Shown here: positions 1-64,000 of the stretch, piece by piece
How the letters are laid out: each line of letters opens with the position of its first letter
Numbering within the stretch: the stretch's first letter is position 1
Source: Mobula hypostoma
Taxonomy: Eukaryota
Direction of reading: 5' to 3'
Assembly (NCBI RefSeq): GCF_963921235.1
Contig: NC_086097.1
Location: 39,868,001 to 39,932,000, forward strand
Length of the DNA: 64,000 bases
Notes under the pieces: generated by a model
What the model saw: only the letters and a program-made list of their open reading frames with translations
Database searches by the model: none
What the model was told of the DNA's origin: nothing
Translations under genes and position numbers: made by a program

Positions 1-1265
1 TAGCAGGTAAAAACAAGCAAACTCTATCACTGTTAAGGTGGCAGGAAGATGGGGTGCATGTGGATGTCTGGGAAATGGATGAAGAAACTGAGAAAAGGGA
101 ATAGCATTCTTATAGGAGACAGGGTGGGAAGCGGTATAGTCAAGATAGCCAAGATAGTCAAGAATGAGTAGGTTTATAAGAGTTGTCAGTCAACAGTACC
201 AACGTAGTTGTCAATATTGTGGAGGATGAATTGGGGAGCATTGCTAGGGAAGGCTTGGAACATGGACTGTTCCATGTAGCCATTGTAAAGGCAGGCAAAT
301 CTGGGGCCTGTGCGGTTGTCCATAGCTACCTATTGAGTCTGGGAAAAGTGGAAGGAGCCGGAGAAATTATTGAGTGTAAGGACCAGTTCTGCCAGAAGGA
401 GGAGGGTGGTGGAGGGGAATTGGTTGATTCTTCTATTGAGAAAGAAGCGGAGAGCTTTAAGGCCTTTTTGATGGGGGTATATGGACTGGACATCCAAGGT
501 GAAAATGAAGTGGTGAGGGCCAGGGAATTGAAAGCTAGAGAGTAGATAGAGAGCATGAGAAATATTGCAGATGTAGGTGGGATGGGACTGAACCAAAGGG
601 GATAGAATGGAATGAGCCAACAGAAACAGAACGAGCCAAGTTCAGTTTTGCAGGAGCAAGCAGTGACAATGGCCCTACCTGTACAGTCAGGTTTGTGAAT
701 CTTTGGTAGGAGGTAGAAGTGAGCAATGTTGGGTGAGGGACCTATGAGTTTGGGGGCTGTGGATGGGAGTTCTCCGGAGCTGATGAGGTCAGTGATGGTG
801 CTGGAGGCAGTTTTCTGATGGACCAGAATGGGATCTTCTTCGAGAAGTTGCCGCCTGGCCTTAGCAAGGTAGAGATCAGCCCACCACACTGCAACAGCTC
901 CCCCCTTTGCCTGCAGGTTTGATGGCAAGATTGGGATTGGTGTGGAGAGAGTGGAGGGGTGGGTGTTCAGATGGGGTAGGATTTGAGGAGGAATGAGGAA
1001 TGCTGAAATTGAGCTAGTTGATGTCTCGTCACCATTAGAGATGAACATATCCAGGGCAGGCAGAGAACTAGATTAGGGTGTCCAAGAAGATGAGGGAGGT
1101 TGGATATAGGACAAAGGATCATTGGTGCGGGGTGGGGAATTCTTGCTGAAAGTGGGCTCAGGGACAGAAGTGGCAGAAGAATAGCTCGGCGGGTTGGGAT
1201 GGGTGGGGAGCCCATTGAGGTGTGGGTGAAGGAGACAAAGGCACCAAGGTGCAGGCAAAAGAAGT
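1..1265 (-). mobile_element. Penelope-like retroelement, decayed RT region
   Basis: Minus-strand ORFs 326..1048 and 330..620 carry PLE RT motifs (AVAVWWADLYLAKARRQL, HFYLLPKIHKPDC.GR.IV.ACSC.TE, FTLDVQSIY, LAELVLTLNNFS), broken by frameshifts. Runs off the window start. Confidence 0.85.
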
Positions 1266-1269
1266 CAAA

Positions 1270-2110
1270 GGCATTATTCTTACCCTCATTGGCCCATGGC
1301 ACAGGCAGCAATCAGAGCCTCACTGGTCCTCCTTTTCAGCTTTCCACCTAACTCCTGATATTCTCTCTTCAGGACTTCTTCCCTTTTCCTACCTATGTCA
1401 TTGGCATCTATATGTACCACAACTTCCAGATGTTCACCCTTCCCCTTTAGAATGTGGTGGACCTGACCTGAGACATTCCGAACCCTGATATCTGAGAGAC
1501 AACTTACCATCCAAGTGTCTCTTTCACGTCTACAGAATCTAATGTCTGCTCCTCTAATTACGGAATCTACTATCACTACTGCTTTTCTCTTCTCCACCCC
1601 TCCACTTCCCTTCTGAGCCACAGAGACAGACTCAGTGCCAGAGATCAGCTCAATCCAGTAAGTCATCCCCCAAAACAGTATCCAAAATGGTATGCTTATT
1701 ATTGAGTCACAGGGGTACTCTACACTGACTGCCTATTCCCTTTCCCTCTGCTGACTGTTTCCCAGGTACATGCCTTCTGCAACTTAGGGGGATAGTTCCT
1801 ATTTATCACTTCCTCATTTTCCCATATGAGCTGCAGGTTATCCAGTGGCATAACATGGTCTCTATCGAGCTACAGCTCAGGGCACTTGAGGGAGACTGGA
1901 GGTCTCATGAAGTTCCCACATCTCATACAAGGAACATACCACTAGCTATGCACTAACAGAAAAAAAACTTACTAGAAACATAGTTAGAAACTCTGCCTGT
2001 GCTTGCCCAAGCCTGTTGTCGCCTAAGCCTGTTGAGCCAAAGCCTGACCACTCTAACACTGCCCACACCCACAATGACCACTCTGTTATATCTCACTTCT
2101 TTTTATTGGC
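1270..2110 (-). mobile_element. CR1 LINE 5' part (ORF1 SGNH/GDSL esterase remnant)
   Basis: ORF 1286..1666 VVIVDSVIRGADIRFC...MVSCLSDIRVRNVS...VVVHIDANDIG matches the CR1 ORF1 esterase blocks (GDS, CLPGA.V, VHVGTND). Confidence 0.8.
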
Positions 2111-2137
2111 CCCTGCTGAGTACCGAATAGATTGTTA

Positions 2138-2364
2138 TGATCACAGCCTTCTGAAAAGTCCTGTAAACACCAGAGCTCTTTTTAAACCTCGCATTGCATC
2201 ACCAACAAAGGAACTCTCTTGCTGATTGCAGCCTGCTGAAAGTCCTGAAACCACCTGAGCTCTTTTGAAACCTCACGCTGTGTCACCAACAGAAGTCCTC
2301 CCTTGCTGATTGCAGCCCATCAAAAAGTCCTGAAAGGACCTGACTGTTTTTTAAACCCTGTGCT
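2138..2364. repeat. Degenerate ~85-bp tandem repeat, about 2.7 copies, next to the CR1 5' end
   Basis: Units start near 2138, 2223 and 2307 (TGAT..CAGCC...AAAGTCCTG.AA...TTTT.AAACC...TCACCAACA). Confidence 0.75.
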
Positions 2365-3819
2365 AATACAATTATGATCTTAGATAATCATTTTCACTGT
2401 CCGCTAGACTACCCATTTTGGTGTTATCTGCAAACTATATTTTATTATCTATGTCAACTTCTTTCTCATTCAAGTTATTAAGATAGATGACAAATAATTA
2501 TGATCACTGTTCCAAAAATACTTCTCCATTGAAATTTTGCTAACTTGGCCTGGCTCATTCTACCAGACAAGATGTATTGTGGCTCCTTCCACAGCTGGAC
2601 TATTTACATATAGTTTCAAGAAACCCTGCTAGATGCATCCAACGAATTATGCCCCATCTAAGGCCCTGGCGGTAAGGGAATCCCAATCAATATTGGGGAT
2701 GTTAACAGCCCCATGGTTTTTGCATCTTTCCATGATCTGCGCATGTATCAGTTTATCTATCCCTCACTGGCTACTTGGAGGCTTATAGTATTATAGTGAT
2801 CACCCCATACCATGCTCATTCCTGAGATCTACGCATATGCCCATGGCTTGGCTGGATGGGATCTCAAGGGAGTAAAACTGTGACCTTCTTCCTGATCAGT
2901 GAAGCAACTCCTCCATTACTTATCCTTCCCTCTCTATCACATCAGAAACTTCTAAACCATGGAACCCTGATGGGAGGACAAATCAAATGCTTTGCAACAT
3001 CAGGCAGAAAGTGTTATCAAGTGCATTTATTATGTTACGTGCTAATGGCATCAAAACCCAAGGTACATTCAGAGATGCTTTACTTATGCTATTCCATTGG
3101 GCTACATTTGTGAGGATGCTATCAATCCAATTACAGGAATAACATTTGGTGCCTTTTATAAATAAAAGGTAAATCTTAATAGAAAGTGGCAGAATTTAAA
3201 TTGCCATAAGCCCAAAAATACATCAGGTCTAAATTTGATAGTGTCTCAGCGCTTACCATGTTTCACTTGGCGATTCCATGATCAAGTTATGTTTCATTTT
3301 TTTTAGTACAGTCAGCTTATGACCATTAAAAATTCTCAGTCTATTTGAAAGATCGCTCGAATGCCTCTACAGCTGAAGAGCATTTCTTGGCAAAGTGGTG
3401 TAAAGTAACACCAGTTCTGGTTCTGTAAGGATCTCAAAATGTCTCAGAGGAACAGATCTGTGGTAAATTGGGGTAATTGTTTTCTTTTCCCTTCAACATC
3501 CTCTTTAAATTAATTTACTGGGACATAACATTATGACTATTATGAAATCTAAACTTTATTTTGAGTTTAGATTTCAGATCATGAATAGTTTACTTCCTTA
3601 GTTTTACTTCAATTTATCAGGAACTTTATTTTCTGTCTTTATTTCAGATTTCCAGCAGCTGCAGTTTTTTTGATTTTCTCCATCCACTTCACATGGATTC
3701 CCTGGGCTTGGGTGGGGGTGGAGAGCATGAGCTATGCTATGAGGGAGTATATGTGGGAAAACAGAAGTGCTATATTGTCATCAACCTCTCAGGATATTCT
3801 GATGTAAAATAAGCCTTAT

Positions 3820-4410
3820 AAGGCCTCACTCATTATTATGTCAGACTGCACTTGGAGTATTCTGAGTAGTTTTGACCCCCTTACCTAAAGAAAAGATGTG
3901 TCAGCATTGGGGATGGTCCAGAGGAGATTCATGAGAATGATTCTGGGAATAAAAGGGTTAACATATGAAGAACATTCGATAGCTCTGGGCCTGTACTTGC
4001 TGTAGTTTAGAAGAATGAGGGTGGGGGAGACACCTATCAAATGTCAAAAGGCCTAGATAGAGTGGATGTGGAGAGGATACTTCCTATAGTGGGGAAGTCT
4101 GGGACCAGGGAGCACAGCCTCAGAATAGAATGATGTTCACTCAGAACAGAGATGAGGAGGAATTTCTTTAGCCAGAGGGTGATGAATCTGTGAAATTTGT
4201 TGCCACAGATGACTGCAGAGGCCAAGTCACTGGATATATTTGAAGCAGAGGTTGTTAGGATTTTGATTAGTTTAGTCAGAGTGTCAAAGGCTAAGGGGAA
4301 AGGCAAGAGAATGACATTGAGAGGGATAATAAATCAGCCATGGCTGAATTGAAGAACAGGTCTGATGGGCTGAATGGATTAATTCTGCTTCTATGTCTTA
4401 TGATCTTATA
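3820..4410 (+). mobile_element. CR1 LINE 3' fragment
   Basis: ORF2 C-terminal remnant followed by the CR1 3' end (AATTCTGCTTCTATGTCTTATGATCTT), similar to the end at about 41490-41522. Confidence 0.8.
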
Positions 4411-5026
4411 ATGCATATACTGTACATGAGTTACTTTCTGAGTGTGGTAACTGCTGTGGAGGAGTGGAGGTTATTGTTTTTATTGTATTTACTATGAATG
4501 CCTACAAGGAAGTGATTCTCATGGTGATATGGTGACAAATATATACTTTGATTATAAATTTACTTTGAGCTTTGAGGATAGCAATGATTTTCTATGTCGC
4601 AAAGGAGGTAAACAATTATTCTAGACTGGTTGTGTGCTGGGAGATTAATGTTGACAAGAGCATGCTTCCTAGATCGAGATTGTTTATGTTCACCTGAACA
4701 TACAGGCCTCAGTTTAACATTGCATTCACAAATTAATACCTCTAACAATGGACTATTCTCTGGAGGCAATTAAACAGGAATTCGAGTTCAGATTCCAGCA
4801 TGACGCTTGGTGAATTTAAACTAAGTATTTGAACACACCTGGAGTAAGAAGCTGGATCCATATGGTAAACATGAAATTATAGGATTGTCATTAAAAGCCA
4901 ACAGATTAAGGAAAGGGAATCTGCCATATGGTCTGACTTGGATTTAACTCCAGGCTCATCAAAATGGTTCACTTGTAACTTTCTCCCTCAGATCAAAGGC
5001 AATAATGGATGAAAAAGTCAAGATGG

Positions 5027-6212
5027 TCAAGATGGCGCCTGCCAACAATGCTTATTCGGTCGACAGTTTCTGGATACTTCATGAAACATATTTGACTTCT
5101 TTTATGTCTTTTACATTTGTTTTTCATCTTGAATGTAATTCTGGAACTGCTGAAGTCTGTGATTTATTGTTTGGTGATTATTTGGGTGTTCCAGCACTCT
5201 GCAGTCTCCAAGAGGATTCTGGGAGGAGAGGCAGCTTGCATGACCCTTGTTGTGAGAAGGCTGCGGGATGGGGCACGAGCTGATGTTCAACTCCATTTTG
5301 CTGATTAAACCTTCCATTGTTCGCCAATTAATGTGACGAGCGAGATTGAAACATCGAGGCAAATGCAGAAGATGAGCACTGGCTGCCTGCCTTTTGATTG
5401 CTGGTGGGATCACTCTGCTACCAGAGAGGGGAGACTTCCTTTTGATCGTCGGTGGGATCACTCTGCTACCAGAGAGGGGAGACTTCCTTTTGATTGCTGG
5501 TGGGATCACTCTGCTACCAGAGAGGGGAGACTTCCTTTTGGCTACCAGAGAGGGGAGACTTCCTTTTGATCACCGGTGGGATCACTCTGCTACCAGAGAG
5601 GGGAGACTTCCTTTTGATTGCTGGTGGGATCACTCTGCTACCGGAGAGGGGAGACTGCCTTTTGATCTCCAGTGGGATCAGTCTGCTACCAGAGAGGGGA
5701 GACTGCCTTTTGATCTCCAGTGGGATCACTCTGCTACCAGAGAGGGGAGACTTCCTTTTGATCGCTGATGGGATCTCTCTGCTACCGGAGAGGGGAGACT
5801 TCCTTTTGATCGCTGATGGGATCTCTCTGCTACCGGAGAGGGAAGACTGCCTTTTGATCACCGGTGGGATTGCTCTGCTACTGGAGAGGGGAGAGCCTGC
5901 CACTGTGCCTGGAGGATGTTACCCAGGTTTTATTTTGCATTTTGGATATGGGCTTGGACGCTAGACTTTTCTCAGTCTTATAGTTTTTTGTATTCTGTGC
6001 TTTCTGCCTGGTCTTTCTCTTTTTGTGTTCGGGGGAGGGAGACTTGGAGATAGCTGTGCTTGTTCTGTTTTTGTTCATTTCTTGTGTGGGGAGGAGGGGT
6101 TTGGGGATTGATAATCATGCTGCCTTTATTGTCTTTCTTGGTTTCATGGCTATCTGGAGAAGAATTTCAGAGTTGTATACTTTGATAATAAATGAACCTT
6201 TGAGCCTTTGAA
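5027..6212 (+). mobile_element. Non-autonomous retroposon-like element carrying a 48-bp minisatellite
   Basis: Begins with CAAGATGGCG (YY1-type motif). Ends with TATACTTTGATAATAAATGAACCTTTGA, a tail also seen at about 4540-4575, 7550-7600 (minus), 19295-19330 and 57500-57535. Confidence 0.55.
5387..5894. repeat. 48-bp tandem minisatellite, 10 full units plus one 28-bp partial unit
   Basis: Unit CTTCCTTTTGATTGCTGGTGGGATCACTCTGCTACCAGAGAGGGGAGA. Starts at 5387, 5435, 5483, 5531 (partial), 5559, 5607, 5655, 5703, 5751, 5799, 5847. No spacers. Confidence 0.95.
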
Positions 6213-8224
6213 AAATAAGAGCAGAGCTTACCAGTGATTTCCACATATTATGAATAAATAAGATAGAAATAATCAGTCTGGAATAACCTTTCATCTTGGA
6301 TTTGTCTTTGAAATGATCCTTAAGTCCTTGACCTTCAGGCTCATTGCAAGGAAGTCCCCTATAATATCACCATTGCTCATATTTCCTTATGATAAAATGC
6401 TGTAATGAATATAATTTGATTAAGTACTTCAAAGAGAGCTTTCTTCCCATGCTTAATCAAATATTTACATTAGGGTATGAGATCAGAACCTAGATGTAAC
6501 ATTCAGAATGTATTAGTTAGATTGGCCTGCCACCATCTTCAGCTTCATTTCTGCCCATGAAAGACAAGCTTCGAGCCACTTGGAAGAGCTGGACACTCAC
6601 TCCTGTTTGAAATCATGCAATGGTCCCAAAGCTAGCCTAAAGCAGTATTTGATTTTCATCCTTTGAGCTGTACTTGGATTTTGGATCTAACTAATGACTT
6701 TACTCTGTGACTCCTGTAGAGAAATTTCAGAGAAAGTGTTATATCAGTAGGAGTCAGAATGATTCATTAGCTAATACTTCAGCCATAAAATAATCATGGT
6801 CTTTGTTTCTAAACAACCTCCAAAGCTGCCTGATTCATCATCCCTTACAGACAGAGAGAACTTCCATTTTGTCTGATAATAAAACTAGTAAAGGAATTTA
6901 TCCATTTGGTTGGCTGACAGCTTCTCTTCTTGGGAAAAAATTGGGACTATCAGCACATTAATGCAATGAAGACAGATTGAATTAAGCAATAAAGTGTCAA
7001 AAATGCATAAGAGACATTGATCACTATATCTACATTTGTCAAAAAGTCAGGGAGCCTGGGATAATACGAGGTCTGAATTTAAGAAATGATTTGCTGCCGC
7101 CCTGAATGATCTAAATGTCAAAAATATATATTTTATTATGCCACAATTTTATTCAAATGATACATGCTGTAGCTACTTGCCAGTGCAGCAGGAAGTTTTA
7201 TGTGCAAAGCGAACACAAAAGAAACATTCATTAGACAATAAGTTCTCGTAGATCACAAGCTCTATGCAAATGTCTCAGATACAAAAACAGTCTGACAGTC
7301 CCATTCATCACAACCACTGAAAATAATTTTTTTTGAGGTAACGGAGTCCTCACTTTCTCTTTACTTTTATTAACTTTAAACTAAGTTATCGAAGTCAGTG
7401 ATGGAAATGGGCCCTTCAGCACAATTTGTCCATACTGACCGCAATGCCCAACTAAGCTAGTCTGATATGCCCCTGTATGGCAAACTATCCTTTTAAACAT
7501 ATCTAAGCATTTTCTATTCCCGCACCTATACAACTGTCTTTTAAAAGATCAAAGTTTAAAGGACATAGTTCATTTATTATTGAAGTATGCCAACCATCCA
7601 GAACCTTGAGATTCATCTTCTTGCATCCAGCCACAAACCAAATGACAGAGTAGAACCCACTAAAAATAACCACACAGCAAAAAGAGAACAATTTGTGCAA
7701 ACAATAAAGAAAAGTAAACAAATACCACACAGAACATGAACCGCAGAGTGAGTCCACAGCCACGGGGCCAATTAGACACTGCAGCCAGTCCACGAGCCTA
7801 ATGGCTGCAGGCCATAGCCATGGAGTCAGTTCAGCGCTGAGGCAAGTAAAGCCTCTTGGAGTAGTGAGCTGAACACTGATTCAGCCTTTGTCTTTGGCCT
7901 CAACGTCTTGATCTTTCTAATCTGGCTTGGCACTTAAACCGGCTAAACATTGGTTCATTTTCCGCTCTCGGGCCTGGGCCCTGCCACGTCGAGTCCACTC
8001 CAGCAATATCTGCCATCGCAGATATACCTGCGATCTCTGGAGTCCAGTTCATTGAATCTTTTAAGACACCACAAAGACTTCAGGTCATATAAATGGTTCA
8101 AAAACACAACTTCCAAAGGGAAATTACAGGCTGCAGATTGCAGTAACCGAAGTCCAGAAAAAGTATAATTAATAGAACAGTTAGTAGTTTTGTTTGCCGC
8201 TGTGTCTCACCATGCCAGACATTG

Positions 8225-9000
8225 TCGTACTTGGTCCAACTATTTCTTATGGCAGCTCGTTCCATGTACATACCATCCTCTGTGTGTTAAAAAAAGTTGT
8301 CCTCAAAGATTCACTCATACCTTTCTCTTGTTACCATTAAGCTATGCCCTCTGGTTCTTAATTCTCCAACCCTGAGGAAACGACTGATTGAATTTACCAA
8401 ATCTGTGCTCGTCGTGGTTTATACACCTCTGTAAGATCACTTCTCAGTTTTCTTTGCTTCAAGGAAAAGAAGCCTTAGCATGACCAACCTCTCCCTGTAA
8501 CGTAGTCCCTAGAGTCTTGACAATGTCCTTGTAAACCTTTTCTTCACTCTTTTCAGTTTAATAACATCTTTATTATCAGGGTGAGCGAAACTGAACACAA
8601 TTCTCCATGTGTGGTCTCATCAGCACCTTGTTCAGCTACAAAAAAAACTCCAACTTCTATACTCAGTGTCCTGCTCGATACAGGTCAGTATGTCGAACGC
8701 CTTCTTTACCACCCTTTCCAGCTGTGACATCAACTTTAGGAAACCATGTACCTGCATTCCAACACCCCTCTGTTCTGCCACACTCCCCAGTACCCTACTG
8801 TTTACAGTGAAAATCCTACCTTGACTTGACTTTACAGAATGCAACACCTTGCATTTATCTGAATTAAACGCCATTTGACATTCTTTGGCCCACTAACTCA
8901 CCTGATCAAGACCCTCCTGTAATTTTTGTCAACTTTCTTCACTGCCAATAATACCTTAGAGTCATCTGCAAGCCTTCTAACCATTGCCTTGTACATTCTC
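8225..9000 (-). mobile_element. CR1 LINE 3' fragment, decayed
   Basis: ORF 8632..8874 (MAFNSDKCKVLH...EQRGVGMQVH..LK...Q...VVKKA) is CR1 ORF2 post-RT sequence. Confidence 0.8.
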
Positions 9001-9104
9001 AGTTCACTGAAAATAATCTCTGACTGCTACTTATTAGAAATTAAGGAAAATATGCCTAGTTTGTTTTGATAAGAAAATATCTTGGGCATACCAAATATAT
9101 TTTT

Positions 9105-10912
9105 CATAGTCATAGTCATAGTCATAGTCATACTTTATTGATCCCGGGGGAAATTGGTTTTCATTACAGTTGCACCATAAATAATAAATAGTAATAAAAC
9201 TATAAATAGTTAAATAGTAATATGTAAATTATGCCAGTAAATTATGAAATAAGTCCAGGACCAGCCTATTGGCTCAGGGTGTCTGACCCTCCAAGGGAGG
9301 AGTTGTAAAGTTTGATGGCTACAGGCAGGAATGACTTCCTATGACGCTCAGTGTTGCATCTCGGTGGAATGAGTCTCTGGCTAAATGTACTCCTGTGCCC
9401 ACCCAGTACATTATATAGTGGATGGGAGACATTGTCCAAGATGGCATGCAACTTTGACAGCATCTTCTTTCCAGACACCACCGTGAGAGAGTCCAGTTCC
9501 ATCCCCACACCATCACTGGCCTTACGAATGAGTTTGTTGACTCTGCAGGTGTCTGCTACCCTCAGCCTGCTTCCCCAGCACACAACAGCAAACATGATAG
9601 CACTGGGCACCACAAACTCATAGAACATCCTCAGCATCGTCCGGCAGATGTTAAAGGACTTCAGTCTCCTCAGGAAATAGAGATGGCTCTGACCCTTCTT
9701 GTAGACAGCCTCAGTGTTCTTTGACCAGTCCAGTTTATTGTCAATTCGCATCCCCAGGTATTTGTAATCCTCCACCATGTCCACACTGACCCCCTGGATG
9801 GAAACAGGGGTCACCGGTACCTTAGCTCTCCTCAGGTCTACCACCAGCTCCTTAGTCTTTTTCACATTAAGCTGCAGATAATTCTGCTCACACCAGGTGA
9901 CAAAGTTTCCTACCATAGCCCTGTACTCAGCCTCATCTCCCTTGCTGATGCATCCAACTATGGCAAAGTCATCCGAAAACTTTTGAAGATGACAAGACTC
10001 TGTGCAGTAGTTGAAGTCCGAGGAGTAAATGGGGAAGAGAAAGGGAGACAAGACAGTCCCCTGTCGAGCCCCAGTGCTGCTGATCACTCTGTCGGACACA
10101 CAGTGTTGCAAGCACACGTACTGTGGTCTGCCAGTCAGGTAATCAAGAATCCATGACACCAGGGGAGCATCCACCTGCATCGCTGTCAGCTTCTCCCCCA
10201 GCAGAGCAGGGCGGATGGTGATGAACGCACTGGAGAAGTCAAACAACATGACCCTCACAGTGCTCGCTGGCTTGTCCAGGTGGGCGTAGACACGATTCAG
10301 CAGGTAGACGATGGCATCCTCAACTCCTAGTTGGGGCTGGTAGGCGAACTGGAGGGGATCTAAGTGTGGCCTGACCATAGGCTGGAGCAGCTCCAGAACA
10401 AGTCTCTCCAGGGTCTTCATGATGTGGGAGGTCAATGCCACCGGTCTGTAGTCATTGAGGCCGCTGGGGCGTGGTGTCTTCGGCACAAGGACGAGGCAGG
10501 ACGTCTTCCACAGTACAGGAACCCTCCGGAGCCTCAGGCTCAGGTTAAATACATGGCGAAGTACTCCACATAGCTGAGGGGCACAGGCTTTGAGCACCCT
10601 GGTACTGACACCATCTGGTCTTGCAGCCTTGCTTGGGTTGAGATCTTTCAGCTGTCTTCTCACCTGTTCAGCTATGAAGTCCACCGTGGTGGTTTCGTGT
10701 GGGGAAGGGGTATAGTCATGAGAGCAGGGAGGGGGACTGTGAGGAGGGGTAGGAGGGGAGAGTGGAATATGTGTTGGTTGGGGGCCGACAACAGATGGCT
10801 CATGTGGGGGATGGGCAGGGGCCACGATGTCAAATCTGCTAAAGAACAGGTTAAGTTCATTGGCCCTGTCCACACTGCCTTCAGCTCCTCTGTTGCTAGC
10901 TTGCTGGAACCC
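9105..10912 (-). mobile_element. Rex1/Babar-clade LINE, 5'-truncated, young
   Basis: Uninterrupted RT ORF plus a 3' UTR ending in a (TATGAC)n tail (plus strand CATAGT repeats at about 9105-9133). Confidence 0.9.
9266..10873 (-). CDS. Rex1-type reverse transcriptase ORF (535 aa, no endonuclease)
   Basis: NDYRPVALTSHIMKTLERL, DPLQFAYQ, FDFSSAF.TI, QGTVLSPFLF, KFSDD, YKYLG motifs. No internal stops. Confidence 0.85.
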   Translation of the reverse strand: MDRANELNLFFSRFDIVAPAHPPHEPSVVGPQPTHIPLSPPTPPHSPPPCSHDYTPSPHETTTVDFIAEQVRRQLKDLNPSKAARPDGVSTRVLKACAPQLCGVLRHVFNLSLRLRRVPVLWKTSCLVLVPKTPRPSGLNDYRPVALTSHIMKTLERLVLELLQPMVRPHLDPLQFAYQPQLGVEDAIVYLLNRVYAHLDKPASTVRVMLFDFSSAFITIRPALLGEKLTAMQVDAPLVSWILDYLTGRPQYVCLQHCVSDRVISSTGARQGTVLSPFLFPIYSSDFNYCTESCHLQKFSDDFAIVGCISKGDEAEYRAMVGNFVTWCEQNYLQLNVKKTKELVVDLRRAKVPVTPVSIQGVSVDMVEDYKYLGMRIDNKLDWSKNTEAVYKKGQSHLYFLRRLKSFNICRTMLRMFYEFVVPSAIMFAVVCWGSRLRVADTCRVNKLIRKASDGVGMELDSLTVVSGKKMLSKLHAILDNVSHPLYNVLGGHRSTFSQRLIPPRCNTERHRKSFLPVAIKLYNSSLGGSDTLSQ

Positions 10913-11319
10913 TTTGATTGATCTTAATGATGTTTGGCTTTATGTAATAGTATCTAGGTAGTTCCATTATTTGCCATGCAAATACTTTCACATGGCTCCC
11001 TTTGAATGTAACAACTGAATTTGCCTCCTTTACTTGCCCAGCAGACTCTTACTGAGAGGCTAAGAAGAGATTTCCTCATGTGACTTTTGTTTCCTTTTCA
11101 GAATTTCTCTATTTACTCCATAATGGAACAATATATCATAGTTCTTTCCCCCTACATCAGTGGGAACAGTTTCTCAATGTCTTCTCTTTCTGTATGTAAC
11201 ATGATTTTAAATAAGTACCTCCACCTGGTCTACTTACAAACTGTTTGAACCAAGAAGAACGAGTGCAGATTCTCCTGTCTATCCACATTTTTAAGGTCCA
11301 TCTAACTGGGTTTCTTGTC

Positions 11320-11600
11320 CCTTGGTCTAACTTTCACTTCCCCTTCCTCACCTGGTCTATCTGCCTATCATCCCCATCTACCTCCTCATCTTGTTCCACC
11401 TATTACCTGCCTCCCACTGTCTCACTTCTTCCTCTTGCTTCTAAACATTGGCTGTCTCCCCTTTACACACTCAGTCCTGATGCAGGGTCTCAGCACAAAA
11501 CACAGATAATCTCTTTGACTACACAAATGTTACATCATCAAGTGAGTTCTTCCAGCAGTTTATTCTTTGCTCTAGTTTGAACATTTGTTGTCTCTAGTGC
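11320..11600 (+). mobile_element. Decayed Penelope 3'/pLTR remnant
   Basis: Pyrimidine-rich segment followed by CAGTCCTGATGCAGGGTCTC...GAGTTCTTCCAGCA, the same terminal motif as 36540-36690. Confidence 0.55.
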
Positions 11601-12079
11601 TTCTTCTACTACTTCTGTCCCTGATTACCATTTCTAGAATTTTCCCCACCACTATGGATAAACTATTTAGTTATGTAGATACAGGGTTTATTCCTACAAT
11701 TTTTTTTTTCGAGTGACAGCATAAACATTTGCAATTTTCCAGACTGCAGGAACCAGAAGAAAGTTGTTGACCTGCAGGAGGAATTCATGTTGTGGCAATA
11801 ACGGAAACCTGGCCAACTGAAAGGGTCGGAATGGATTCTAAATATTCCTGATGACATGTGACTACATGATTTTAAGGAAAGGTGAAGAAGTGAAGAAAGG
11901 AAGGTGGGCAATAATTTAGATTAAGGAGGACATCACTGGAGAGAGAAGTTCTGTAATGTTTGAGAGCAGATTCTATCTGCTGAAAACTGAGAAGCAACAT
12001 TGATGTGATTACGCTGCTGGAGACTGTTATTTCAGCCAAAGTGCATGGTCTTTCTTGTATTCCTTGTTTATCCATTTTC

Positions 12080-15000
12080 AGTCCATCCAGAATATGAGCT
12101 TCATCTTCTAATCCTGAAGTCTGTCAGCATCTTCTTCCTTGGTGAAGACTGATGCAAAATACTAATTTAGTACCTTAGCCATCCTCCGTGCCTCTCTGAT
12201 AGTCTCTGATCAGTCTCTTCTCTCCTCTTACAAACTTCTGCACTATTACCGATTCCCTTTTATGTCTAAAGCTTCTTTTCTCACCCTTATTTGGTATCTT
12301 TGATTTTTTTTTTCCACTTCCCTTCAGAGCTTATTGAAATCAGCTTGGCCCTCATTTGTATTAACAACCCAGCACCTCTCATATGCTATTTTTCTACTCT
12401 GCTTTACTCTCTATCTTTTCAGTCATCCCTTGGAGATCTGGTTTAATTCCCTAAACCTTTTCCTTAATAAAACTGGACCTAGATTGTAGCTGAAACATCT
12501 CCACTTCAATTACAGCCTTGTTTCCAGTTTACCGAGACCAGATCCACTTTCATCCCATTGAAACTGGTCCTTGTCCAGTTGACAATTTTTATCTTGGAGT
12601 AGCTAATGTCCTTTTCCATAGTTACTTTAAACCTTTTGACATGATTACTGCTCCTTGGCTATTTACCCACTAATACTTGCTGAAAACAGCCTGGTTCACA
12701 TCTCAGAATCAAATTTAGCAATGCAAAGTTGGGCCAGGAATATTTTGATCAATGAAGTCCTTGTGAACATTTCGGAAACTTCAGAGAGTCAAAGGCTCAA
12801 ATTTCACTATTCTATGTTTTGTTTTCAAATCTGCACACTCTCCCTGAAAAGTTGCTCCTCTGTATCAGGATCCTTGACTTGACTTTTTACCTGTTTCTTT
12901 TTTCACTGATGTTGCCTGAGTATTTCATAGAACATAGAATAGTACAGCACAGTACAGGCCCTTCGGCCCACAATATTGTTCCAACCCTTAAACCCTGCTT
13001 CCCATATAACTCCCCACATTAAATTCCTCCATATACTTGTCTAGTAGTCTCTTAAACTTCACTAGTGTATCTGCCTCCACCACTGACTCAGGCAGTGCAT
13101 TCCATGCACCAACCACTCTCTGAGTAAAAATCCTTCCTCTAATATCCCCCTTGAACTGTCCACCCCTTACCTTAAAGCCATGTCCTCTTGTATTGAGCAG
13201 TGGTGCCCTGGGGAAGAGGCGCTGGCTGTCCACTCTATCTATTCCTCTTAATATCTTGTATACCTCTATCATGTCTCCTCTCATCCCACTTCTCTCCAAA
13301 GAGTAAAGCCCTAGCTTCCTTAATCTCTGATCACAATGCATACTCTCTAAACCAGGCAGCATCCTGGTAAATCTCCTCTGTACCCTTTCCAATGCTTCCA
13401 CATCCTTCCTATTGTGAGGCGACTAGAACTGGACACAGTACACCAAGTGTGGCCTAACCAGAGTTTTATAGAGCTGCCTCATTACCTCGCGACTCTTAAG
13501 CTCTATCCCTTGACTTATGAAAGCTAACACCCCATTAGCTTTCTTAACTACCCTATCTACCTGTGAGGCAAGTTTCAGGGATCTGTGGACATGTACCCCC
13601 AAATCCCTCTGCTCCTCCACAGTTCCAAGTATCCTGCCATTTACTTTGTACTCTGCCTTGGAGTTTGTCCTTCCAAAGTGTACCACCTCACACTTCTCTG
13701 GGTTGAACTCCCATCTGCCACTTCTCAGCCCACTTCTGCAACCTAACAATGTCTCTCTGCAATCTTCGACAATCCTCTACACTATCTACAACACCACCAA
13801 CCTTTGTGTCGTCTGCAAACTTGCCAACCCACCCTTCTACCCCCACATCCAAGTCGTTAATAAAAATCACGAAAAGTAGAGGTCCCTGAACCAATCCCTG
13901 TGGGACACCACTAGTGACAACCCTCCAATCCGAATGTACTTCCTCCACCAAAACCCTCTGCTTTCTGCAGGCAAGCCAATTCTGAATCCACCTGGCCAAA
14001 CTTCCCTGGATCCCATGCCTTCTGACTTTCTGAATAAGCCTACCGTGTGGAACCTTGTTAAGTGCCTTACTAAAATCCATGTAGATCACATCCACTGCAC
14101 TACCCTCATCTATATGCCTGGTCACCTCCTCAAAGAACTCTATCAGGATTGTTAGACACGATCTGCCCTTCACAAAGCCATGCTGACTGTCCCTGATCAG
14201 ACCATGATTCTCTAAATGCCCATAGATTCTATCTCTAAGAATCTTTTCCAACAGCTTTCCCACCACAGATGTAAGGTTCACTGGTCTATAATTACCTGGA
14301 CGATCCCTACTACCTTTTTTGAACAAGGGGACAACATTCGCCTCCCTCCAGTCCTCCGGTACCATTCCTGTGGACAACGAGGACATAAAGATGCTAGCCA
14401 GAGACTCAGCAATCTCTTCCCTCACCTCGTGGAGCAGCCTGGGGAATATTCCATCAGGTCCCGGGGACTTATCCATCCTAGTGTATTTCAACAACTCCAG
14501 CACCTTCTCTCCCTTAATATCAACATGCTCCAGAACATCAGCCTCACTCATATTGTCCTCACCATCATCAAGTTCTCTCTCATTGGTGAACACCGAAGAG
14601 AAGTATTCATTGAAGACCTCGCTCACTTCCACAGCCTCCAGGCACATCTTCCCACCTTTATCTCTAATCAGTCCTACCTTCACTCCTGTCATCCTTTTGT
14701 TCTTCACATAACTGAGGAATGCCTTGGGGTTTTCCTTTACCCTATTTGCCAAGGCCTTCTCATGCCCCTTTCTTGCACTCCTCAGCCCCTTCTTAAGCTC
14801 CTTTCTTGCTTCCCTATATTCCTCAATAGACCCATCTGATCCTTGCTTCCTAAACCTCATGTATGCTGCCTTCTTCCACCTGACTAGATTTTCTACCTCA
14901 CTTGTCACCTGCACTCTTATTTCAGATTTCCTGCGGCTGTGGTGTTTTTTAAATTTCATCTTGTTATTCTCATGACTAGTTATCCTAAATAATAGTCCCC

Positions 15001-15680
15001 AAAGTGTAATCACACCAATGTTGTTTCTCAGATTAAAGCAGATAGGATCTGCTCTCGAACATTACAAGGCTTCTCTCTCTAACAATGTCCTCTTTAATCC
15101 AAATCACATTCCTCCCTCCTTCATTTCTTCACCTTCCTTAACATCATGTCATCAGGGATATTTAGAATCAATTTCTGCCCTTTTGTTTGGCCAGTTATCT
15201 ACCAGAATGTGAATTCTTCCTGCAGTTCAACAACCTTCTTTAATAAACTTCTAGTATTTACAACTATTTTAAATCTATTTGTACAGTCATGTTGTTGGGT
15301 CCGCTATAAAAACTTGATATTACTTTTTCTGGTGCTATTTATCTCTTCCAATCCATTTTTGCACCTTTTTTTCTCTTTTTCAGTAAAACTTCCTGAGAGC
15401 ATTCCCTATCAAACACCCTGCACAGTACTGGTGAGCCTTCTTGCATGACATTGCTCAGTTGGGGAACATTCATCCAGATAGTATAGTTACCACCTTCCCC
15501 AGAACTGGTTGCAATGTCTCAGGAAGCTAAAGGCTTTCTTTCTGCACCATCTCTCCAGTTGCACATTTATCTGTGCTAGTCTCTATTTCTATTCTCGCTG
15601 GAGTGTAACACAGGAAGTTATCCAAAAATTGCTTTCTTTTGGGTCCTTCTTCTTAGTTAACACTTTGGTATATTGTAAGG
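12080..15680 (-). mobile_element. Old, heavily decayed CR1, split by a younger CR1
   Basis: Degenerate CR1 EN-to-RT linker at 12080-12900. EN N-terminal and ORF1-like sequence at 14930-15680. Confidence 0.5.
12926..14907 (-). mobile_element. Young CR1 LINE, 5'-truncated (RT plus 3' UTR)
   Basis: ORF 13688..15013 has KSPGPDGI, NYRPV.LTS, QHGF.KGRSCL, YMDFSKA, SGVPQG, KFADD. One frameshift near 13712 and one stop near 13423. 3' tail reads CATAGAACATAGAA on the plus strand. Confidence 0.92.
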
Positions 15681-15882
15681 AGGGGTGCAGAGCCATATTA
15701 CCAACACATATAATGACAGATCGCTCTTATTTCCAGCATTATTCCAAATAATTCCATCATTTTGTCAGACTCAAAGGATTCTGTAGATGTTGGAAATCTA
15801 CACGCAAAGCGTTGGAGGAATTCAGAAAATTAGGCAGCACCTATGGAGGGGAATAAGTAATTAATATTTTGGGCCGAGACCC

Positions 15883-16110
15883 TGTGGTAAACCATATGTA
15901 TGTTGTAACTGGGTTAACTGTCTGGACACACCCCTCTGCTGACTGCCCCTGTGGCTCCTCCCACATTATCCTGTATAAAGGTGTTTCGCCTTGCCCTTCC
16001 CCCTCAGTCCGGGGGCAGACACTCACCATGGATGTCGTGTTGTACAGCGAATAAAAGCCTTTCAGTATTTTACCAAACCTCAGTCTTTTGGAGTTATTGA
16101 AGGTGATTCA
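15883..16110 (+). mobile_element. Solo LTR (228 bp)
   Basis: TG...CA termini, perfect 5-bp TSD GACCC (15878-15882 and 16111-16115), internal TATAAA and AATAAA. Inserted into a Penelope terminal remnant (about 15775-16210). Confidence 0.85.
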
Positions 16111-16449
16111 GACCCTTAATTAGGACGACCCGATGAAAGGTCTCAGAAATATTCACAAGTTATTCCCCTCCATAGATGCTGCCTGACTTGCTGAGCACCT
16201 CCAACACTTTGAGGGTGCTACTTATCTTTTAGTTATTTCATATTTTGCATCTTCGATTCAAGAATCCCACTTCTGTAAAATCTTTCAGAAAAATTAACTT
16301 CGACTGTAACGAATCATCTGCTGGGGAAACTGAGCAGGTTGATCAGCATCTGTGGCAGAAAAGGGAATGTTGACATTTTGCGCACCATGGGAGTGCAGTG
16401 GTTAGCGCAATGCCATTACAGCTCAGGGTGTCAGAGTTCAGAGTTCAGG

Positions 16450-17460
16450 TACAAGAGGTCCAGGTACGATCTCTAGAAAGCCATCTCATGGGCTACATAG
16501 CAATTCTGGACTAAACGTGAATCTTTGAAGTATCCGCGACAGCTGTGGCAGGGCTTGAATGCTAAAACCTCTTATAAAATAAAACCAAGCGACATATGTG
16601 ACAACAGGTTTTCGCTCCCACGTGAGCTCAGTGACTTCTCTGCTTGTTTTGATTGTCAAAACATTGAGGATTCTTCACAAACTCCCACAGCCTCCGATGA
16701 CCCTATAATTTCAGTCTCTGAGCCAATGTATTCAAAGTATTCAAAGTATATTATGATCAAAGAATGCATAAATGATCCAACCTTGAGATTAGTTTGCATA
16801 CAGGAAGCTGCAAAGCAAGAAACCCAATAAAAAAAAAAAAAGACCAATTCCCATGCCTCGGCGTAATCATTCCTGAGGACCTGTCCTGGGCCCAGCCCTT
16901 AAGTGCAATTACAATGAGAACACGACAGTGCCTCTACTTCCTTAGAAGTTGCGAAGATTCGGCATGACATCTAAAACTTTGACAGGCTTCTATAGGTATG
17001 TGGTGGAGAGTATATAGACTGGTTTTATCACAGTCTGATATGGAAACACCAATCCCCTTGCACAGAAAATCTTACAGAAAGTAATGGACATGGCCCAGAC
17101 AATCATGGGTAAAGCCAACCCTGCAATTGATCACATCTGCACGGAGCACTGTCACAGGAAAGCAGCATCCATCATCAAGGACCCCTGCCATCCAGACCAT
17201 GCTCTCTTTGCCACCAGGTTCAGGAACAGTTATTACCCTCAAACATCAGACTCTTGAACCCAGAGGGGATAACTTCACTCAACTTCACTTGCCCCATTAG
17301 TGAACTGTTCCCACAACCTACGGACTCACTTACAAGGACTCTTTGTCTCATATTCTCAATATTTATTGTTTATTTATTTATTTATTTATTTTCTTTAGTA
17401 ATAGCACAGTTTGTCCGCCCTGTTGGGTGCAGTCTTTCATTGATTCTGTTAAAGTCCTTG
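16450..17460 (+). mobile_element. Internally deleted Rex1-like LINE fragments
   Basis: Collinear similarity to parts of the element at 19575-22120 (RQLWQGL.A.TSYK, SDDPIISVSE, 3' region). Confidence 0.65.
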
Positions 17461-17464
17461 GATT

Positions 17465-18712
17465 TAGAAAGATAGAAAACCTACAGCACAATACAGGCCC
17501 TTTGGCCCACAAAGCTGTGCTGAACATGTCCCTACCTTAGAAATTACCGAGGGTTACCCATAGCCCTCTATTTTCCTAAGCTCTATATACCTATCCAGGA
17601 GTCTCTTAAAAGACCTTATCGTATCCGCCTCCACCACTGTCGCCGGCAGCCCATTCCACGCACTCACCACTCTCTGCGTAAAAAAACTTACCCCTGACAT
17701 CTCCTCTGTACCTACTTCCAAGCACCTTAAAACTGTGCCCTCTCGTGCTAGCCATTTCTGACCTGGATTAAAGCCTCTGACTATCCACACAATCAATGCC
17801 TCTCATCATCTTATACACCTCTATCAGGTCACCTCTCATCCTTTGTCGCTCCAAGGAGGAAAGGCTGAGTTCACTCAACCTATTCTCATAAGGCATGCTC
17901 CCCAATCCAGGCAACATCCTTGTAAATCTCCTCTGCGCCCTTTCTATGGTTTCCACATCCTTCCTGTAGTGAGGCGACCAGAACTGAGCACAGTACTCCA
18001 AGTGATGTCTGACCAGGGTCCTATATAGCTGCAACATTACTTCTTGGCTCCTAAACTCAATCCCACGATTGATGAAGGCCAATGCACTGTATGCCCTCTT
18101 AACTATAGAGTCAACCTGCTCAGCTGCTTTGAGTGTCCTATGGACTCAGACCACAAGATCCCTCTGATCCTCCGCACTGCCAAGAACCTTGCCATTAATA
18201 CTATATTCTACCATCATATTTGACCTACCAAAATCAACCACCACACACTTATCTGGGTTGAACTCCATCTGCCACTTCTCAGCGCAGTTTTGTATCCTAT
18301 CAATGTCCCGCAACCTATGGACTCAATTTCAAGGACTCTTTATCTCATATTCTAGATAGTTATTGTTTATTTATTTATAAATAAAAAGCCCTGGGACAAC
18401 CGTCCACACTATCCACAACACCCCCAACCTTTGTGTCATCAGCAAATTTACTAATCCATCCCTCCACTTCTTCATCCAGGTCATTTATAAAAATCACAAA
18501 GAGTAGGAGAGCCAGAATAGATCCCTGAGTCACACCACTGGTCCCCGGCCTCCATGCAGAATATGACCCTATAACCACTCTTTGCCTTCTGTGGGCAAGC
18601 CAGTTCTGGATCCACAAACAAGGTCCGCTTGGATCCCATGCTTCCTTACTTTCTCAATAAGCCTTGCATGAGGTACCTTATCAAATGCCTTGCTGAAATC
18701 CATATACACTAC
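17465..18712 (-). mobile_element. CR1 LINE 3' part, interrupted by a short LINE-tail piece at about 18310-18390
   Basis: ORFs 17554..17796, 17768..18082, 18375..18617 (KFADD) and 18569..18775 (YMDFSKAFDKVPH). Confidence 0.9.
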
Positions 18713-18756
18713 ATAATTGAATGTGCCCCCAAGTAAACATATCTCAGGGTTATATA

Positions 18757-19276
18757 CAGACATCCCACCCTGCAAAAACTCATTTCAGGGAGGTAGCACC
18801 ATCAATTTGTGGGAGACTCCCAGAACTTGTGGGAGAGGTGCAGATGCAGTAGAGTAGCTCCTTAGCAGCTAACCAGCTAGTTTAAATAACGTTAGCTATG
18901 CTAATGAACAAATGACACCTGTTAAACTCACCTCAACATGTCTTTTACAGTCTTAACCCAACATGGGCAATAGAAAAGTCACTGTCGCAAACAGCTTATA
19001 TTTTATAATATTTTATATTTTCTTTTTTTGGAACACTCTCCCATGGTGCGCTCTCTCTCTCTCATTCTGTCACTTGCTTTCTCTCTCGCTCTGTCACTCG
19101 CACGCTCTCGCTCTCTCTTTCACGTGCTTTCTCTCGTGGTCGCTCCCGTGCTTTCTCTCGCTCGCTCGCTTTCAAAAAATTGATTTCCGTGATATTGTGT
19201 ATAATTTGCGGGCATCAGGGAGCCACTATTAATATGCGGGAGACTCCCGGAACTTCCGGGAGAGGTGGGATGTCTG
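18757..19276. mobile_element. Non-autonomous DNA transposon (MITE), superfamily unassigned
   Basis: 13-bp TIR CAGACATCCCACC / GGTGGGATGTCTG. Flanked by TATATA and CATATA (possible 6-bp TSD). Inserted in a LINE-tail motif. Internal (CT/CGCT) low-complexity tract. Confidence 0.75.
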
Positions 19277-19574
19277 CATATAGGGTGACCTTTATGTACT
19301 TTGATAATAAATTTTCTTTGAACTTTGAGTTCTGGCGCCATCTGTAAGGAGTTTTTACATTCTCCCTGTGACTGCGTGGGTTTCCTTGGCTCTGGTGTCC
19401 TCCCACAGTCCAAGTACGTACCAGGTAGCAGCTACACACATCAAAGTTGCTGGTGAACGCAGCATCTGCAGAATTCCTCGTGTTTACCAGTTAGCAGTTA
19501 GTTGGTCATTGTAGATTGTCCTGTGATTAGGCTAGTGTTAAATAGGTGGGTTGCAGGGGGCATGGCTTGTTGGG

Positions 19575-22120
19575 AAATCCATGCAAGGGCATTGCTTCAT
19601 GATCAATTCCTCATGGTGTACAAACATAGTGGTGCTTTCCCACTCCTGTTCACCAGACTTTGAATACCTTGCATTTAAATGCTGTTCATCTTACCTGCCG
19701 TGGGAGATTTCAGTGATCATTTTGGTAGCAGTGCACAATCCACCTCAGGCCAATGTCAAACAGGTTCTAGAAGAACTGAGCAATGTAATCAATAGGCATG
19801 AAACTGCACATCCTGGTGCCTTCCCCATCAGTTTGGAGCTTTTTATCGGGTCATCGTGAAAAGGTCACTATGTAATCATGATCAATAAATCACCAGTGGT
19901 AAGAAAAATACTGGGCCACTGTTCCACCACCATCAAGAGTGCTTACCGTGCTATCCCACACCCACACTTTGGGAAGTCTGATCATCTGGTGTACTTCTGA
20001 TCCCTGAGTATAGGTAAGGACTGAAGACTGCAGCACCAGCAGTGAGGACCAAGAAGATATAGACAAGGGAAACACAAGAGTGCTTACAGGACTTGATTGA
20101 ATTGGTGAACTGGACAGTATTCAGCGATTCATTTTCTAATCTGGATGAGTATGCTGCAGTTGTCACTGACTTCATTAAAACCTGTGTAGAGGTTATGCCT
20201 ACAACAACATACTGTACATATCCAAATCAAAAGTTGTGGATGAACCAGGAGGTCCGTAGTCTGCTGAGGGCTGGATCTGTGGCATTTAAGTCTGGTGACC
20301 CGGGTCTGTATAAGAAAACCAGGTATGATTGCAGAGGGCTATTTCAAGCGCAAAGAAACAATTCTGAGTGAGGTTGGAGGCGACATTGGGTGCACGTCAA
20401 CTCTGACAGAGTTTGTAAGCTATTACTTTCTACAAAGCAAAATCCAACATCATGAATGCCAGATGAGCTCAACACCTCCTATGCCCGCTTTGAAAGGTAG
20501 GGTAAAATTAGAGCCATGAGGATCCCTGTGTCACCCAGTGACCCTGTGATATCTGTCTTGGAGGCCGATGTCAGGCTGTCTTTCAAAAGGGTGAACCCTT
20601 GCAAGGAGGCAGGCCCCGATGGAGTACCTGGTAAGGCTCTGAAAACTTGTACCAACCAGCTGGCGGATGTATTCAAAGAAATTTTCAAACTCTCATTGCT
20701 ACTGTCGGAAGTTTCACCTGCTTCAAAAGGGCAACAATTACACCAGTGCCCAAGAAGAGTAGTGTGAGCGGCCTCAATGGCTATCGCCCTGTAGCACTCA
20801 CATCTATGGTGATGAAGTGCTTTGAGAGGTTGGTCATGGCCAGAGTCAACTCCTGTCTCAGGAACGACCTGGGCCCACTGCAATTTGCCTATCAGCACAA
20901 TTGGTCTATGGCAGATGTGATATCAGTGGGTCTCCATGTGGCCTTGCCTCACCTGGACAATACAAATATCCTTATTGATTATAGCTCAGCATTTAACACC
21001 GTCAATGCTGATTGAAAAGCTACAGAACCTGGGCCTCTGTACCTTCCTCTGCAACTGGATCCTCGACTTCCTAACCAGAAGACCACAATCTGTGTGGATT
21101 GGAAATAACATCTCCACCTCACTGACAATCCACACTGGCGCACCTCAAGGATGTGTGCTTGGCTCACTGCTTTACTCTCTCTACATCCATGGCTGTGTGG
21201 CTCGGTATAGCTCAAATGTCAACTATAAATTTGCTGATGATACAACCATTGTTGGTAGAATCACCTATGGTGACGAGAGGGCGCCCAGGAGTGAGATATA
21301 CCAGCTGATTGAGAGGTATCGTAGCAAAAACCTTGCACTCAACATCAGTAAGACCAAAGAGCTGATTGTGGACTCCAGAAAGGGGAAGACAACGGAACAC
21401 AAACCAATCCTCAAAGAAGGAGCAGAAGTAGAGAGAGTGAGCATTTTCAAGTTTCTGGTTATCAATATCTCTGAGGACTTAACCTGGTTGCGACATATTG
21501 ATGCAGCTATAAAGAAGGCAAGACAGTTGCTATGTTTCATTAAGAGTTTAAGGAGATTTGGTTTGTCACTTAAAACACTTGAAAACTTCTGCAGAAGAAC
21601 TGTGGAGAGCATTCTGACGGGCTGCATCACTGTCTGGTATGGAGGGGGGAGCTACTGCACAAGATCGAAGTATGTTGCAGAAAGTTTTCAATTTAGTCGG
21701 CTCCATCATGTGTACTAGCCTCCATAGTATTCAGGACATCTTCAAGGAGTAGTGCCATAGGAAGGCAGCTTCCATCATTATGGATGCCCAGCATTCAGGA
21801 CATGCCCTCTTCTCACTGTTACCATCAGCAAGGAGGTACAGAGGCCTGAAGGCCCACACTCAAGTGATTCAGGAACAGCTTCTTCCCCGCTGCTACCTGA
21901 ATCCTAAATGGACTTTGAGCCCGTCAACTCTACCTCACTACATTTTTAAAATTTCTGTTTTGGCACTACTTGTTTTAACTTAACTATTTAATATACATAT
22001 ATGCTGACTGTAATTCAGTTTTTTTGACAATTATCATGTACTGCATTGTCTGCTGTGGCAAAGTTAACAAATTTCACGGTGCATGCGGAAGATATTAAAC
22101 CTGATCCTGATTCCAATTCT
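19575..22120 (+). mobile_element. Rex1/Babar-clade LINE, near full ORF (EN plus RT), decayed
   Basis: ORFs 19551..19859 (EN), 20093..20371, 20516..20767, 20647..21015 (YRPVALTS.VMKCFERL) and 20936..21718 ([13 protein letters not shown]). Multiple frameshifts. 3' tail AAACCTGATCCTGATTC. Confidence 0.88.
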
Positions 22121-22893
22121 GGCAGGGCTTGTTCCGCAATGCATCTCTAAACAAATTTTAGGTATTGTGCCAATATCAAGTCACTTGTGGTCGCCAATGA
22201 ATATGCAACAAGGTAAAGTTTGTGGACCTGCTGAGGAGGGCTCAGTGCCAAGTGCCAACCCCATCCGAAGATTTGCCTGCAGGACCGTATCTTTCATTTC
22301 TACCAGTGGTGTTCATGCTAATATGACCATTCATACTCTTCCTCCAGTTTAACCCACTTACAATGAAATCTACATCACAGAAGTAGTTATAACTCAATGC
22401 AGTTGTAACTCTGAACATGTTCTGTAATCAATAGCATTTTAAAAAGAGCAAGCCAGTCTTGGTCAAATCATTCTTTTTTTCTTTTGTTGCCGCAATAAGC
22501 TTTGACAGTGTGAAACATGTTAAACTCTGGCTATCCATTATCTATAATTCATGCTTGGAAATTAATTAAGGACAGTTTCTACCAAGATTGCACATGCAGG
22601 TTAAAGAATGGGAGGATGATGCTCGGCATTATGAGACAAAAAAAAACTCAACAGAAAAGAACCAGCTGGTCAAATCCTTTGAAAGAACATGAAAAGCCTA
22701 CTTTTGCTGTTGTAATGATCAGCTATATTGGCTCGTATTTATCTAAGGGAAACCTTGTTCGTCGCCCACCTGGTCTCCCGGTGATGTCGGATGCTGTACA
22801 ACTGCCACCTGATTCAGCTTCAAACATCAATCATCAGCCAGCACACAATGTACGTTTTACCAGTTACACTTTATAGATATTACTAAGTCTATG

Positions 22894-23299
22894 GGATTAA
22901 TAGAAATTCAATACAAAAAAGGAATGGAAAAGGTGCCAGACTTATCAAAGTTCAATTTCTTTGTGCACACGTTGGAGCTCGGGGTCCTCTTCGGGACCAC
23001 TCTGACCCCTTCAACTCGCAGCTCGGGACAACCGGGAGTGATCAACCTGAGCATTCCCGCACGTCCGTCGTCCTCACAGTCTCTCCTCCGACTCCCCGCC
23101 AAAAGCCCCTGGTTCCCAGTCATATGAGACAGCATATCAACCCAGGAAAGAATAACATGGACACCCATTGGTTCATAGTACTCTGCTATCTGTTATAACC
23201 CAAGCAAAGTGCTAGCTGGAGACTTTCTCAGCATTTAACATAACAAAGAAGCCATTTTAATTACCATACACAATAACATAAAAGAATAAACCCCTCACA
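22894..23299 (-). mobile_element. Probable solo LTR (~406 bp)
   Basis: Minus strand starts TGTGAGGGG. Flanks CTATG (22889-22893) and CTGTG (23300-23304) form a near-perfect 5-bp TSD. The other terminus is imperfect. CpG-richer than the flanks. Confidence 0.55.
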
Positions 23300-24553
23300 C
23301 TGTGGCTGATGCTGTTGGACACATGTGGCCAGATGGGGAAGAGGAAGTTTGCTGAATTCAACACCAGTGGACCCAGGGTCTTGCATACTCAGCTTGCACC
23401 TGGATAGACTGGCAGCAGAAACATCCAGTTCACTCAACAGAACTTAGAGGAATGTTCACACAAGGCAAGGAAAATTATTAAGTAATTTGAATTAAATAAC
23501 TTACTATGTGTTTAGCTATTTAGATTTTTTTTGTGATTTTATTTCTTACAAGCTTAAAAATAACTTTTCAATTGCTTTATTGTTTTTAACAGCTTTTTCA
23601 TCTTTCTGGACTTTCTGAAGTGTTTAAACCATTGACAGCTTTGACATCTGGGTATGGTTTCATCAGCTATCAGGATTTTACGGTAATTTCATGGGTAGGG
23701 CTGTTCTGTCATGTTCACCTATGGGTAATTTGCTGTACAAGTCTCTGGTGCTGTTTCTGAACTTACTATTTCGGGCTGCCATAATATTTCACAGTGATTC
23801 CATGTTAGATGATCTGTAAAAGAATCTGTATTTACTTCTCATGTGCTCATAGTGGACCTGGCTGGCTTGGTCTGATCCAGAAAGTGTTCTTTAAAATTTT
23901 CCAAATCAGAAGAGCACACAGAGTATAAATGTTGTTGGAATGAATTAATTAATCATTCCTGTCAGGTAACAGCAGGATAAAAGCAAGAGAATATATTAGA
24001 TGCCAGAAGATGCTTGAATATATGAGCAAGTTAAAGAGTTAAAGGTTCAAGAGAAACAGGACTGAGAGGGAAAGAAATAATAAACACAGAAAGTCTCTAG
24101 AAAGAAGTAAAAAGAACAACAAATGGAGAGAAAAATCAGACAAGAAAAGATAAAGTTCATCCTTCAGTTTGATGACTTTTCATCGGAAAAGCTGAAGGAC
24201 AGATAGGATCGACGTAAGTGTAGAATTTTGAAATAGATTGGAAAAGTGCAAAGCACTCCAAAGAGAGAAGGTACAGCTTGACAGAGAGGTAAGGTCCCCA
24301 CCTTATACCAATCCTGATTCTTGGACAAGGAGAACTCTGTCGTTTAGAAGGCAAACCTCCCTCTCTCTTTGGTTCAAGACTATCAAAACTACATTTTATT
24401 TATTGGAACGTTTAAGTATTAAGTGCAGTTATGGTATAAAAAAGAACTGCAGAAATAAAAAACTGGAGCAGTGTCACAGAGTAATTATATAAAAATTGAA
24501 GTAAATGTGCTTCTTAATCATTACTGTTGAAATGCAATTATATTAATATCTTT

Positions 24554-24684
24554 GCAAACACGAGGTAACCTGCAGATGCTGGAAATTCCAGCAACACACA
24601 CAAAACGCTGGTGGAACACAGCAGGCCAGACAGCATCCATAGGAAGAAGCACAGTCGACATTTTGGGCCGAGACCCTTCGTCAG
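24554..24684 (-). mobile_element. Short Penelope terminal-repeat insertion
   Basis: AAACACGAGG..CTGCAGATGCTGG...GGCCGAGACCCTTCGTCAG, flanked by the direct repeat ATATTAATATCTTT. Confidence 0.75.
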
Positions 24685-25580
24685 TATATATTAATATCTT
24701 TCCTGAGTTCTACATGTTAAAATTGCAAGTGATGTGAATCAAAGGAAAGGGAAGTATGGTTGACAAGCAGAGTATGGGACTTCCAGCAGCACACACAAAA
24801 TGCTGGAGGAACTCGACAAGTCAGGCAGCATCTATGGAGAGGAATAAACAGTCGATGTTTTGGGGGTCTTTTCACAGCCCATAACTCAGCGTCTGGACAG
24901 CTGCTGACTGAAGGACATATACCCTCTTAGGCATAGAAATATAATAGAACTTACACAATTTGTCTTACTATTGACGGTAATTGTGCATTTTTAAAACAAT
25001 TCTATTATACAGGCCCTACCCAATTGGAGCAGAATGCATGTAACCTTTTAAAGAAATGCACAAGACAAGGGTGAGGAAAACAAGTAACAGACTTACATTA
25101 CCAAATCTTCAATGTTGACCAAAACAATCTAATTTTTTAAATCAAGTAATCATAAATAATTTACAAACTAAAGAATCCAGTTTGAAGAATCTACATCTAC
25201 ATTCTATATAAAGCATGATTAAACTTTGACAGTATCCTAATTTGCTCACTGTGCCAGACACACAATATGACCTTCTCATACAATAAAATTACTCCCTGAT
25301 TATAATGAAATTATGAGCATTACCTGTCATCAAGAATTGCTTGCTTTAGGAAACCATTTTTGTTCACTTAGGAGTTCTCTGATCATCTACTTATTTTGAA
25401 GTGCATACATCCAGTACTCCAGGGAATATGACAGCCAGTTTAAGCATCAGAACGTCCCACAAACAGCAATGCCATGACAGTAAAATAATCTGTCTCGGTA
25501 ATGATGGGCTGGTTATATCTTAGTATCTTTGCAAATATTGGAAAAATAACCAAACTACAATTCAGCTATTAAACTGGTGC

Positions 25581-25804
25581 TGTACCGTATAGCCTACATT
25601 ATAATAAGGGACTACTTTATGTTGTAGTAACACATCTTTCAATGCGCTATTAGGTGCATATTGAGCATGCGCTATTAGACGCATATTGATCTGTACATGT
25701 GTGTTCAGTTCAATTTTGGTCAGTAAAGAACCCTGCTAACTTAGCTCTCATCTCCAGCGTTTTAATTTATAGCTTTGTTGTGTAACCCGGCCACATACAC
25801 AACA
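25581..25804 (+). repeat. 5' LTR
   Basis: TGTACCGTATAGCC...TACACAACA. Ungapped match to 30486-30709 with about 28 mismatches in 224 by hand count, many at CpG. Confidence 0.95.
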
Positions 25805-25807
25805 AAT

Positions 25808-25817
25808 TGGCGATGAG
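25808..25817 (+). promoter_or_regulatory. Primer-binding site, tRNA-Ser(GCU)-like
   Basis: TGGCGATGAG lies 3 nt after the 5' LTR. It is one change from TGGCGACGAG, the complement of the tRNA-Ser(GCU) 3' end CUCGUCGCCA. Confidence 0.8.
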
Positions 25818-26166
25818 ATTAATGAACCTACATTGTATCGGAACGCCGTGTTTTAATTGATAACGACACTCGGAAGAAGAGCGCAACGTACGAGCCAAGG
25901 CAGAGTGAGGCCGCGAGTCTGAAAGGAAACGGAAGCACAGCTGCAAGTCTGGAACGTCGGGAGACCAGGAGACACAGTCGGAGCCACAGCATGTCCAGCC
26001 GAGACCACAGCCGGCGCTGACCCCCAGGGGCTGAGGGTCTGCCTGCCTCAGAAGGGAAATAAAAAGGAGCAACACACACACATCCAGACAGAATGCGCTC
26101 GTGGCACTAGCAAAAAGGTCACATGAGTAAAAAAAGGGAGAACGGGACTAAATTAACATAACAAAG

Positions 26167-27135
26167 ATGGCAATGATTGGAACCATTACAGCGTATGATA
26201 GTAGCATTGAAGACTGGGCAACTTACATTGAAAGAGTGGAGTTATATTGTGATGCTAACGATGTTAATGATGGAAAGAAAGTCAGTATCTTACTTAGTAT
26301 TATGGGAGCAAAAACATACAGCCTGCCACGGGGCTTGTTAACACCTGAAAAGCCAGCTGACAAAACTTTCAAGCAAATAGTAGACACTCTGCAACAGCAT
26401 TTAAACCCCAAACCGCTGGGCATTGCTGAAAGATTTAAATTTCACAATTCGAATCAGAGCAAAAATGAAAGCATTTCTGAATATTGTGCTGAATTGCACA
26501 AATTATCAGAACATTGTCAATTTGGAGCTGGTCCATTGGACGCATTGAGGGACAGGTTAGTGTGTGGCATGTACTGTGAAACTACACAGAAGAAGCTCCT
26601 GGGTGAAAAAGGCCTTACATTTGAGAGAGCACTAAACATCTCAATATCATTAGAAATAGCTGCACGAGGTGCTTCAGAGATACAACAAAAATCTCTGGAA
26701 TATGCAACGAATAAAATGACACTGTACAGAAATGAAGGAAAGAAATGTTACCTTTGTGGGAACAGGTCACATGATCCTGATGGTTGCTGGTTTAAAGACA
26801 AAGAATGCAGAAACTGTGGCAAACAGGGCCACATTGGCAGAGTATGCAAAGCTAGTAAACCGCAGAGAAAGGTCAAATTACAGAGAAACAAGAAACCCCA
26901 GAAAGGAAAACACAACAAGGTACACAAAATTAAAGAAGACAGTTCTGATGAAAACAAATCTGATGAAAGTGAACTGTCTTATCTGCAACTTCACAGTGTG
27001 GAAGAGACAGATGATCGAAGAGTAATAGAGATCACTCCACAAGTGGCAGGCGTAAGACTGAAAATGGAGTTGGATACAGGCTCAGCTTTAACAGTGATCT
27101 CTGTTACAAACGACTGTTTTCACACATACTTCTGA
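26167..27135 (+). CDS. gag: Gypsy Gag plus protease N-terminus (322-aa ORF, ends after a frameshift)
   Basis: EDWATYIERV..Y..AN, PKPL.IAERFKFH..NQ...ESISEY..EL..L...C.FG, ALRDRLVCG. Two knuckles (CYLCGNRSHDPDGC, CRNCGKQGHIGRVC). Aspartyl protease motif ELDTGS. Confidence 0.9.
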   Translation: MAMIGTITAYDSSIEDWATYIERVELYCDANDVNDGKKVSILLSIMGAKTYSLPRGLLTPEKPADKTFKQIVDTLQQHLNPKPLGIAERFKFHNSNQSKNESISEYCAELHKLSEHCQFGAGPLDALRDRLVCGMYCETTQKKLLGEKGLTFERALNISISLEIAARGASEIQQKSLEYATNKMTLYRNEGKKCYLCGNRSHDPDGCWFKDKECRNCGKQGHIGRVCKASKPQRKVKLQRNKKPQKGKHNKVHKIKEDSSDENKSDESELSYLQLHSVEETDDRRVIEITPQVAGVRLKMELDTGSALTVISVTNDCFHTYF

Positions 27136-27345
27136 AACGAACAAAACTTCCACTGCTAAAGACTTACACAGGATAGAAAGTGCGTCCCGAAGGCAAAATT
27201 AAAGTGACAGTGACCCACAGAGGTAAAATACAGCAACTGAACCTCTATGTACTGAAAAATGGAGGACCACCTTTGCTGGGATGTGAATGGCTCAGGAAAA
27301 TCCAGTGGATTGACACACCATCAAGGCACTAGATGTGTCAACAAA
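27040..27345 (+). pseudogene. Gypsy aspartyl protease and linker, disrupted
   Basis: After a frameshift near 27106 it reads YKRLFSHILLKRTKLPLLKTYTG*KVRPEG...LYVLKNGGPPLLGCEWLRKIQ. After a 1-nt deletion it continues [10 protein letters not shown]. Confidence 0.85.
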
Positions 27346-27367
27346 GGAGGGCAGCTCGGCGGGGAAG

Positions 27368-28030
27368 ATGTCCGCAGCTCTCCTCTCACCCATTGTCCAC
27401 TATTCCAATGACGAGGAGGAGCTAGGCAGCGTCAACGATGGGGGCGAACGTAGTATCCGTGGCCGCGACTCGGATGAAGATACAGAGGATGCAAGGGAGA
27501 CCGATATTGCCAATAAGCAGGATGATGAAGACTACCTGGAAGTAAAAGAGCAGATGTACCAGGAGAAATTGTCCTAAAAGACAGCTACAGCAATTACAGG
27601 AAGGCACTTTGCAGGAGTATTAGAAAAGGATGAAGAAACTAGATCAACAATTCAAGGAAAGAATACAAAATGCAGAGCTTTTTCTGCAACTGGAGACAGA
27701 ACAAGTGGAAAGGAATTATATTAAAGAGAAGAAAGCAGCAGTGAAGGAATTTGAAGATAAAAAGATTGAGTTAGAAGAAAAGAAAAAGATGATTGAGAAT
27801 GAGAGGCTAACAATGGAACTCACAGGAGATTCTATGGAGGTAAAGCCAATAAGGACTAGGAAACTAAGGAGGAGACCTAATTGCCCTATTCCAATTACAG
27901 ACAAAAGACAAAAACCTGCACCTGCGCAGTTAACTTACTTGTTAACAGATGAACATATAATGGAAGATCTGCAAACTCTCAATAAGCTTAAATCTCCGAA
28001 AAGACCAGCATCTCCGTCTTCTCCTGAACA
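27368..28030 (+). pseudogene. SUDS3: Processed (intronless) SUDS3 fragment inside the LTR element
   Basis: MSAALL...[15 protein letters not shown]...[14 protein letters not shown], then [62 protein letters not shown]...[18 protein letters not shown]...[36 protein letters not shown]. This closely matches vertebrate SDS3 from the start to about residue 240. It has a frameshift near 27572, a stop near 27621, loss of about 8 codons (KENLIAEL in human) and a 3' truncation. Confidence 0.95.
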
Positions 28031-28384
28031 ATTTCCTTGGGAAAGATCCATGCAAATTGATTATCCCTTAAAAGCTCTTGGACAAAATCAATTCCATTCA
28101 AACAGAACAGCTTTCGCACAAGGTAAATCTTTAATTGATCATTTCCTCCATTGAGAATCATACACTTAATCCTTTGCAGGGAAGCTTCTTTTGCACGTAC
28201 GTATTTTGAATCCTCAGCAATGTGTCTTGTTTTGCACAAAGACATTGGGAAACAGCATCAAAACAGAGGCGAATTCTGGCAACAAACTGTAAGGTTTCTA
28301 TTGTTGTATTTTCACACTTGCACAAAATAAACAACACATGAGCTTGGGCACAAGCCAAAAATCAGCCACATCAGGAAGATTCAA
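28018..28384 (-). pseudogene. RNF213: RNF213 cDNA fragment, downstream part (antisense to the LTR element)
   Basis: TTIETLQFVARIRLCFD and [40 protein letters not shown] align with human RNF213 SVEYLQEVARIRLCLD and NDWHRVYLVRKLSSQRGMEFVQGL...WVFPKDVVK (from memory). One frameshift between the blocks. Confidence 0.85.
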
Positions 28385-29825
28385 GCGCTAGTGAATAGAG
28401 GTAAGTTTTGAGCCTGGACTTAAAAGATCAATGGGGGGGGGGCAGATCTGATAGGGAGGGGAATGTTGTTCCACAGTCTAGGGACTACAACAGCACAAGG
28501 CACAGTCACCCCTGAACTTAAATTTAGATCGCGGGGCAGCCAGGAGCCCCAAGTCAGCCGACCTGAGGGAACTGGAAGTAGAATAAGGAGTTAGAAGGTC
28601 TGCGATATAGGAGGGGGCCAGCCCATTTAGGGGTTTATAAACAAACAGGAGAACCTTGAAATCAATTCTAAACCATACTGGTAACCACTGTAGAAAGGCC
28701 AGGATAGAAGTAATATGGTCCCTCTTCCGGGCACCTGTCAGGAGCCTGGCTGTGGTGTTCTGGACCAGTTGCAGGCAGGACAAGGACGACTGACTAATCC
28801 CAGTATACAGGGAGTTGGAGTAGTCCAAGCGGGCAGATATAAGGGTGTGGATGACTTTCTTGAGATCTTTGAAAGAGAGAAACGTCTTGATTTTGGCAAT
28901 AGTACGAAGCTGGAAAAAATTGGCTTTTACTACCACATTAACTTGCTGGTCAAACTTAAAGGCGGAATCAAATATTACACCAAGGTTTTTGACATGGTGT
29001 TTGACAAGGGTAGACAGGTTACCAAGACTGTTGGTAATCACTTTGATGGAGTCAGTGGGGCTAAATAGGACAACTTCAGACTTGCCTTCATTCAACTGTC
29101 GGAAGTTTTGTGCCATCCAACACTTTATGTCCTCAAGGCAGTTCATGAGACTGACTAGATTTGATTGGTCGTTTGGTTTCAAGGGGAGATAAAGCTGTGT
29201 GTTGTCAGCATAACAATGGAAGGAAATTACATGTTTTTGAATGATTTGGCCAAGGGGAAGCATGTATATAGAGAAAAGAATAGGACCTAGGATGGAACCT
29301 TATGGGACCCTGCAAGAGAGACTAACTAGAGAAGAGGAAAATTTGCCTATGCTGGCGGCGCAGCTTCTATTTTTGACATAGGATATGAACCACTTCAAGG
29401 CAGTGCCATCAACACCAACCCCGTAATGGAGACGGTCTATTAAAATGGCATGATCCATAGTATTGAATGCGCTGAGGTCAAGAAGAATTAGGATGGCAGA
29501 GTCACCTGAGTCGGTAGAGAGGAGGAGATCATTGTACACTTTCAGCAGGGCAGACTTTGTGCTATGATAACCTTAAAACCTGACTGAAATCTTTCCTAGA
29601 TGTTGTTTTGGTGTAGGTAGGGCAGCAATTGACTAAGAATAACCTTTTCGATAACCTTTGACAGGAATGGAAGTTTAGAAATAGGTCTGTAGTTACTAGG
29701 TAAGGTAGGGTCTAAATTGTTTTTTTTTCAGGAGGGGCTTGACCGTAGCACGCTTGAAGCAGGTTGGAATGGTACCAGTGGCCAGGGAGCTGTTGATTAT
29801 AGAGAGGATGCTGGGACTGGCTATG
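28385..29825 (-). mobile_element. L2-clade LINE RT fragment inserted in the RNF213 segment
   Basis: ORFs 29696..29881 (IINSSLATG.IP..FK.A.V.PLLKK), 29300..29539 (LILLDLSAF.T.DH.IL) and 28478..29263 (HCYADNTQLY, SARLDYSNSL, RDHITSILA.LQWLP). Confidence 0.9.
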
Positions 29826-29829
29826 TCAA

Positions 29830-30290
29830 TCTTTTCTTGCACTGTGCACAATTGGGATTTTTCATACATTGAATCCTCCAAACAATTCAGAAACAGTGCA
29901 TAGAGTTCAGTCTCATTTTCTCGACTAAGATTTGTTTTTTTTTTAACTTCAGACAGATAGCACTGCAGGTACTCCTTAATATCAGCAAAACTGTACTTTA
30001 GCAGCAGCTTAAGAACAATGGAATGAACAGCAGGATTTCGATCAACTGCTTCTTCAAACTGTGAAAGATTACTGGTAAAGTAGTGATCTTTCTGTGAGAC
30101 ATTGGATTGCCCCGACTTTTGAATAACTAGCCAAGACAGAAGATCACCAACTACTTCTTTTGGAAACCAAAGCTACAAAAAATGCATCACACCTCTTGCA
30201 AAATATGACTAATTTTGCTACAGCTTCAGTTATTTCTTCTGTTACCGCTGGTACATAATCATCAACTAGAGAAGTACAGCACAGTGGGCA
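29830..30290 (-). pseudogene. RNF213: RNF213 cDNA fragment, upstream part (end of RING into E3 module)
   Basis: Minus strand reads CPLCCTSLVDDYVPAVTEEITEAVAK...CKRCDAF, KEVVGDLLSWLVIQK, SQFEEAVDRNPAVHSIVLKLLLKYSFADIKEYLQCYL and ETELYALFLNCLEDSMYEK. The human counterparts (from memory) are CPYCLTALPDEFSPAVS, KEVIESLLSLLFVQK, SPFNDVVDKTPVIRSVILKLLLKYSFHDVKDYIQEYL and KTELYMLFINCLEDSILEK. Confidence 0.88.
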
Positions 30291-30467
30291 GAGTCCCCCC
30301 CAGAGACTTGAGTTATAAATGGGTCTTAGACCAAAAGTTAAAAAAAAGGCTTGTTATAATTTGATATTATTAAGTTACTAAGTAAACAAATGGTAGGCGT
30401 TTTATCTTAGGGGTAAACATATTTGTTTAGCATAGTGCCCCAGTAAAAAAAAAGTTGATACACTATT

Positions 30468-30485
30468 AAAATAAAAGGGGTGGAG
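30468..30485 (+). promoter_or_regulatory. Polypurine tract
   Basis: AAAATAAAAGGGGTGGAG immediately before the 3' LTR. Confidence 0.85.
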
Positions 30486-30709
30486 TGTATCGTATAGCCT
30501 ACATTATAATAAGGGAGTACATTATGTTGTAGTAACACGTCGTTGAATGTGCTATTAGGCACGTATTGAGCATGTGCTATTAGGCGCGTATTGATCAGTA
30601 CGTGTGTGTTCAGTTCAGCTTCAGTCAGTAAAGAATCTTGCTAATTTAGCTCCCGTCTCCAGTGTTCTTATTTATAGCTTTGTTGTGTAACCCGCCCACA
30701 TACACAACA
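30486..30709 (+). repeat. 3' LTR
   Basis: TGTATCGTATAGCC...TACACAACA, followed by TSD GGTAC. Confidence 0.95.
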
Positions 30710-31033
30710 GGTACTTGTCGCAACACCACTTGAAATATGTGTAAAGTACAGATAAATAAAGTTTGGAGACACTTTCAGATATCATGAAACTAACATAACA
30801 AAGAATGTGAAAAAATATTTATTAATTATTTAATTAAAACTATACTCTTGTTCAGATTATGTTTTCACAGCTGCACTCTTCGGTGCTTGCAGAAATGCAA
30901 CATCGAAGAGGCTCCTAATATATTGGTGCCAACTCTTTGGAGAGCTCTTCTAATAGCCCTGGAGCCATATTGCTGTTTCCCCAGAAACTTAAACATTTTC
31001 CTCAATTTCATTATTGTTTTCTTTCTGATATCA

Positions 31034-31270
31034 GGGGTGGCATGGTGACATAGTGGTTAGCACAATGCTTTACAGTACCTGTGACTGGGGTTCATTTCCC
31101 ACCGCTGGCTGGCTGTGAGGAGTTTTTACCTTCTGCCTGTGGGTTTCCTTCAGGTGCTCCTGTTTCCTCCCACTTTCCAGAGGTATAACCAGCTGGAAGG
31201 TTAATTGGTCATTGCAAATTGACCCATGATTAGGCTAGGATTAAATAGGGAGATTGTTGGGCAGCACAGC
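31034..31270 (+). mobile_element. tRNA-derived SINE (V-SINE/HE1-like)
   Basis: A-box-like TGACATAGTGG, B-box-like GGTTCATTTCCC and core GTGGGTTTCC..GGTGCTCC.GTTTCCTCCCAC. Related pieces at about 16390-16445, 19330-19560 and 31770-32000 (minus). Confidence 0.7.
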
Positions 31271-34200
31271 TGAAATATAGAGGGGATGGATGAAATGGAC
31301 AGATGAATGGATTTTGCATCATAATTTTCAGGATTTCAGTTCTTTCTTCATCCTTTCATCTGCAATGTGGCTCGCAGCAGAGTCACCCTAATTATGCACA
31401 CTTTACTCCGTCCCTTCCTGCCCGTCACGTAGCAGCACTGCAAGCCCTCAGCCCACAATGGTTCGTGCTGCGGCTGCATCACCTGTCTGTGACGTTGGTA
31501 ATATGATTGTTTAAACCTTCACTTTGAAGGGATTCCAGGCTATTATTTCAGCTGCACTGCTTATTCAATTAAACTCTTTTAAGCCACAGTAGGGATAAGC
31601 CTGCCTCTGAAAAAGAAAAGAAATACCTTATGGTTGTGGAGAACATAAAGATGGTATCAGTGATTCCGAAACATAAAGTCCTTTCTTTGAATAGCAATCA
31701 CTGTTAAACTGAAAAGCAAAATTCATCAGATGTTGATTTTTTTGGTGATGTACATTTATTTATTTAGAAGTACGATGTGGAATATGCCCTTTGAGCACCA
31801 CCACCCAGCAACCCCCGATTTAGCCCCGGCCTAATCATGGGACAATTTACAACGTCCAATTAACCTGCTAGCCTGTACATATTTGGACCACGGGAGGAAA
31901 GCAGAGGACCTGGAGAAAACCTATGCAATCCCCAGGGAGTATGTATAGACTCCTTACTGATGATGTTGGAATTGAACACTGACGCCCCAAGCTACCATGG
32001 TGCCCATGAGAAATTGCTTGTGCTTGGCGGGACAGTTCAAGTTTGGCAAAGGATAGAAATGTTGGTGCAATTCACTTGATTCGATTTCACTTATTATAAG
32101 AAATCTTGCACTGAGGTTGTACAGTAGGCACTGTGACCCTTATTTGTTATGTTGGGCACCCAGTGTCAGTACCTACGATTTTCGATTTCTATCCCTTGGT
32201 TTTACATTTGTCTCGGGAAGTGAAGCATCCTTTTAGCATCCACTTTATCAAGTCCTCTTGGAATATTATCTAAGTTGATAACGTACACACTCATTATTCT
32301 AAATTCCAGTAAGTAAAGGCCCAACCAGTTCAAACCTCACAGGACAACCCTGCATCCCAGGATTCCAATCTTCAGAACTTTCCTTGGGCTACCTCCAATG
32401 CAAATACATTACGCCTCCTTAAAGAATGAGACCAAAACAGTATTTTAGGTGTGGTTCCACCAAAACTTCTATAGTCGAAGCAAGACTACCCAGATTTTTC
32501 ACTCCATTCCCTTTCAATAAAGACCCAATTTTATCATTCTTCTTAAATATCATCAAAGGTTACATGGAGAAGAGAGGAGAATGGAGTTGAGAGGGATAAT
32601 AAATCAGCCATGATGGAATGGCAAAACAGACTTGATGGGCTGAATAGCCTACTTCTGCTTCTATTGTCTTATGAAACTTATGAATAGAGAAGCATTTGAT
32701 CCATTTTGCCTAGGATCAAATGTTGTAACACATCTTCACTCTTCCCCTTTTTTAACTCTAGTGGAGTTGAGCATTAAGGGGAGAAGGCAGAGAAATAGGG
32801 TTGAGTAAAGATCAGGTCTGACTGCCTAGTGAATGTTGACAGCTGTTAGGAGTTAGGGGTCCAAATACTCCTCATAATTTTCTCATCCCCTTTGTCAAAT
32901 TCACATCTTAAGATCATTTTTTGACTTAGCTTCCAACATTTTCTCAGTCCTCCATTCCAGATTCCGCTCAGTACATTTCTGAGGAATAATTGGAATTAAT
33001 TCCTGTATAGCTAATGCTTTGCCCAATAAACGTGCTTAGCATTGTTCAACCCAGTAGACCAGGTTTTGGTAGTAAATGCCAGCAGTTCTAAATGGAAATG
33101 CCAGCATTTACAGTAATCATTTAAAAGCAGCAAATCAATGGGTTAAAAGTTCCCATGCAATTATTGGCAGTGCAGGTTCCCCATAGAGTCCAGCGGCAGA
33201 ACTTAGTTACACTGAGAATGCCCAGCACTATTACTGCGAAATCAACTCTCCAAACCTGCAGGAGGCTAACCATCCCCATAACTTCAATGGAGATTATAAG
33301 GCTGCAAACAGATGGGTGAAGAAAGGATATGCTCTTTCTTTTAACTTGTTTAAGTTCTAAACTATTTAAGAATTTTTCTATGATTTTATCCAATTGATTT
33401 GCATTATTTTTCTTTTCATTGTTTTACATGTTTTAAGTTGCTAATTCATTTATAATGGTTTATAAGTGCTGATGAATGTCAGAAACTTGCAGACTTTTAA
33501 AAAAAAATCTTATAATTTTGATGTCTGGCAAAGCTAATGGTGAGTTTTACCTGCTGTCAGAAGACTTTCAGACATGAGATTTCTCCAGTGGTCTTCTGAG
33601 ACTTTCGTACATTACTGGATTCTAGGAGACTTTGAGACAGCACCCTGCCAGTTGCTGGTTAGGTACACACACAAAGTGTTGGCAGGAACTAATTTGTGCT
33701 GCCATTTACTGGACCAGTATGATTGTTTCATTAAATAGACCTGAAAATAATTATTAATGACACCAGGAAAAGTCAATATTCTGAATATTATGTAATTACT
33801 CAGTAGGAGAAAATAATGAGACCAGGAGCACAAATTGGTTCAGAACTTTGAAAAGTTATTTTGGAATTACGTATTAAGCCTTATTGCAACATAATTGGTA
33901 TCAACCCAAAACGAGAATGCCCCATGACAATATAAAGTGGGGGAGCATTTGAACTGAATTAGGAAATGGACAAATTTTAATCTATCAAATCAAGGTTATG
34001 TAATTGTCTTTATTTATTGGTTAATGATTGATAAAGAGCTGAATAATGTGTGAGTACCCTGTGGATTTCAAAGACCATCAGTGCTTTAGAACATAGGGAG
34101 AGAAACAAGTTGCAGCAAATTACTTCAGGGATTTTACCCATTAGCAATTCAACACAGAAAATAATTCAACGTCAGAATCAATTGCAATGTCAAAGCATAG

Positions 34201-34544
34201 CAAAATGTGTAGTCATGCAGAAAATGATTTAAAGAGTCAATAGTGCCTAATTCTCAGTGATGCTCCAAGGCACACTTAATCATTAATAAAGATGGCCTAA
34301 TGTAGCTACTTGTTCTAATAAAATTTCACTAATCAAAATGCTAAATGTTCACAATAGTAAACAAACATAGTCATAAATTAGTTATGTTTCAATAAACTAG
34401 TAAATCTGGAGTATAACTAGTATCTAATGTTTTGCCAGTTTTGCAATTTACTCTAATTGATAAATATTTAAAAAGTTAGGAAGCTCTTAATCATTCCTGA
34501 TTGGTGCTGTGGGGTGTGCTGAGCTGTTAAGGGGCCCCAGGCCA

Positions 34545-35025
34545 GTCACCCTACAGATGTACTGTGGAGACCATTCTGACAGGCTGCACAGAATCGAAAG
34601 AAACTACAGAAAGTTGTAGAATTAGTCTGCTCCATCATGAATACTAACCTCTGTAGTATCCAAGGCACCTTCAGGGAGCGGTAACTCAGAGAGGTGGCAT
34701 CCACTATTAAGGACCCACAAACCCAGAGTATGCCCTCTTCTCATTGTTACCGTCAGGAAGAAGGTACAGAAGACTGAAGGCACACACTCAGTGATTCAGG
34801 AACAGCTTCTTCCCATCTGTAACCCAATTTCTAAATGGACATTGAACCCATGAACCTCACTTCTATTATTTCTGTTTTTGCACTATTATAAATTTAACTA
34901 TTTCATATACACTTACTGTAATTGATATTTTTCTATATTTATCACGTATTGCATTGTTCTGCTGCTGCTAAATTGAGAAATTTCACACATATGCCGGAGA
35001 TATTAAACCTGATTATGATTCTGAC
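34545..35025 (+). mobile_element. Rex1-like LINE 3' fragment
   Basis: Collinear with 21600-22120. Tail AAACCTGATTATGATTCTGA. Confidence 0.8.
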
Positions 35026-35857
35026 ATCCACCTGAAGGCAGGAGAGACCTAATTTTCAAATGCTAATTCAGTTCAGACGATGTTACTTGGCTCCGAGAGC
35101 TACTTTAACTTTGATCTGCAGCAAGAAGAAACTCTATTACCCACCCCGGGTGAAGGAATATGACTAGCTTCTGTAGAAGTTTTCTGCCTTTCCTTAACAG
35201 CCAGGAATATTACCTCAAGATCCAGCAGGAGCGCTTACAGATAAGAAGACACGCTTTTCCAGTTTTACAACCACAGATTGTTGTAAGCTCCTATGACATT
35301 CATAAAATACAAGGATATTACAAGCGCAATGTGCTAATTGGCTAGATAATCAAATGTGGTACTGGGGGGCTCAGGGATAATTCTTGTTTTGCTATGGCAA
35401 ATACGTCAAGAGTAGCCTGTGTGAAAGGCTCTTGTAAATATATAATGAAGGAAGGAGGAATACGGACCACATGTAGGGAGTCGGAATTGTTTTAAATTAG
35501 CTGCGTGCTGGACACAGAAGGCTTATTTCTGCATTGTAGTATTCTGTATATAAGTTAGAACATGTGTAGTGGATTTAAAACAAATGTAGCATAATGTCTC
35601 CATATTACCAAGCAGCTATACATGCATTTAATTAGCAATAAAAGAATTACATAGAAGGAGTTTATACAATTTTTTTTCTTCAAAAGAAGAAGACACTCCA
35701 TCTTTTACATCTCTCAACATTAATTCCTGAGCTGCAGACTATACTTTTGATGGTGCAGTCATCTAATTGTTGCTGTTAAATCTGAGAGCAGCCTAGTTCC
35801 CTGATTGAGGTAGTGTGCATCTGAGAAGTCAAAACAAACTGAGCCTTCTTTCTCCTT

Positions 35858-36693
35858 GCAACGCACAAAAAGTGCTGGAGGAACTCAGCAGGCCAAGGAG
35901 CACCCATGGAAAAAAGTACGGTCGACATTTCAGGCTGAGACCCTTCATCAGAACTGGAGAAAAAAAGTGAGGAGTCAGAGTTAAAAGATGGGGGGAGGGG
36001 AGGAAGAAACACAAGGTGATGGGTGAAACCACAGGATTGGGGGGAAGGGGAGAAGTAAAGAGCTGGGAAGTTGACCTATGCTCTGTCTGTCAGAAAAAGT
36101 AGAAATCTCCTAGCAGCCACCCATTTTAATTCCACTTCCCATTCTTATTTTGATATGTCAGTCCATGGCCCTCTCTACTGTTGTGATGAGGCCACACTCA
36201 GGTTGGAGGAACAACACCTTGTATTCCATCTGGGTAGCCTCCAACCTGACGGCATGAACATTGATTTCTTGAACTTCCAGTAATGCTCCCCCTCCACTTC
36301 TCCATTTCCATTTCCCTCTCTCAACTTATCGCCTTATCTGTCCATCACTTCCCTCTGGAGCTCCTCCCCCTTTTCTTTCTTCCATGGCCTTCTGTCCTCT
36401 CCTATCAGATTTCTCCTTTTCCAGCCCTGTATCTCTTTCAATCAATTTCCCAGCTCTTTACTTCACACCTCCCACTTCCAGTTTCACCGATCAACTTGTG
36501 TTTCCTCCTCCCCTCCCCCCACGTTCTTACTCTGACTCCTCATCTTTTTTTCTCCAGTCCTGCTGAAGGGTCTCGGCCCGAAGCATTGACTGTTTACTCT
36601 TTTCTATAGATACTGCCTGGCCTGGTGAGTTCCTCCAGCTTTAGTGTGTGTTGCTTGGATTTCTAGCATCTGCAGATTTCCTCTTGTTTGTGA
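35858..36693 (+). mobile_element. Penelope-like 3' fragment (GIY-YIG C-terminus) with an inverted terminal-repeat copy
   Basis: ORF 36071..36283 A.HFNSTSHS..DMSVHG.L.C.DEATLRLEEQHLVF.LGSLQPDGMNIDF. Terminal motif is on the minus strand at 35860-36070 and on the plus strand at 36440-36690. Confidence 0.85.
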
Positions 36694-38877
36694 TTGGCCT
36701 CCTTCTCCTTCCTGTTCTAACCATGTGCCCATTGGTTCCAAGATTTGTCAGAACAACTGACGTTTATGCAATTTTTGGAAACCTGGAATTTTTGCTTGTC
36801 AACATTGCATCATTGAATGCCATTTTTGACTTACTCCTTAGTCCTGGGAATACGAGTGAGGCACATTACTGGTATAAAGACCATTCAAGCAATAAGTTTG
36901 GCCATCTGCTGCTATACTTCATTTCTTTGAATGATTTTCTCTGCTCATCAGTGAAATTATGACAGTTCTCAAAAGACACCCAAAAAATTTCTGAGCAACC
37001 CACACAAAATGCTGGAGGAACTCAGCAGGCCAGGCAGCATCTAGAAAAAGAGTACAGTCGATATTTCGGGCCAAAACCTTTCAGCAGGACTGAGTGACTG
37101 TCAGGAGAAATGGAAATGTGAATAGGCAGGTTACTGGCACAGAGCATGTCTGTAGCGCAAAAGGGAAAGAGGGAGAAAAGAGGAGCAGTGGTGGTAGGGG
37201 ACTCAATAATCAGAAGAACAGACAAGAGATCCTATAAATGTGTAGGGACACCCGGATGGTATGTTGCCTCCCAGGTGTCAGGGTCAGGGACATCTTGGAT
37301 CACGACCACAGCATTTTAAAGAGGGAGGCAGAGCAACCAGATGTCTTGGTACAGATTGGTACCAACGTCATAGGAAACAAAAGCAAGCAGGTCCTGAAGA
37401 GAGAATTTAGAGAGCTAGGTAGAAAGCTGAGAAGCAGGAGCTTCTGGGATTGCTGCCTGTGCCACGCGCCAGTGAGGCTAGAAACAGGATGATTTGGCAG
37501 ATTAATGCCTGGCTGCGAAGCTGGTGCAGGGGGCAGGGCTTCAAGTTCCTCGATTATTGGGATCTCTTCTGGGGGAGGTATGATCAGTTCAAAAGTGAAG
37601 GGTTGCACCTGAACCAGAGGAGAACCAGTATTTTCACGTGCAAGTTTGTTAGAGCTGTTCGGTAGGGTTTAAACTAATTTGGCAGGGGAATGGGAACCAG
37701 AGTGAAGGGACACAGGATAGGATGGTTGGTAAAATAACAAAGATAGCATGCAGTCAGACTATCAAGAAGGGCAGGTGGATGATAGGACATAGTTGCAGCC
37801 AGCAGGGTGAGTATCAGTGCATTAGGGATGCAGAATCAAAGATTGTAGCAAATATAGTACTCAAAGTGTTATATCTCAATGCACAGAGTATAAGAAATAA
37901 GGCGGATGATTTTGTTGAACTATTACAGATTGTCAAGTATGATGTTGTGGCCATCACTGAATCGTGGCCGAAGGTTGGTTGTAGTTGAGAGCTAAATGTC
38001 CAAGATTACGAATTGTATCCGAGGGATGGGAAGGTAGGCAGAGGGGTGGTGTGGCTCTGCTGGTAAAGAATGGCATCAAATCAGTAGAAAGATGTGACAT
38101 AGGATCAGAAGATGTTGAATCCTTGTGGGTTGAGTTAAGAAATTACAAGGGTAAAAAGCTCCTGATGGCAGTTATACACAGGCCTCCCAACAGTAGTTGG
38201 GATGTGAACCACAGAGTACAACAGGAAATAGAAAAGGAGTGTCAAAAGGGCAATGTTATGATAGTCATAAGAGATTTCAACATGTAGGTTGATTGGGAAA
38301 ATCTGTTTGGAAATGGATCTCAAGAGAGTGAGTTTGTTGAATGCCTACAAGATGGCTTTTTAGAGCAATTTATCATTCGGCCTGCTAGGGGATCAGCTAT
38401 ACTGGATTGGGTGTTATGTAAATGAACCAGAGGTGATTAGGGAGCTTGAGGTTAAAGAACCGTTAGGAGGCAGTGATCACAATATGATTGAATTCAACTA
38501 TGAATTTCATAGGGAGAAATGAAGGTTTGACTTAGCAATATTTCAGTGGAGTAAAGGAAATTACATTGCTATGAGAGAGGAGTTAGCCAAATTAAATTGG
38601 AATGAGATGCTAGCAGTCATGGCAGCAAAGCAACAATGCCGTGAGTTTCTGGAAAAAAAATGAGAAGGTGCAGGATAGATGTATTCCAACAATGAAGAAA
38701 TACTCAAATGGCAAAATAGTACAGCCATGGCTGACAAGGAAAGTCAAAACTAATGTGAAAACAAAAGAGAAGGCATACGACAAAGCAAAAAATTAGTCGG
38801 AAGATAGAGGATTGGGAAGCTTTTAAAAACCTACAGAGAGCAACTAAAAGAATCATTAGAAGGGAAAAGATGAACTA

Positions 38878-39340
38878 AGACTATAAGACCCTAAGACATG
38901 GGTGCAGAATTAGGCCATTCAACCCATCAAGTCTGCTCTGCCATTCCATCATGGCTGATCCTAGATCCCACTCAACCTCATACATCTGCCTCTCACAATA
39001 TTTTTTGATGCCCTGACTGATCAGGCAACGATCAACTTCTGCCTTAAATATACGCTCAGACTTGACCTTCACCACAGTCTGTGGCAGAGCATTCCACAGA
39101 TTTACTACTCCCTGCAAAAAAAAAATCCTCCTTACCTCTGTTCTGAAGTGTCACCACTCAATTTTGAGGCTGTGTTCTGTAGTTCTGGATACCCCCACCA
39201 TAGGAAACATCCTCTCCATATCCACCTTATCTAGTCCTTTCAACATTTGGTAGGTTTTGATGCGATCCCCACACATTCTTCTAAGTTCCAATGAGTACAG
39301 GCCCAAGCTGCCAAACACTCCTCATATGTTAACACCTTCA
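38878..39340 (-). mobile_element. CR1 3' fragment nested antisense in CR1
   Basis: ORF 38881..39117 (VVNLWNALP...FK.E.DR.L) and tail TAAGACTATAAGAC. Confidence 0.85.
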
Positions 39341-40815
39341 TTATATGACAACAAGCTAGCAAACAATATCAAAGTAGCTAGTAAAAGCTTTTTCAAGTAT
39401 GTAAAAAATAAAAGAGAAATGAGAGTAGATATAAGACCGCTAGAAAATGAGGATGGAGAAATAATAACAGGGGACAAGGAGTTAGCAGATAAACTAAATG
39501 AGTGTTTTGCATCAGTTTTCACTGTGGAAGATACTAGCAGTGTACCAGATGTTGTAGTGTGTGAAGGAAGAGAAGTGAGTGCAGTTACTATTACAAGGGA
39601 GAAGGTACTCAAAAAGCTGAAAGATCTGGGGTTCATAAGTCACCCAGACCAGATGATGAACTGCGCCTTAACGTTCTGAAAGAGGTAGCATTAGAGATTG
39701 TGGTGGCATTAGAAATGATCTTTCAAAAATCATTGTACTCTGGCATGGTGCCAGAGGACTGAAAAATCGCAAATGTCATTCCACTCTTTAAGAAAGGAAG
39801 AAGGCAGCTGAAAGGAAATTATAAACCAATTAGCCAGACCTCAGTGGTTGGGAAGATGTTGGAGTCAATTGTTAAGGATGAGGTTATGGAGTACTTGGTG
39901 ACATAAGACAAGATAGGACAAAGTCAGCGTGGTTTCCTTAAGGGAAAATCTTGCCTGACAAACCTGTTGGAATCCTTTGAGGAGATTACACGTAGGATTG
40001 ATAAAGGGGATGTAGTAGATGCTATATATTTGGACTTACAGAAGGCCCTTGACAAAGTGCCACACATGAGGCTGTTTATCAAGTTAGGAGCCCATGGTAT
40101 TTCGGGAAAGTTAATGGCATGGTTAGAACATTGTCTGATTGGGAGGAGACAGCAAGTGGTAATAAAAGGATCCTTGTCTGGTTGGCTGCCATTGACTAGT
40201 GGTTTTCCGGAGGGGTTGGTGTTGCGAGTGCTTCTTTTTATGCTGTATATCATTGATTTAGATGATGGAATAGATGGCTTTGTTGCCAAGTTTGCAGATG
40301 ATACAAAGGTTGGTGGAGGGGCAGGTAGTGTTGAGGAAACAGGTGGCTGCAGAAGGACTTAGGCATATTAGGCGAGTGGGCAAGAAAGTGGCAAATGAAA
40401 CACAATGTTGGAAAATGCATGGTCATACACTTTGGTAGTGGAGATAAATGTGCAGGAAAGGACTTGGGAGTTAATAAAGGTTAACTTGCAGGTTGAGCCG
40501 CTGATGAGGAAGGCAAATGCAATGTTAGCATTCATTTCAAGAGGTGTTGAATACATGAGCAGGGATGTGATGCTGAGGTTTTCTAAGGCACTGCTGTGGC
40601 CTCACCTTAGGTATTGTGAACAGTTCTGGGCTCCTCATCGAAGAAAATTTGTGATGGCATTTGAGAGGGTTTAGAGGTGGTTCACAAGGTTGATTCTGGG
40701 AATGAAAGGGTTATCATATGAGGAACTTTTGATGGCTGTGCGTATGTACTCACTGGAATTTAGAAGGATGAGTGGGGATCTCATTGAAACCTTTCGAATG
40801 TTGAAAGGCCTAGTC

Positions 40816-41164
40816 CAGTGTCCCTAACCTCCAAGCCACGGACCGATACCGGGCTGCAAGGCATGCAGGGGTGCAGCGGTAGCTGGGACCCACCCAGCAC
40901 ATCTTTAAGAAAAAAGCCGAAATAAACAAGCTAATTAATTAGGTGCCGCCTGGCACGTAAACATCGGCCCAGATCAGAGGCGATGCAATTGGCAATCGCC
41001 TCTGATCTGGGCCAACAATTACGTGCCGGGTGGCACCTAATTAATTAGCTTGTTTATTTCGGCTTTTTTCTTAAAGATATGCTGGGTGCGTTCTGGCTAC
41101 AACTGTACCGCTGCATTCTTCGCAGCAATGTATTGGTCCACGGCCCAGAGGTTGGGGACCACTG
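40816..41164. mobile_element. hAT (Charlie-type) MITE, strongly palindromic
   Basis: Termini CAGTGTCCCTAACCT and AGGTTGGGGACCACTG. 8-bp TSD GCCTAGTC/GCCTAGAC. Internal inverted repeat at about 40892-41087. Confidence 0.88.
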
Positions 41165-41524
41165 GCCTAGACAGAGTAGATGTGGAAAGGATGTTTCTCA
41201 TGGTGGGGGGAGTCGAGGATGAGAAGATACAGCCTCAGGATAGAGGGGTGTCCATTTAAAACAGAGATGCGGAGAAGTTTCTTTCATCAGAGGGTGGTGA
41301 ATTTGTGGAATTTATTGCCACAGGCAGCTGTGGAGGCAAGGTCATTGGGTGTATTTAAGACAAAGATTGATAATTTCTTGTTTAGACACGGTATCAAAAG
41401 TTACAGGGAATAGGCTGGGGAATGGGGTTGAGGAGAGGAATAAATGATCGGCCATGTTTGAATGGTGGAGCAGACTTGATGGGACAAATGCCTTAATTCT
41501 GCTGCTATGTCTTTTGGTCTTAAA

Positions 41525-42049
41525 ATTTTGACTCATCAGTCGAGATCACTTGTTGCCATTGTTCAGCTCCCCAGTCCTTGTACCTTTGTGCGAGGGTGAT
41601 TCTCTTAGCTTTATTTCTACTTTAGAGGAATGGCCTTTTGACGGCAATTCTTCTGTGAAGACCACTTCTGACAAGAGTTCTCTGGATTGTAGAGGGGTGT
41701 CCTTGTGTTCTAGTGGTTTCTGTGAGTTCAGAGCAGTACTGGACTTCTGATTTACAAGAGACATCAATTTGATGTACCTCTTGCCTGCTGCACTCAGTTT
41801 TCGTGTCTGAACATTGGATTTCTGGTCCCCAGCCTTTCCGTTTCTTTGTACTTCTTCAGAAGAGCTTGCACAGCACATCTGGAAACTCTCATCTGCTGCC
41901 AACTTTCTGCTTTGGAGAGACCTTGCTGATGTGGGATGACCACCTTGTGTCTTGTTGCCATGCTTGCTCTTGCCATGGTGTACGAATTGATGATTTAAAG
42001 GATAAACTGTCACATTTGCCATGCCCCCACTTTTAGTTTGGTTGTCCTT
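41525..42049 (-). mobile_element. Tc1-like transposase 5' fragment; upstream region probably continues at about 44727-44860
   Basis: ATRHKVVI.HQQGLS.A....Q..VSRCAVQALLKKYKET, then RKLSAA..RYIKL.SL.NQK.S. This is the Tc1 paired-type HTH region, frameshifted. Confidence 0.75.
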
Positions 42050-44520
42050 GTTCTTCTTTTGTGCTAATGGTGGGTCACACCTATCAGGAAGGCCACCTAC
42101 TGTAATGGAGTATGACAGAAGTCATAATGGGGATCAATCCTGCCTCCCAAACCCGCCTTAATTAAAAATTTACCAGGGCCCTACATGACTTAATCATTCT
42201 TGCTTCAGCTCACAGAATATCCTGCAACCTAGGCACCCAGATCTACACATTAATGGCCTAAACAGCTTCCTATGTTCTGATGAGAATCTGTGGCACACCA
42301 TGATCACATGTTCCAGTGTTTCTAGTACCTTACCTAACGCACACCACCTATTTCCATGTTTACCAACAAGTGCCAAAATGGAGTGCAAACCCATACTGTC
42401 TGTCCAAACCTCAGTCTTGCCAACCACACATCTTCCCTCCTGTTCCTTCAGAAAAGGTGCCTCCCCCGAAATGATGGAAACAAATTGTGATACCACCTCC
42501 CTGCACCACTCCTATCCCATACATTCTGTCATGTTCTAATCCCAGCCAACCTAATACAAGATTTGGCTTCATACTCTCCTACGTATATTGACTGTAATAT
42601 CTGCCTCTGACTTAGTAAGTGCCTGTTTTGTTGTAACATTTGCCCTTTCATCACCCGATACACCCAGATGTGTAGGTACCCAACAAGACTGTACTACTCT
42701 TCCTGCACTCTCCAGAACATATAAATTGTAATACACTTCCGTCAACGGATCAGGTCTCCTTGAACACTTTGATCCAAACTCTGTAGTACTGAGGCAGAAT
42801 CTGAGCAGACCACGACTCTACCTGGCTTAGCTTGTTCAACCCATTGTAAACTAATGATAACAGCCATAAATTCTGTCAGCCTTTTCCCCGCCTCAGCATT
42901 AAACCAGGGGATAAATATCCCTGAGCTCACCTGGTTACCAACTGGGTCTTCAGCGCACTTTGTAAAGGTAGGATAAAAGGAAAAATACTGCTGTTTTAAG
43001 TTACCAGACACCCTCTCACCACCCACAAGACCCTGTCCATCCCCCAGTAATGACAAATTTATTCCCACATCTGGAAATTTCCAAAGTGGAACTCCTGGCC
43101 AGGTCACTGTTGGGCTAATCCACAAATCCCCAAGACCATCTCACACATATTCCCTAATTATCCACCCAAAACATTTACCACCTTGCTGGTATATTCCCAA
43201 CAATCTATTAAAACTGAATATGTGAAATGGGACGTCCTCTACCCTACTATGGAAATCCAGCACGCAAGGGTCAATTTTCTTCTCCGCAGGTCAAGAGGCA
43301 TCTTGCCTAGTTCAACCACCAATGCATCTCAATGTTGGTTCGGAATGCTCCACTACAGATTCTAGGTGCACTGGCCTGTAGGACATCCAACCTATATAAA
43401 ACTGAACAGGCTGCCTCCTCATAATTCATACAACCATAGTCCAGCAAGAGCTCATTAAAGAATGATAATTTGTCAGTAGCACACCCCTAGAAGCTCCCCA
43501 GTAATACACAGTCATACACTGCAAAAAGTTAATGACCTGCTTATCTTTATCCTCCAAAAACTTTATATGTATTCTCTAAGTCAATCTGGCATCTAACCAT
43601 AACCCCAAGTTTTCAACACGGAACACCCATACAGAGTAAAGTGAGTATTGTCTAACCCATGTTTCTGAGTAAGAAACACATATTTTGACTCAGAAACAGA
43701 AAATTTTAAACCCCAGTCTGAAGACCATTCTCTCATTGCTGATAACGCTGTTTACACAGATCTTACCACAGAGGCAGTATTACAGCTCCTTACTGATTCT
43801 TTTACTATAAAAGCTTTCCAAATATAATTTCCCTGTAGTGCAAGTGCATCATATATAGATCTCCCTTTATGTAAACCACATTGGTAGTGACTTAAGGCTG
43901 ATTTATACTTTTGCGTCAAATCGACACCGTAACCTACGCAAGTGGCCTACGCGCGTTGTGACCATTTATACTTGTGCGTTGGTGTGTCTGCATCGCTCTG
44001 CAATTTGCGCAAGGCTACATGGTCATGATAGTCTTTCTCAGGGTAAACAAGTTTAAAGCGAGCGTCTTTTTTCGTGAAAGCGAAATGTGTCCTCCATAAT
44101 TTCGGAGGTCTGTAAAGCTTTATGGAAAGCATTGCAGCCAGAGTTCCTTCCCTGTCCTTCAGTTGCCCGATGGGAAGCTATGACAGCGTAGGAAGAAATG
44201 CGATGCTGCCAAGCGGACCAATCACAGCTGTTGCGGTCTGTGTTGCCGTGACGTGTAGTTACATTTTGGGAGAGGAGTGCATCAGGCTACGGCGTAGGGA
44301 TCCACGTAGGCACTGCGTATGGTTTGCAGCTACGCCATACCAACGGCGTCAATTTGACACAGAAGTATAAATCAGCCTTAAGTAATTCTCTCTTCTGTAA
44401 AACCAATATCAGTCTCATTGCTGTAGTTTTCTCCATTATTTTGCAAAGTGAAGAGGTGAGAACAAAAGCCTGTAGCTACTTGGCAGCATCAGATCCTTCC
44501 CAGGTTAACAATAGGCAACA
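42050..44520 (-). mobile_element. Nimb/I-clade LINE with RNase H, decayed
   Basis: EFMAVIISLQWVEQ..P.RVVVCSDSASVLQSL (RNase H), C..GKVLET.EHVI..C knuckle, 3' end CAGTAGGTGGC...AAGAAGAA. Possible TSD TTGGTTRTCCTT near 42038 and 44527. Confidence 0.75.
43895..44378. mobile_element. PIF/Harbinger-type MITE
   Basis: Imperfect ~35-bp TIR AGGCTGATTTATACTTTTGCGTCAAATCGAC / GTCAATTTGACACAGAAGTATAAATCAGCCT, flanked by TTA and TAA. Removing the element plus 3 bp restores the host LINE frame (RELLSHYQCG). Confidence 0.8.
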
Positions 44521-44899
44521 CCACAGTTGGTTATCCTTTCACAAACAAGAGAAAAACTGCAGATGCTGGAAATCAAAGCAACACATCTAAAATGCTGGAG
44601 GAACTTAGCAGGCCAGGCAGCATCTATGGATGCATCTTTGGAAGGGTCTCACCCCAAAACATAAACTGTACTTTTTTCCACAGATGCTGCCTAGCCTGCT
44701 GAGTTCCTCGAGCATTTTGTGTGTGTTGGTTGTCCTTTGCCCAGTTTGATTCCTTCTACACCTGTTTCTATTTCAGTTAATTAGTTTAGTTCGTTCGACT
44801 CATTATGTCGTTGATCATTAGCATCCTGTTTGTTATCTTTGTTTAATCATGCACCAGCCTATATATACACACAAAGTAATCAAGATTTTTTTTTATTTC

Positions 44900-45921
44900 T
44901 TGGAGTTAAGATTGGTCACCGGGTTTCAGATGGTGTTTCTGTCTTTGCAACAGAATTATTAGCAATCCTCTGGGCCTTATGGTGGATAGAAGACTCTTGA
45001 CCACATAGGGTTATCATCTGTTCGGATTCTGCTGCTGCCTTAGAGTCTGTAAAAGGGAGTAAATCTAAAGCTTATCCTGACATAGTTATTGAGATTCTCT
45101 TAGTGTTGTTTAGAGTAGAGAAGATGGGCTGTGCAGTTAGATTTTCATGGATACCTGGGCATGCTGGGGTGGAGGGAAATGAAATTGTGGATGACATTGC
45201 AAAGTCTTCCTTACAGAGCAGGCAAGTAGAAATTAGAGTTCCCCTAGGCAGAGCAGAATTAAGAAGTAGGATTAAAAAAGGTATAGAGAAGAAGTGGCAG
45301 GAGGATTGGAAAAATGAATTAAGGGGCAGGCATTATTTTTCTCGTCACCCACTAGTTAAAAAGGTCTCAGACTGTCACCTTCTAAGTCATAGAGATACAA
45401 GACTTGGGTTGGGGCATTGTGGGTTGAACTATTATTTAAAGATAATAGGAAAACATCCTATCCTGACGAAGGGTCTCGGCCTGAAACGTCGACTGCGCCT
45501 CTTCCTATAGATGCTGCTTGGCCTGCTGCGTTCACCAGCAACTTTGATGTATGTTGCTTGAATTTCCAGCATCTGCAGATTTCCTGTTGTTTGAGGAAAA
45601 CATCCTACTGGATTATGTGACTTTGGTAGTCCAGAGACAGTCCAGCATGTTTTGCTGAGCTGTAATTGATACAAAATTGAAAGAAGCATGTTGTTCAAGA
45701 GGCTATCTGGCTTAAATTTATCTTGGTTTTCTATTAAATCTTTGTTTGGCCATCAAGAGAATCAACATCTGATTGAAGAGTCTATCATTCAGTTTATACG
45801 TGAGACTAGGTTGTATTTGAGAATTTGAGTTCCTTGAAGTTCTATAATTAATTATACATCCTGTGGAGGGCTGTAATACGCCTAGATGCGTCTAAACAGG
45901 AAGAAGAAGAAGAAGAAGAAG
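44900..45921 (+). mobile_element. Second Nimb/I-clade LINE 3' fragment (RNase H, zinc knuckle, (GAA)n tail)
   Basis: IICSDSAAALES, FSWIPGHAGVEGNEIVDDIAK, RLGLGHCGLN, CDFGSPETVQHVLLSC, ending in GAAGAAGAAG. A Penelope terminus is inserted at about 45461-45594 with TSD GGAAAACATCCTA. Confidence 0.85.
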
Positions 45922-46849
45922 ACTACTTTTATTTGGAAAGTGGTCTATTACTTAATATCTTACTTTCCTTAACAAAGTACAAACATTTCTCTGTAACATT
46001 TTAAGTGTTTGGAAAATGAATGTTTGGACATCTAAAATTTGTTCTTTTGTACAGACACAATAAAGCAGCTGTAAATATTGTTAAATAAATGAATAACTCC
46101 ACACTCAATGCTTGGTGAAATGGCAGTTTAAGAATTTCTTTACTTTTACAACAGCCCAATACATCATTTTAATATTCGGAGAATATTTTTATTCAAAAAG
46201 TTTTATAGAGGCTTCATAACCTAAAACCAAGCAACAGGTACAAATATTTATAGCTAATAGGTATTTTCATCTTACTTGCTGATGCCATAACATTCAGTTG
46301 GCATTTCCATTGTTCTGTTTACTTTCCAACTTTTGACAATGATTGATTTTGATAGTTTTGCCTTTAACAACAGAGCATTTATCACCTTACTTTCTGCTTC
46401 GTCTATATATTTACTACATGTGCAGTTAATTAAGTTGGTCAGTACAGACAGCAGGAAGTTTATGAATTTGTTTGATGAAGGTGGTGAACAGAGATAGTAT
46501 CTTTGACTTTGATCCATTGCGCCAGAGGAAAACAGCTGCAATTCCAATAGCAATAACCAAAAACAACCTAATTATTTAAGAATTCTTTATGTCCTTGTCT
46601 AGAGCCATGTGTGAATACATGGCTATAAACAAGTATGATTAAAAGATTGAGTGTATTGCAGACAAACCAGGCTTGGATGGAAAATTTCTTCATAACTGCT
46701 AATAAACATTGATTAATTATTCAACTGCAGAACTTTACTTATTCCAGTAAGACCACCTCAACCAAACGAAGCTCTTCTTTGACAGTCTCTTGGAATCAAG
46801 GATGACTTGCTCACTTTTTGGTCTTGTGGATTCTGACATGTCTAAAGAA

Positions 46850-49800
46850 GTTTCCCTTCATGTTCCCCTTAAACGTTTCACCTTTCACCCTTAACCTATG
46901 ACCTCTGGTTATAGCCCCACCCAACCTCAGTGAAAAAAGCCTGCTTGCATTTATCCCATCTATACCCCTCATAATTTTTTATACCTCCACTCACTCTTCT
47001 ACATTCCAAGGAACTCCTAACCTATTTAATCTTTGCTTATAACTCAGGCCCTACAGACCTGAAAACAACCTTGTAATTTTTCTTTGTACTCTTTCAGCCT
47101 TATTTACATCTTTCCTGTAGGTAGGTGACCAAACATGCACACAATACTTCAAAATAGGCCTCACCAATGTCTTATACAACTTCAACATAACATCCCATCT
47201 CCTGTAATCAATACTTTAATTAGGCCAATGTGCCAAAAGCTTTCTTTGCGGCCCTATTGACCTGTGACATGACCTTCATTGAATTATGGACCTGTATCCC
47301 CAGCTCCCTTTGTTTTACCGTACTCTTCAGTATCCATTGTTCACTATTCACTATGTAAGACTTGCCTTGGCTGGTCCTATCGAAGTACAGGACCTCACAC
47401 TTGTCTGTTAAATTCCATCTGCCATATTTCTGCCTATTTTCCAGCTGTTTCAGGTCCCACTGCAAGCCATGATAGCCTTCCCTGCTGTCCACTACACTCC
47501 CAATCTTGGTGTCATCTGCAAATTTGCTGATGCAGTTAACCACATTATCATCTAGATCATCCATATAGGTGACAAACAACAACAGAGCCAGCAGTGATCC
47601 CAGCGATATACCACTAGTCTCAGGCCTCCAGTCAGAGAGGCAGACATCTACATCTACTCTCGGGCTTCTCCCAGAAAGGTAATGTCCAATCCAATTTTCT
47701 AACTCATCTTGAATGCCGAGCAACTGAAACTTTTGACAATGCTCCCATGTGGGACCATATCAAATAAGAACATAAGAAATAGGAGCAGGCGTTGGCCATC
47801 TGGCCCGTTGAGCCTGCTCCACCATTCAATAAGATCATGGCTGATCTGGCCATGGGCTCATCTCCACCTACCTGCCTTTTCCCCATAATTCCCCTACTAT
47901 GCAAAAGTTGATCCAACCTTGTCTTAAATATATTTACTGCGGTAGCCTCCACTGCTTCGATGGGCAGAGAATTCCACAGATTTACCACTCTCTAGGGAAA
48001 GCAGTTCCTCCTCATCTCTGTCCTAAATCTACTCCCCCAGATCTTGAGACTATATCCCCTGGTACTAGCCTCACCTATCAGTGGAAGTTCCTGCCTCTAT
48101 CTTATCTATCCCTTTCGTAATTTTATATATTTCTATAAGATCTCCTCTCATTCTTCTGAATTCCAGTGAGTACAGTCCCAGGTAACTCAATCTCTCTTCA
48201 TAGTATCTCTGGAACCCCTTATCTCTGGAATCATCCTGGTGAACCTCTTCTGCACCGCTTCCAAAGCCAATATATCCTTTCTCAAGTAAGGAGACCAGAA
48301 CTGCATGCAGTACTCTACGTGCGGCCTTACCAGTATCCTGTACAGCTGCAGCATAACTTCCCTGCTCTTAAATTCAATCCCTCTGGCAATGAAGGCCAAC
48401 ATTCCATTTGCCTTTTGATAGACTGCTGCACCTGCAAACCAACCTTTTGTGATTCATGCACAAGCACTCCCAAATCCCTCTGCACAGCAGCATGCTGAAA
48501 ATTTTTACCTTTTAAATAATAATCTGCTCTTCCATTTTTCCTTCCAAAGTGGATGACCTCGCATTTACCAACATTGTACTCCATCTGCCGGACCCTTACC
48601 CATTCACTTAACCTATCTATATCTCTCTGCAGACTCTCCATATCTTCTGCACAATTTGCTTTTCCACTCAATTTAGTTTTATCAGCAAACTTAGAGACAC
48701 CACACTTGGTCCCCTCTACCAGATCTTTAGCAAATGCCTTGATAAAGTCCATGTAGACAATATCCACTGCCTTGCCTTCATCCACTTTTCTAGTAACTTC
48801 CTTAAAAAACCTATCAAGGACCTATGGACTTATGAAGCCATGCTGACTATCCTTAATCAGTCCATGTCTATCCAAATACTTCCTTTCCAGTCCCTTAGAT
48901 TACCTTCCAATAACTTTCCCACTACTGATGTCAGGCCTATAATCTGGTGGTTTATATTTAGAGTTTTCCTTAAACAGCAGAACAACATTGGCTATTCTCC
49001 AAACCTTTGGTACCTCACCTGTCACGAAGGGTGTTTAAATGATCGTTGCTAGGGCCCTGACTATTTCTGCACTTGCCTCCTGCAGGGTCCAAGAGATCAC
49101 CTTGTCAGGTTCTGGGAATTTATCCACCCTAATTGAACTCAGGACAGCAAACACCTCCTCTTCTGATGTCTGTTAGGGTCTATGAAGTTGATGCTGCTTT
49201 GCCTCATTTCTATAGACTCTGTGTCCGTCTCCCGAGTAAATACAGATGCAAAAAATTCTTTTAATATCTCCCCCATCTCTTTTGGCTCCACACATGAATC
49301 ACTATTCTGATCTTCCAGAGCGCCAATTTTGTTCCCTGCAAACCTTTTGCTCTTTACCTTGTCTGCTAGGGCAACCTCATGCCTTTATTTTTGCCCCACC
49401 CCAATTTCTTTTGTAAGTGTTTGCTTGCATTTCTTATACTCCAGAAATACCTCACTTGTTCCTCCCTGCCCACACCTGCTATGCACCTTCTTTTTATCCT
49501 TAACAGGGCCTCAATATCCCTTGAAAACCAAGGTTCCCTACACCTGTTAACTTTAACTTTCATACAAGCTTTTTATTCTCAAAATTACCCTTTTGTAGGC
49601 CTTCCATGTACCAAGCCGGAAAACAGCCTGTCCCTATCCACACTTGCCAGATCCTTTCTGATACCATCAAAATTGGCCTTTCTCCAATTTAGAATCTCAA
49701 CCCGTGGCCCTGATCTATCTTTTTGCATATTTACTTTGAAACTAATGGCATTGTGATCACTAAATGCAAAGTGTTTCCTTACACAAACTTCTGTCACCTG

Positions 49801-50140
49801 CCCTGTCTCATTCCCTCTTCTTTGGACTTCTACATACTGATTAAGAAAACTTTCCTGAACACATTTGACAAACTCTATCCTATCTAGTCCTTTTACTGTA
49901 TGGGAGTCCCTGTCAATATGTGGAAAATTAAAATCACCTACTATAACAACCTGATGTTTCTTGCAACAGTCTAAATCCCTAGGACTGTCGGGTGTTCTGT
50001 AATATAGCCCCATTAATATGGTCATATCTTTCTTATTTTTCAGTTCCACCCATAATACCTCTCTAGATGAGTTCTCTAGTCTGTCCTGACTAAGCACTGC
50101 TGTAACATTTTCCCTAACTAGTAACACCAACCCCTCCTCC
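46850..50140 (-). mobile_element. CR1 ORF2 (EN to 3' region), decayed, with a second CR1 3' piece nested at about 47762-48722
   Basis: ORFs 49585..50130 (EN: YYR.P, VGDFNFPHID, SDHN), 47220..47723 (KFADD), 48327..48785 and 48187..48402. The nested copy has tail TAAGAACATAAGAA. Confidence 0.85.
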
Positions 50141-50142
50141 TT

Positions 50143-50760
50143 TATTTGAGAAGGTGGTGTTGAGCTGCCTTCTTGAACCGCTGCAGTCCCTGAAGTGTAG
50201 TTTCATCCACAATGCTGTTGGGGGGGGCGTGGATTTCCATGATTTTGACCCAGCAACAATGAAGGAACGGCGATATGTTTCCAAGTCAGGATGGTGAGTG
50301 ACTTGGAAGGGAATTTGCAAGTGGTGGTGTTCCCAGGTATATGCTGTTCTTGTCCCTCTAGATGGTAGTGGTCGTGGGTCTGGAAGGTGCTGCCTTAGGA
50401 ACGGTACGTGTTGTTGCAGTGCATCTTGTAGATGGTATAAACTGCTGCAACTGTTCATCGATGGTGGAGGAATGTGGATGCTTGTGGAAGGGGTACCACT
50501 CAAGTGAGCTGCCTTGTACTGGATGGTGTTAAGCTTCTTGAGTGTTGATGGAGGTGCACTCATGCAAGTGAGTGGCGAGTATTCCATTACACCCCTAACT
50601 CGAGCCTTGTAGATGGTGGACAGGATTTGGGGAGTTGGGAGGTGAGTTACATGCCACAGGATTCCTAGCCTTTGACCTGCTCTGGTAGCCACAGTGTTTA
50701 TATGGCTAGACCAGTTCAGTTTCCTGTCAATGGTAACCCCCAGGTTGTTGATAGTACGGG
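50143..50760 (-). mobile_element. CR1/L2-group LINE 3' fragment of a different family
   Basis: ORF 50114..50794 LGVTIDRKLNWSSHIN.VATRAGQRLGIL...STIYKA.VR..MEYSPL is post-RT ORF2 sequence. Confidence 0.75.
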
Positions 50761-51894
50761 ATTCAGTGATAGTATAAGAACTGCAAGAGACCACTTAAAG
50801 AAAGAAATCAGGAGGGTTAAAAGAAGGCATGAGGTTGCTCTAGCAAACAAGGTGAAGGAGAATCCCAAGGGACTCTACAGACCTGCTAAGAGCAAAAGGA
50901 TAGCAAGGTAAAAAATTGGTCTCTGGAAGATCAGAATGGTAATCTATGCATGGTGCCAAGAGAGATGAGGGGGATCTTAAACATTTTGTTTTCATTTGTA
51001 TTTACTCGGGAGATGGACACAGGGTCTACAGAAGTGAGACAAAGCAGCATCAACTTCATAGACCCTAACAGATATCAGAAGAGGAGGTGTGCACTACAAA
51101 CACACCCCTATGGATTCCCATTCTCTGTCTCATGCTCCTGAAAGAATGTTCCCGTCATAATTTGTAGCTTCCTATCACATTAAAAAATCTTGAATCCAAT
51201 TGAACATTCTACCACCTATTCCCATCTTTCCCACTTGCAGCAGCAAACCTTGTGCCCTTAACATATCACATGCTTTCTCTACCTTCTGTAAATTGTTCCT
51301 GGTCAGTAGATGATCAGTACAATGGGAATGTGTTAAGAATAAAATGGAACTGGTGTAGGATGAGTGTAAATGGATAGTTTGTGGGGCAAAGGGTCTGATT
51401 AAATCGGTGATGAGGAGTAATCATCACCAAACCGGACCATAGAAAGAGGAAATAGGTGATGGAGACATTAACTCTATGGAACATTACTGCTACTAGAAAG
51501 AAGTCCAAATAATTCTTTAAAATAACAAGAGGTAGTGAAGAGCAACACACAAAAAATGCTGGAGGAACTCAGCAAGTTAGGCAGTAAATAAAGATAATGC
51601 TAAAAATGCATTTTTATCCTGACTTACATAACTTATTAGTTTCAGTTCTGAACAAATTCACTGTTGACAATCGAAGAACATGGATGAAAAATGTCCATTC
51701 AATCGATAAAAGCCATTTTTCCCACAAGTGGTGCATAATCCATATTGATGCCAATTAAATCCAATGTATTTTATCTTCCTGTCTACAAAATGTGAAAAAA
51801 TACACTTTAGAATATCTCAACCTCACAATTCCTACATTGGGTATTATCTATTTCTAATCTATCGCCATCTTTGGTGTTATGCTCATCACGTCAA

Positions 51895-52140
51895 ACATAG
51901 AAACATAGAAAATAGGTGCAGGAGTAGGCCATTTGGCCCTTCGAGCCTGCACCGCCATTCGGTATGATCATGGCTGATCATCCAACTCAGAACCCTGTAC
52001 CAGCCTTCCCTTCGTACCCCCTGATCCGTTTAGCCACAAGGGCCACATCTAACTCCCTCTTAAATATAGCCAATGAACTGGCCTCAACTGTTTCCTGTGG
52101 CAGAGAATTCCACAGATTCACCACTCCCTGTGTGAAGAAG
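51895..52140 (-). mobile_element. CR1 3' end
   Basis: Tail AAACATAGAAACATAGAAA and 3' UTR stem-loop GGTGCAGGAGTAGGCC. Confidence 0.8.
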
Positions 52141-52948
52141 TCAATGTAGTATTACACTGATTATGACACTAAGAAGCTGTTATTAAGATAAAGTCATTGT
52201 GGATTAGAGCAGTACTCCCCAGTAGCTGGTGTTATGTTTGGCACACAGAAAGCCTGCTGTGGTTATTGGAAACTAATTGCCTTTAGGCTTGCAAGAAGAG
52301 TTACCTAGGGCAGCATCTCCTCCTAAGCATCACTGGCAGCTTCATCGAGCTGTCTCCTCATGTTTGCAGGGGTTCAGCTGTATTCCTCAAAGAATGGAGC
52401 AATCCTTGGCTACAAGCAGCAGGACCTGAGCAACCTCTAGGCTTGGTCTTCCAAACAGTAAAGGAAATGTTATGTTTTGCAGGCACTGAACAGTGTTAAT
52501 CGATAAAATAAAAGGGCGTGTAAGCACTGGTGGTTCATACTGAATTAATTCATCATCATCGAATCACCACCATCAACATTATGGGAGCCATACAAAATGG
52601 TCAGCTTTTCAGGCAGCATCTATGGCGAGAGAAACAGTGAACGTGTTAACTCTGTTTTTCTTTTTACAGATGAGCTACTGAGAATTTCTAGCACTGCCTG
52701 TTTTCACTTTAGATTTCCAGTATTGGCCAGAAACTGAAGTAAAATGGCTACATAAATGAAGTGGTATCTGGGTTGGAGCCAAGATACTCAGCAGTGAGCC
52801 TCATTCCTCCAACCCCTAAAGGATTTTCATTATCTAGACAGCACCAATAAGGATTCTGCTGGAATTCTCTTTATTCCCCTGAACTGGTTCAGCCGTAGTG
52901 CTCTGGGAGTTGGAACCATCCAAGGCAAAGGATTTCTGTTAGATCAGT

Positions 52949-53383
52949 AAACACGAGGAAATCTGCAGATGCTGGAAATTCAAGCAACACACACAAAGTG
53001 CTGGTGAATGCAGCAGGCCAGGCAGCATCTATTGGAAGAGGTACAGTCGACTTTCCAGGCTGAGACCTTTTGTCAGGACGGGTAGGAGGTAGAAACGGGA
53101 AGTGCGGGGTGTGGGAACTATAAGGTTGGTAGCAGTGGATGGGAGATCCCCTGAGCTGATAAGCCTGGTGCTCCTTAGTGGGTCATGATCAAGAGGTAAA
53201 TAAGAGGAGGTATCCGCGAATTGTCGCTGTGCCTCAGCAAGGTAGAGGTCAGTACGCCAGACTACAACAGCGGGTTGTAGTCTATGGGTCCTGATGAAGG
53301 GTCTCGGCCCGAAACGTCGACTGTACCTCTTCCAATAGATGCTGCCTGGCTTGCCGCATTCCACCAGCGTTTTGTGTGTGTTG
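52949..53383. mobile_element. Mini Penelope: inverted terminal repeats around a short RT piece
   Basis: Terminal motif on the minus strand (52949-53078) and the plus strand (53288-53383). Internal AVVVWRTDLYLAEAQRQ...PRTSRFYLLP. Flanking near-direct repeat TCTGTTAGA(T/A)C(A/G)GTAAAC. Confidence 0.85.
53288..53323 (+). ncRNA. Minimal hammerhead ribozyme motif of the Penelope terminus
   Basis: GTC-CTGATGA-AGGGTCTCGGCCC-GAAAC-GTC-GACTG gives the CUGANGA and GAAA cores, a helix II hairpin, a GUC site and helix I pairing (GTC/GAC). Confidence 0.65.
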
Positions 53384-53839
53384 TCTGTTAGAACGGTAAA
53401 CCACTGACCACCATAATCATTTCCTTTGTCTACACCATGGCAACAGCAGCAGCTTGTCATGGTCAACACTGACAGGGCATTGCTGGTCAGATCTCTTTTC
53501 ATCATTGGAATTGCAAGAGGTCTTTTGCTTGAAAAGACAAAAGACAACCTCAATATTGTTTGACATCTCATCCAGAGAAGGCAAGCAGTTTCCCTGTTAT
53601 TGTGTGGGGTGTCAGCCTAGTCTTTGGAATGGGGCTTGAGTCTAGCACAGATTTGAGGATGAAAGTTACCAGTGAACATAGGCATTCGTGGCTTGGTGAC
53701 ATATTAAACAGTTATTGTGATAGAGGACAAACACCACAATATTGCTGGGAAAGAAACTTCCCAGTCTTTTTTAATTCGGATTACAGTTACATGTGGTTAG
53801 TGTCACTCAGTGTCTTTACATTTTGTAACTTTGCCTTTT

Positions 53840-54920
53840 AGACCATAAGACCGAAAAACATAGGAGCAGAATTAGGCCATTCAGCCCATCGAGTCTGCTC
53901 TGCCATTCCATCATGGCTGATCCCAGATCCCGCTCAACTCCATACACCTGCCTTCTCGTCATATCCTTTGATGCGCTGACCGATCAGAAAACTTCTGCCT
54001 TAAATATACCCACTGACTTAGCCTCCACTGCAATCCCTGGCAGAGCATTCCACAGATTCACTACTCTCTGGGTAAAAAAAGTTCTTCCTTAATTCTGTTC
54101 TAAAAAGTCTCCCTCAATTTTGAGGCTGTGCTCTCTAGTTCTGGATACTCCCACTATTGGAAACATCCTCTTTGCATCTACCTTATCTAGCCCTTTCAAC
54201 ATTTGGTAGATTCCAATGAAACCACCAACCCCCCCCCCACATTTTTCAAAATTCCAGTGAGTACAGGCCCAAAACTGCCAAATGCTCCTCATATGTTAAC
54301 ACCTTAATTCCCAGAATCATCCTCGTGAACCTCCTTTGGACTCTCCAATGACAACACAACCTTTCTGAGTTATGGGGTCAAAAATTTTTGACAATACTCC
54401 AAGTGTGGTCAAACAAGTGTCTTATAATGGCTCAGCATTATTTCTTTGCTTTTATAATCTATTTCCCTTTAAATAAATGCCAACAATGCAGTTGCCTTTT
54501 TAACCACAGACTCAACCTGTAAATTTACCTTCTGGGAGTCTTGCACGAGGATTCCCAAGTCCCTCTGCACCTCTGATGTTTGAACCTTTTCCCCATTTAG
54601 ATAATTGCACTAATAATCCTTTTACCAAAATGCATTATCATTCATTTCCCAGCAGTGTATTCCATCTGCCACTTTTTTGCCCATTCTTCCAACTTGGCCA
54701 AGTCCTGCTGCAATCACCTTGCTTCCTCAGCACTGCCTACCTCTCCACCTATCTTTGTGTCATCTGCAAACTTTGCCACAAAGCCACCAATTCCATTATC
54801 TAAATCATTGACAGACAGTGTGAAAAGCAGCGGTCCCAAAACTGACCCCTGAGGATCACCACTAGTCATTGGCAGCCAACCAGAAAAGGCCTCCTTTATT
54901 CCCACTTGCTGCCTTCTGCC
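53840..54920 (-). mobile_element. CR1 LINE 3' part
   Basis: ORF 54714..54905 (SG.PQGSVLGPLLF, KFADD) and tail TAGACCATAAGAC. Confidence 0.88.
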
Positions 54921-56354
54921 TGTACGTTTTCCCTAAGAAAACTAGAAAATGGTTCTGCCTAGAGGGCACATTTTTGAACAGCAGCCAAAACACGAGGTCA
55001 CAGGGCAACCTGCTTGAAGTGTGCATAATTTCTTGACATGATAATTTTCAGACATATTTTTACTGATCCTGTACCTTGGATCAGTTGCTGAAAATTTATG
55101 GACTCACGATGGTAGGGTACACCGTGCACTAACACACTGTGCTGGAAGCTCTGACTCAGCACCGGGGAGTAAGGAATGGCAGAGGAGATAACTTAACTAC
55201 AGCAGCAAAAAAAAACTTAACCTTTCACAATGCCTCCAAGTACTTAGCAGCCAATTAAACTCTGGAAGCAAAGGTTTCGTAGGAAATATGACAACCGCGT
55301 TGCACATAGAGGGCTCCTACAAATCATAATGTTAATTTTTTTAATGGTGTACACTAAGTGATGCATTTCAGCTGAAACATGGATTAATTCACTTTTTTTT
55401 CTTCAAAATAGTCCCAAGGAGCCTTTCACATTGTTTTGAGATGGCAAACGTGGGCTGTGTTAATGGTTTGTCCAAAGCATTGGTGCCTGGGAAAGTGCAG
55501 CTCTCTCTTTCACTGTTTTAACTGAATGTAAGACTGAATTTTTTGTAGTCAAGGATTTCAAGTGGGAATTCTGTCTTTGTATGAGAGCTAGAAAACAATC
55601 CCACCTTCAACTTGTAGCATCACCCCTAAAGGCCAGGGTCTGACTTTTAGACAATGACACTGAAGTTGTTTCTATCTGTCTAACTGGTAATATCCTTAAT
55701 ATCAAGGAATTTAAAATTAACTCACCTCTTAAAAAAGCACAAAGTGTTATCTGAGATTGTATAATCTCTTCTCATAACTCATGCAGTCCTCGCATCATTG
55801 CAGTAAATCTACCTTGTATTCTCGAAAGCACTGTACTGCTGCCACAAAAACAACACATTTTACATCTTATAAGACAGCAATAATATGTGATTCTGATTTA
55901 AGAACTATGGTCTGCTCCAGTCCTAGATTTGCTAGATCTGCTCCAGTCCTTTACATGGTCTAACCTCGACCATTCTGAGCTGAAATATTATTTGATCTCC
56001 TTGTGCTACAGTCCTCTGAATATAGGGAAACATGCCATTTGGCCTTTGGACTATTTTCTACCCTGACCCTGACATCCTAATTATACATGAAAGATATTTG
56101 GGAATTCCAATCACAGTGTTGAACTTACATTTTTTTTTGCATAGGAATGAATTAAGAACAACAATTTTTTTCCATTTGCTTAATTTATTAATATTTTTGT
56201 CTAATTTAATGCTTCGATCTATATTACTTACAATGTCATCTTTCTTTCTTGATCATGTAGGTTGGATATATGGCTTTCAATCTTGTCATTTAAGTCATTT
56301 ATAAATATGATGAATAATTGAGGCCCTGACATACAGTAGATCTTAATCTACCAA

Positions 56355-56872
56355 CTGGTAGGTCACCACAGGAAGGATGTGGATACTATAGAAAGAGTGC
56401 AGAGGAGATTTACAAGGATGTTGCCTGGATTGGAGAGCATTTCTTATGAGAATAGGTTGAGTGAACTTGGCCTTTTATCCTTGGAGCGACGGACGATGAG
56501 AGGTGGTCTGATAGAGATGTATAAGATGATGACAGGCATTGATGGCATGGATAGCCAGAGGCTTTTTCCAGTGCTGAAATGGCTAACATGAAGGGGGATA
56601 GTTTTAAGGTGCTTGGAAGTAGGTACAAGAGGGATGTCAGGAGTAAGTTTTTCACACAGAGAGTGATGGGTGCTAGGGATGCACTGCCAGTGACAGTGGT
56701 GTAGGTGGATACGAAAGGGTCTTTCAAGGGAGTCTTAGACAGGTACATGGAGCTTAGAAAAATAGAGGGCTATGTGGTAGGGGAATTCTAGGCAGTTTTT
56801 ATGTAGGTTACATGGTTGGCACAACATTGTGGGACAAAGGGCCTGTAATATGCTGTAGATTTCTATGTTCTA
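56355..56872 (+). mobile_element. CR1 LINE 3' fragment
   Basis: ORF 56379..56591 (ERVQRRFTRMLPGL) and tail TTCTATGTTCTAT. Confidence 0.88.
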
Positions 56873-56975
56873 TCTACAAACAACATAGTAAAGCCTAACC
56901 TGTTACTGATTATACCCTTCAACCATCAGACTTTAGAACTAATTTCAGTCACCTCACCTCTGAACTCCTCCAAGA

Positions 56976-57300
56976 GAACCACAACCTTGTCATGGTTTGG
57001 AGGCTTGTGTGCCTCAATGACCTGGAGAGCTATGTTGGTTGGAGTCAGGGCCTTATGCTTTGGCTCTTGTTAGGGTCACCCATGCTAAACAGGTCAAAGG
57101 TTAGAGGCCAGACAAAGAGAACCAACGCTTTAAGGGTAGAGGACTAACTCCAGGTTCAGGGGTTTAGCTCAGGGCTGATAAACATGGCTGGGAAAACAGA
57201 ACTGTTATGGAAACAGCAATTAAGGATTCTTCTACATCTGAGTGACCAAGGACAGACAGAGATGGAGGACTTCATTGCTGTACTAAACGGGCAGTAAGTA
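56976..57300 (+). mobile_element. Possible RTE-clade (Expander/Rex3-like) 5' UTR-derived element
   Basis: ACCTTGTCATGG...AATGACC.GGAGAGCTATGTTG...TAGGGTCACCCATG..AAACAGGTC...GGCCAGAC resembles remembered RTE 5' UTRs. No ORF support. Confidence 0.4.
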
Positions 57301-59209
57301 AGTAACTCTGACCTGAGTCCATAACCACTTTCAAGGACTGTACAATTCATGCTCTCAATATTATTTTTTATTTTTATGTATCTATTTATTTTTTAATTCA
57401 TCTATTTATGTGTAGTTTTTCATTGATACTATTGTAATTCTTTGTTCTACCGTGAATGCCACCAAGAAAATAAATCTCTGGGCAGTATGTAGTGACATAT
57501 ATATACTATGATAATAAATTTACTTGGAACTTTGATTATAATAACTATAAGTATTCAATTTTTAATTCTCCTAGTATAAAATGTATAACTTTTACCTGAA
57601 ATAAACCACAATATAGCTGTGGTTAATGGTTAATACTTCCACTTCCTGTAAACAACCAGGATACTATGCATGTAGCAGTATTTTGTTAATTTGTTTTAGC
57701 AGAATTTAAAGAACGCAAGCAATTATTTTCCATCATTGGCACAATGAATTTTGTGAAGCATCAAAACACAGCCATCGAACAACATTTTGACCCTGTTGAC
57801 AGTGAAGCTGCATTAACCATGAAGAAGTTTCTCTTTACCAAATAAAATTACATTCAATTATTGAACAATGCATTTGGATATCTTCCAGCTATAAAATGTT
57901 ATCTTAGTTCAGGCAGATTTGATGGTAACCTTCTCCGCAGCTCTAGAGAGTACAGTGCTGTCAGTCACGAGTGCTGCCTAAGTGCAATTTATGCTATTGT
58001 GTGATCAGCTGGAAAGAAGCTCTCTCAAAGGGAATGAGATGGACTTAATCAGTTTTTACCTCCTTCTGAGAAGGAACAATTTGCTTCAATGTGGAGCTAC
58101 CTTTTATAATTCAGCTGAGAACTAGTGAAGGTTCTCCAGGGTCATTCAAGTGAGAAGCTCTTTTTAGACTCAAATTCATGATCTTTTGACTAGCAAATGA
58201 ATGCTCAAGATGTTGATGACAATGCAATACATTAAACTTACTACAAATTACAACAAAAGTATAAACAATCCAACAAACGCAGTGCTCTTGAGCGTAGAGA
58301 CCATTTAGAAATCTGCTGGCGGAGTGGATGAAGCTGCTCCAAAAGCACTGAGGGTGGATCTTCAGGCTCCTGTGCCTCCTCCCTCAGTGGTAGTGATGAG
58401 AAGAGGTTATGCCCGGATGGTTCGCAACCTTAATGATGGATGCCACCTTTTGATGATGTTCTCAGTGGTGGGGTGGGTTGTAAACAATATTCCCTTGAGA
58501 GCCAAGATGTATTTGTGAATGTCATTTGGTCCAGCTGTCACATTGCAAGGAATTAATATTTGGCATTCTTCCCTTCAAATTGGTGATCCCTACAGTAATG
58601 GACGAGAGTTAGTGGTTGGAAAGATAGTGAAGTCATCAGGGCTCTTGGCTTTACAGTTAAACCAATAACTAATTCTGGCATTCATGCTAATGCAAAAATC
58701 CAAAAGTCAATGTCAGTAATACCCTGCTGTGCTGTGGGATATACTGGTTATCTTTGCCATAGAATTGGAATCACTGATGTGACCTTCCAGTTAATGTGAT
58801 ATACACAATAAATTTCACAACATATGCCAGTGAAATTAAACCTGATTCTGATGGGATATATGTTAATATATATGATAAATAGAAGTGGACTCAACACCAA
58901 TTCCCGCTGCACATTGCTGGTCACAGGCTTCCATTCTGAAAAACAAACCCTCCACTACCACCCTATGCCTCCTTCTACTAATCCAATTTTATCTCCCCTA
59001 TGGCTTGTACTTGCAGGCTTTCTTGAATAAATGTACAACATGAGACATCTTCAAGTCTTCCAGTACCTCACCCATGTCTAAGGAGAATATAAACATCTCT
59101 GCCAGGGCCCCTGCAAACTTTTCCCTAACTTCCCACAATGTCCTCAGATACCCTTGATCAGGTCCATGGGATTTGCTTTAAGATGACCAGCACATCCTCT
59201 TTTGTCATT

Positions 59210-60700
59210 TCATTTTTAAAATATTTTTATTGATACATAATCTTCTACAGCTATAAAATGATACAAGACTTCAACAAGTTGATATATATACAGTTAATAA
59301 AGCTGAAGAAAATATTTATCAAATAAGAATAATATATGATAATGAAAAAAATTATTTTTTATAAAGAAAAGAAGGAAAAAAAGAGAACTCCAACTAACTA
59401 AAAGAAAAAAACCCACTAACTACAAAAGAAAGAAAAAGAAAAAAAAAGAAAAAAGAAAAAAGAAAAAAAAATCCATTAGGAACCAGCTCCTGGAAAAATA
59501 TGTCTTACGATCATCTGTATATATAAAGAAGAAAAATCATCATCCGCCAACTCACATTTATATAAAATAAGATTGGAAGGAAACCATATAAATTAATTCA
59601 AATTAAATGATAATATTTGGCAAAAGAGCCCCATCTTCTCTCAAAATCGAATCGAGGATCAAAAGTCCTACTTCTAATTTTTTTCCGAAATAAGACATAA
59701 CATTACTTGGGAAAACCATTGAATTAATGTAGGGACAGAGGTACCTTTCCATTTCAATAAAATAGCCCTTCTTGCCAACAATGTATCAAATGCAATTACA
59801 TGTTGGTCTGAAGATGAAACACCCTGAATATGATGTGGAACTATTCCAAATAGAACAGTCAGTATATAAGGTTGTAAATTAATTTTCAGAGCTTTAGAAA
59901 TTGTAAAAAATAAAGAGTTCCAAAAAGATTTTAATGAAGAACATGACCAGAACATATGTGACAAAGTGGCTACTTCAGTTTTACACCTATCACAATAGTT
60001 GTCTATGTTAGGAAATATTTTGGATAGTCTCTCCTTTGTTAAATAATAACGGTGAACAATTTTAAATTGAATTAAACAGTGATTGCCACATACCGAAGAA
60101 GAATTGACCATTTTCAGAACTTGCAACCAATCTTCATTAACAAAGGTCATATTAAGTTCTCCCTCCCAATCTTGTTTAATCTTTAGTGAGAGGTTAACTT
60201 TTTGTAGTAAAAATAAATTATAAATTCTACCAATGGAACCTCTCACTAAAGGATTCATATTCAAAATAGTATCCAACAAATCAGATACTTGCATATATGG
60301 AAACTTAGATAAGTATTTTTGTAAAAAATGTCCAACCTGTAGATATTGCAGGAAGTGTGTATGAGAGAGGGAATATTTACTAATTAACTCTTCAAAAGTC
60401 ATCAATCGACCATCACAAAATAAATCTGCAAAAAAACAGATCCTTGAAGGCTTAAATAGAAAATTTCAATATAAACAGCTATACAATTTAAATTGTTTAA
60501 AATTAAAAGAGTTGCGAAACTGAAACCAAATCCATAAGGACTGTTTAATAACTGGGTAGAGATTTAAATTTGGAATTTTAGCAAGTTGTAAAGGTAATGG
60601 AGCTCCTAATAATGAGGTTAAATAAAGTTGTTTGATAGCTTTTCATTCCAAATCGATCCAAGCTGGTTTTTGGCTCTTGTCGAGCCAATATAGTCAAAAA
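59210..60700 (-). mobile_element. L1-clade LINE 3' fragment
   Basis: ORF 59674..60405 has FLQYLQV.HFL, LIQFKIVHR.Y.T..RL.KI.P, knuckle CDRC....ATLSHMFWSC and ARRAILLKWK. T-rich 3' UTR ending in AATAAA. Confidence 0.9.
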
Positions 60701-63700
60701 CATGATTGTAATGTTGTTATGTTTTCAGATATCACTATTCATGTTCCTTAGTTACTTAGCTTGCATAACCTTTTCCATAATGAAACAGAAGATAAATATT
60801 CATTTAAGATCTCTCCATCTCTTGTGGCTCCACATATTGATCCCATTTTTTAATACACTTGTAGAACCTCTTAGGTTCTCTTTTACCTTACTTGCTAGAG
60901 CTGTCTTATTTCCTTTCCATGCCCTCTTGATTCTTGATTCTCCTTAAGAGAATTCCTAAATCTGTCATACTCAAGGGATTCACTTGATCAGAGATACCTA
61001 TACCTGTCAAATACTTCCTTCTTCCTCCTGACCAGGCACTGGTATACTCAAACCAGGATTGAACTAGCACAAGATCAGCAGAAGCTGGTCCAAATGCGGA
61101 AGCCTGCGGGAATCCTGCTGCATGGTTGGGTTACATGCAGAGCCCTCTGCTGCAGGGCAGTTCGAAGGACAGGCACAGGGTGAGTGATGCCTGCATCAGA
61201 TTTGGACTTGAGAGATTTTGTGAAATATCTCAGTCCATGAGCTACCTCAACTTCTAATGTTCCAAACTTTATTTATTCCAAAAGATTTAAAATACTTCTT
61301 GTATATTTGGTGAGTCTTTCATTTTCTAGTTTCCTGTCTGTCATAATTCTTCAGTCTGATTGATCACATGTCAATATGACCATATGATGGTGCTGACAGC
61401 ATTAAATGTCCTTTTGAAGGCTCTGTGGTGAAAGGCACACACAGAGAATCATTATGAGTACGTTTCTTGAGGTGAATGGTAAGCACTGTCCCTTGGTTTG
61501 GACTGTTTCCAGGCAATTGGGAAGCATCAAGATACGATTCTTGTTTTAATGCTGTATTTTTATCTTACTATGGGAAATTCAAAATAGCTACAGAAACTGG
61601 CAGATATTTACAGAGCCTAGGATTTTCTACTAAATCAGAGCATAGAATGCCAATTCTGTCAGGGAAATAGAAGTGCTTTCCATTAGAATGTGCTGTGGAT
61701 TAATGCAATTGAAATCTATCAAGTGCCTACCTGTGGTTAACAATCCCATTGAACACTTTTAACCTTGGCAGTTTATTTAAAACCAGGATGAAATGACAAA
61801 AAATTGTGCAAATGAAATAACAGAATATTAAATCACGTGCACATGGTTTTCAATTCCCAGGTAATATAGGGTTCCACACAGAGATACCAAAATAATTTTA
61901 TTTGTAATACTTGGGCAGAAAATTTTCATGCATGACACATTAGCTGCTCTTGAGAAAGGGAAGAAGTTTGTCAAGAAATTGATACTGCTGCTGAAAATTC
62001 TGCTTTGAAGGTGAAACACTGCCAGAATATTAATACAAACCACCTTTAGGTAGACACTACAAAGATTTATTTATAAGAGGAAGTAGAATGAGAGATTTTC
62101 GATGTGATGTTTAGAAGATTGGCTACAGTGTAAGTATAGTAAGGCATATTATATATACTTACCCCACTGAATAGATGAGAATCACATAGTTTCCGGCCAG
62201 TTCTTTAAACTGCTTTGATCCCAATTGATAATTACAATAATCAGATAGAGATTATCGCTGTAAGCCTAAATTTTGGGAAACAAATGCAAAGCTGGTTGCT
62301 GAACTTTAAATTGATTTCAAGATAATATAGTTATTCTATTCTAAACTTAGTTTCAAAAGATAAATTCTTCTCACAACTGATTTTTATTTTTATAAATGTA
62401 AACATATAGATGCATCCATTGCCAGCTGGCCTGTTTTGACAAGAAAAATCATACATTTACATTGTTTTTAACTCTCAGCCTTATGTTGTCAAAGAAATAC
62501 AATTACTACATCAGAAGCGTCTCTTTTTTATTATTAAGCCTGATTAATTAAAGAGTAGCAGTTATATGGAGAGTTTTCCATCTTTTGGATGTTTCAATGC
62601 ACTTCACTAAGTATGAAATAGATGTGTATTATTTAGTTAGAATATTGATGGAAAACACTGCCGCAGAAATTTGTCTGTGGCCATTAGCACTGTTAGTCTA
62701 TTGGCTTCCAGTTATACTCATTTCCAAAATCAAACACAATGTCTTTTGTAACTCTTTTGTGTTGTAACTTTGAACCGGGTCAATGTAAAGACAATGAGGC
62801 TGGTTGGCATAAAAAATCTTCATTCATCATTGACAAGCAAGGATTCTCCTGAAGACTATCTATAGAGTCTCCCCAAACACAAATGATATCACATTTTGAT
62901 ATTCCTTGGAACAAAATTACCAGCAGGTGATTTGACATAATTTCAAAAACTACACTTATTGTTCACTTCAATATTTTGTGTTTGACAAATGATTCCATTG
63001 TATTACATGTTTCTACAATGGGAGCACACGGTAAGTGACAATGCAGCTCTGAATGGTCAAACACCTTTACTGGGACAATACAATTTTGTATGGATGCTCT
63101 AAAAGTCTCTGAGGATAGAGAATGCAGGCACCCAAGATTAGCATTGTGAGGGCTGACTCTCTGGGTACAAAAATGCCTCTAATATTGATAGATAGATAGA
63201 GCGAATATGCCTATGAACATGATTGATGTGTTGAGCATTGAAATAGCTTCGCTGGTCTGGAAGCTGCCTTGAACTCGGTCACAATGGTGAAAAATAGCTT
63301 AGCCAGTATTCGCTGCCTGGTTTGATATAGGTCGGTTAACATGAACCCATTGGCCTTGCATTTGGTTGATACATACAAGAATGTTGCGTGCTTATGTCAT
63401 TTTGCAAACCATATCCTTTGAGCAGCCATCATCCTGTTATAGCCCCATACCCACTTGTCTGTAGACAGCAATGATCATCTAAAAAGCTGTCCTTTAAAAT
63501 TCAAAGGGATTACTTCTTACTTGGTTGAATTAATGCATGGTATTATTCCATCTCTCATGAAATCCTGATGAACACCACAACAAAGTACTGATTTATTAAG
63601 TCAATCATTTCTTCATTTCATTATAATTTCTTCTGCCTCAGCCTCCAAAGGAACCTAATTTACCTCCACTGCTTTCGTTTTTCATTCTTGCAGAGCCTCT

Positions 63701-64000
63701 CATAATATTTTGCATTTGCAAAACCTGCCCTGCAGATATTCTGTGAATTTTTCTTCAGTTATATTTTAAATATATGCCCTAATTACTACTTGGTGGAGGT
63801 GATCTATGCTTGTATTATGCTGCCTGGGAGTATCCAGAGTAAGGCCTGGTTGGTACTTATGTAGGAAATCTTTTGGGAATATCAGGTGTAGAAATCTTGT
63901 TGCATGAGGAAATGGGTGATCCAACCACAAGCAGACAAAATCTTCGTAAAATTACACTTGCCAAAAAAAATCCTGAAATGATACACTTTCAAACATTATC

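Follow-up and report, generated by a model that had tools for sequence, protein, structure and literature searches.

Host mRNA capture by LTR elements

Acutely transforming retroviruses carry gag-onc fusions in which a spliced host coding sequence replaces replication genes, and they need a helper. In animals, captures by LTR elements are known mainly as single or few-copy cases. The Bs1-type "pseudo-LTR retrotransposons" of maize, which Elrouby and Bureau are said to have treated in 2010, reportedly carry pieces of host genes and re-transpose. According to the available text of Tan et al. (2016; PMC5131818), which also cites retroviral capture of host mRNA, metazoan LTR-mediated retrocopies consist of host mRNA within a discontinuous LTR retrotransposon, have lost their introns, lack poly(A) and show short microsimilarity at the fusion points; in some, two or more parental genes are joined, and a few have re-transposed. 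The same text describes the capture of FAM8A1 by HERV-K in human, a single untranscribed pseudogene (Jamain et al., 2001). A 2026 survey, in the portion available, generally treats retrocopies as made repeatedly from mRNA by LINE machinery and retained by selection (bioRxiv 10.64898/2026.06.26.734816).

We analyzed a 64,000-nucleotide stretch of the Mobula hypostoma genome (the window), in which positions 25581-30709 hold an LTR element carrying cDNA of two host genes, SUDS3 in sense and RNF213 in antisense orientation. The family to which it belongs, here called the SUDS3 family, exemplifies a familiar process, LTR-mediated retroposition, on a scale unusual for a vertebrate. As in acutely transforming retroviruses, a spliced host coding sequence stands in frame with gag, replication genes have been replaced, and the element would depend on a helper; unlike them, the family is a germ-line Ty3/Gypsy lineage without env that has been amplified as genomic copies and is known from sequence alone. 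With maize Bs1, as reported, it shares a non-autonomous LTR structure, gag, host fragments in place of pol and putative mobilization in trans, but Bs1 belongs to a plant and has a low copy number, whereas the SUDS3 family is found in a vertebrate in hundreds of copies. The likeness to the retrocopies in the available text of Tan et al. (PMC5131818) extends to the absence of parental introns, the absence of poly(A) and the microsimilarity at fusion points (7 nt at junction J1, 8 nt at J2 and 3 nt at the 3′ junction of the form called A below). In contrast to what that text describes, the junction of the SUDS3 family occurs at least 274 times, a whole coding sequence is in frame with gag-protease, and a second gene lies antisense with an apparent 22-nt duplication at its flanks. 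HERV-K/FAM8A1, as presented there, likewise joins a vertebrate LTR element to a processed host gene through microsimilarity, but as a single pseudogene rather than an amplified family.

The element and its autonomous relatives

The sequence-only reading that preceded this analysis had listed every cis signal of a completed integration, and all of them are present. Two 224-nt LTRs of the TG...CA type lie in direct repeat on the + strand at 25581-25804, with an internal 25-nt tandem duplication, and at 30486-30709. They are flanked by the target-site duplication GGTGC (25576-25580) and GGTAC (30710-30714), which agree at four of five positions; paired LTRs of this type with a short target duplication are a hallmark of a Ty3/Gypsy LTR retrotransposon. 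A primer-binding-site-like stretch beginning TGGCGA occupies 25808-25825 (+), 3 nt past the 5′ LTR, and a polypurine tract at 30466-30485 (+) adjoins the 3′ LTR. The former is kept at the equivalent position in nine of the ten sister copies shown, and each of the 11 copies shown has the same purine tract directly before its 3′ LTR. The window LTRs are 88% identical and differ by 21 transitions and seven transversions (K2P 0.140). A genome search with the LTR yielded 40 scored matches out of 1522 candidates.

Gag and protease were also correctly recognized beforehand. The gag frame is open over 26152-27135 (+) by translation, has its first ATG at 26167 and, in this decayed copy, its stop at 27135, encodes two CCHC knuckles and is 86% identical in nucleotides to autonomous copies; in Pfam it has only a weak match, to DUF7083 below the cut-off. 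A protease remnant with the motif LDTGSA and a pol linker follow at 27040-27354 (+) with frame changes; on a sister-copy frame the gag-asp_proteas match has an E value of 7e-4, also below the cut-off. Homology to autonomous pol stops at 27354, so that the breakpoint previously put near 27345 lies at 27354/27355. At the other end, a C-run marking the deletion junction J3 precedes the last pol codons (PPQRLEL*, 30295-30318, +), which match the C-terminal tail of integrase in autonomous relatives.

Translation, Pfam and alignment to autonomous copies detected no reverse transcriptase (RT), RNase H or integrase of the element's own on the + strand of 27355-30295, and the window copy is therefore non-autonomous. 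The missing functions are found in autonomous relatives of 5.07 kb, whose LTR, gag and protease are 86-92% identical to the family. In two of these copies (L055 and L056), protease homology is followed by RVT_1 and RT_RNaseH_2, then rve, then the matching pol tail, an arrangement of Pfam domains on which their placement in Ty3/Gypsy is based. The pol/SUDS3 breakpoint was mapped against autonomous copies, as had been proposed. Pol continues uninterrupted across the breakpoint at 151 or more genomic places, as counted with a 32-nt pattern.

The earlier statement that the interval from 27345 to 30295 is free of RT holds for the element's own enzymes but not for the interval as a whole. A 5′-truncated LINE fragment of about 1.5 kb on the - strand (28321-29821), comprising the C-terminal half of an RT and the 3′ end, makes up about half of the captured interval and had been overlooked; its RVT_1 score is 34.4 bits against a Pfam cut-off of 29.6. 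The fragment interrupts one RNF213 exon and is private to the window copy. All sister copies examined lack it and carry 38-47 bp in its place; in the window copy about 41-46 bp of the host element are gone at this site. No relative of this LINE was found in the window or the examined loci.

Two captured mRNAs and their junctions

The first captured segment, as the sequence-only reading had proposed, is SUDS3, which encodes SDS3, a subunit of the Sin3-HDAC corepressor: it matches the SDS3 chain 4zqa of the PDB (E 3.2e-27, + strand). Junction J1 (27349-27355, +) is a 7-nt microhomology, GGGCAGC, common to the pol linker and the SUDS3 5′UTR. The cDNA (27355-28027, +) begins with 13 nt of 5′UTR, has its ATG at 27368 in one frame with the pol linker and codes to about codon 225, disrupted in this copy by one stop and one frame change. 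The captured gene lacks intron 1, the parent intron that was compared: exon 1 of the parent gene (contig C78) ends at the position corresponding to 27482 and is followed by a GT donor, at which point the element continues into exon 2. In sister copies of form A, SUDS3 extends to its natural stop and is followed by its 3′UTR and then the pol tail, with a 3-nt microsimilarity at the 3′ junction. Sister copies have frames of 461 aa (gag-protease-SUDS3) and 313 aa (protease-SUDS3), and four of 125 SDS3 matches scored in the genome fall in frames that stay open for 679-709 aa.

The second segment was likewise correctly identified, as RNF213: the - strand matches solved RNF213 chains with an E value of 5.6e-25 and a skate RNF213-like protein with 65% identity. 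At junction J2 (28020-28027), the 8-nt microhomology TCTCCTGA is common to sense SUDS3 and antisense RNF213 and falls on the 3′ boundary of an RNF213 exon in the parent gene. Part 1 of the cDNA (28028-28320, -) covers one exon of the parent gene (28021-28218) plus a portion of the following exon, with 94% and 91% nucleotide identity to the exons of contig C68; part 2 (29822-30295, -) holds the remainder of the LINE-split exon and four more. Together, the window copy carries six exons that occupy 16.8 kb of C68, all five introns being absent; their identities are 76-95%, with five of the six at 90-95% and a gap in the sixth. The interval thus does contain two intronless host genes, one sense and one antisense, although the LINE lies inside it as well. 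No A-run or poly(A) was found at any junction or on either captured piece of the window copy, in keeping with the earlier description, which had also denied the pieces any target duplication; that part does not extend to RNF213, which would have been flanked by a duplication in an older family form. A LINE-made processed pseudogene was considered as the source of the RNF213 piece, but the 3′ end of the mRNA with its poly(A) is absent: the piece stops within coding sequence, where two exons meet.

The long form B joins three further RNF213 exons and then returns to the same SUDS3 C-terminus and 3′UTR as form A, both ends of the insert falling inside the mRNA. It re-enters SUDS3 22 nt before the point at which the left junction leaves it. 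J2 copies have this 22-nt SUDS3 stretch to the left of the insert and J4 copies have it to the right, and no single copy has it on both sides: the 56 J2 and 24 J4 places recognized by genome patterns do not coincide, so the form with both junctions, B0, is a predicted rather than an observed intermediate. The window form lacks 746 bp of the long form, including 28 nt of pol tail kept in form A and the autonomous element. The one full copy of the long form that was fetched has a truncated 3′ LTR. The tail-to-tail layout noted at the outset does exist in the window copy, but probably as a later deletion derivative and not as the original arrangement.

Dispersal and history of the family

A 1401-nt query spanning both junctions matched end to end at 16 other loci with 87-92% identity, and at eight further loci the match ends exactly at window position 28036. 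Using 32-nt patterns with up to three mismatches, we counted 274 genomic matches for J1, 56 for J2, 13 for J3 and 24 for J4; these copy numbers are lower bounds, and reversed-pattern controls gave 0 in every case. Target duplications in ten sister copies agree at five of five positions in seven, at four of five in two and are unclear in one, the form-B copy L036; one additional copy agrees at four of five. The seven perfect 5-bp duplications, from four form-A, two form-B and one autonomous copy, all differ. Copies that share junctions therefore integrated separately, the target-duplication evidence covering form A, form B and the autonomous element and leaving the long form aside, and the chimera was re-transposed as a unit. 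The idea of a transducing, non-autonomous Gypsy element, raised from the single locus, is supported by these multi-locus junctions with their own duplications and by the partners with RT, RNase H and integrase. A local origin, in which cDNA filled a pol deletion once the element had integrated here, or in which the sequence was misassembled, had been raised as a caution, and the window copy alone does carry the LINE. Yet both junctions recur at dispersed loci and in contigs of independent public runs (four organism codes for J1, two for J2), which refutes both versions and leaves them next to no credence. The LTR K2P values are 0.070-0.140 in all 11 copies measured; every one is old, so nothing points to present activity.

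Out of 1705 candidates, 125 SDS3 matches were scored, mostly full-length and intronless, and SUDS3 ranks in the top five retrocopy parents of cartilaginous fishes in the available part of the 2026 preprint (bioRxiv 10.64898/2026.06.26.734816). Both facts would suit ordinary processed pseudogenes or retrogenes, made repeatedly from mRNA by LINEs and retained by selection. We regard this as very improbable: the copies have a single fixed 5′ junction with Gypsy pol, sit between LTRs with 5-bp duplications and have in common a 24-nt internal SUDS3 deletion that is absent from a genuine mRNA-like contig. Moreover, stop codons interrupt 114 of the 125 scored matches. Purifying selection on SUDS3 left no sign in the comparison with the antisense RNF213 control (pairwise Ka/Ks 0.55 vs 0.57), and differences are distributed evenly across codon positions. 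The open frame under purifying selection that marks a working gene was found neither in the window copy nor in the family, and SUDS3 appears to be a passenger.

We consider it highly probable that the window element is an old and now decayed member of a non-autonomous Ty3/Gypsy family that kept its cis parts, gag and protease, captured SUDS3 and then RNF213 stepwise, and underwent deletions and a LINE insertion. Judging from structure, RT, RNase H and integrase would have been supplied in trans by autonomous relatives for copying and integration. Form A would have arisen when RT left the element's RNA for a spliced SUDS3 mRNA packaged alongside it and later returned, exchanging about 2.7 kb of pol for the entire SUDS3 coding sequence with 13 nt of 5′UTR before it and about 125 nt of 3′UTR after it, and joining a Gag-protease-SDS3 fusion frame at the 7-nt microhomology. 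In form B0, a spliced RNF213 cDNA of about 1.2 kb would have entered SUDS3 antisense, primed at the 8-nt microhomology, and left the 22-nt SUDS3 duplication on both sides. Microhomology deletions may then have generated several sub-forms, each still transposing, among them the short form seen in the window, which would have shed the right-hand portion of RNF213 together with the C-terminus of SUDS3 and 28 nt of pol tail; the LINE fragment would have landed in RNF213 after this copy integrated. The order from A through B0 to its derivatives suggests that the double capture in opposite orientations proposed earlier, while real as to both genes, was successive, with RNF213 entering SUDS3.

A textbook minus-strand switch onto mRNA cannot give an antisense spliced insert, and step 2 therefore needs a less usual route. 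There is a substantial chance, if somewhat below even, that for this step alone RNF213 was added at the DNA level to a form-A copy already in the chromosome, either because a LINE enzyme nicked the DNA and used the 8-nt microhomology to prime on RNF213 mRNA or because stray cDNA was taken up at a staggered break, and that this copy later gave rise to the B forms. Staggered nicks are expected to produce a flanking target duplication such as the 22-nt one, a DNA 3′ end priming on mRNA would give an antisense, 5′-truncated, spliced insert, fragments of LINE RT abound in the surroundings, and reverse-transcribed spliced mRNA is captured at breaks in mouse zygotes, according to the available text of PMC4516963. 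However, the insert has neither poly(A) nor a LINE 3′ tail and stops inside the mRNA at both ends. The same product would result if plus-strand synthesis moved onto a co-packaged mRNA and then returned, copying 22 nt a second time, and the family has several further jumps at microhomologies of the kind that reverse transcription typically makes; a 77-bp deletion, for example, shows a TCC microhomology. We infer capture by template switching for the family as a whole.

Implications for SUDS3 retrocopies

The SUDS3 family provides a clear vertebrate germ-line case in which a complete host coding sequence was transduced, fused to gag-protease and multiplied to hundreds of copies. The nested series from the autonomous element through SUDS3 and SUDS3 plus antisense RNF213 to the deletion forms keeps every junction and thus serves as a natural record of putative RT template jumps. 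Among them is one that the standard model would not have led one to expect, an antisense spliced insert with an apparent duplication at its flanks.

A more speculative proposal, which we think unlikely, is that Gag-protease-SDS3 was no mere passenger, its Sin3-binding and dimerization parts either anchoring particles or pre-integration complexes at Sin3-HDAC chromatin or soaking up the host complex, and so aiding spread. The defective element gave at least 274 junction matches against at least 151 for its autonomous helper, although the autonomous and J4 patterns each have two private differences and are not strictly comparable with J1. If the proposal were true, an effect of the SDS3 fusion could have lifted the defective element to numbers comparable to or above those of its helper, and other top "retrocopy parents" of cartilaginous fishes might by extension be transposon hitch-hikers rather than selected retrogenes.

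The transposon family likely explains the high rank of SUDS3 as a retrocopy parent in the 2026 preprint on cartilaginous fishes. Censuses that place SUDS3 among the most retro-copied genes of these fishes probably count one transposon family, for which claims of formation bias or selective retention of SUDS3 retrocopies need to be corrected.

Anatomy of the window copy and its two captured genes

The element at 25581-30709 has the cis parts that the sequence-only reading had described, together with gag and protease. Its 224-nt LTRs (25581-25804 and 30486-30709) are direct repeats with 88% identity, lie 28 substitutions apart (K2P 0.140), and have TG and CA termini; GGTGC and GGTAC flank the element outside them. 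A putative primer-binding site, a TGG-containing stretch, lies just 3' of the 5' LTR, and purines form a tract directly before the 3' LTR. Translation revealed a plus-strand gag frame (26152-27135) that includes two CCHC knuckles, as well as the remnant of a protease carrying LDTGSA. In protein searches, the named proteins nearest to those of the window were skate and ray proteins. PDB sequence searches bore out the proposed orientations of the captured genes, SUDS3 in sense and RNF213 in antisense: SDS3 was matched on the plus strand from 27368 (4zqa, E 3.2e-27; Sin3-binding peptide 2n2h, E 1.6e-6), and RNF213 on the minus strand at 29827-30172, directly behind the RING (E 5.6e-25). The RNF213 piece shares 65% identity with a skate RNF213-like protein. 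A Pfam scan of the window's own pieces returned neither the Sds3 nor the RNF213 family, and the identities of the captured genes rest on the PDB searches and on an Sds3 Pfam match in a sister frame.

The pol interval had been described as free of reverse transcriptase and as holding only two host genes. The ~2.7-kb pol stretch of the autonomous helper is indeed absent, but 28321-29821 is a 5'-truncated minus-strand LINE with RVT_1 above cut-off, which had been overlooked and which interrupts one RNF213 exon. All sister copies examined have 38-47 bp of RNF213 sequence at the LINE site instead, and no relatives of this LINE turned up in the window or in the loci retrieved. LINE remains abound in the window (minus strand, 9266-10939, 13688-15061, 47220-47759 and 59674-60465; plus strand, 20921-21718), with RVT_1 in four of these five frames (one also with an ALKBH8_N-like stretch) and zf-RVT in one (Pfam). 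No host genes were seen among ten scanned window frames of at least 170 aa. Just upstream of the element, two 69-nt direct repeats (24572-24640 and 24767-24835; 78% alike, 195 nt apart) may be copies of a short interspersed repeat.

SUDS3 and RNF213 were each captured in spliced form, in keeping with the earlier description of the pieces as intronless. The RNF213 parent, located by flanking parts of the skate protein, lies at ~48.785-48.849 Mb of contig C68, from which 18.1 kb were fetched for comparison. The window piece consists of six C68 exons, ordered and antisense, with 76-95% identity (five at 90-95%; the other has a gap); these exons cover 16.8 kb of parent DNA, and the five introns are missing. 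Weaker RNF213-like matches (42-57% identity) at 41.27-41.30 Mb of C68 and at C2:218463653, apart from the parent gene, are probably paralogues; the captured piece did not come from them. Protein searches for the SUDS3 parent were swamped with family copies (1705 candidates, 122 scored). An mRNA-like public-run contig reaches into SUDS3's own 5'UTR, and 30 letters of this UTR have a single genome match, on contig C78. Homology between C78 and window 27346-27482 stops at a GT donor, where the element continues into the next exon; for SUDS3, the comparison covers intron 1 only.

A dispersed family and its autonomous partner

The chimera is one of a family of copies rather than a local accident. 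In the 3.48-Gb genome, an LTR query gave at least 40 scored matches of 1522 candidates. A 1401-nt query running from the protease into RNF213 matched 16 other loci over its whole length with 87-92% identity, and eight further loci ended precisely at window 28036. The RNF213-to-3' LTR stretch is also multi-copy and lies, in sister copies, 38-47 bp from the protease-to-RNF213 stretch. Junctions were counted with 32-nt patterns allowing at most three mismatches, and reversed-pattern controls gave zero throughout. The join of pol linker to SUDS3 (J1) has 274 genome matches, that of SUDS3 to antisense RNF213 (J2) has 56, that of antisense RNF213 to the pol tail in the window type (J3) has 13, and that of antisense RNF213 to the SUDS3 C-terminus (J4) has 24, all scattered across many contigs. 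Public-run contigs spanning J1 came with four organism codes and those spanning J2 with two.

The 5-bp duplications are copy-specific. They match at all five positions in two copies with SUDS3 and antisense RNF213 (B forms; L032 and L066), four with SUDS3 only (form A; L059, L061, L062 and L063) and one autonomous copy (L055), and at four of five in the window copy, L058, L060 and L041; comparison of flanks at L036 revealed no clear duplication. Many loci with the same junctions and different target-site duplications, the pattern that the sequence-only reading had tied to an amplified family, are thus present. Misassembly and a one-off local patch, including the pol deletion patched by cDNA after insertion that it had offered as an alternative, are excluded because the junctions occur at many dispersed loci with duplications of their own and in independent contigs. 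None of seven matches in a 5.8-billion protein set held protease and Sds3 in one protein, all being batoid SDS3 and protease fragments, a result that is uninformative on other species since annotation is usually done on repeat-masked sequence.

LTR divergence was measured for all 11 full copies and ranged from K2P 0.070 to 0.140, the window copy being the highest. The two LTRs of one copy should start identical. The LTR contains a 25-nt tandem duplication (window 25640-25690 and 30545-30595; loci L032, L055, L058, L059 and L061). One unit in the 5' LTR and two in the 3' LTR were found in five of the 11 copies, both LTRs were long in three and short in three, and the reverse pattern was found in none. 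This one-way difference suggests frequent slippage at one reverse-transcription step, perhaps plus-strand strong-stop synthesis.

An integrase frame whose tail is the window's PPQRLEL and stop precedes some 3' LTRs. The 5.07-kb copy L055 has LTR, gag and protease in common with the window at 86-89% identity and then carries the ~2.7 kb absent from the window, with RVT_1, RT_RNaseH_2 and rve (Pfam). A pattern search found pol uninterrupted across the 5' breakpoint at at least 151 genome places, an underestimate because the query had two private differences. The element lacks the enzymes yet keeps its cis parts intact, and helpers with the same LTR exist; from this we infer mobilization in trans, as had been proposed. 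Both pol-loss breakpoints (L055 positions ~1928 and ~4603) come after the hexamer GGGCAG. SUDS3 capture may have been preceded or accompanied by a simple pol deletion between repeats.

A single founding capture of SUDS3

Copies whose homology ends at 28036 read on through the natural C-terminus and stop of SUDS3 and ~125 nt of 3'UTR; their join to the pol tail lies 28 nt upstream of that in the window. In form A, LTR-gag-protease-linker is therefore followed by SUDS3 with 13 nt of its 5'UTR, the complete coding sequence and part of the 3'UTR, and then by pol tail and LTR. Searched with a ray SDS3 (327 aa), the genome gave at least 125 matching places (1705 candidates, 122 scored), most of them full-length, ~930 bp without introns, with 69-94% identity. 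In the window, the pol linker and the SUDS3 ATG are in one frame; sister copies retain frames of 461 aa (gag-protease-SUDS3) and 313 aa (with the Sds3 Pfam match), and open frames of 679-709 aa contain four of the 125 SDS3 matches. Given this shared frame and the long frames in sister copies, the founding element encoded a Gag-protease-SDS3 fusion.

Every family copy lacks 24 nt near window 27766 that are present in the genuine SUDS3 mRNA-like contig. These nucleotides are bounded by a TGAGTT direct repeat and encode eight residues also found in mouse SDS3, and their loss is an in-frame deletion by slippage, the mark of one founding capture. Repeated retroposition of SUDS3 was rejected in favor of one founding event because all copies carry this same loss. 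A sub-group of copies lacks 57 nt (window 27437-27493), in frame, in the SDS3 acidic N-terminus and across the exon 1/2 join; this loss is derived since parent exon 1 has the sequence.

At J1, the chimera has GGGCAGC in common with both the autonomous pol and the 5'UTR of the parent, and CAG is common at the 3' junction of form A. In a first step, minus-strand synthesis would have switched from element RNA to co-packaged SUDS3 mRNA and then back, a course consistent with the template switching at microsimilarities that PMC5131818 models for LTR elements and retroviruses.

A probable later antisense insertion of RNF213 and the fate of the family

One long-form and one mid-form copy were fetched for the B series. 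In the long B form (L020 and L067), antisense RNF213 is ~310 nt longer, with three more parent exons joined, and is followed by form A's SUDS3 C-terminus and 3'UTR at 93% identity; SUDS3 picks up again 22 nt short of where it breaks off at the left junction. Because the SUDS3 C-terminus and 3'UTR follow RNF213 with this overlap, RNF213 appears to have entered the SUDS3 part of a form-A element, producing a 22-nt duplication. The double capture in opposite orientations stands as to content and strand, but the captures were successive, and the claim that the pieces have no duplication of their own gives way to the apparent 22-nt SUDS3 duplication at the RNF213 insert in the family.

J2 lies at 28020-28027 within an 8-nt microhomology, TCTCCTGA, and coincides with the 3' end (sense) of a parent C68 exon (offset 17074 of the joined loci L064 and L065), an exon-exon boundary in the mRNA. 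Chance may account for this coincidence (~1 in 20), or else the boundary may have been the end of the template RNA. The extra RNF213 exons occur at ~44 dispersed places (52 of 60 matches lie outside C68). Copies with J4 have 77 bp deleted across J2, with TCC microhomology, and the right side of J2 copies was deleted in at least two ways (one in L034 and L066, another in the window), both ending in the pol-tail C-run. Since no copy with J2 and J4 together was found among 56 J2 and 24 J4 places, their common ancestor is one that we infer. The 28 nt of pol tail common to form A and the autonomous element are missing from the window form, which rules it out as ancestral.

The second step cannot have followed the route of the first because a switch onto mRNA yields a sense insert. 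Within the particle, plus-strand synthesis may have used the 8-nt match to leap to a co-packaged RNF213 mRNA, resuming 22 nt upstream. At the DNA level, a chromosomal form-A copy may instead have been nicked or broken, with its DNA end as primer and RNF213 mRNA as template; PMC4516963 reports that breaks can capture reverse-transcribed spliced mRNA. Either route would explain why the insert is spliced, antisense and flanked by a duplication.

Pairwise Nei-Gojobori Ka/Ks, with codons containing gaps or stops removed, was 0.55 for SUDS3 (n=26 copies), 0.57 for the antisense RNF213 control (n=20), 0.49 for protease (n=30) and 0.47 for gag (n=24). SUDS3 differences are even over codon positions, and gag and protease have a slight third-position excess. 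No SUDS3 constraint beyond the RNF213 control was seen in this comparison, which has low power if most differences are post-insertion. B forms, in which SDS3 is broken after ~residue 225, still multiplied. Because Ka/Ks equals the control and SDS3-broken forms multiplied, the simplest reading of this weak test is that SUDS3 is a passenger.

PMC5131818 describes LTR-mediated retrocopies with microsimilarity in flies, mosquito, zebrafish, chicken and mammals, some multi-parent and a few re-transposed. Compared with the retrocopies described there, this family differs in scale, in the in-frame fusion of a whole coding sequence to gag-protease, in its nested antisense capture and in its preserved series of intermediates. 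Full-text searches on SUDS3 with retrotransposons or retrocopies, and on non-autonomous LTR capture in sharks, turned up no SUDS3-carrying transposon. The sole related item found was a 2026 preprint (bioRxiv 10.64898/2026.06.26.734816), whose survey also includes retrocopies of MIPOL1, SDF2L1, SLU7 and ZNF276 and which places SUDS3 among the top five retrocopy parents in cartilaginous fishes, a signal that was likely caused by the Gypsy family described here.

Follow-up and report, generated by a model that had tools for sequence, protein, structure and literature searches.

How did a coding sequence for SDS3, a subunit of the SIN3/HDAC1-2 corepressor, come to lie within a retrotransposon of the ray Mobula hypostoma, and was it once read as part of that element's polyprotein? 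The locus lies in a window of 64,000 nucleotides (the whole stretch of DNA that was analyzed), in which an initial annotation had placed SUDS3 in frame with the pol linker. SUDS3 was found to be enclosed by an LTR element of 5129 bp (25581-30709), the features of which are given below in order.

25576..25580, no strand: left target-site duplication, matching the right one (30710-30714) at 4/5 letters
25581..25804, plus strand: 5' LTR of 224 bp, TG...CA, with 28 differences from the 3' LTR (K2P 0.14)
25808..25817, plus strand: primer-binding-site-like sequence, read directly, its role suggested by position
25818..26166, plus strand: GC-rich leader, with a match at 25948-25998 to the N-terminus of P0122, a RefSeq model
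26167..27111, plus strand: Gag with capsid and zinc knuckle, then the start of the protease, which carries the DTG motif
27105..27305, plus strand: remaining protease, frameshifted and interrupted by a stop at 27174
27305..27313, plus strand: copy-specific frameshift and stop at the protease end, the frameshift being absent from other contigs
27314..27355, plus strand: the element's protease-RT linker, 14 codons in the SUDS3 frame, delimited by relatives and by contig divergence
27356..27367, plus strand: ~12 nt of presumed SUDS3 5' UTR, where autonomous contigs diverge
27368..28027, plus strand: intronless SUDS3 CDS, parent residues 1 to ~228, with a frameshift at 27571-27575, a stop at 27621 and a 24-nt gap at 27766
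28020..28320, plus strand: post-deletion sequence, probably SUDS3 3' UTR, overlapping the coding part by 8 nt and common to a subfamily
28321..30080 (end approximate), minus strand: later LINE insertion with decayed RT frames
30290..30318, plus strand: final pol codons and stop, PQRLEL*, resembling by eye the ends of relatives
30468..30485, plus strand: polypurine tract
30486..30709, plus strand: 3' LTR

Gag and the early protease (26167..27111) are 63-64% identical to P0001, the closest intact relative, and are of the K02A2.6-like Ty3/Gypsy type, a clade label drawn from protein matches without an RT tree, RT being absent from the element. Pfam matches to Gag and the zinc knuckle in this stretch were below the Pfam cut-offs, and Pfam gave no match for the two SUDS3 pieces alone or for the two short protease pieces (four of five proteins blank). 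The top protein matches to the Gag-protease are single-ORF polyproteins of ~1310 aa, 55-63% identical over Gag, which carry Gag, protease, RT, RNase H and integrase Pfam domains on one ORF. A protein search of 50% representatives returned no Gag above 63% identity; one protein from that search, P0509, has a long non-pol tail. Besides the final pol codons, tblastn detected no remnant of RT, RNase H or integrase within the element, and no env was found between the LTRs. An L1-type processed pseudogene inside the element was rejected as an origin of the SUDS3 sequence, pol being replaced rather than interrupted.

The LINE at 28321..30080 is presumably of the L2/CR1 type, judging by its motifs, and two contigs of run X1 jump from 28320 to sequence like that from 30081 onward (24/30 letters, compared by hand). 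The window is otherwise repeat-rich, with decayed LINE RT frames at 9266-10939, 13688-15061, 20479-21718 and 59674-60465 that we take, by their motifs, to represent several LINE families. A tandem repeat at 5111-5964 yields long open frames on both strands. The minus strand of 41546-42121 holds a 191-codon stop-free frame that is Ser/Lys-rich and without obvious repeat motifs, and which may be a host exon.

The frame of the junction was examined against relatives and against contigs of four runs (X1, X6, X15 and X16, of which X1 and X6 are DNA) aligned on 25560-28400. According to the initial annotation, the post-protease frame runs into the SUDS3 ATG at 27368, and this was borne out: 27314-27370 is a single stop-free frame running into that ATG, 33 nt past 27335, and relatives carry HTIKAL at the linker position (HTIKALNV in P0001). 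By tblastn, residues 391 onward of P0001 align on 27314 in the SUDS3 frame. The end-of-protease motif occurs in 105 of the 120 relatives examined, and xx[IL]K comes next in 80 of these 105. Six X1 contigs (one DNA run) depart from the window after 27355, with an agreement of 0.98, and beyond 27355 a manual translation of their loose end, with the codon phase retained, gave a sequence similar to that with which pol continues in P0001 and P0009. Since the autonomous contigs diverge after 27355, only ~12 nt of host 5' UTR would stand before the ATG. Of the remaining frames, read from 27356, one closes after 18 codons and one after 23. Judged from sequence, the linker frame is the true pol frame and the same as that of the SUDS3 ATG; comparison with the autonomous element could have separated the two frames, and it left the proposed fusion standing. 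The likening of the locus to a gag-onc fusion, with SUDS3 in the place of RT, is supported as geometry, as pol ends at 27355 and SUDS3 follows in frame.

In this copy, the protease frame just upstream (27054-27305) differs from the linker frame, which implies a frameshift at 27305-27310, and the frame match might be regarded as an artefact of that break. We consider this scarcely credible. The linker residues match those of relatives in the SUDS3 frame, the autonomous contigs carry on as pol in the same frame, and P0122, another copy, carries the linker and SUDS3 in one frame. The artefact was rejected on the relatives' linker alignment and the autonomous contigs, both of which put pol in the SUDS3 frame. 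The in-frame join is a single capture event with a prior of ~1 in 3, and the caution in the initial annotation that such a frame arises one time in three holds: the frame alone is not above chance.

Contigs spanning the junction were recovered from three organisms: A (X1, 27246-27480, with one single-letter gap), C (X6, 27152-27514) and B (X16, 27306-27501). One of them (X16 record 22) lies in a run guessed to be RNA, a kind of run in which contigs of the family type are also met. A fusion protein was not found among 268 Gag and 257 SDS3 matches (525), gene models seldom covering repeats.

From the Gag ATG to the SUDS3 end, this copy carries three frameshifts (~27105-27111, 27305-27310 and 27571-27575) and three stops (27174, 27311 and 27621). 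The initial annotation had listed one frameshift, one stop and a deletion; the breaks are present and more numerous, and the deletion is not damage of this copy, the 24-nt gap at 27766 being family-wide in Mobula and Hypanus SDS3-like models. Contigs of X1, X6, X15 and X16, some possibly from autonomous relatives, differ from the window at 27105 (1, 3, 0 and 0), at 27305 (8, 22, 2 and 3), at 27571-27575 (up to 5, 15, 2 and 1) and at 27621 (34, 48, 1 and 1). Sharing was judged from 40 of 638 rows, with the stops at 27174 and 27311 falling outside those rows. Whether every copy shares the disabling changes had been raised as a point against any protein function, and the inspected ones (27305, 27571-75 and 27621) differ in other contigs. 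As the breaks inspected are absent from other copies, we infer an open founder frame, no single intact copy having been seen. An ancestral Gag-protease-SUDS3 fusion frame is, in our judgment, very likely.

The element is one of many copies. Loose ends before the LTR edge were found in 127 contigs of X1 and 96 of X6 (agreement ~0.4), counts that take in 3' LTRs, solo LTRs and autonomous copies and give the order of magnitude only; contig-mapping depths, which are not copy numbers, were left unused as such. The outer edge of the 5' LTR adjoins many distinct flanks in the two DNA runs, and RefSeq SDS3-like models (taken from the best 120 of 813 and the best 120 of 230 matches) are located on separate scaffolds in Mobula birostris, M. 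hypostoma and Hypanus sabinus. The chimera has been retroposed secondarily, the junction and the gap being common to copies on different scaffolds and in different genera. Amplification has brought the family to roughly a hundred sites or more, and it is present in no fewer than two families of rays. A family-specific 28-nt pattern had no match in metagenome or viral contigs, and none of the sequencing runs searched shared half of the words of the stretch; among the runs that do share words with it, none is recorded as RNA.

The in-frame 24-nt (8-residue) gap is present in 10 of 257 SDS3-type proteins, all of them Mobula or Hypanus SDS3-like models, and the full motif without the gap is present in 164 of the 257 and also in the M. 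hypostoma parent. A natural protein of the gap-bearing kind is XP_072094239.1. The gap sits at a 6-nt direct repeat, and a parent-like RNA contig in X16 is without it. A normal splice isoform was rejected as its source, only ray SDS3-like models carrying the gap and the parent-like contig lacking it. Together with P187T (9/9) and S263G (7/7), the gap is fixed across copies. The copies are star-like, with 158 of 200 distinct substitutions being singletons. SUDS3 is intronless, its CDS continuing through residues 38 and 216, where parental isoforms (P0157/P0247 and P0259) change exon, and some RefSeq copies keep intact SUDS3 frames (311 aa).

The absence of the C-terminal Tudor-like domain, as described in the initial annotation, is true of the window and not of the capture. 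A match to the coding sequence extends to 28027, and another sets in at 28020, giving an overlap of 8 nt; the joint is also spanned by X1 record 8 and X6 record 31, X16 contigs have loose ends at 28020 and 28027, and 7-8 contigs per DNA run, the post-deletion subfamily, lie at 28060. All or most of the domain, which matches PDB 7SXI, is kept in seven other copies, and truncation at capture was rejected on this ground. As far as sequence can tell, the Tudor-like domain was captured and then lost in one subfamily, and the founder was not truncated.

Several copies show further peculiarities. In P0122 (XP_062921164.1), from M. hypostoma, leader 25948-25998 is joined straight to the linker (27326 onward) and SUDS3, skipping gag and protease; this model is either a deletion derivative or a spliced subgenomic RNA, and a spliced leader-to-linker RNA was absent among the 15 joints listed out of 191. 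One X16 contig matches leader 25947-26044 and continues into other sequence, at a bin depth of ~850 compared with 40-140 nearby; this leader may be reused in a host transcript. P0241, from M. birostris, carries an FKQNSFR insert in SDS3 that matches window 28090-28115 in another frame and is a further rearranged copy. The 181 bases at 27672-27852 are identical to a gap-bearing X15 contig, though the LTRs differ by 12.5%, through a low mutation rate, gene conversion or constraint.

By the features tested, the SUDS3 element is an LTR-mediated retrocopy, of the kind described for animals as LTR-mediated retrocopies or pseudo-LTR retrotransposons by Tan et al. 2016 (PMC5131818). As described in that paper, spliced host mRNA replaces part of the ORF in sense orientation with discontinuous element sequence on both sides, both LTRs and an outside target-site duplication (4/5 here) are present, and further rounds of retroposition take place (PMC5131818). 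Microsimilarity at the switch points is a further trait of such retrocopies (PMC5131818). Two internal deletions of the SUDS3 cargo sit at 6- and 8-nt overlaps. The SUDS3 element differs in having taken a whole CDS, in frame with gag-protease, and in the extent of its amplification, to the hundred or more sites and the two or more ray families given above. Most older LTR-mediated retrocopies are reported to carry loss-of-function changes (14/21; PMC5131818). Maize Bs1 is likewise an LTR retrotransposon with transduced host gene sequence (PMC7264820, PMC5131818), but its host-derived part comes from several genes, and it is cited as an example of a chimeric gene with a function (PMC7264820), whereas no constraint was shown on the SUDS3 cargo.

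Corepressor-type cargos, such as v-ErbA and v-Ski, are also known from the gag-onc fusions of acutely transforming retroviruses. These share with the SUDS3 element a defective element, host cDNA in frame behind gag and the need for a helper; a host CDS in frame with gag is found in the family and is broken in this copy. The SUDS3 element, in contrast, is a Ty3/Gypsy element without env that is inherited through the germ line, and its cargo was full length at capture, with no selected function shown.

We then asked whether the cargo bears signs of use. Over 531 nt, the window departs from two parent-like X16 contigs at 7 and 9 letters (16 in total; ~97% identity of cargo to parent). With ~13 of the 16 differences changing an amino acid (the split being inferred), the dN/dS comparison with parental SUDS3 proposed in the initial annotation gave a pN/pS of 1.04, or 0.72 and 0.53 if one or two differences are reassigned; an omega of 0.2 was rejected (p 0.004 to 0.05). 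Among 11 copies (10 RefSeq models and the window), 8-13% of residues differ from the parent, with one copy at 2.5%. In these substitution counts, residues 1-7 of P0169, 94-113 of P0271, 1-11 of P0121, from 310 of P0245 and from 184 of P0264 were dropped as frameshift artefacts, and the shared sites 43, 187 and 263 were also left out. The mean BLOSUM score of copy substitutions (-0.21) equals the random single-base expectation (-0.21), compared with +0.66 for orthologues. From residue 60 onward, 126 of 1744 invariant and 32 of 396 variable sites were changed (p=0.59); over the whole protein, including the N-terminal tail, invariant sites were slightly spared (7.7% vs 10.8%, p=0.01).

The copies have decayed neutrally, and a use for the fused protein is not supported; a selected function of the cargo was not found, the pattern being neutral in the copies examined. 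Any retroelement gene should decay neutrally once inserted, whether or not it was of use, and such decay does not show the cargo of the founder to have been useless. In the founder lineage, only the gap, P187T and S263G are fixed at the protein level, too few to test selection.

One region departs from this pattern. Over the 967 residue-sites of the coiled coil, 42 substitutions were counted (4.3%), compared with 8-13% (~10%) elsewhere. The deficit persists under four mutation models, which predict 53-75 substitutions where 40 were observed (p 0.02 to 3e-8). As the initial annotation had stated, the cargo keeps the coiled coil and the Sin3-interaction segment: P0123 matches PDB 4ZQA and 2N2H over these, and the window aligns too. 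The helix through which SDS3 dimerises in the solved structure (4ZQA) contains the position of the 8-residue gap, which in the model lies at the interface edge. With two chains of P0123 residues 62-157, which bear the gap, an antiparallel dimer centred on residue 112 was predicted with a score of 0.57, the best of three controls scoring 0.01; runs agreed on at least 97% of contacts, and pLDDT was at least 83. The mark for a dimer was reached by 21/30 solved pairs and 0/23 single chains (17/29 and 0/30 for eukaryotes). According to this model, the gap-bearing cargo could have stayed foldable.

These results bear on the possibility that frame and cargo type were selected for the life cycle of the element, such that in-frame captures of coiled coils amplify, which we consider quite unlikely. 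A coiled coil behind the protease would replace the dimerising moiety of pol and aid Gag-protease assembly or protease activation, a role that appears doubtful. The predicted dimer and the mutation of the coiled coil at about half the rate of the rest point in this direction, but the dimer pass may stem from the model's memory of solved PDB 4ZQA, and the coiled-coil region of the window has no CpG and a GC of 0.36, so that a low mutation rate may explain the deficit. In addition, selection does not act on dead inserted copies, most of the counted substitutions are private to single copies, and a sub-lineage that had lost a third of the cargo, but not the coiled coil, still spread.

The initial annotation had speculated that a protease-released, truncated SDS3 interfered with SIN3-HDAC silencing. 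The truncated form does not hold, as SDS3 was captured with its C-terminal domain, pN/pS lies at ~1 and the Sin3-interaction segment has substitutions at 9.3%, similar to the linker and the Tudor-like domain. A broader version, in which released SDS3 acts as a decoy or altered SIN3-HDAC subunit and relieves silencing of the element, is to our minds highly improbable. The in-frame join with its retained linker, the intact 311-aa frames, the family-type contigs in the guessed RNA runs and the presence of the dimerisation and Sin3-binding segments are consistent with it, Sds3 being described as supplying dimerisation and binding Sin3 and HDACs (PMC8800102). However, with a founder SDS3 of full length and near-wild-type sequence, support of the complex is a likelier outcome than poisoning, the Sin3-interaction segment is not spared from mutation, and a trans-acting anti-silencer would benefit non-carriers equally. 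Among the papers listed by a search of the open-access literature, none stood out as tying SUDS3 to retroelement silencing.

A benefit could also act at the RNA level, with host-like sequence shielding the element or element-derived piRNAs targeting host SUDS3 mRNA, the frame being incidental. Precedent is found in the TART-nxf2 and piwi/aub captures of Drosophila telomeric elements, in which a transposon carries the sequence of a host repression gene and capture-bearing families are reported to have higher copy number (PMC13534243). The SUDS3 cargo is likewise a chromatin-repression gene, and close to its parent in sequence. The Drosophila elements are non-LTR and their captures are described as short fragments acting via piRNAs (PMC13534243), whereas the SUDS3 element carries a whole CDS in frame. 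The parent protein is, moreover, unchanged between Mobula and Narcine over 216 residues, a comparison at the protein level only and not at synonymous sites. We regard an RNA-level benefit as improbable.

An LTR-borne, in-frame capture of SUDS3 as passenger cargo, followed by neutral decay, is on balance the probable explanation and the best of those considered. A single-ORF Ty3/Gypsy element would have co-packaged spliced SUDS3 mRNA, and RT would have switched templates twice, a mechanism taken from Tan et al. 2016 to account for the observed structure, such that the whole SUDS3 CDS and 3' UTR replaced RT, RNase H and integrase. The 5' switch would have fallen where the junction is seen, 14 codons past the protease and ~12 nt before the ATG, in frame. 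The chimera, keeping LTRs, PBS, PPT, gag and protease, would have been copied in trans by intact relatives. Judging by what the copies share, the founder lost 24 nt of the coiled coil at the 6-nt direct repeat and fixed two substitutions before the spread, the Tudor-like domain being lost afterwards in one sub-lineage. Because of the single-ORF design, young copies probably made a Gag-protease-SDS3 polyprotein of ~710 residues, which could have been cut by the protease in the retained linker. The cargo would have been a passenger, its frame owing to luck or tolerated for the sake of RNA translation and stability, which a long open frame maintains, and all copies seen would then have decayed neutrally. 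Protein-level roles of the fused SDS3, taken together, are unlikely.

No paper on a SUDS3-bearing ray element family was found in the open-access literature. In a preprint, SUDS3 ranks in the top five genes of cartilaginous fishes by retrocopies, and the abundance of retrocopies is linked there both to non-LTR elements and to either germline expression or selective filtering (bioRxiv 10.64898/2026.06.26.734816). Its SUDS3 retrocopies are very probably the same copies as the present family. Here they differ in deriving from one LTR-borne capture amplified as a family, an LTR vehicle being unnamed in the available text of the preprint. The other top retrocopied genes reported there, MIPOL1, SLU7, SDF2L1 and ZNF276 in cartilaginous fishes and PIWIL2 and DND1 in amphibians, may have been multiplied in the same way, as cargo of elements that amplified.

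The locus is one dead copy of a widespread ray retrotransposon family, in which the gag-onc-like geometry is real and the cargo probably passive. One LTR-borne capture amplified as a family explains why SUDS3 ranks so high among the retrocopied genes of cartilaginous fishes, and the 'SDS3-like' RefSeq genes of Mobula and Hypanus should be read with the warning that they are transposon cargo. The junction and frame of a gag-onc-like fusion are hereby pinned down in a vertebrate germ line. More speculatively, and with low probability, ray Gypsy elements may include a natural class of enzyme-less Gag-protease-cargo elements in which in-frame host coiled coils are selected as stand-ins for pol, SUDS3 also delivering a SIN3-HDAC subunit; if true, this would be selection on captured host protein domains that benefit a germ-line transposon in a vertebrate. 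Captures in ray genomes make such a benefit countable, through the in-frame share, the type of cargo and selection on internal branches.

Follow-up and report, generated by a model that had tools for sequence, protein, structure and literature searches.

A multi-copy LTR retrotransposon family of Mobula carries SUDS3 and a backwards, probably passive RNF213 fragment

The RNF213-like sequence in the window (the whole stretch of 64,000 nt of Mobula hypostoma DNA that was analysed) lies within an LTR retrotransposon at 25581-30709 that is decayed and non-autonomous; a spliced copy of SUDS3 has taken the place of its enzyme genes (Table 1). We consider it quite probable that this locus is one decayed copy of a multi-copy family in which SUDS3 and a backwards piece of RNF213, both likely derived from spliced mRNA, stand in place of the enzyme genes, and that the RNF213 piece is a passive, neutrally decaying cargo. 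Gene capture by LTR elements of animals is known from low-copy cases, while here it likely gave rise, in a vertebrate, to a family whose copies number in the hundreds and whose nested cargo includes one backwards piece.

Table 1. Features of the retrotransposon and its cargo, in window coordinates. Residue numbers refer to Mobula birostris RNF213 (P0126).
Feature	Position	Strand	Remarks
Left target-site duplication, 5 bp	25576-25580		4/5 match right copy
5' LTR, 224 nt, TG...CA	25581-25804	+	TATA-like word at 25600; polyA-signal-like word at 25722
Primer-binding-site-like stretch	25808-25817	+	TGG start, three bases past LTR
gag with two zinc-knuckle motifs, then broken protease region	26167-27340	+	by motifs
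Spliced SUDS3 copy, sense	27341-28027	+	start codon ATG at 27368 after a short 5' leader; covers about codons 1-225
Exact overlap of SUDS3 (sense) and RNF213 (antisense), 8 nt	28020-28027		loose ends of X17 contigs at 28020 and 28027
RNF213 3' piece, residues 3790-3890	28020-28320	-	one-base frameshift near 28217
Block of residues 3816-3890	28239-28018	-	tblastn
Block of residues 3790-3828	28319-28203	-	tblastn
L2-type LINE fragment, 1,506 nt	28321-29826	-	RVT_1, E 2e-8; 46 nt of RNF213 replaced
RNF213 5' piece, residues 3609-3773	29827-30293	-	from last RING CxxC
Block of residues 3664-3773	30160-29828	-	tblastn
Block of residues 3609-3652	30293-30162	-	tblastn
Retrotransposon 3' tail and polypurine tract (PPT)	30294-30485	+	~190 nt up to the LTR; PPT ~30468-30485
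3' LTR, 224 nt	30486-30709	+	pair of 5' LTR
Right target-site duplication	30710-30714		one mismatch to left copy

The two LTRs differ at 28 of 224 positions (12.5%; 87.5% alike), corresponding to a K2P distance of 0.14. From the order of its motifs we take the gag-protease region to be Ty3/gypsy-like; in Pfam, the gag region matched DUF7083 alone, with an E value of 0.0056 that is under the cut-off of this family. A six-frame reading of 27300-30500 revealed no RT, RNaseH or integrase core of the element, and this interval consists of SUDS3, RNF213 or L2 sequence throughout, except for the 3' tail, which likely comprises the last pol codons and over which contig depth in the presumed DNA run X1 returns to the gag level (17,252). 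The internal ORFs of the element are replaced by the cargo, not just interrupted. Apart from the other LTR, no second copy of any part of the element was found within the window.

The SUDS3 copy carries a frameshift near 27574, a stop near 27621 and a family-diagnostic 24-nt deletion near 27770, and the 3' third of SUDS3 is not in the window. The corresponding 8-residue deletion was present in 7 of 121 SUDS3 matches, all of them Mobula SDS3-like models from six loci; of the remaining matches, 72 had the long form and 42 were missed by the search pattern. These six loci are on different long contigs, each with full-length SUDS3. They are 85-91% alike mutually and 91-95% compared to the sawfish orthologue, while the orthologues of sawfish, electric ray and chimaera are 99-100% alike in the compared core, the skate row (P0012) being disregarded because its window was misplaced. 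Since the loci are less alike mutually than to the sawfish orthologue, their sequences point to star-like neutral, independent decay from one captured ancestor. Uneven decay within the window copy counts against this overall picture, as SUDS3 positions 27679-27924 are just 2.4% off the mRNA contig whereas the LTRs are 12.5% apart.

On the minus strand, RNF213 sequence is present in two collinear pieces totalling 768 nt, which upholds the strand and collinearity proposed by an earlier sequence-only reading, though not its length of about 830 nt. When the window was compared by tblastn to the Mobula birostris RNF213 protein (P0126, 4776 residues), the best relative found for this purpose, residues 3609-3890 were covered in four blocks with 211 of 269 aligned residues identical (best E 5e-62). 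This also bore out that the fragment runs from the final CxxC of the RING to WIFPKEIVQ. About 30 nt, corresponding to P0126 residues 3653-3663, are deleted from the 5' piece at 30161/30162. Skate RNF213 gave the same layout over the window as P0126, and the open frame 29834-30172 matched a skate RNF213-like protein (65%, E 1e-29) as well as chains of human RNF213 (E 5e-25), which we take to be 5,207 residues long. Pfam at E 0.01 assigned no family to the SUDS3 or RNF213 pieces, and both identities are founded on sequence searches.

The RNF213 insert is 3'-truncated and without poly(A), ending at residue 3890 of 4776. Compared to the mRNA contig its divergence is 8.4-9.6% in bases, close to the sum of host drift and half the LTR-LTR distance, and 22% in residues; part of the distance implied by 78% identity to P0126 may be paralogue distance. 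Decay of this cargo comprises two frameshifts or deletions in addition to the L2 break, and it is untranslatable from the strand of the element.

The interruption of RNF213 is a LINE fragment which, from its motifs, we take to be L2. It includes the reverse transcriptase and C-terminus with ~60 nt beyond the ORF end, and has neither a tail nor a flanking duplication. Its limits follow from contig 22 of the presumed RNA run X17 (990 nt), which matches 29827-30162 with 28 other letters and 28175-28320 with 14, and carries 46 letters between 28320 and 29827. Accordingly, P0126 residues 3774-3789 are absent and the L2 fragment is in their place. The interruption had been put at 28385-29825, with the left RNF213 piece reaching 28385; this contig moves the end of the piece to 28320 and shows a replacement of 46 nt, not a plain insertion. 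The same 46 nt ruled out an L2 insertion without loss of sequence and with a 4-bp repeat on either side. The longest word common to the regions near both L2 junctions is 7 nt and is offset from the right junction; a template switch and a single later deletion that took away the L2 tail along with 46 nt of RNF213 fit equally well.

Sister copies were examined in contigs from 4 of 24 listed sequencing runs, namely X1, with contigs identical to the window on both flanks, X5, which represents another organism, and the presumed RNA runs X15 and X17. Flank depth in X1 was 13-24; compared to a flank value of 18, depth was 589-819 times as high over SUDS3 and 73-93 times as high over RNF213, and in X5 the respective ranges, set by the flank value used, were 446-1192 and 90-239 times, all of these being rough ratios rather than copy numbers. 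Single RNF213 sites in X1 had a depth of 274-646, which is 15-36 times the flank. The depth of RNF213-bearing forms was about 0.1 (X1) to 0.2 (X5) of that of SUDS3. Likely copy numbers would be hundreds for SUDS3 and tens for RNF213.

Moreover, X1 contig 5 crosses the SUDS3/RNF213 junction (27974-28255, 30 other letters in 282) and X15 contig 16, with 17 other letters in 262, crosses the junction between RNF213 and the tail. Among the joints listed, DNA contigs of X5 link 28012/28013 to 28093/28095, as well as 28307/28320 to 29950/29951 through RNF213 letters and without L2; by these joints, sister copies lose differing parts of the RNF213 cargo. The locus thus belongs to a multi-copy family, and its junctions are common to sister copies. 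RNF213 would have entered second, into an element that carried SUDS3.

The orientation of the RNF213 piece antisense to the 5' LTR, from which a role in dsRNA or small-RNA formation had been proposed, was supported. Since sister copies have the same SUDS3/RNF213 junction, we infer that full-length LTR transcripts with antisense RNF213 existed while the family spread. If the piece acted as an antisense regulator or counter-defence, transcription from the LTRs of the window copy or its sisters would give rise to dsRNA or piRNAs, and silencing of RNF213 (and SUDS3) mRNA by these would help the element or tune host immunity. We regard this as unlikely, even though the 5' LTR keeps TATA-like and polyA-like words, spread after capture implies that antisense transcripts were once made, more than half of 26-mers at 8-10% divergence keep at most 2 mismatches to the mRNA, presumed RNA contigs lie across family-specific junctions, and captured gene fragments in maize are described as drawing siRNAs onto donor genes (bioRxiv 10.1101/777037). 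The RNF213-bearing forms, with their low depth relative to SUDS3, show no advantage, and sisters delete different parts of the cargo. Furthermore, the depth ratio of presumed RNA to DNA is alike over gag, SUDS3 and most of L2 (~0.002-0.018), and X15 depth tracks X1 DNA depth (rho 0.57, 27 bins, p 0.002), as background would; for X17 versus X5, rho was 0.28 (p 0.16). The higher ratio over RNF213 is expected from the parent mRNA. The capturing elements in maize, as that preprint describes them, also had no copy-number gain.

Some family members may be transcribed, as presumed RNA contigs, strandless and possibly DNA, cover the family deletion and the RNF213/tail junction. X15 contig 11 (181 nt, depth 67) is identical to the window and spans the family deletion, with the left flank uncovered. 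A present antisense, dsRNA or small-RNA role found no support from strandless contigs and a cargo that is frameshifted, deleted, broken by L2, 8.4-9.6% diverged and of minority depth. Differing deletions, 8-10% divergence and a depth below that of SUDS3-bearing forms likewise speak against a cargo that is intact or favoured by selection, and the link of both cargo genes to host defence or silencing, also raised earlier, amounts to no more than two draws. Most likely, the RNF213 piece is inert cargo and does not act as an antisense regulator. Quite unlikely, too, is the far-reaching version in which a non-autonomous vertebrate LTR family that serially hijacked host mRNAs now makes germline RNA antisense to RNF213, an E3 ligase of innate immunity, and in which its silencing by piRNAs also cuts RNF213 (and SUDS3) mRNA; this would be capture-driven epigenetic conflict in an animal, or a counter-defence of the retroelement against cell-autonomous immunity.

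The junction of the two cargoes provides a clue to how RNF213 entered. In X17, the mRNA-like contig of SUDS3 departs from the window after 28027 and that of RNF213 before 28020, where the RNF213 match to the mRNA contig stops; by eye, the loose letters of both contigs are the next codons of the respective protein. An 8-nt overlap has a chance of ~2e-4 at a random junction, and 28020-28027 likely was a priming site at which a SUDS3 DNA end primed reverse transcription on RNF213 mRNA. A simple minus-strand switch explains SUDS3 but not RNF213, because a spliced transcript has no antisense twin, whereas plus-strand priming on RNF213 mRNA would leave a backwards, tail-less and 3'-truncated piece.

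A sister locus is represented by the RefSeq model P0124, the only one of 244 proteins compared in which 8 residues equal the plus-strand reading of 28094-28117. P0124 exits SUDS3 three residues before the window junction and resumes at a repeat of those three, and its point of entry into 28094-28117 is the same as in the X5 joints. As a lead, P0124 and the window junction together suggest an insertion with a duplication on its flanks, at most ~20 nt long, a reading that combines two copies and one gene model of a sister locus, the window copy being without the 3' part of SUDS3. A duplication of this kind is described as characteristic of target-primed reverse transcription, with tailless retropseudogenes as an example (PMC5322556).

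Alternatively, an earlier processed RNF213 retrocopy elsewhere could have been transcribed backwards, co-packaged and captured like SUDS3, by an ordinary minus-strand template switch onto antisense RNA. The 8-nt microsimilarity is typical of LTR switches, for which a median of 6 bp is given by Tan et al. (2016, PMC5131818), and in the window RNF213 passes directly into the tail of the element, which is a replacement and not an insertion. This course of events, however, requires a second, unseen retrocopy, and P0124 indicates a sister in which SUDS3 resumes past the insert with a short duplication; we judge it quite improbable.

To place the RNF213 piece on the human exon map, human residue positions were derived from the numbering of chain 9g08_A minus 40, an offset verified by R and K at 4131 and 4185. 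Residues R4062, R4131, K4185 and Q4367 are assigned to exons 45, 46, 48 and 51 (PMC5472300, Table 1). In the alignment with the human chain, R4131 and K4185 are both inside one unbroken 113-codon frame, and counting back 24 residues placed R4062 in block 30293-30162. By this map the right piece spans exons 45 to 48 and crosses at least three junctions without an intron, which makes an origin from spliced mRNA likely; the same crossing would hold for ray RNF213 given intron positions common to human and ray. Together with collinearity to the 990-nt X17 contig, this supports the earlier proposal of a spliced source, with a segment that matches RNF213 and, by the human exon map, is neither confined to one exon nor intron-bearing. 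DNA-level capture of genomic RNF213, from one large exon or an intron-less paralogue and with no RNA step, is most improbable with exons 45 to 48 covered by the right piece alone, even though the ray exon structure is here taken from the human gene and an X1 DNA contig of single-copy depth (22.5) joins 28320 to 29827 via 46 letters and could be a parent exon, since the stretch bridged by this contig is short and may lie in one exon or come from an L2-free sister.

For the preferred reading of RNF213 as passive cargo captured from mRNA, the following course may be proposed. A gypsy-like element would have traded its RT-RNaseH-integrase region for the coding sequence of spliced SUDS3 and been multiplied in trans to hundreds of copies. 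In one copy, the plus-strand DNA end at SUDS3 28020-28027 would have paired with 8 nt of RNF213 mRNA and primed cDNA synthesis toward the mRNA 5' end up to the RING. Target-primed insertion of the LINE type, with an integrated copy as its target, has about an even chance of being the route of entry, a switch during plus-strand synthesis inside the particle is a possible but less probable one, and other routes are less probable still. The chimera would then have spread to tens of copies, some shedding the SUDS3 3' part as in the window copy; the L2 fragment would have taken the place of 46 nt of RNF213, in the window copy or its sub-lineage; and the window copy would have integrated with a 5-bp duplication, after which its LTRs drifted 12.5% apart.

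These observations bear on the annotation of retrocopies. In a 2026 survey, SUDS3 is one of the five genes with the most retrocopies in cartilaginous fishes, and rankings of this sort are taken there to reflect selective filtering in non-LTR-driven genomes; the main text of the survey mentions neither RNF213 nor Mobula and offers no LTR explanation (bioRxiv 10.64898/2026.06.26.734816). Its supplements, like those of Tan et al., may list orientations or the present family. Hitch-hiking on one LTR family likely explains the rank of SUDS3; as a cause it is simpler and can be tested. By the same reading, several genes annotated as 'SDS3-like' by RefSeq in Mobula are probably copies of a transposon, and the backwards RNF213 block constitutes a natural test of whether piRNAs in animals spill from captured cargo onto donor genes. 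Among the papers listed on SUDS3 LTR retrocopies, Mobula LTR retrotransposons and RNF213 antisense pseudogenes, the last judged by titles and abstract openings, none dealt with an LTR family bearing SUDS3 and RNF213.

Among known systems, the maize elements in which gene capture leads to epigenetic conflict resemble the window family in that transposons with host exons are able to aim small RNAs at donor genes; as described, this conflict was shown by siRNA and methylation data, whereas the window family is known from sequence and contigs (bioRxiv 10.1101/777037). Tailless retropseudogenes share the 3'-truncated, tail-less cDNA and a target complementary to an internal site of the RNA (Noll et al. 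2015, PMC5322556). In the account given there they are described for therian L1 with A-rich priming, while the overlap in the window is not A-rich, a flanking duplication is suggested via P0124, and an LTR element then multiplied the product. For maize Bs1 and human HERV-K/FAM8A1, too, an LTR shell is described that carries host mRNA fragments, with switch points common to the copies; compared to Bs1, which has 1-5 copies and an ORF, the window family is far larger and its RNF213 cargo is backwards and broken (PMC5131818).

The closest likeness is to LTR-mediated retrocopies of animals such as Drosophila CG17604_r and CG4799_CG11924_r and the four-gene 'Super' retrocopy of mouse, a class in which chimeras of several genes occur and re-mobilisation reached 1-5 or a few sites (Tan et al. 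2016, PMC5131818). As characterised there, common traits are the presence of both LTRs, replacement of ORFs by partial spliced mRNA, microsimilarity at one junction, several parental genes and non-autonomous re-mobilisation. The window element has same-family LTRs with a target-site duplication, replaced ORFs, cargo that is spliced by human exon numbering, and non-autonomous spread with common junctions; of the switch points, the SUDS3/RNF213 junction was examined for microsimilarity and showed 8 nt. In contrast to the few insertions of these retrocopies, the window family likely comprises hundreds (SUDS3) and tens (RNF213) of copies, one of its cargoes lies backwards, and the second cargo likely entered an element that had captured the first (PMC5131818). 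LTR-mediated retroposition is already known; what is unusual here is its scale and the nested antisense cargo.

In Mobula birostris, a single sister copy of the element family underlies two SDS3-like isoforms in RefSeq, X1 (P0124) and X2 (P0007), which differ by 10 residues. These residues include an antisense reading of RNF213, whose counterpart in the window lies at 28094-28117. The RefSeq annotation of this locus may have handled the backwards RNF213 insert as an intron, and such treatment would restore the SUDS3 frame if true splicing takes place.

In an SDS3-like model of Mobula hypostoma (P0005), the 5' leader of the element (25948-25998) is fused to the protease/SUDS3 junction (27293-27574). 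This model looks as if it represented an LTR transcript from which gag had been removed by splicing. Within the leader, positions 25873-26063 reached a depth of 2,710 in the putative RNA run X17, compared to 130-400 in the adjoining bins. A 181-nt contig of another putative RNA run, X15, is identical to the window copy of SUDS3 at 27672-27852 and covers the 24-nt deletion characteristic of the family, terminating one base short of a site that differs from the parent gene. Divergence is uneven, since SUDS3 in the window copy is just 2.4% off the mRNA contig, yet the LTRs are 12.5% apart.

The LINE fragment that splits the RNF213 cargo (28321-29826) retains an open frame of 273 codons, and its 3' end is covered hundreds-fold. 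We take it to resemble teleost-type L2 elements; a horizontal origin is a possible, candidate idea.

Other features of the window
Feature	Position	Description
Tandem array	5321-5942	units of ~48 nt; open in several frames
Inverted repeat	40820-41159	arms 165 nt, 83% complementary; spacer 10 nt
263-codon frame	59677-60465	minus strand; A+T-rich

The last of these resembles the C-terminal end of ORF2 of L1/Tx1-type LINEs.
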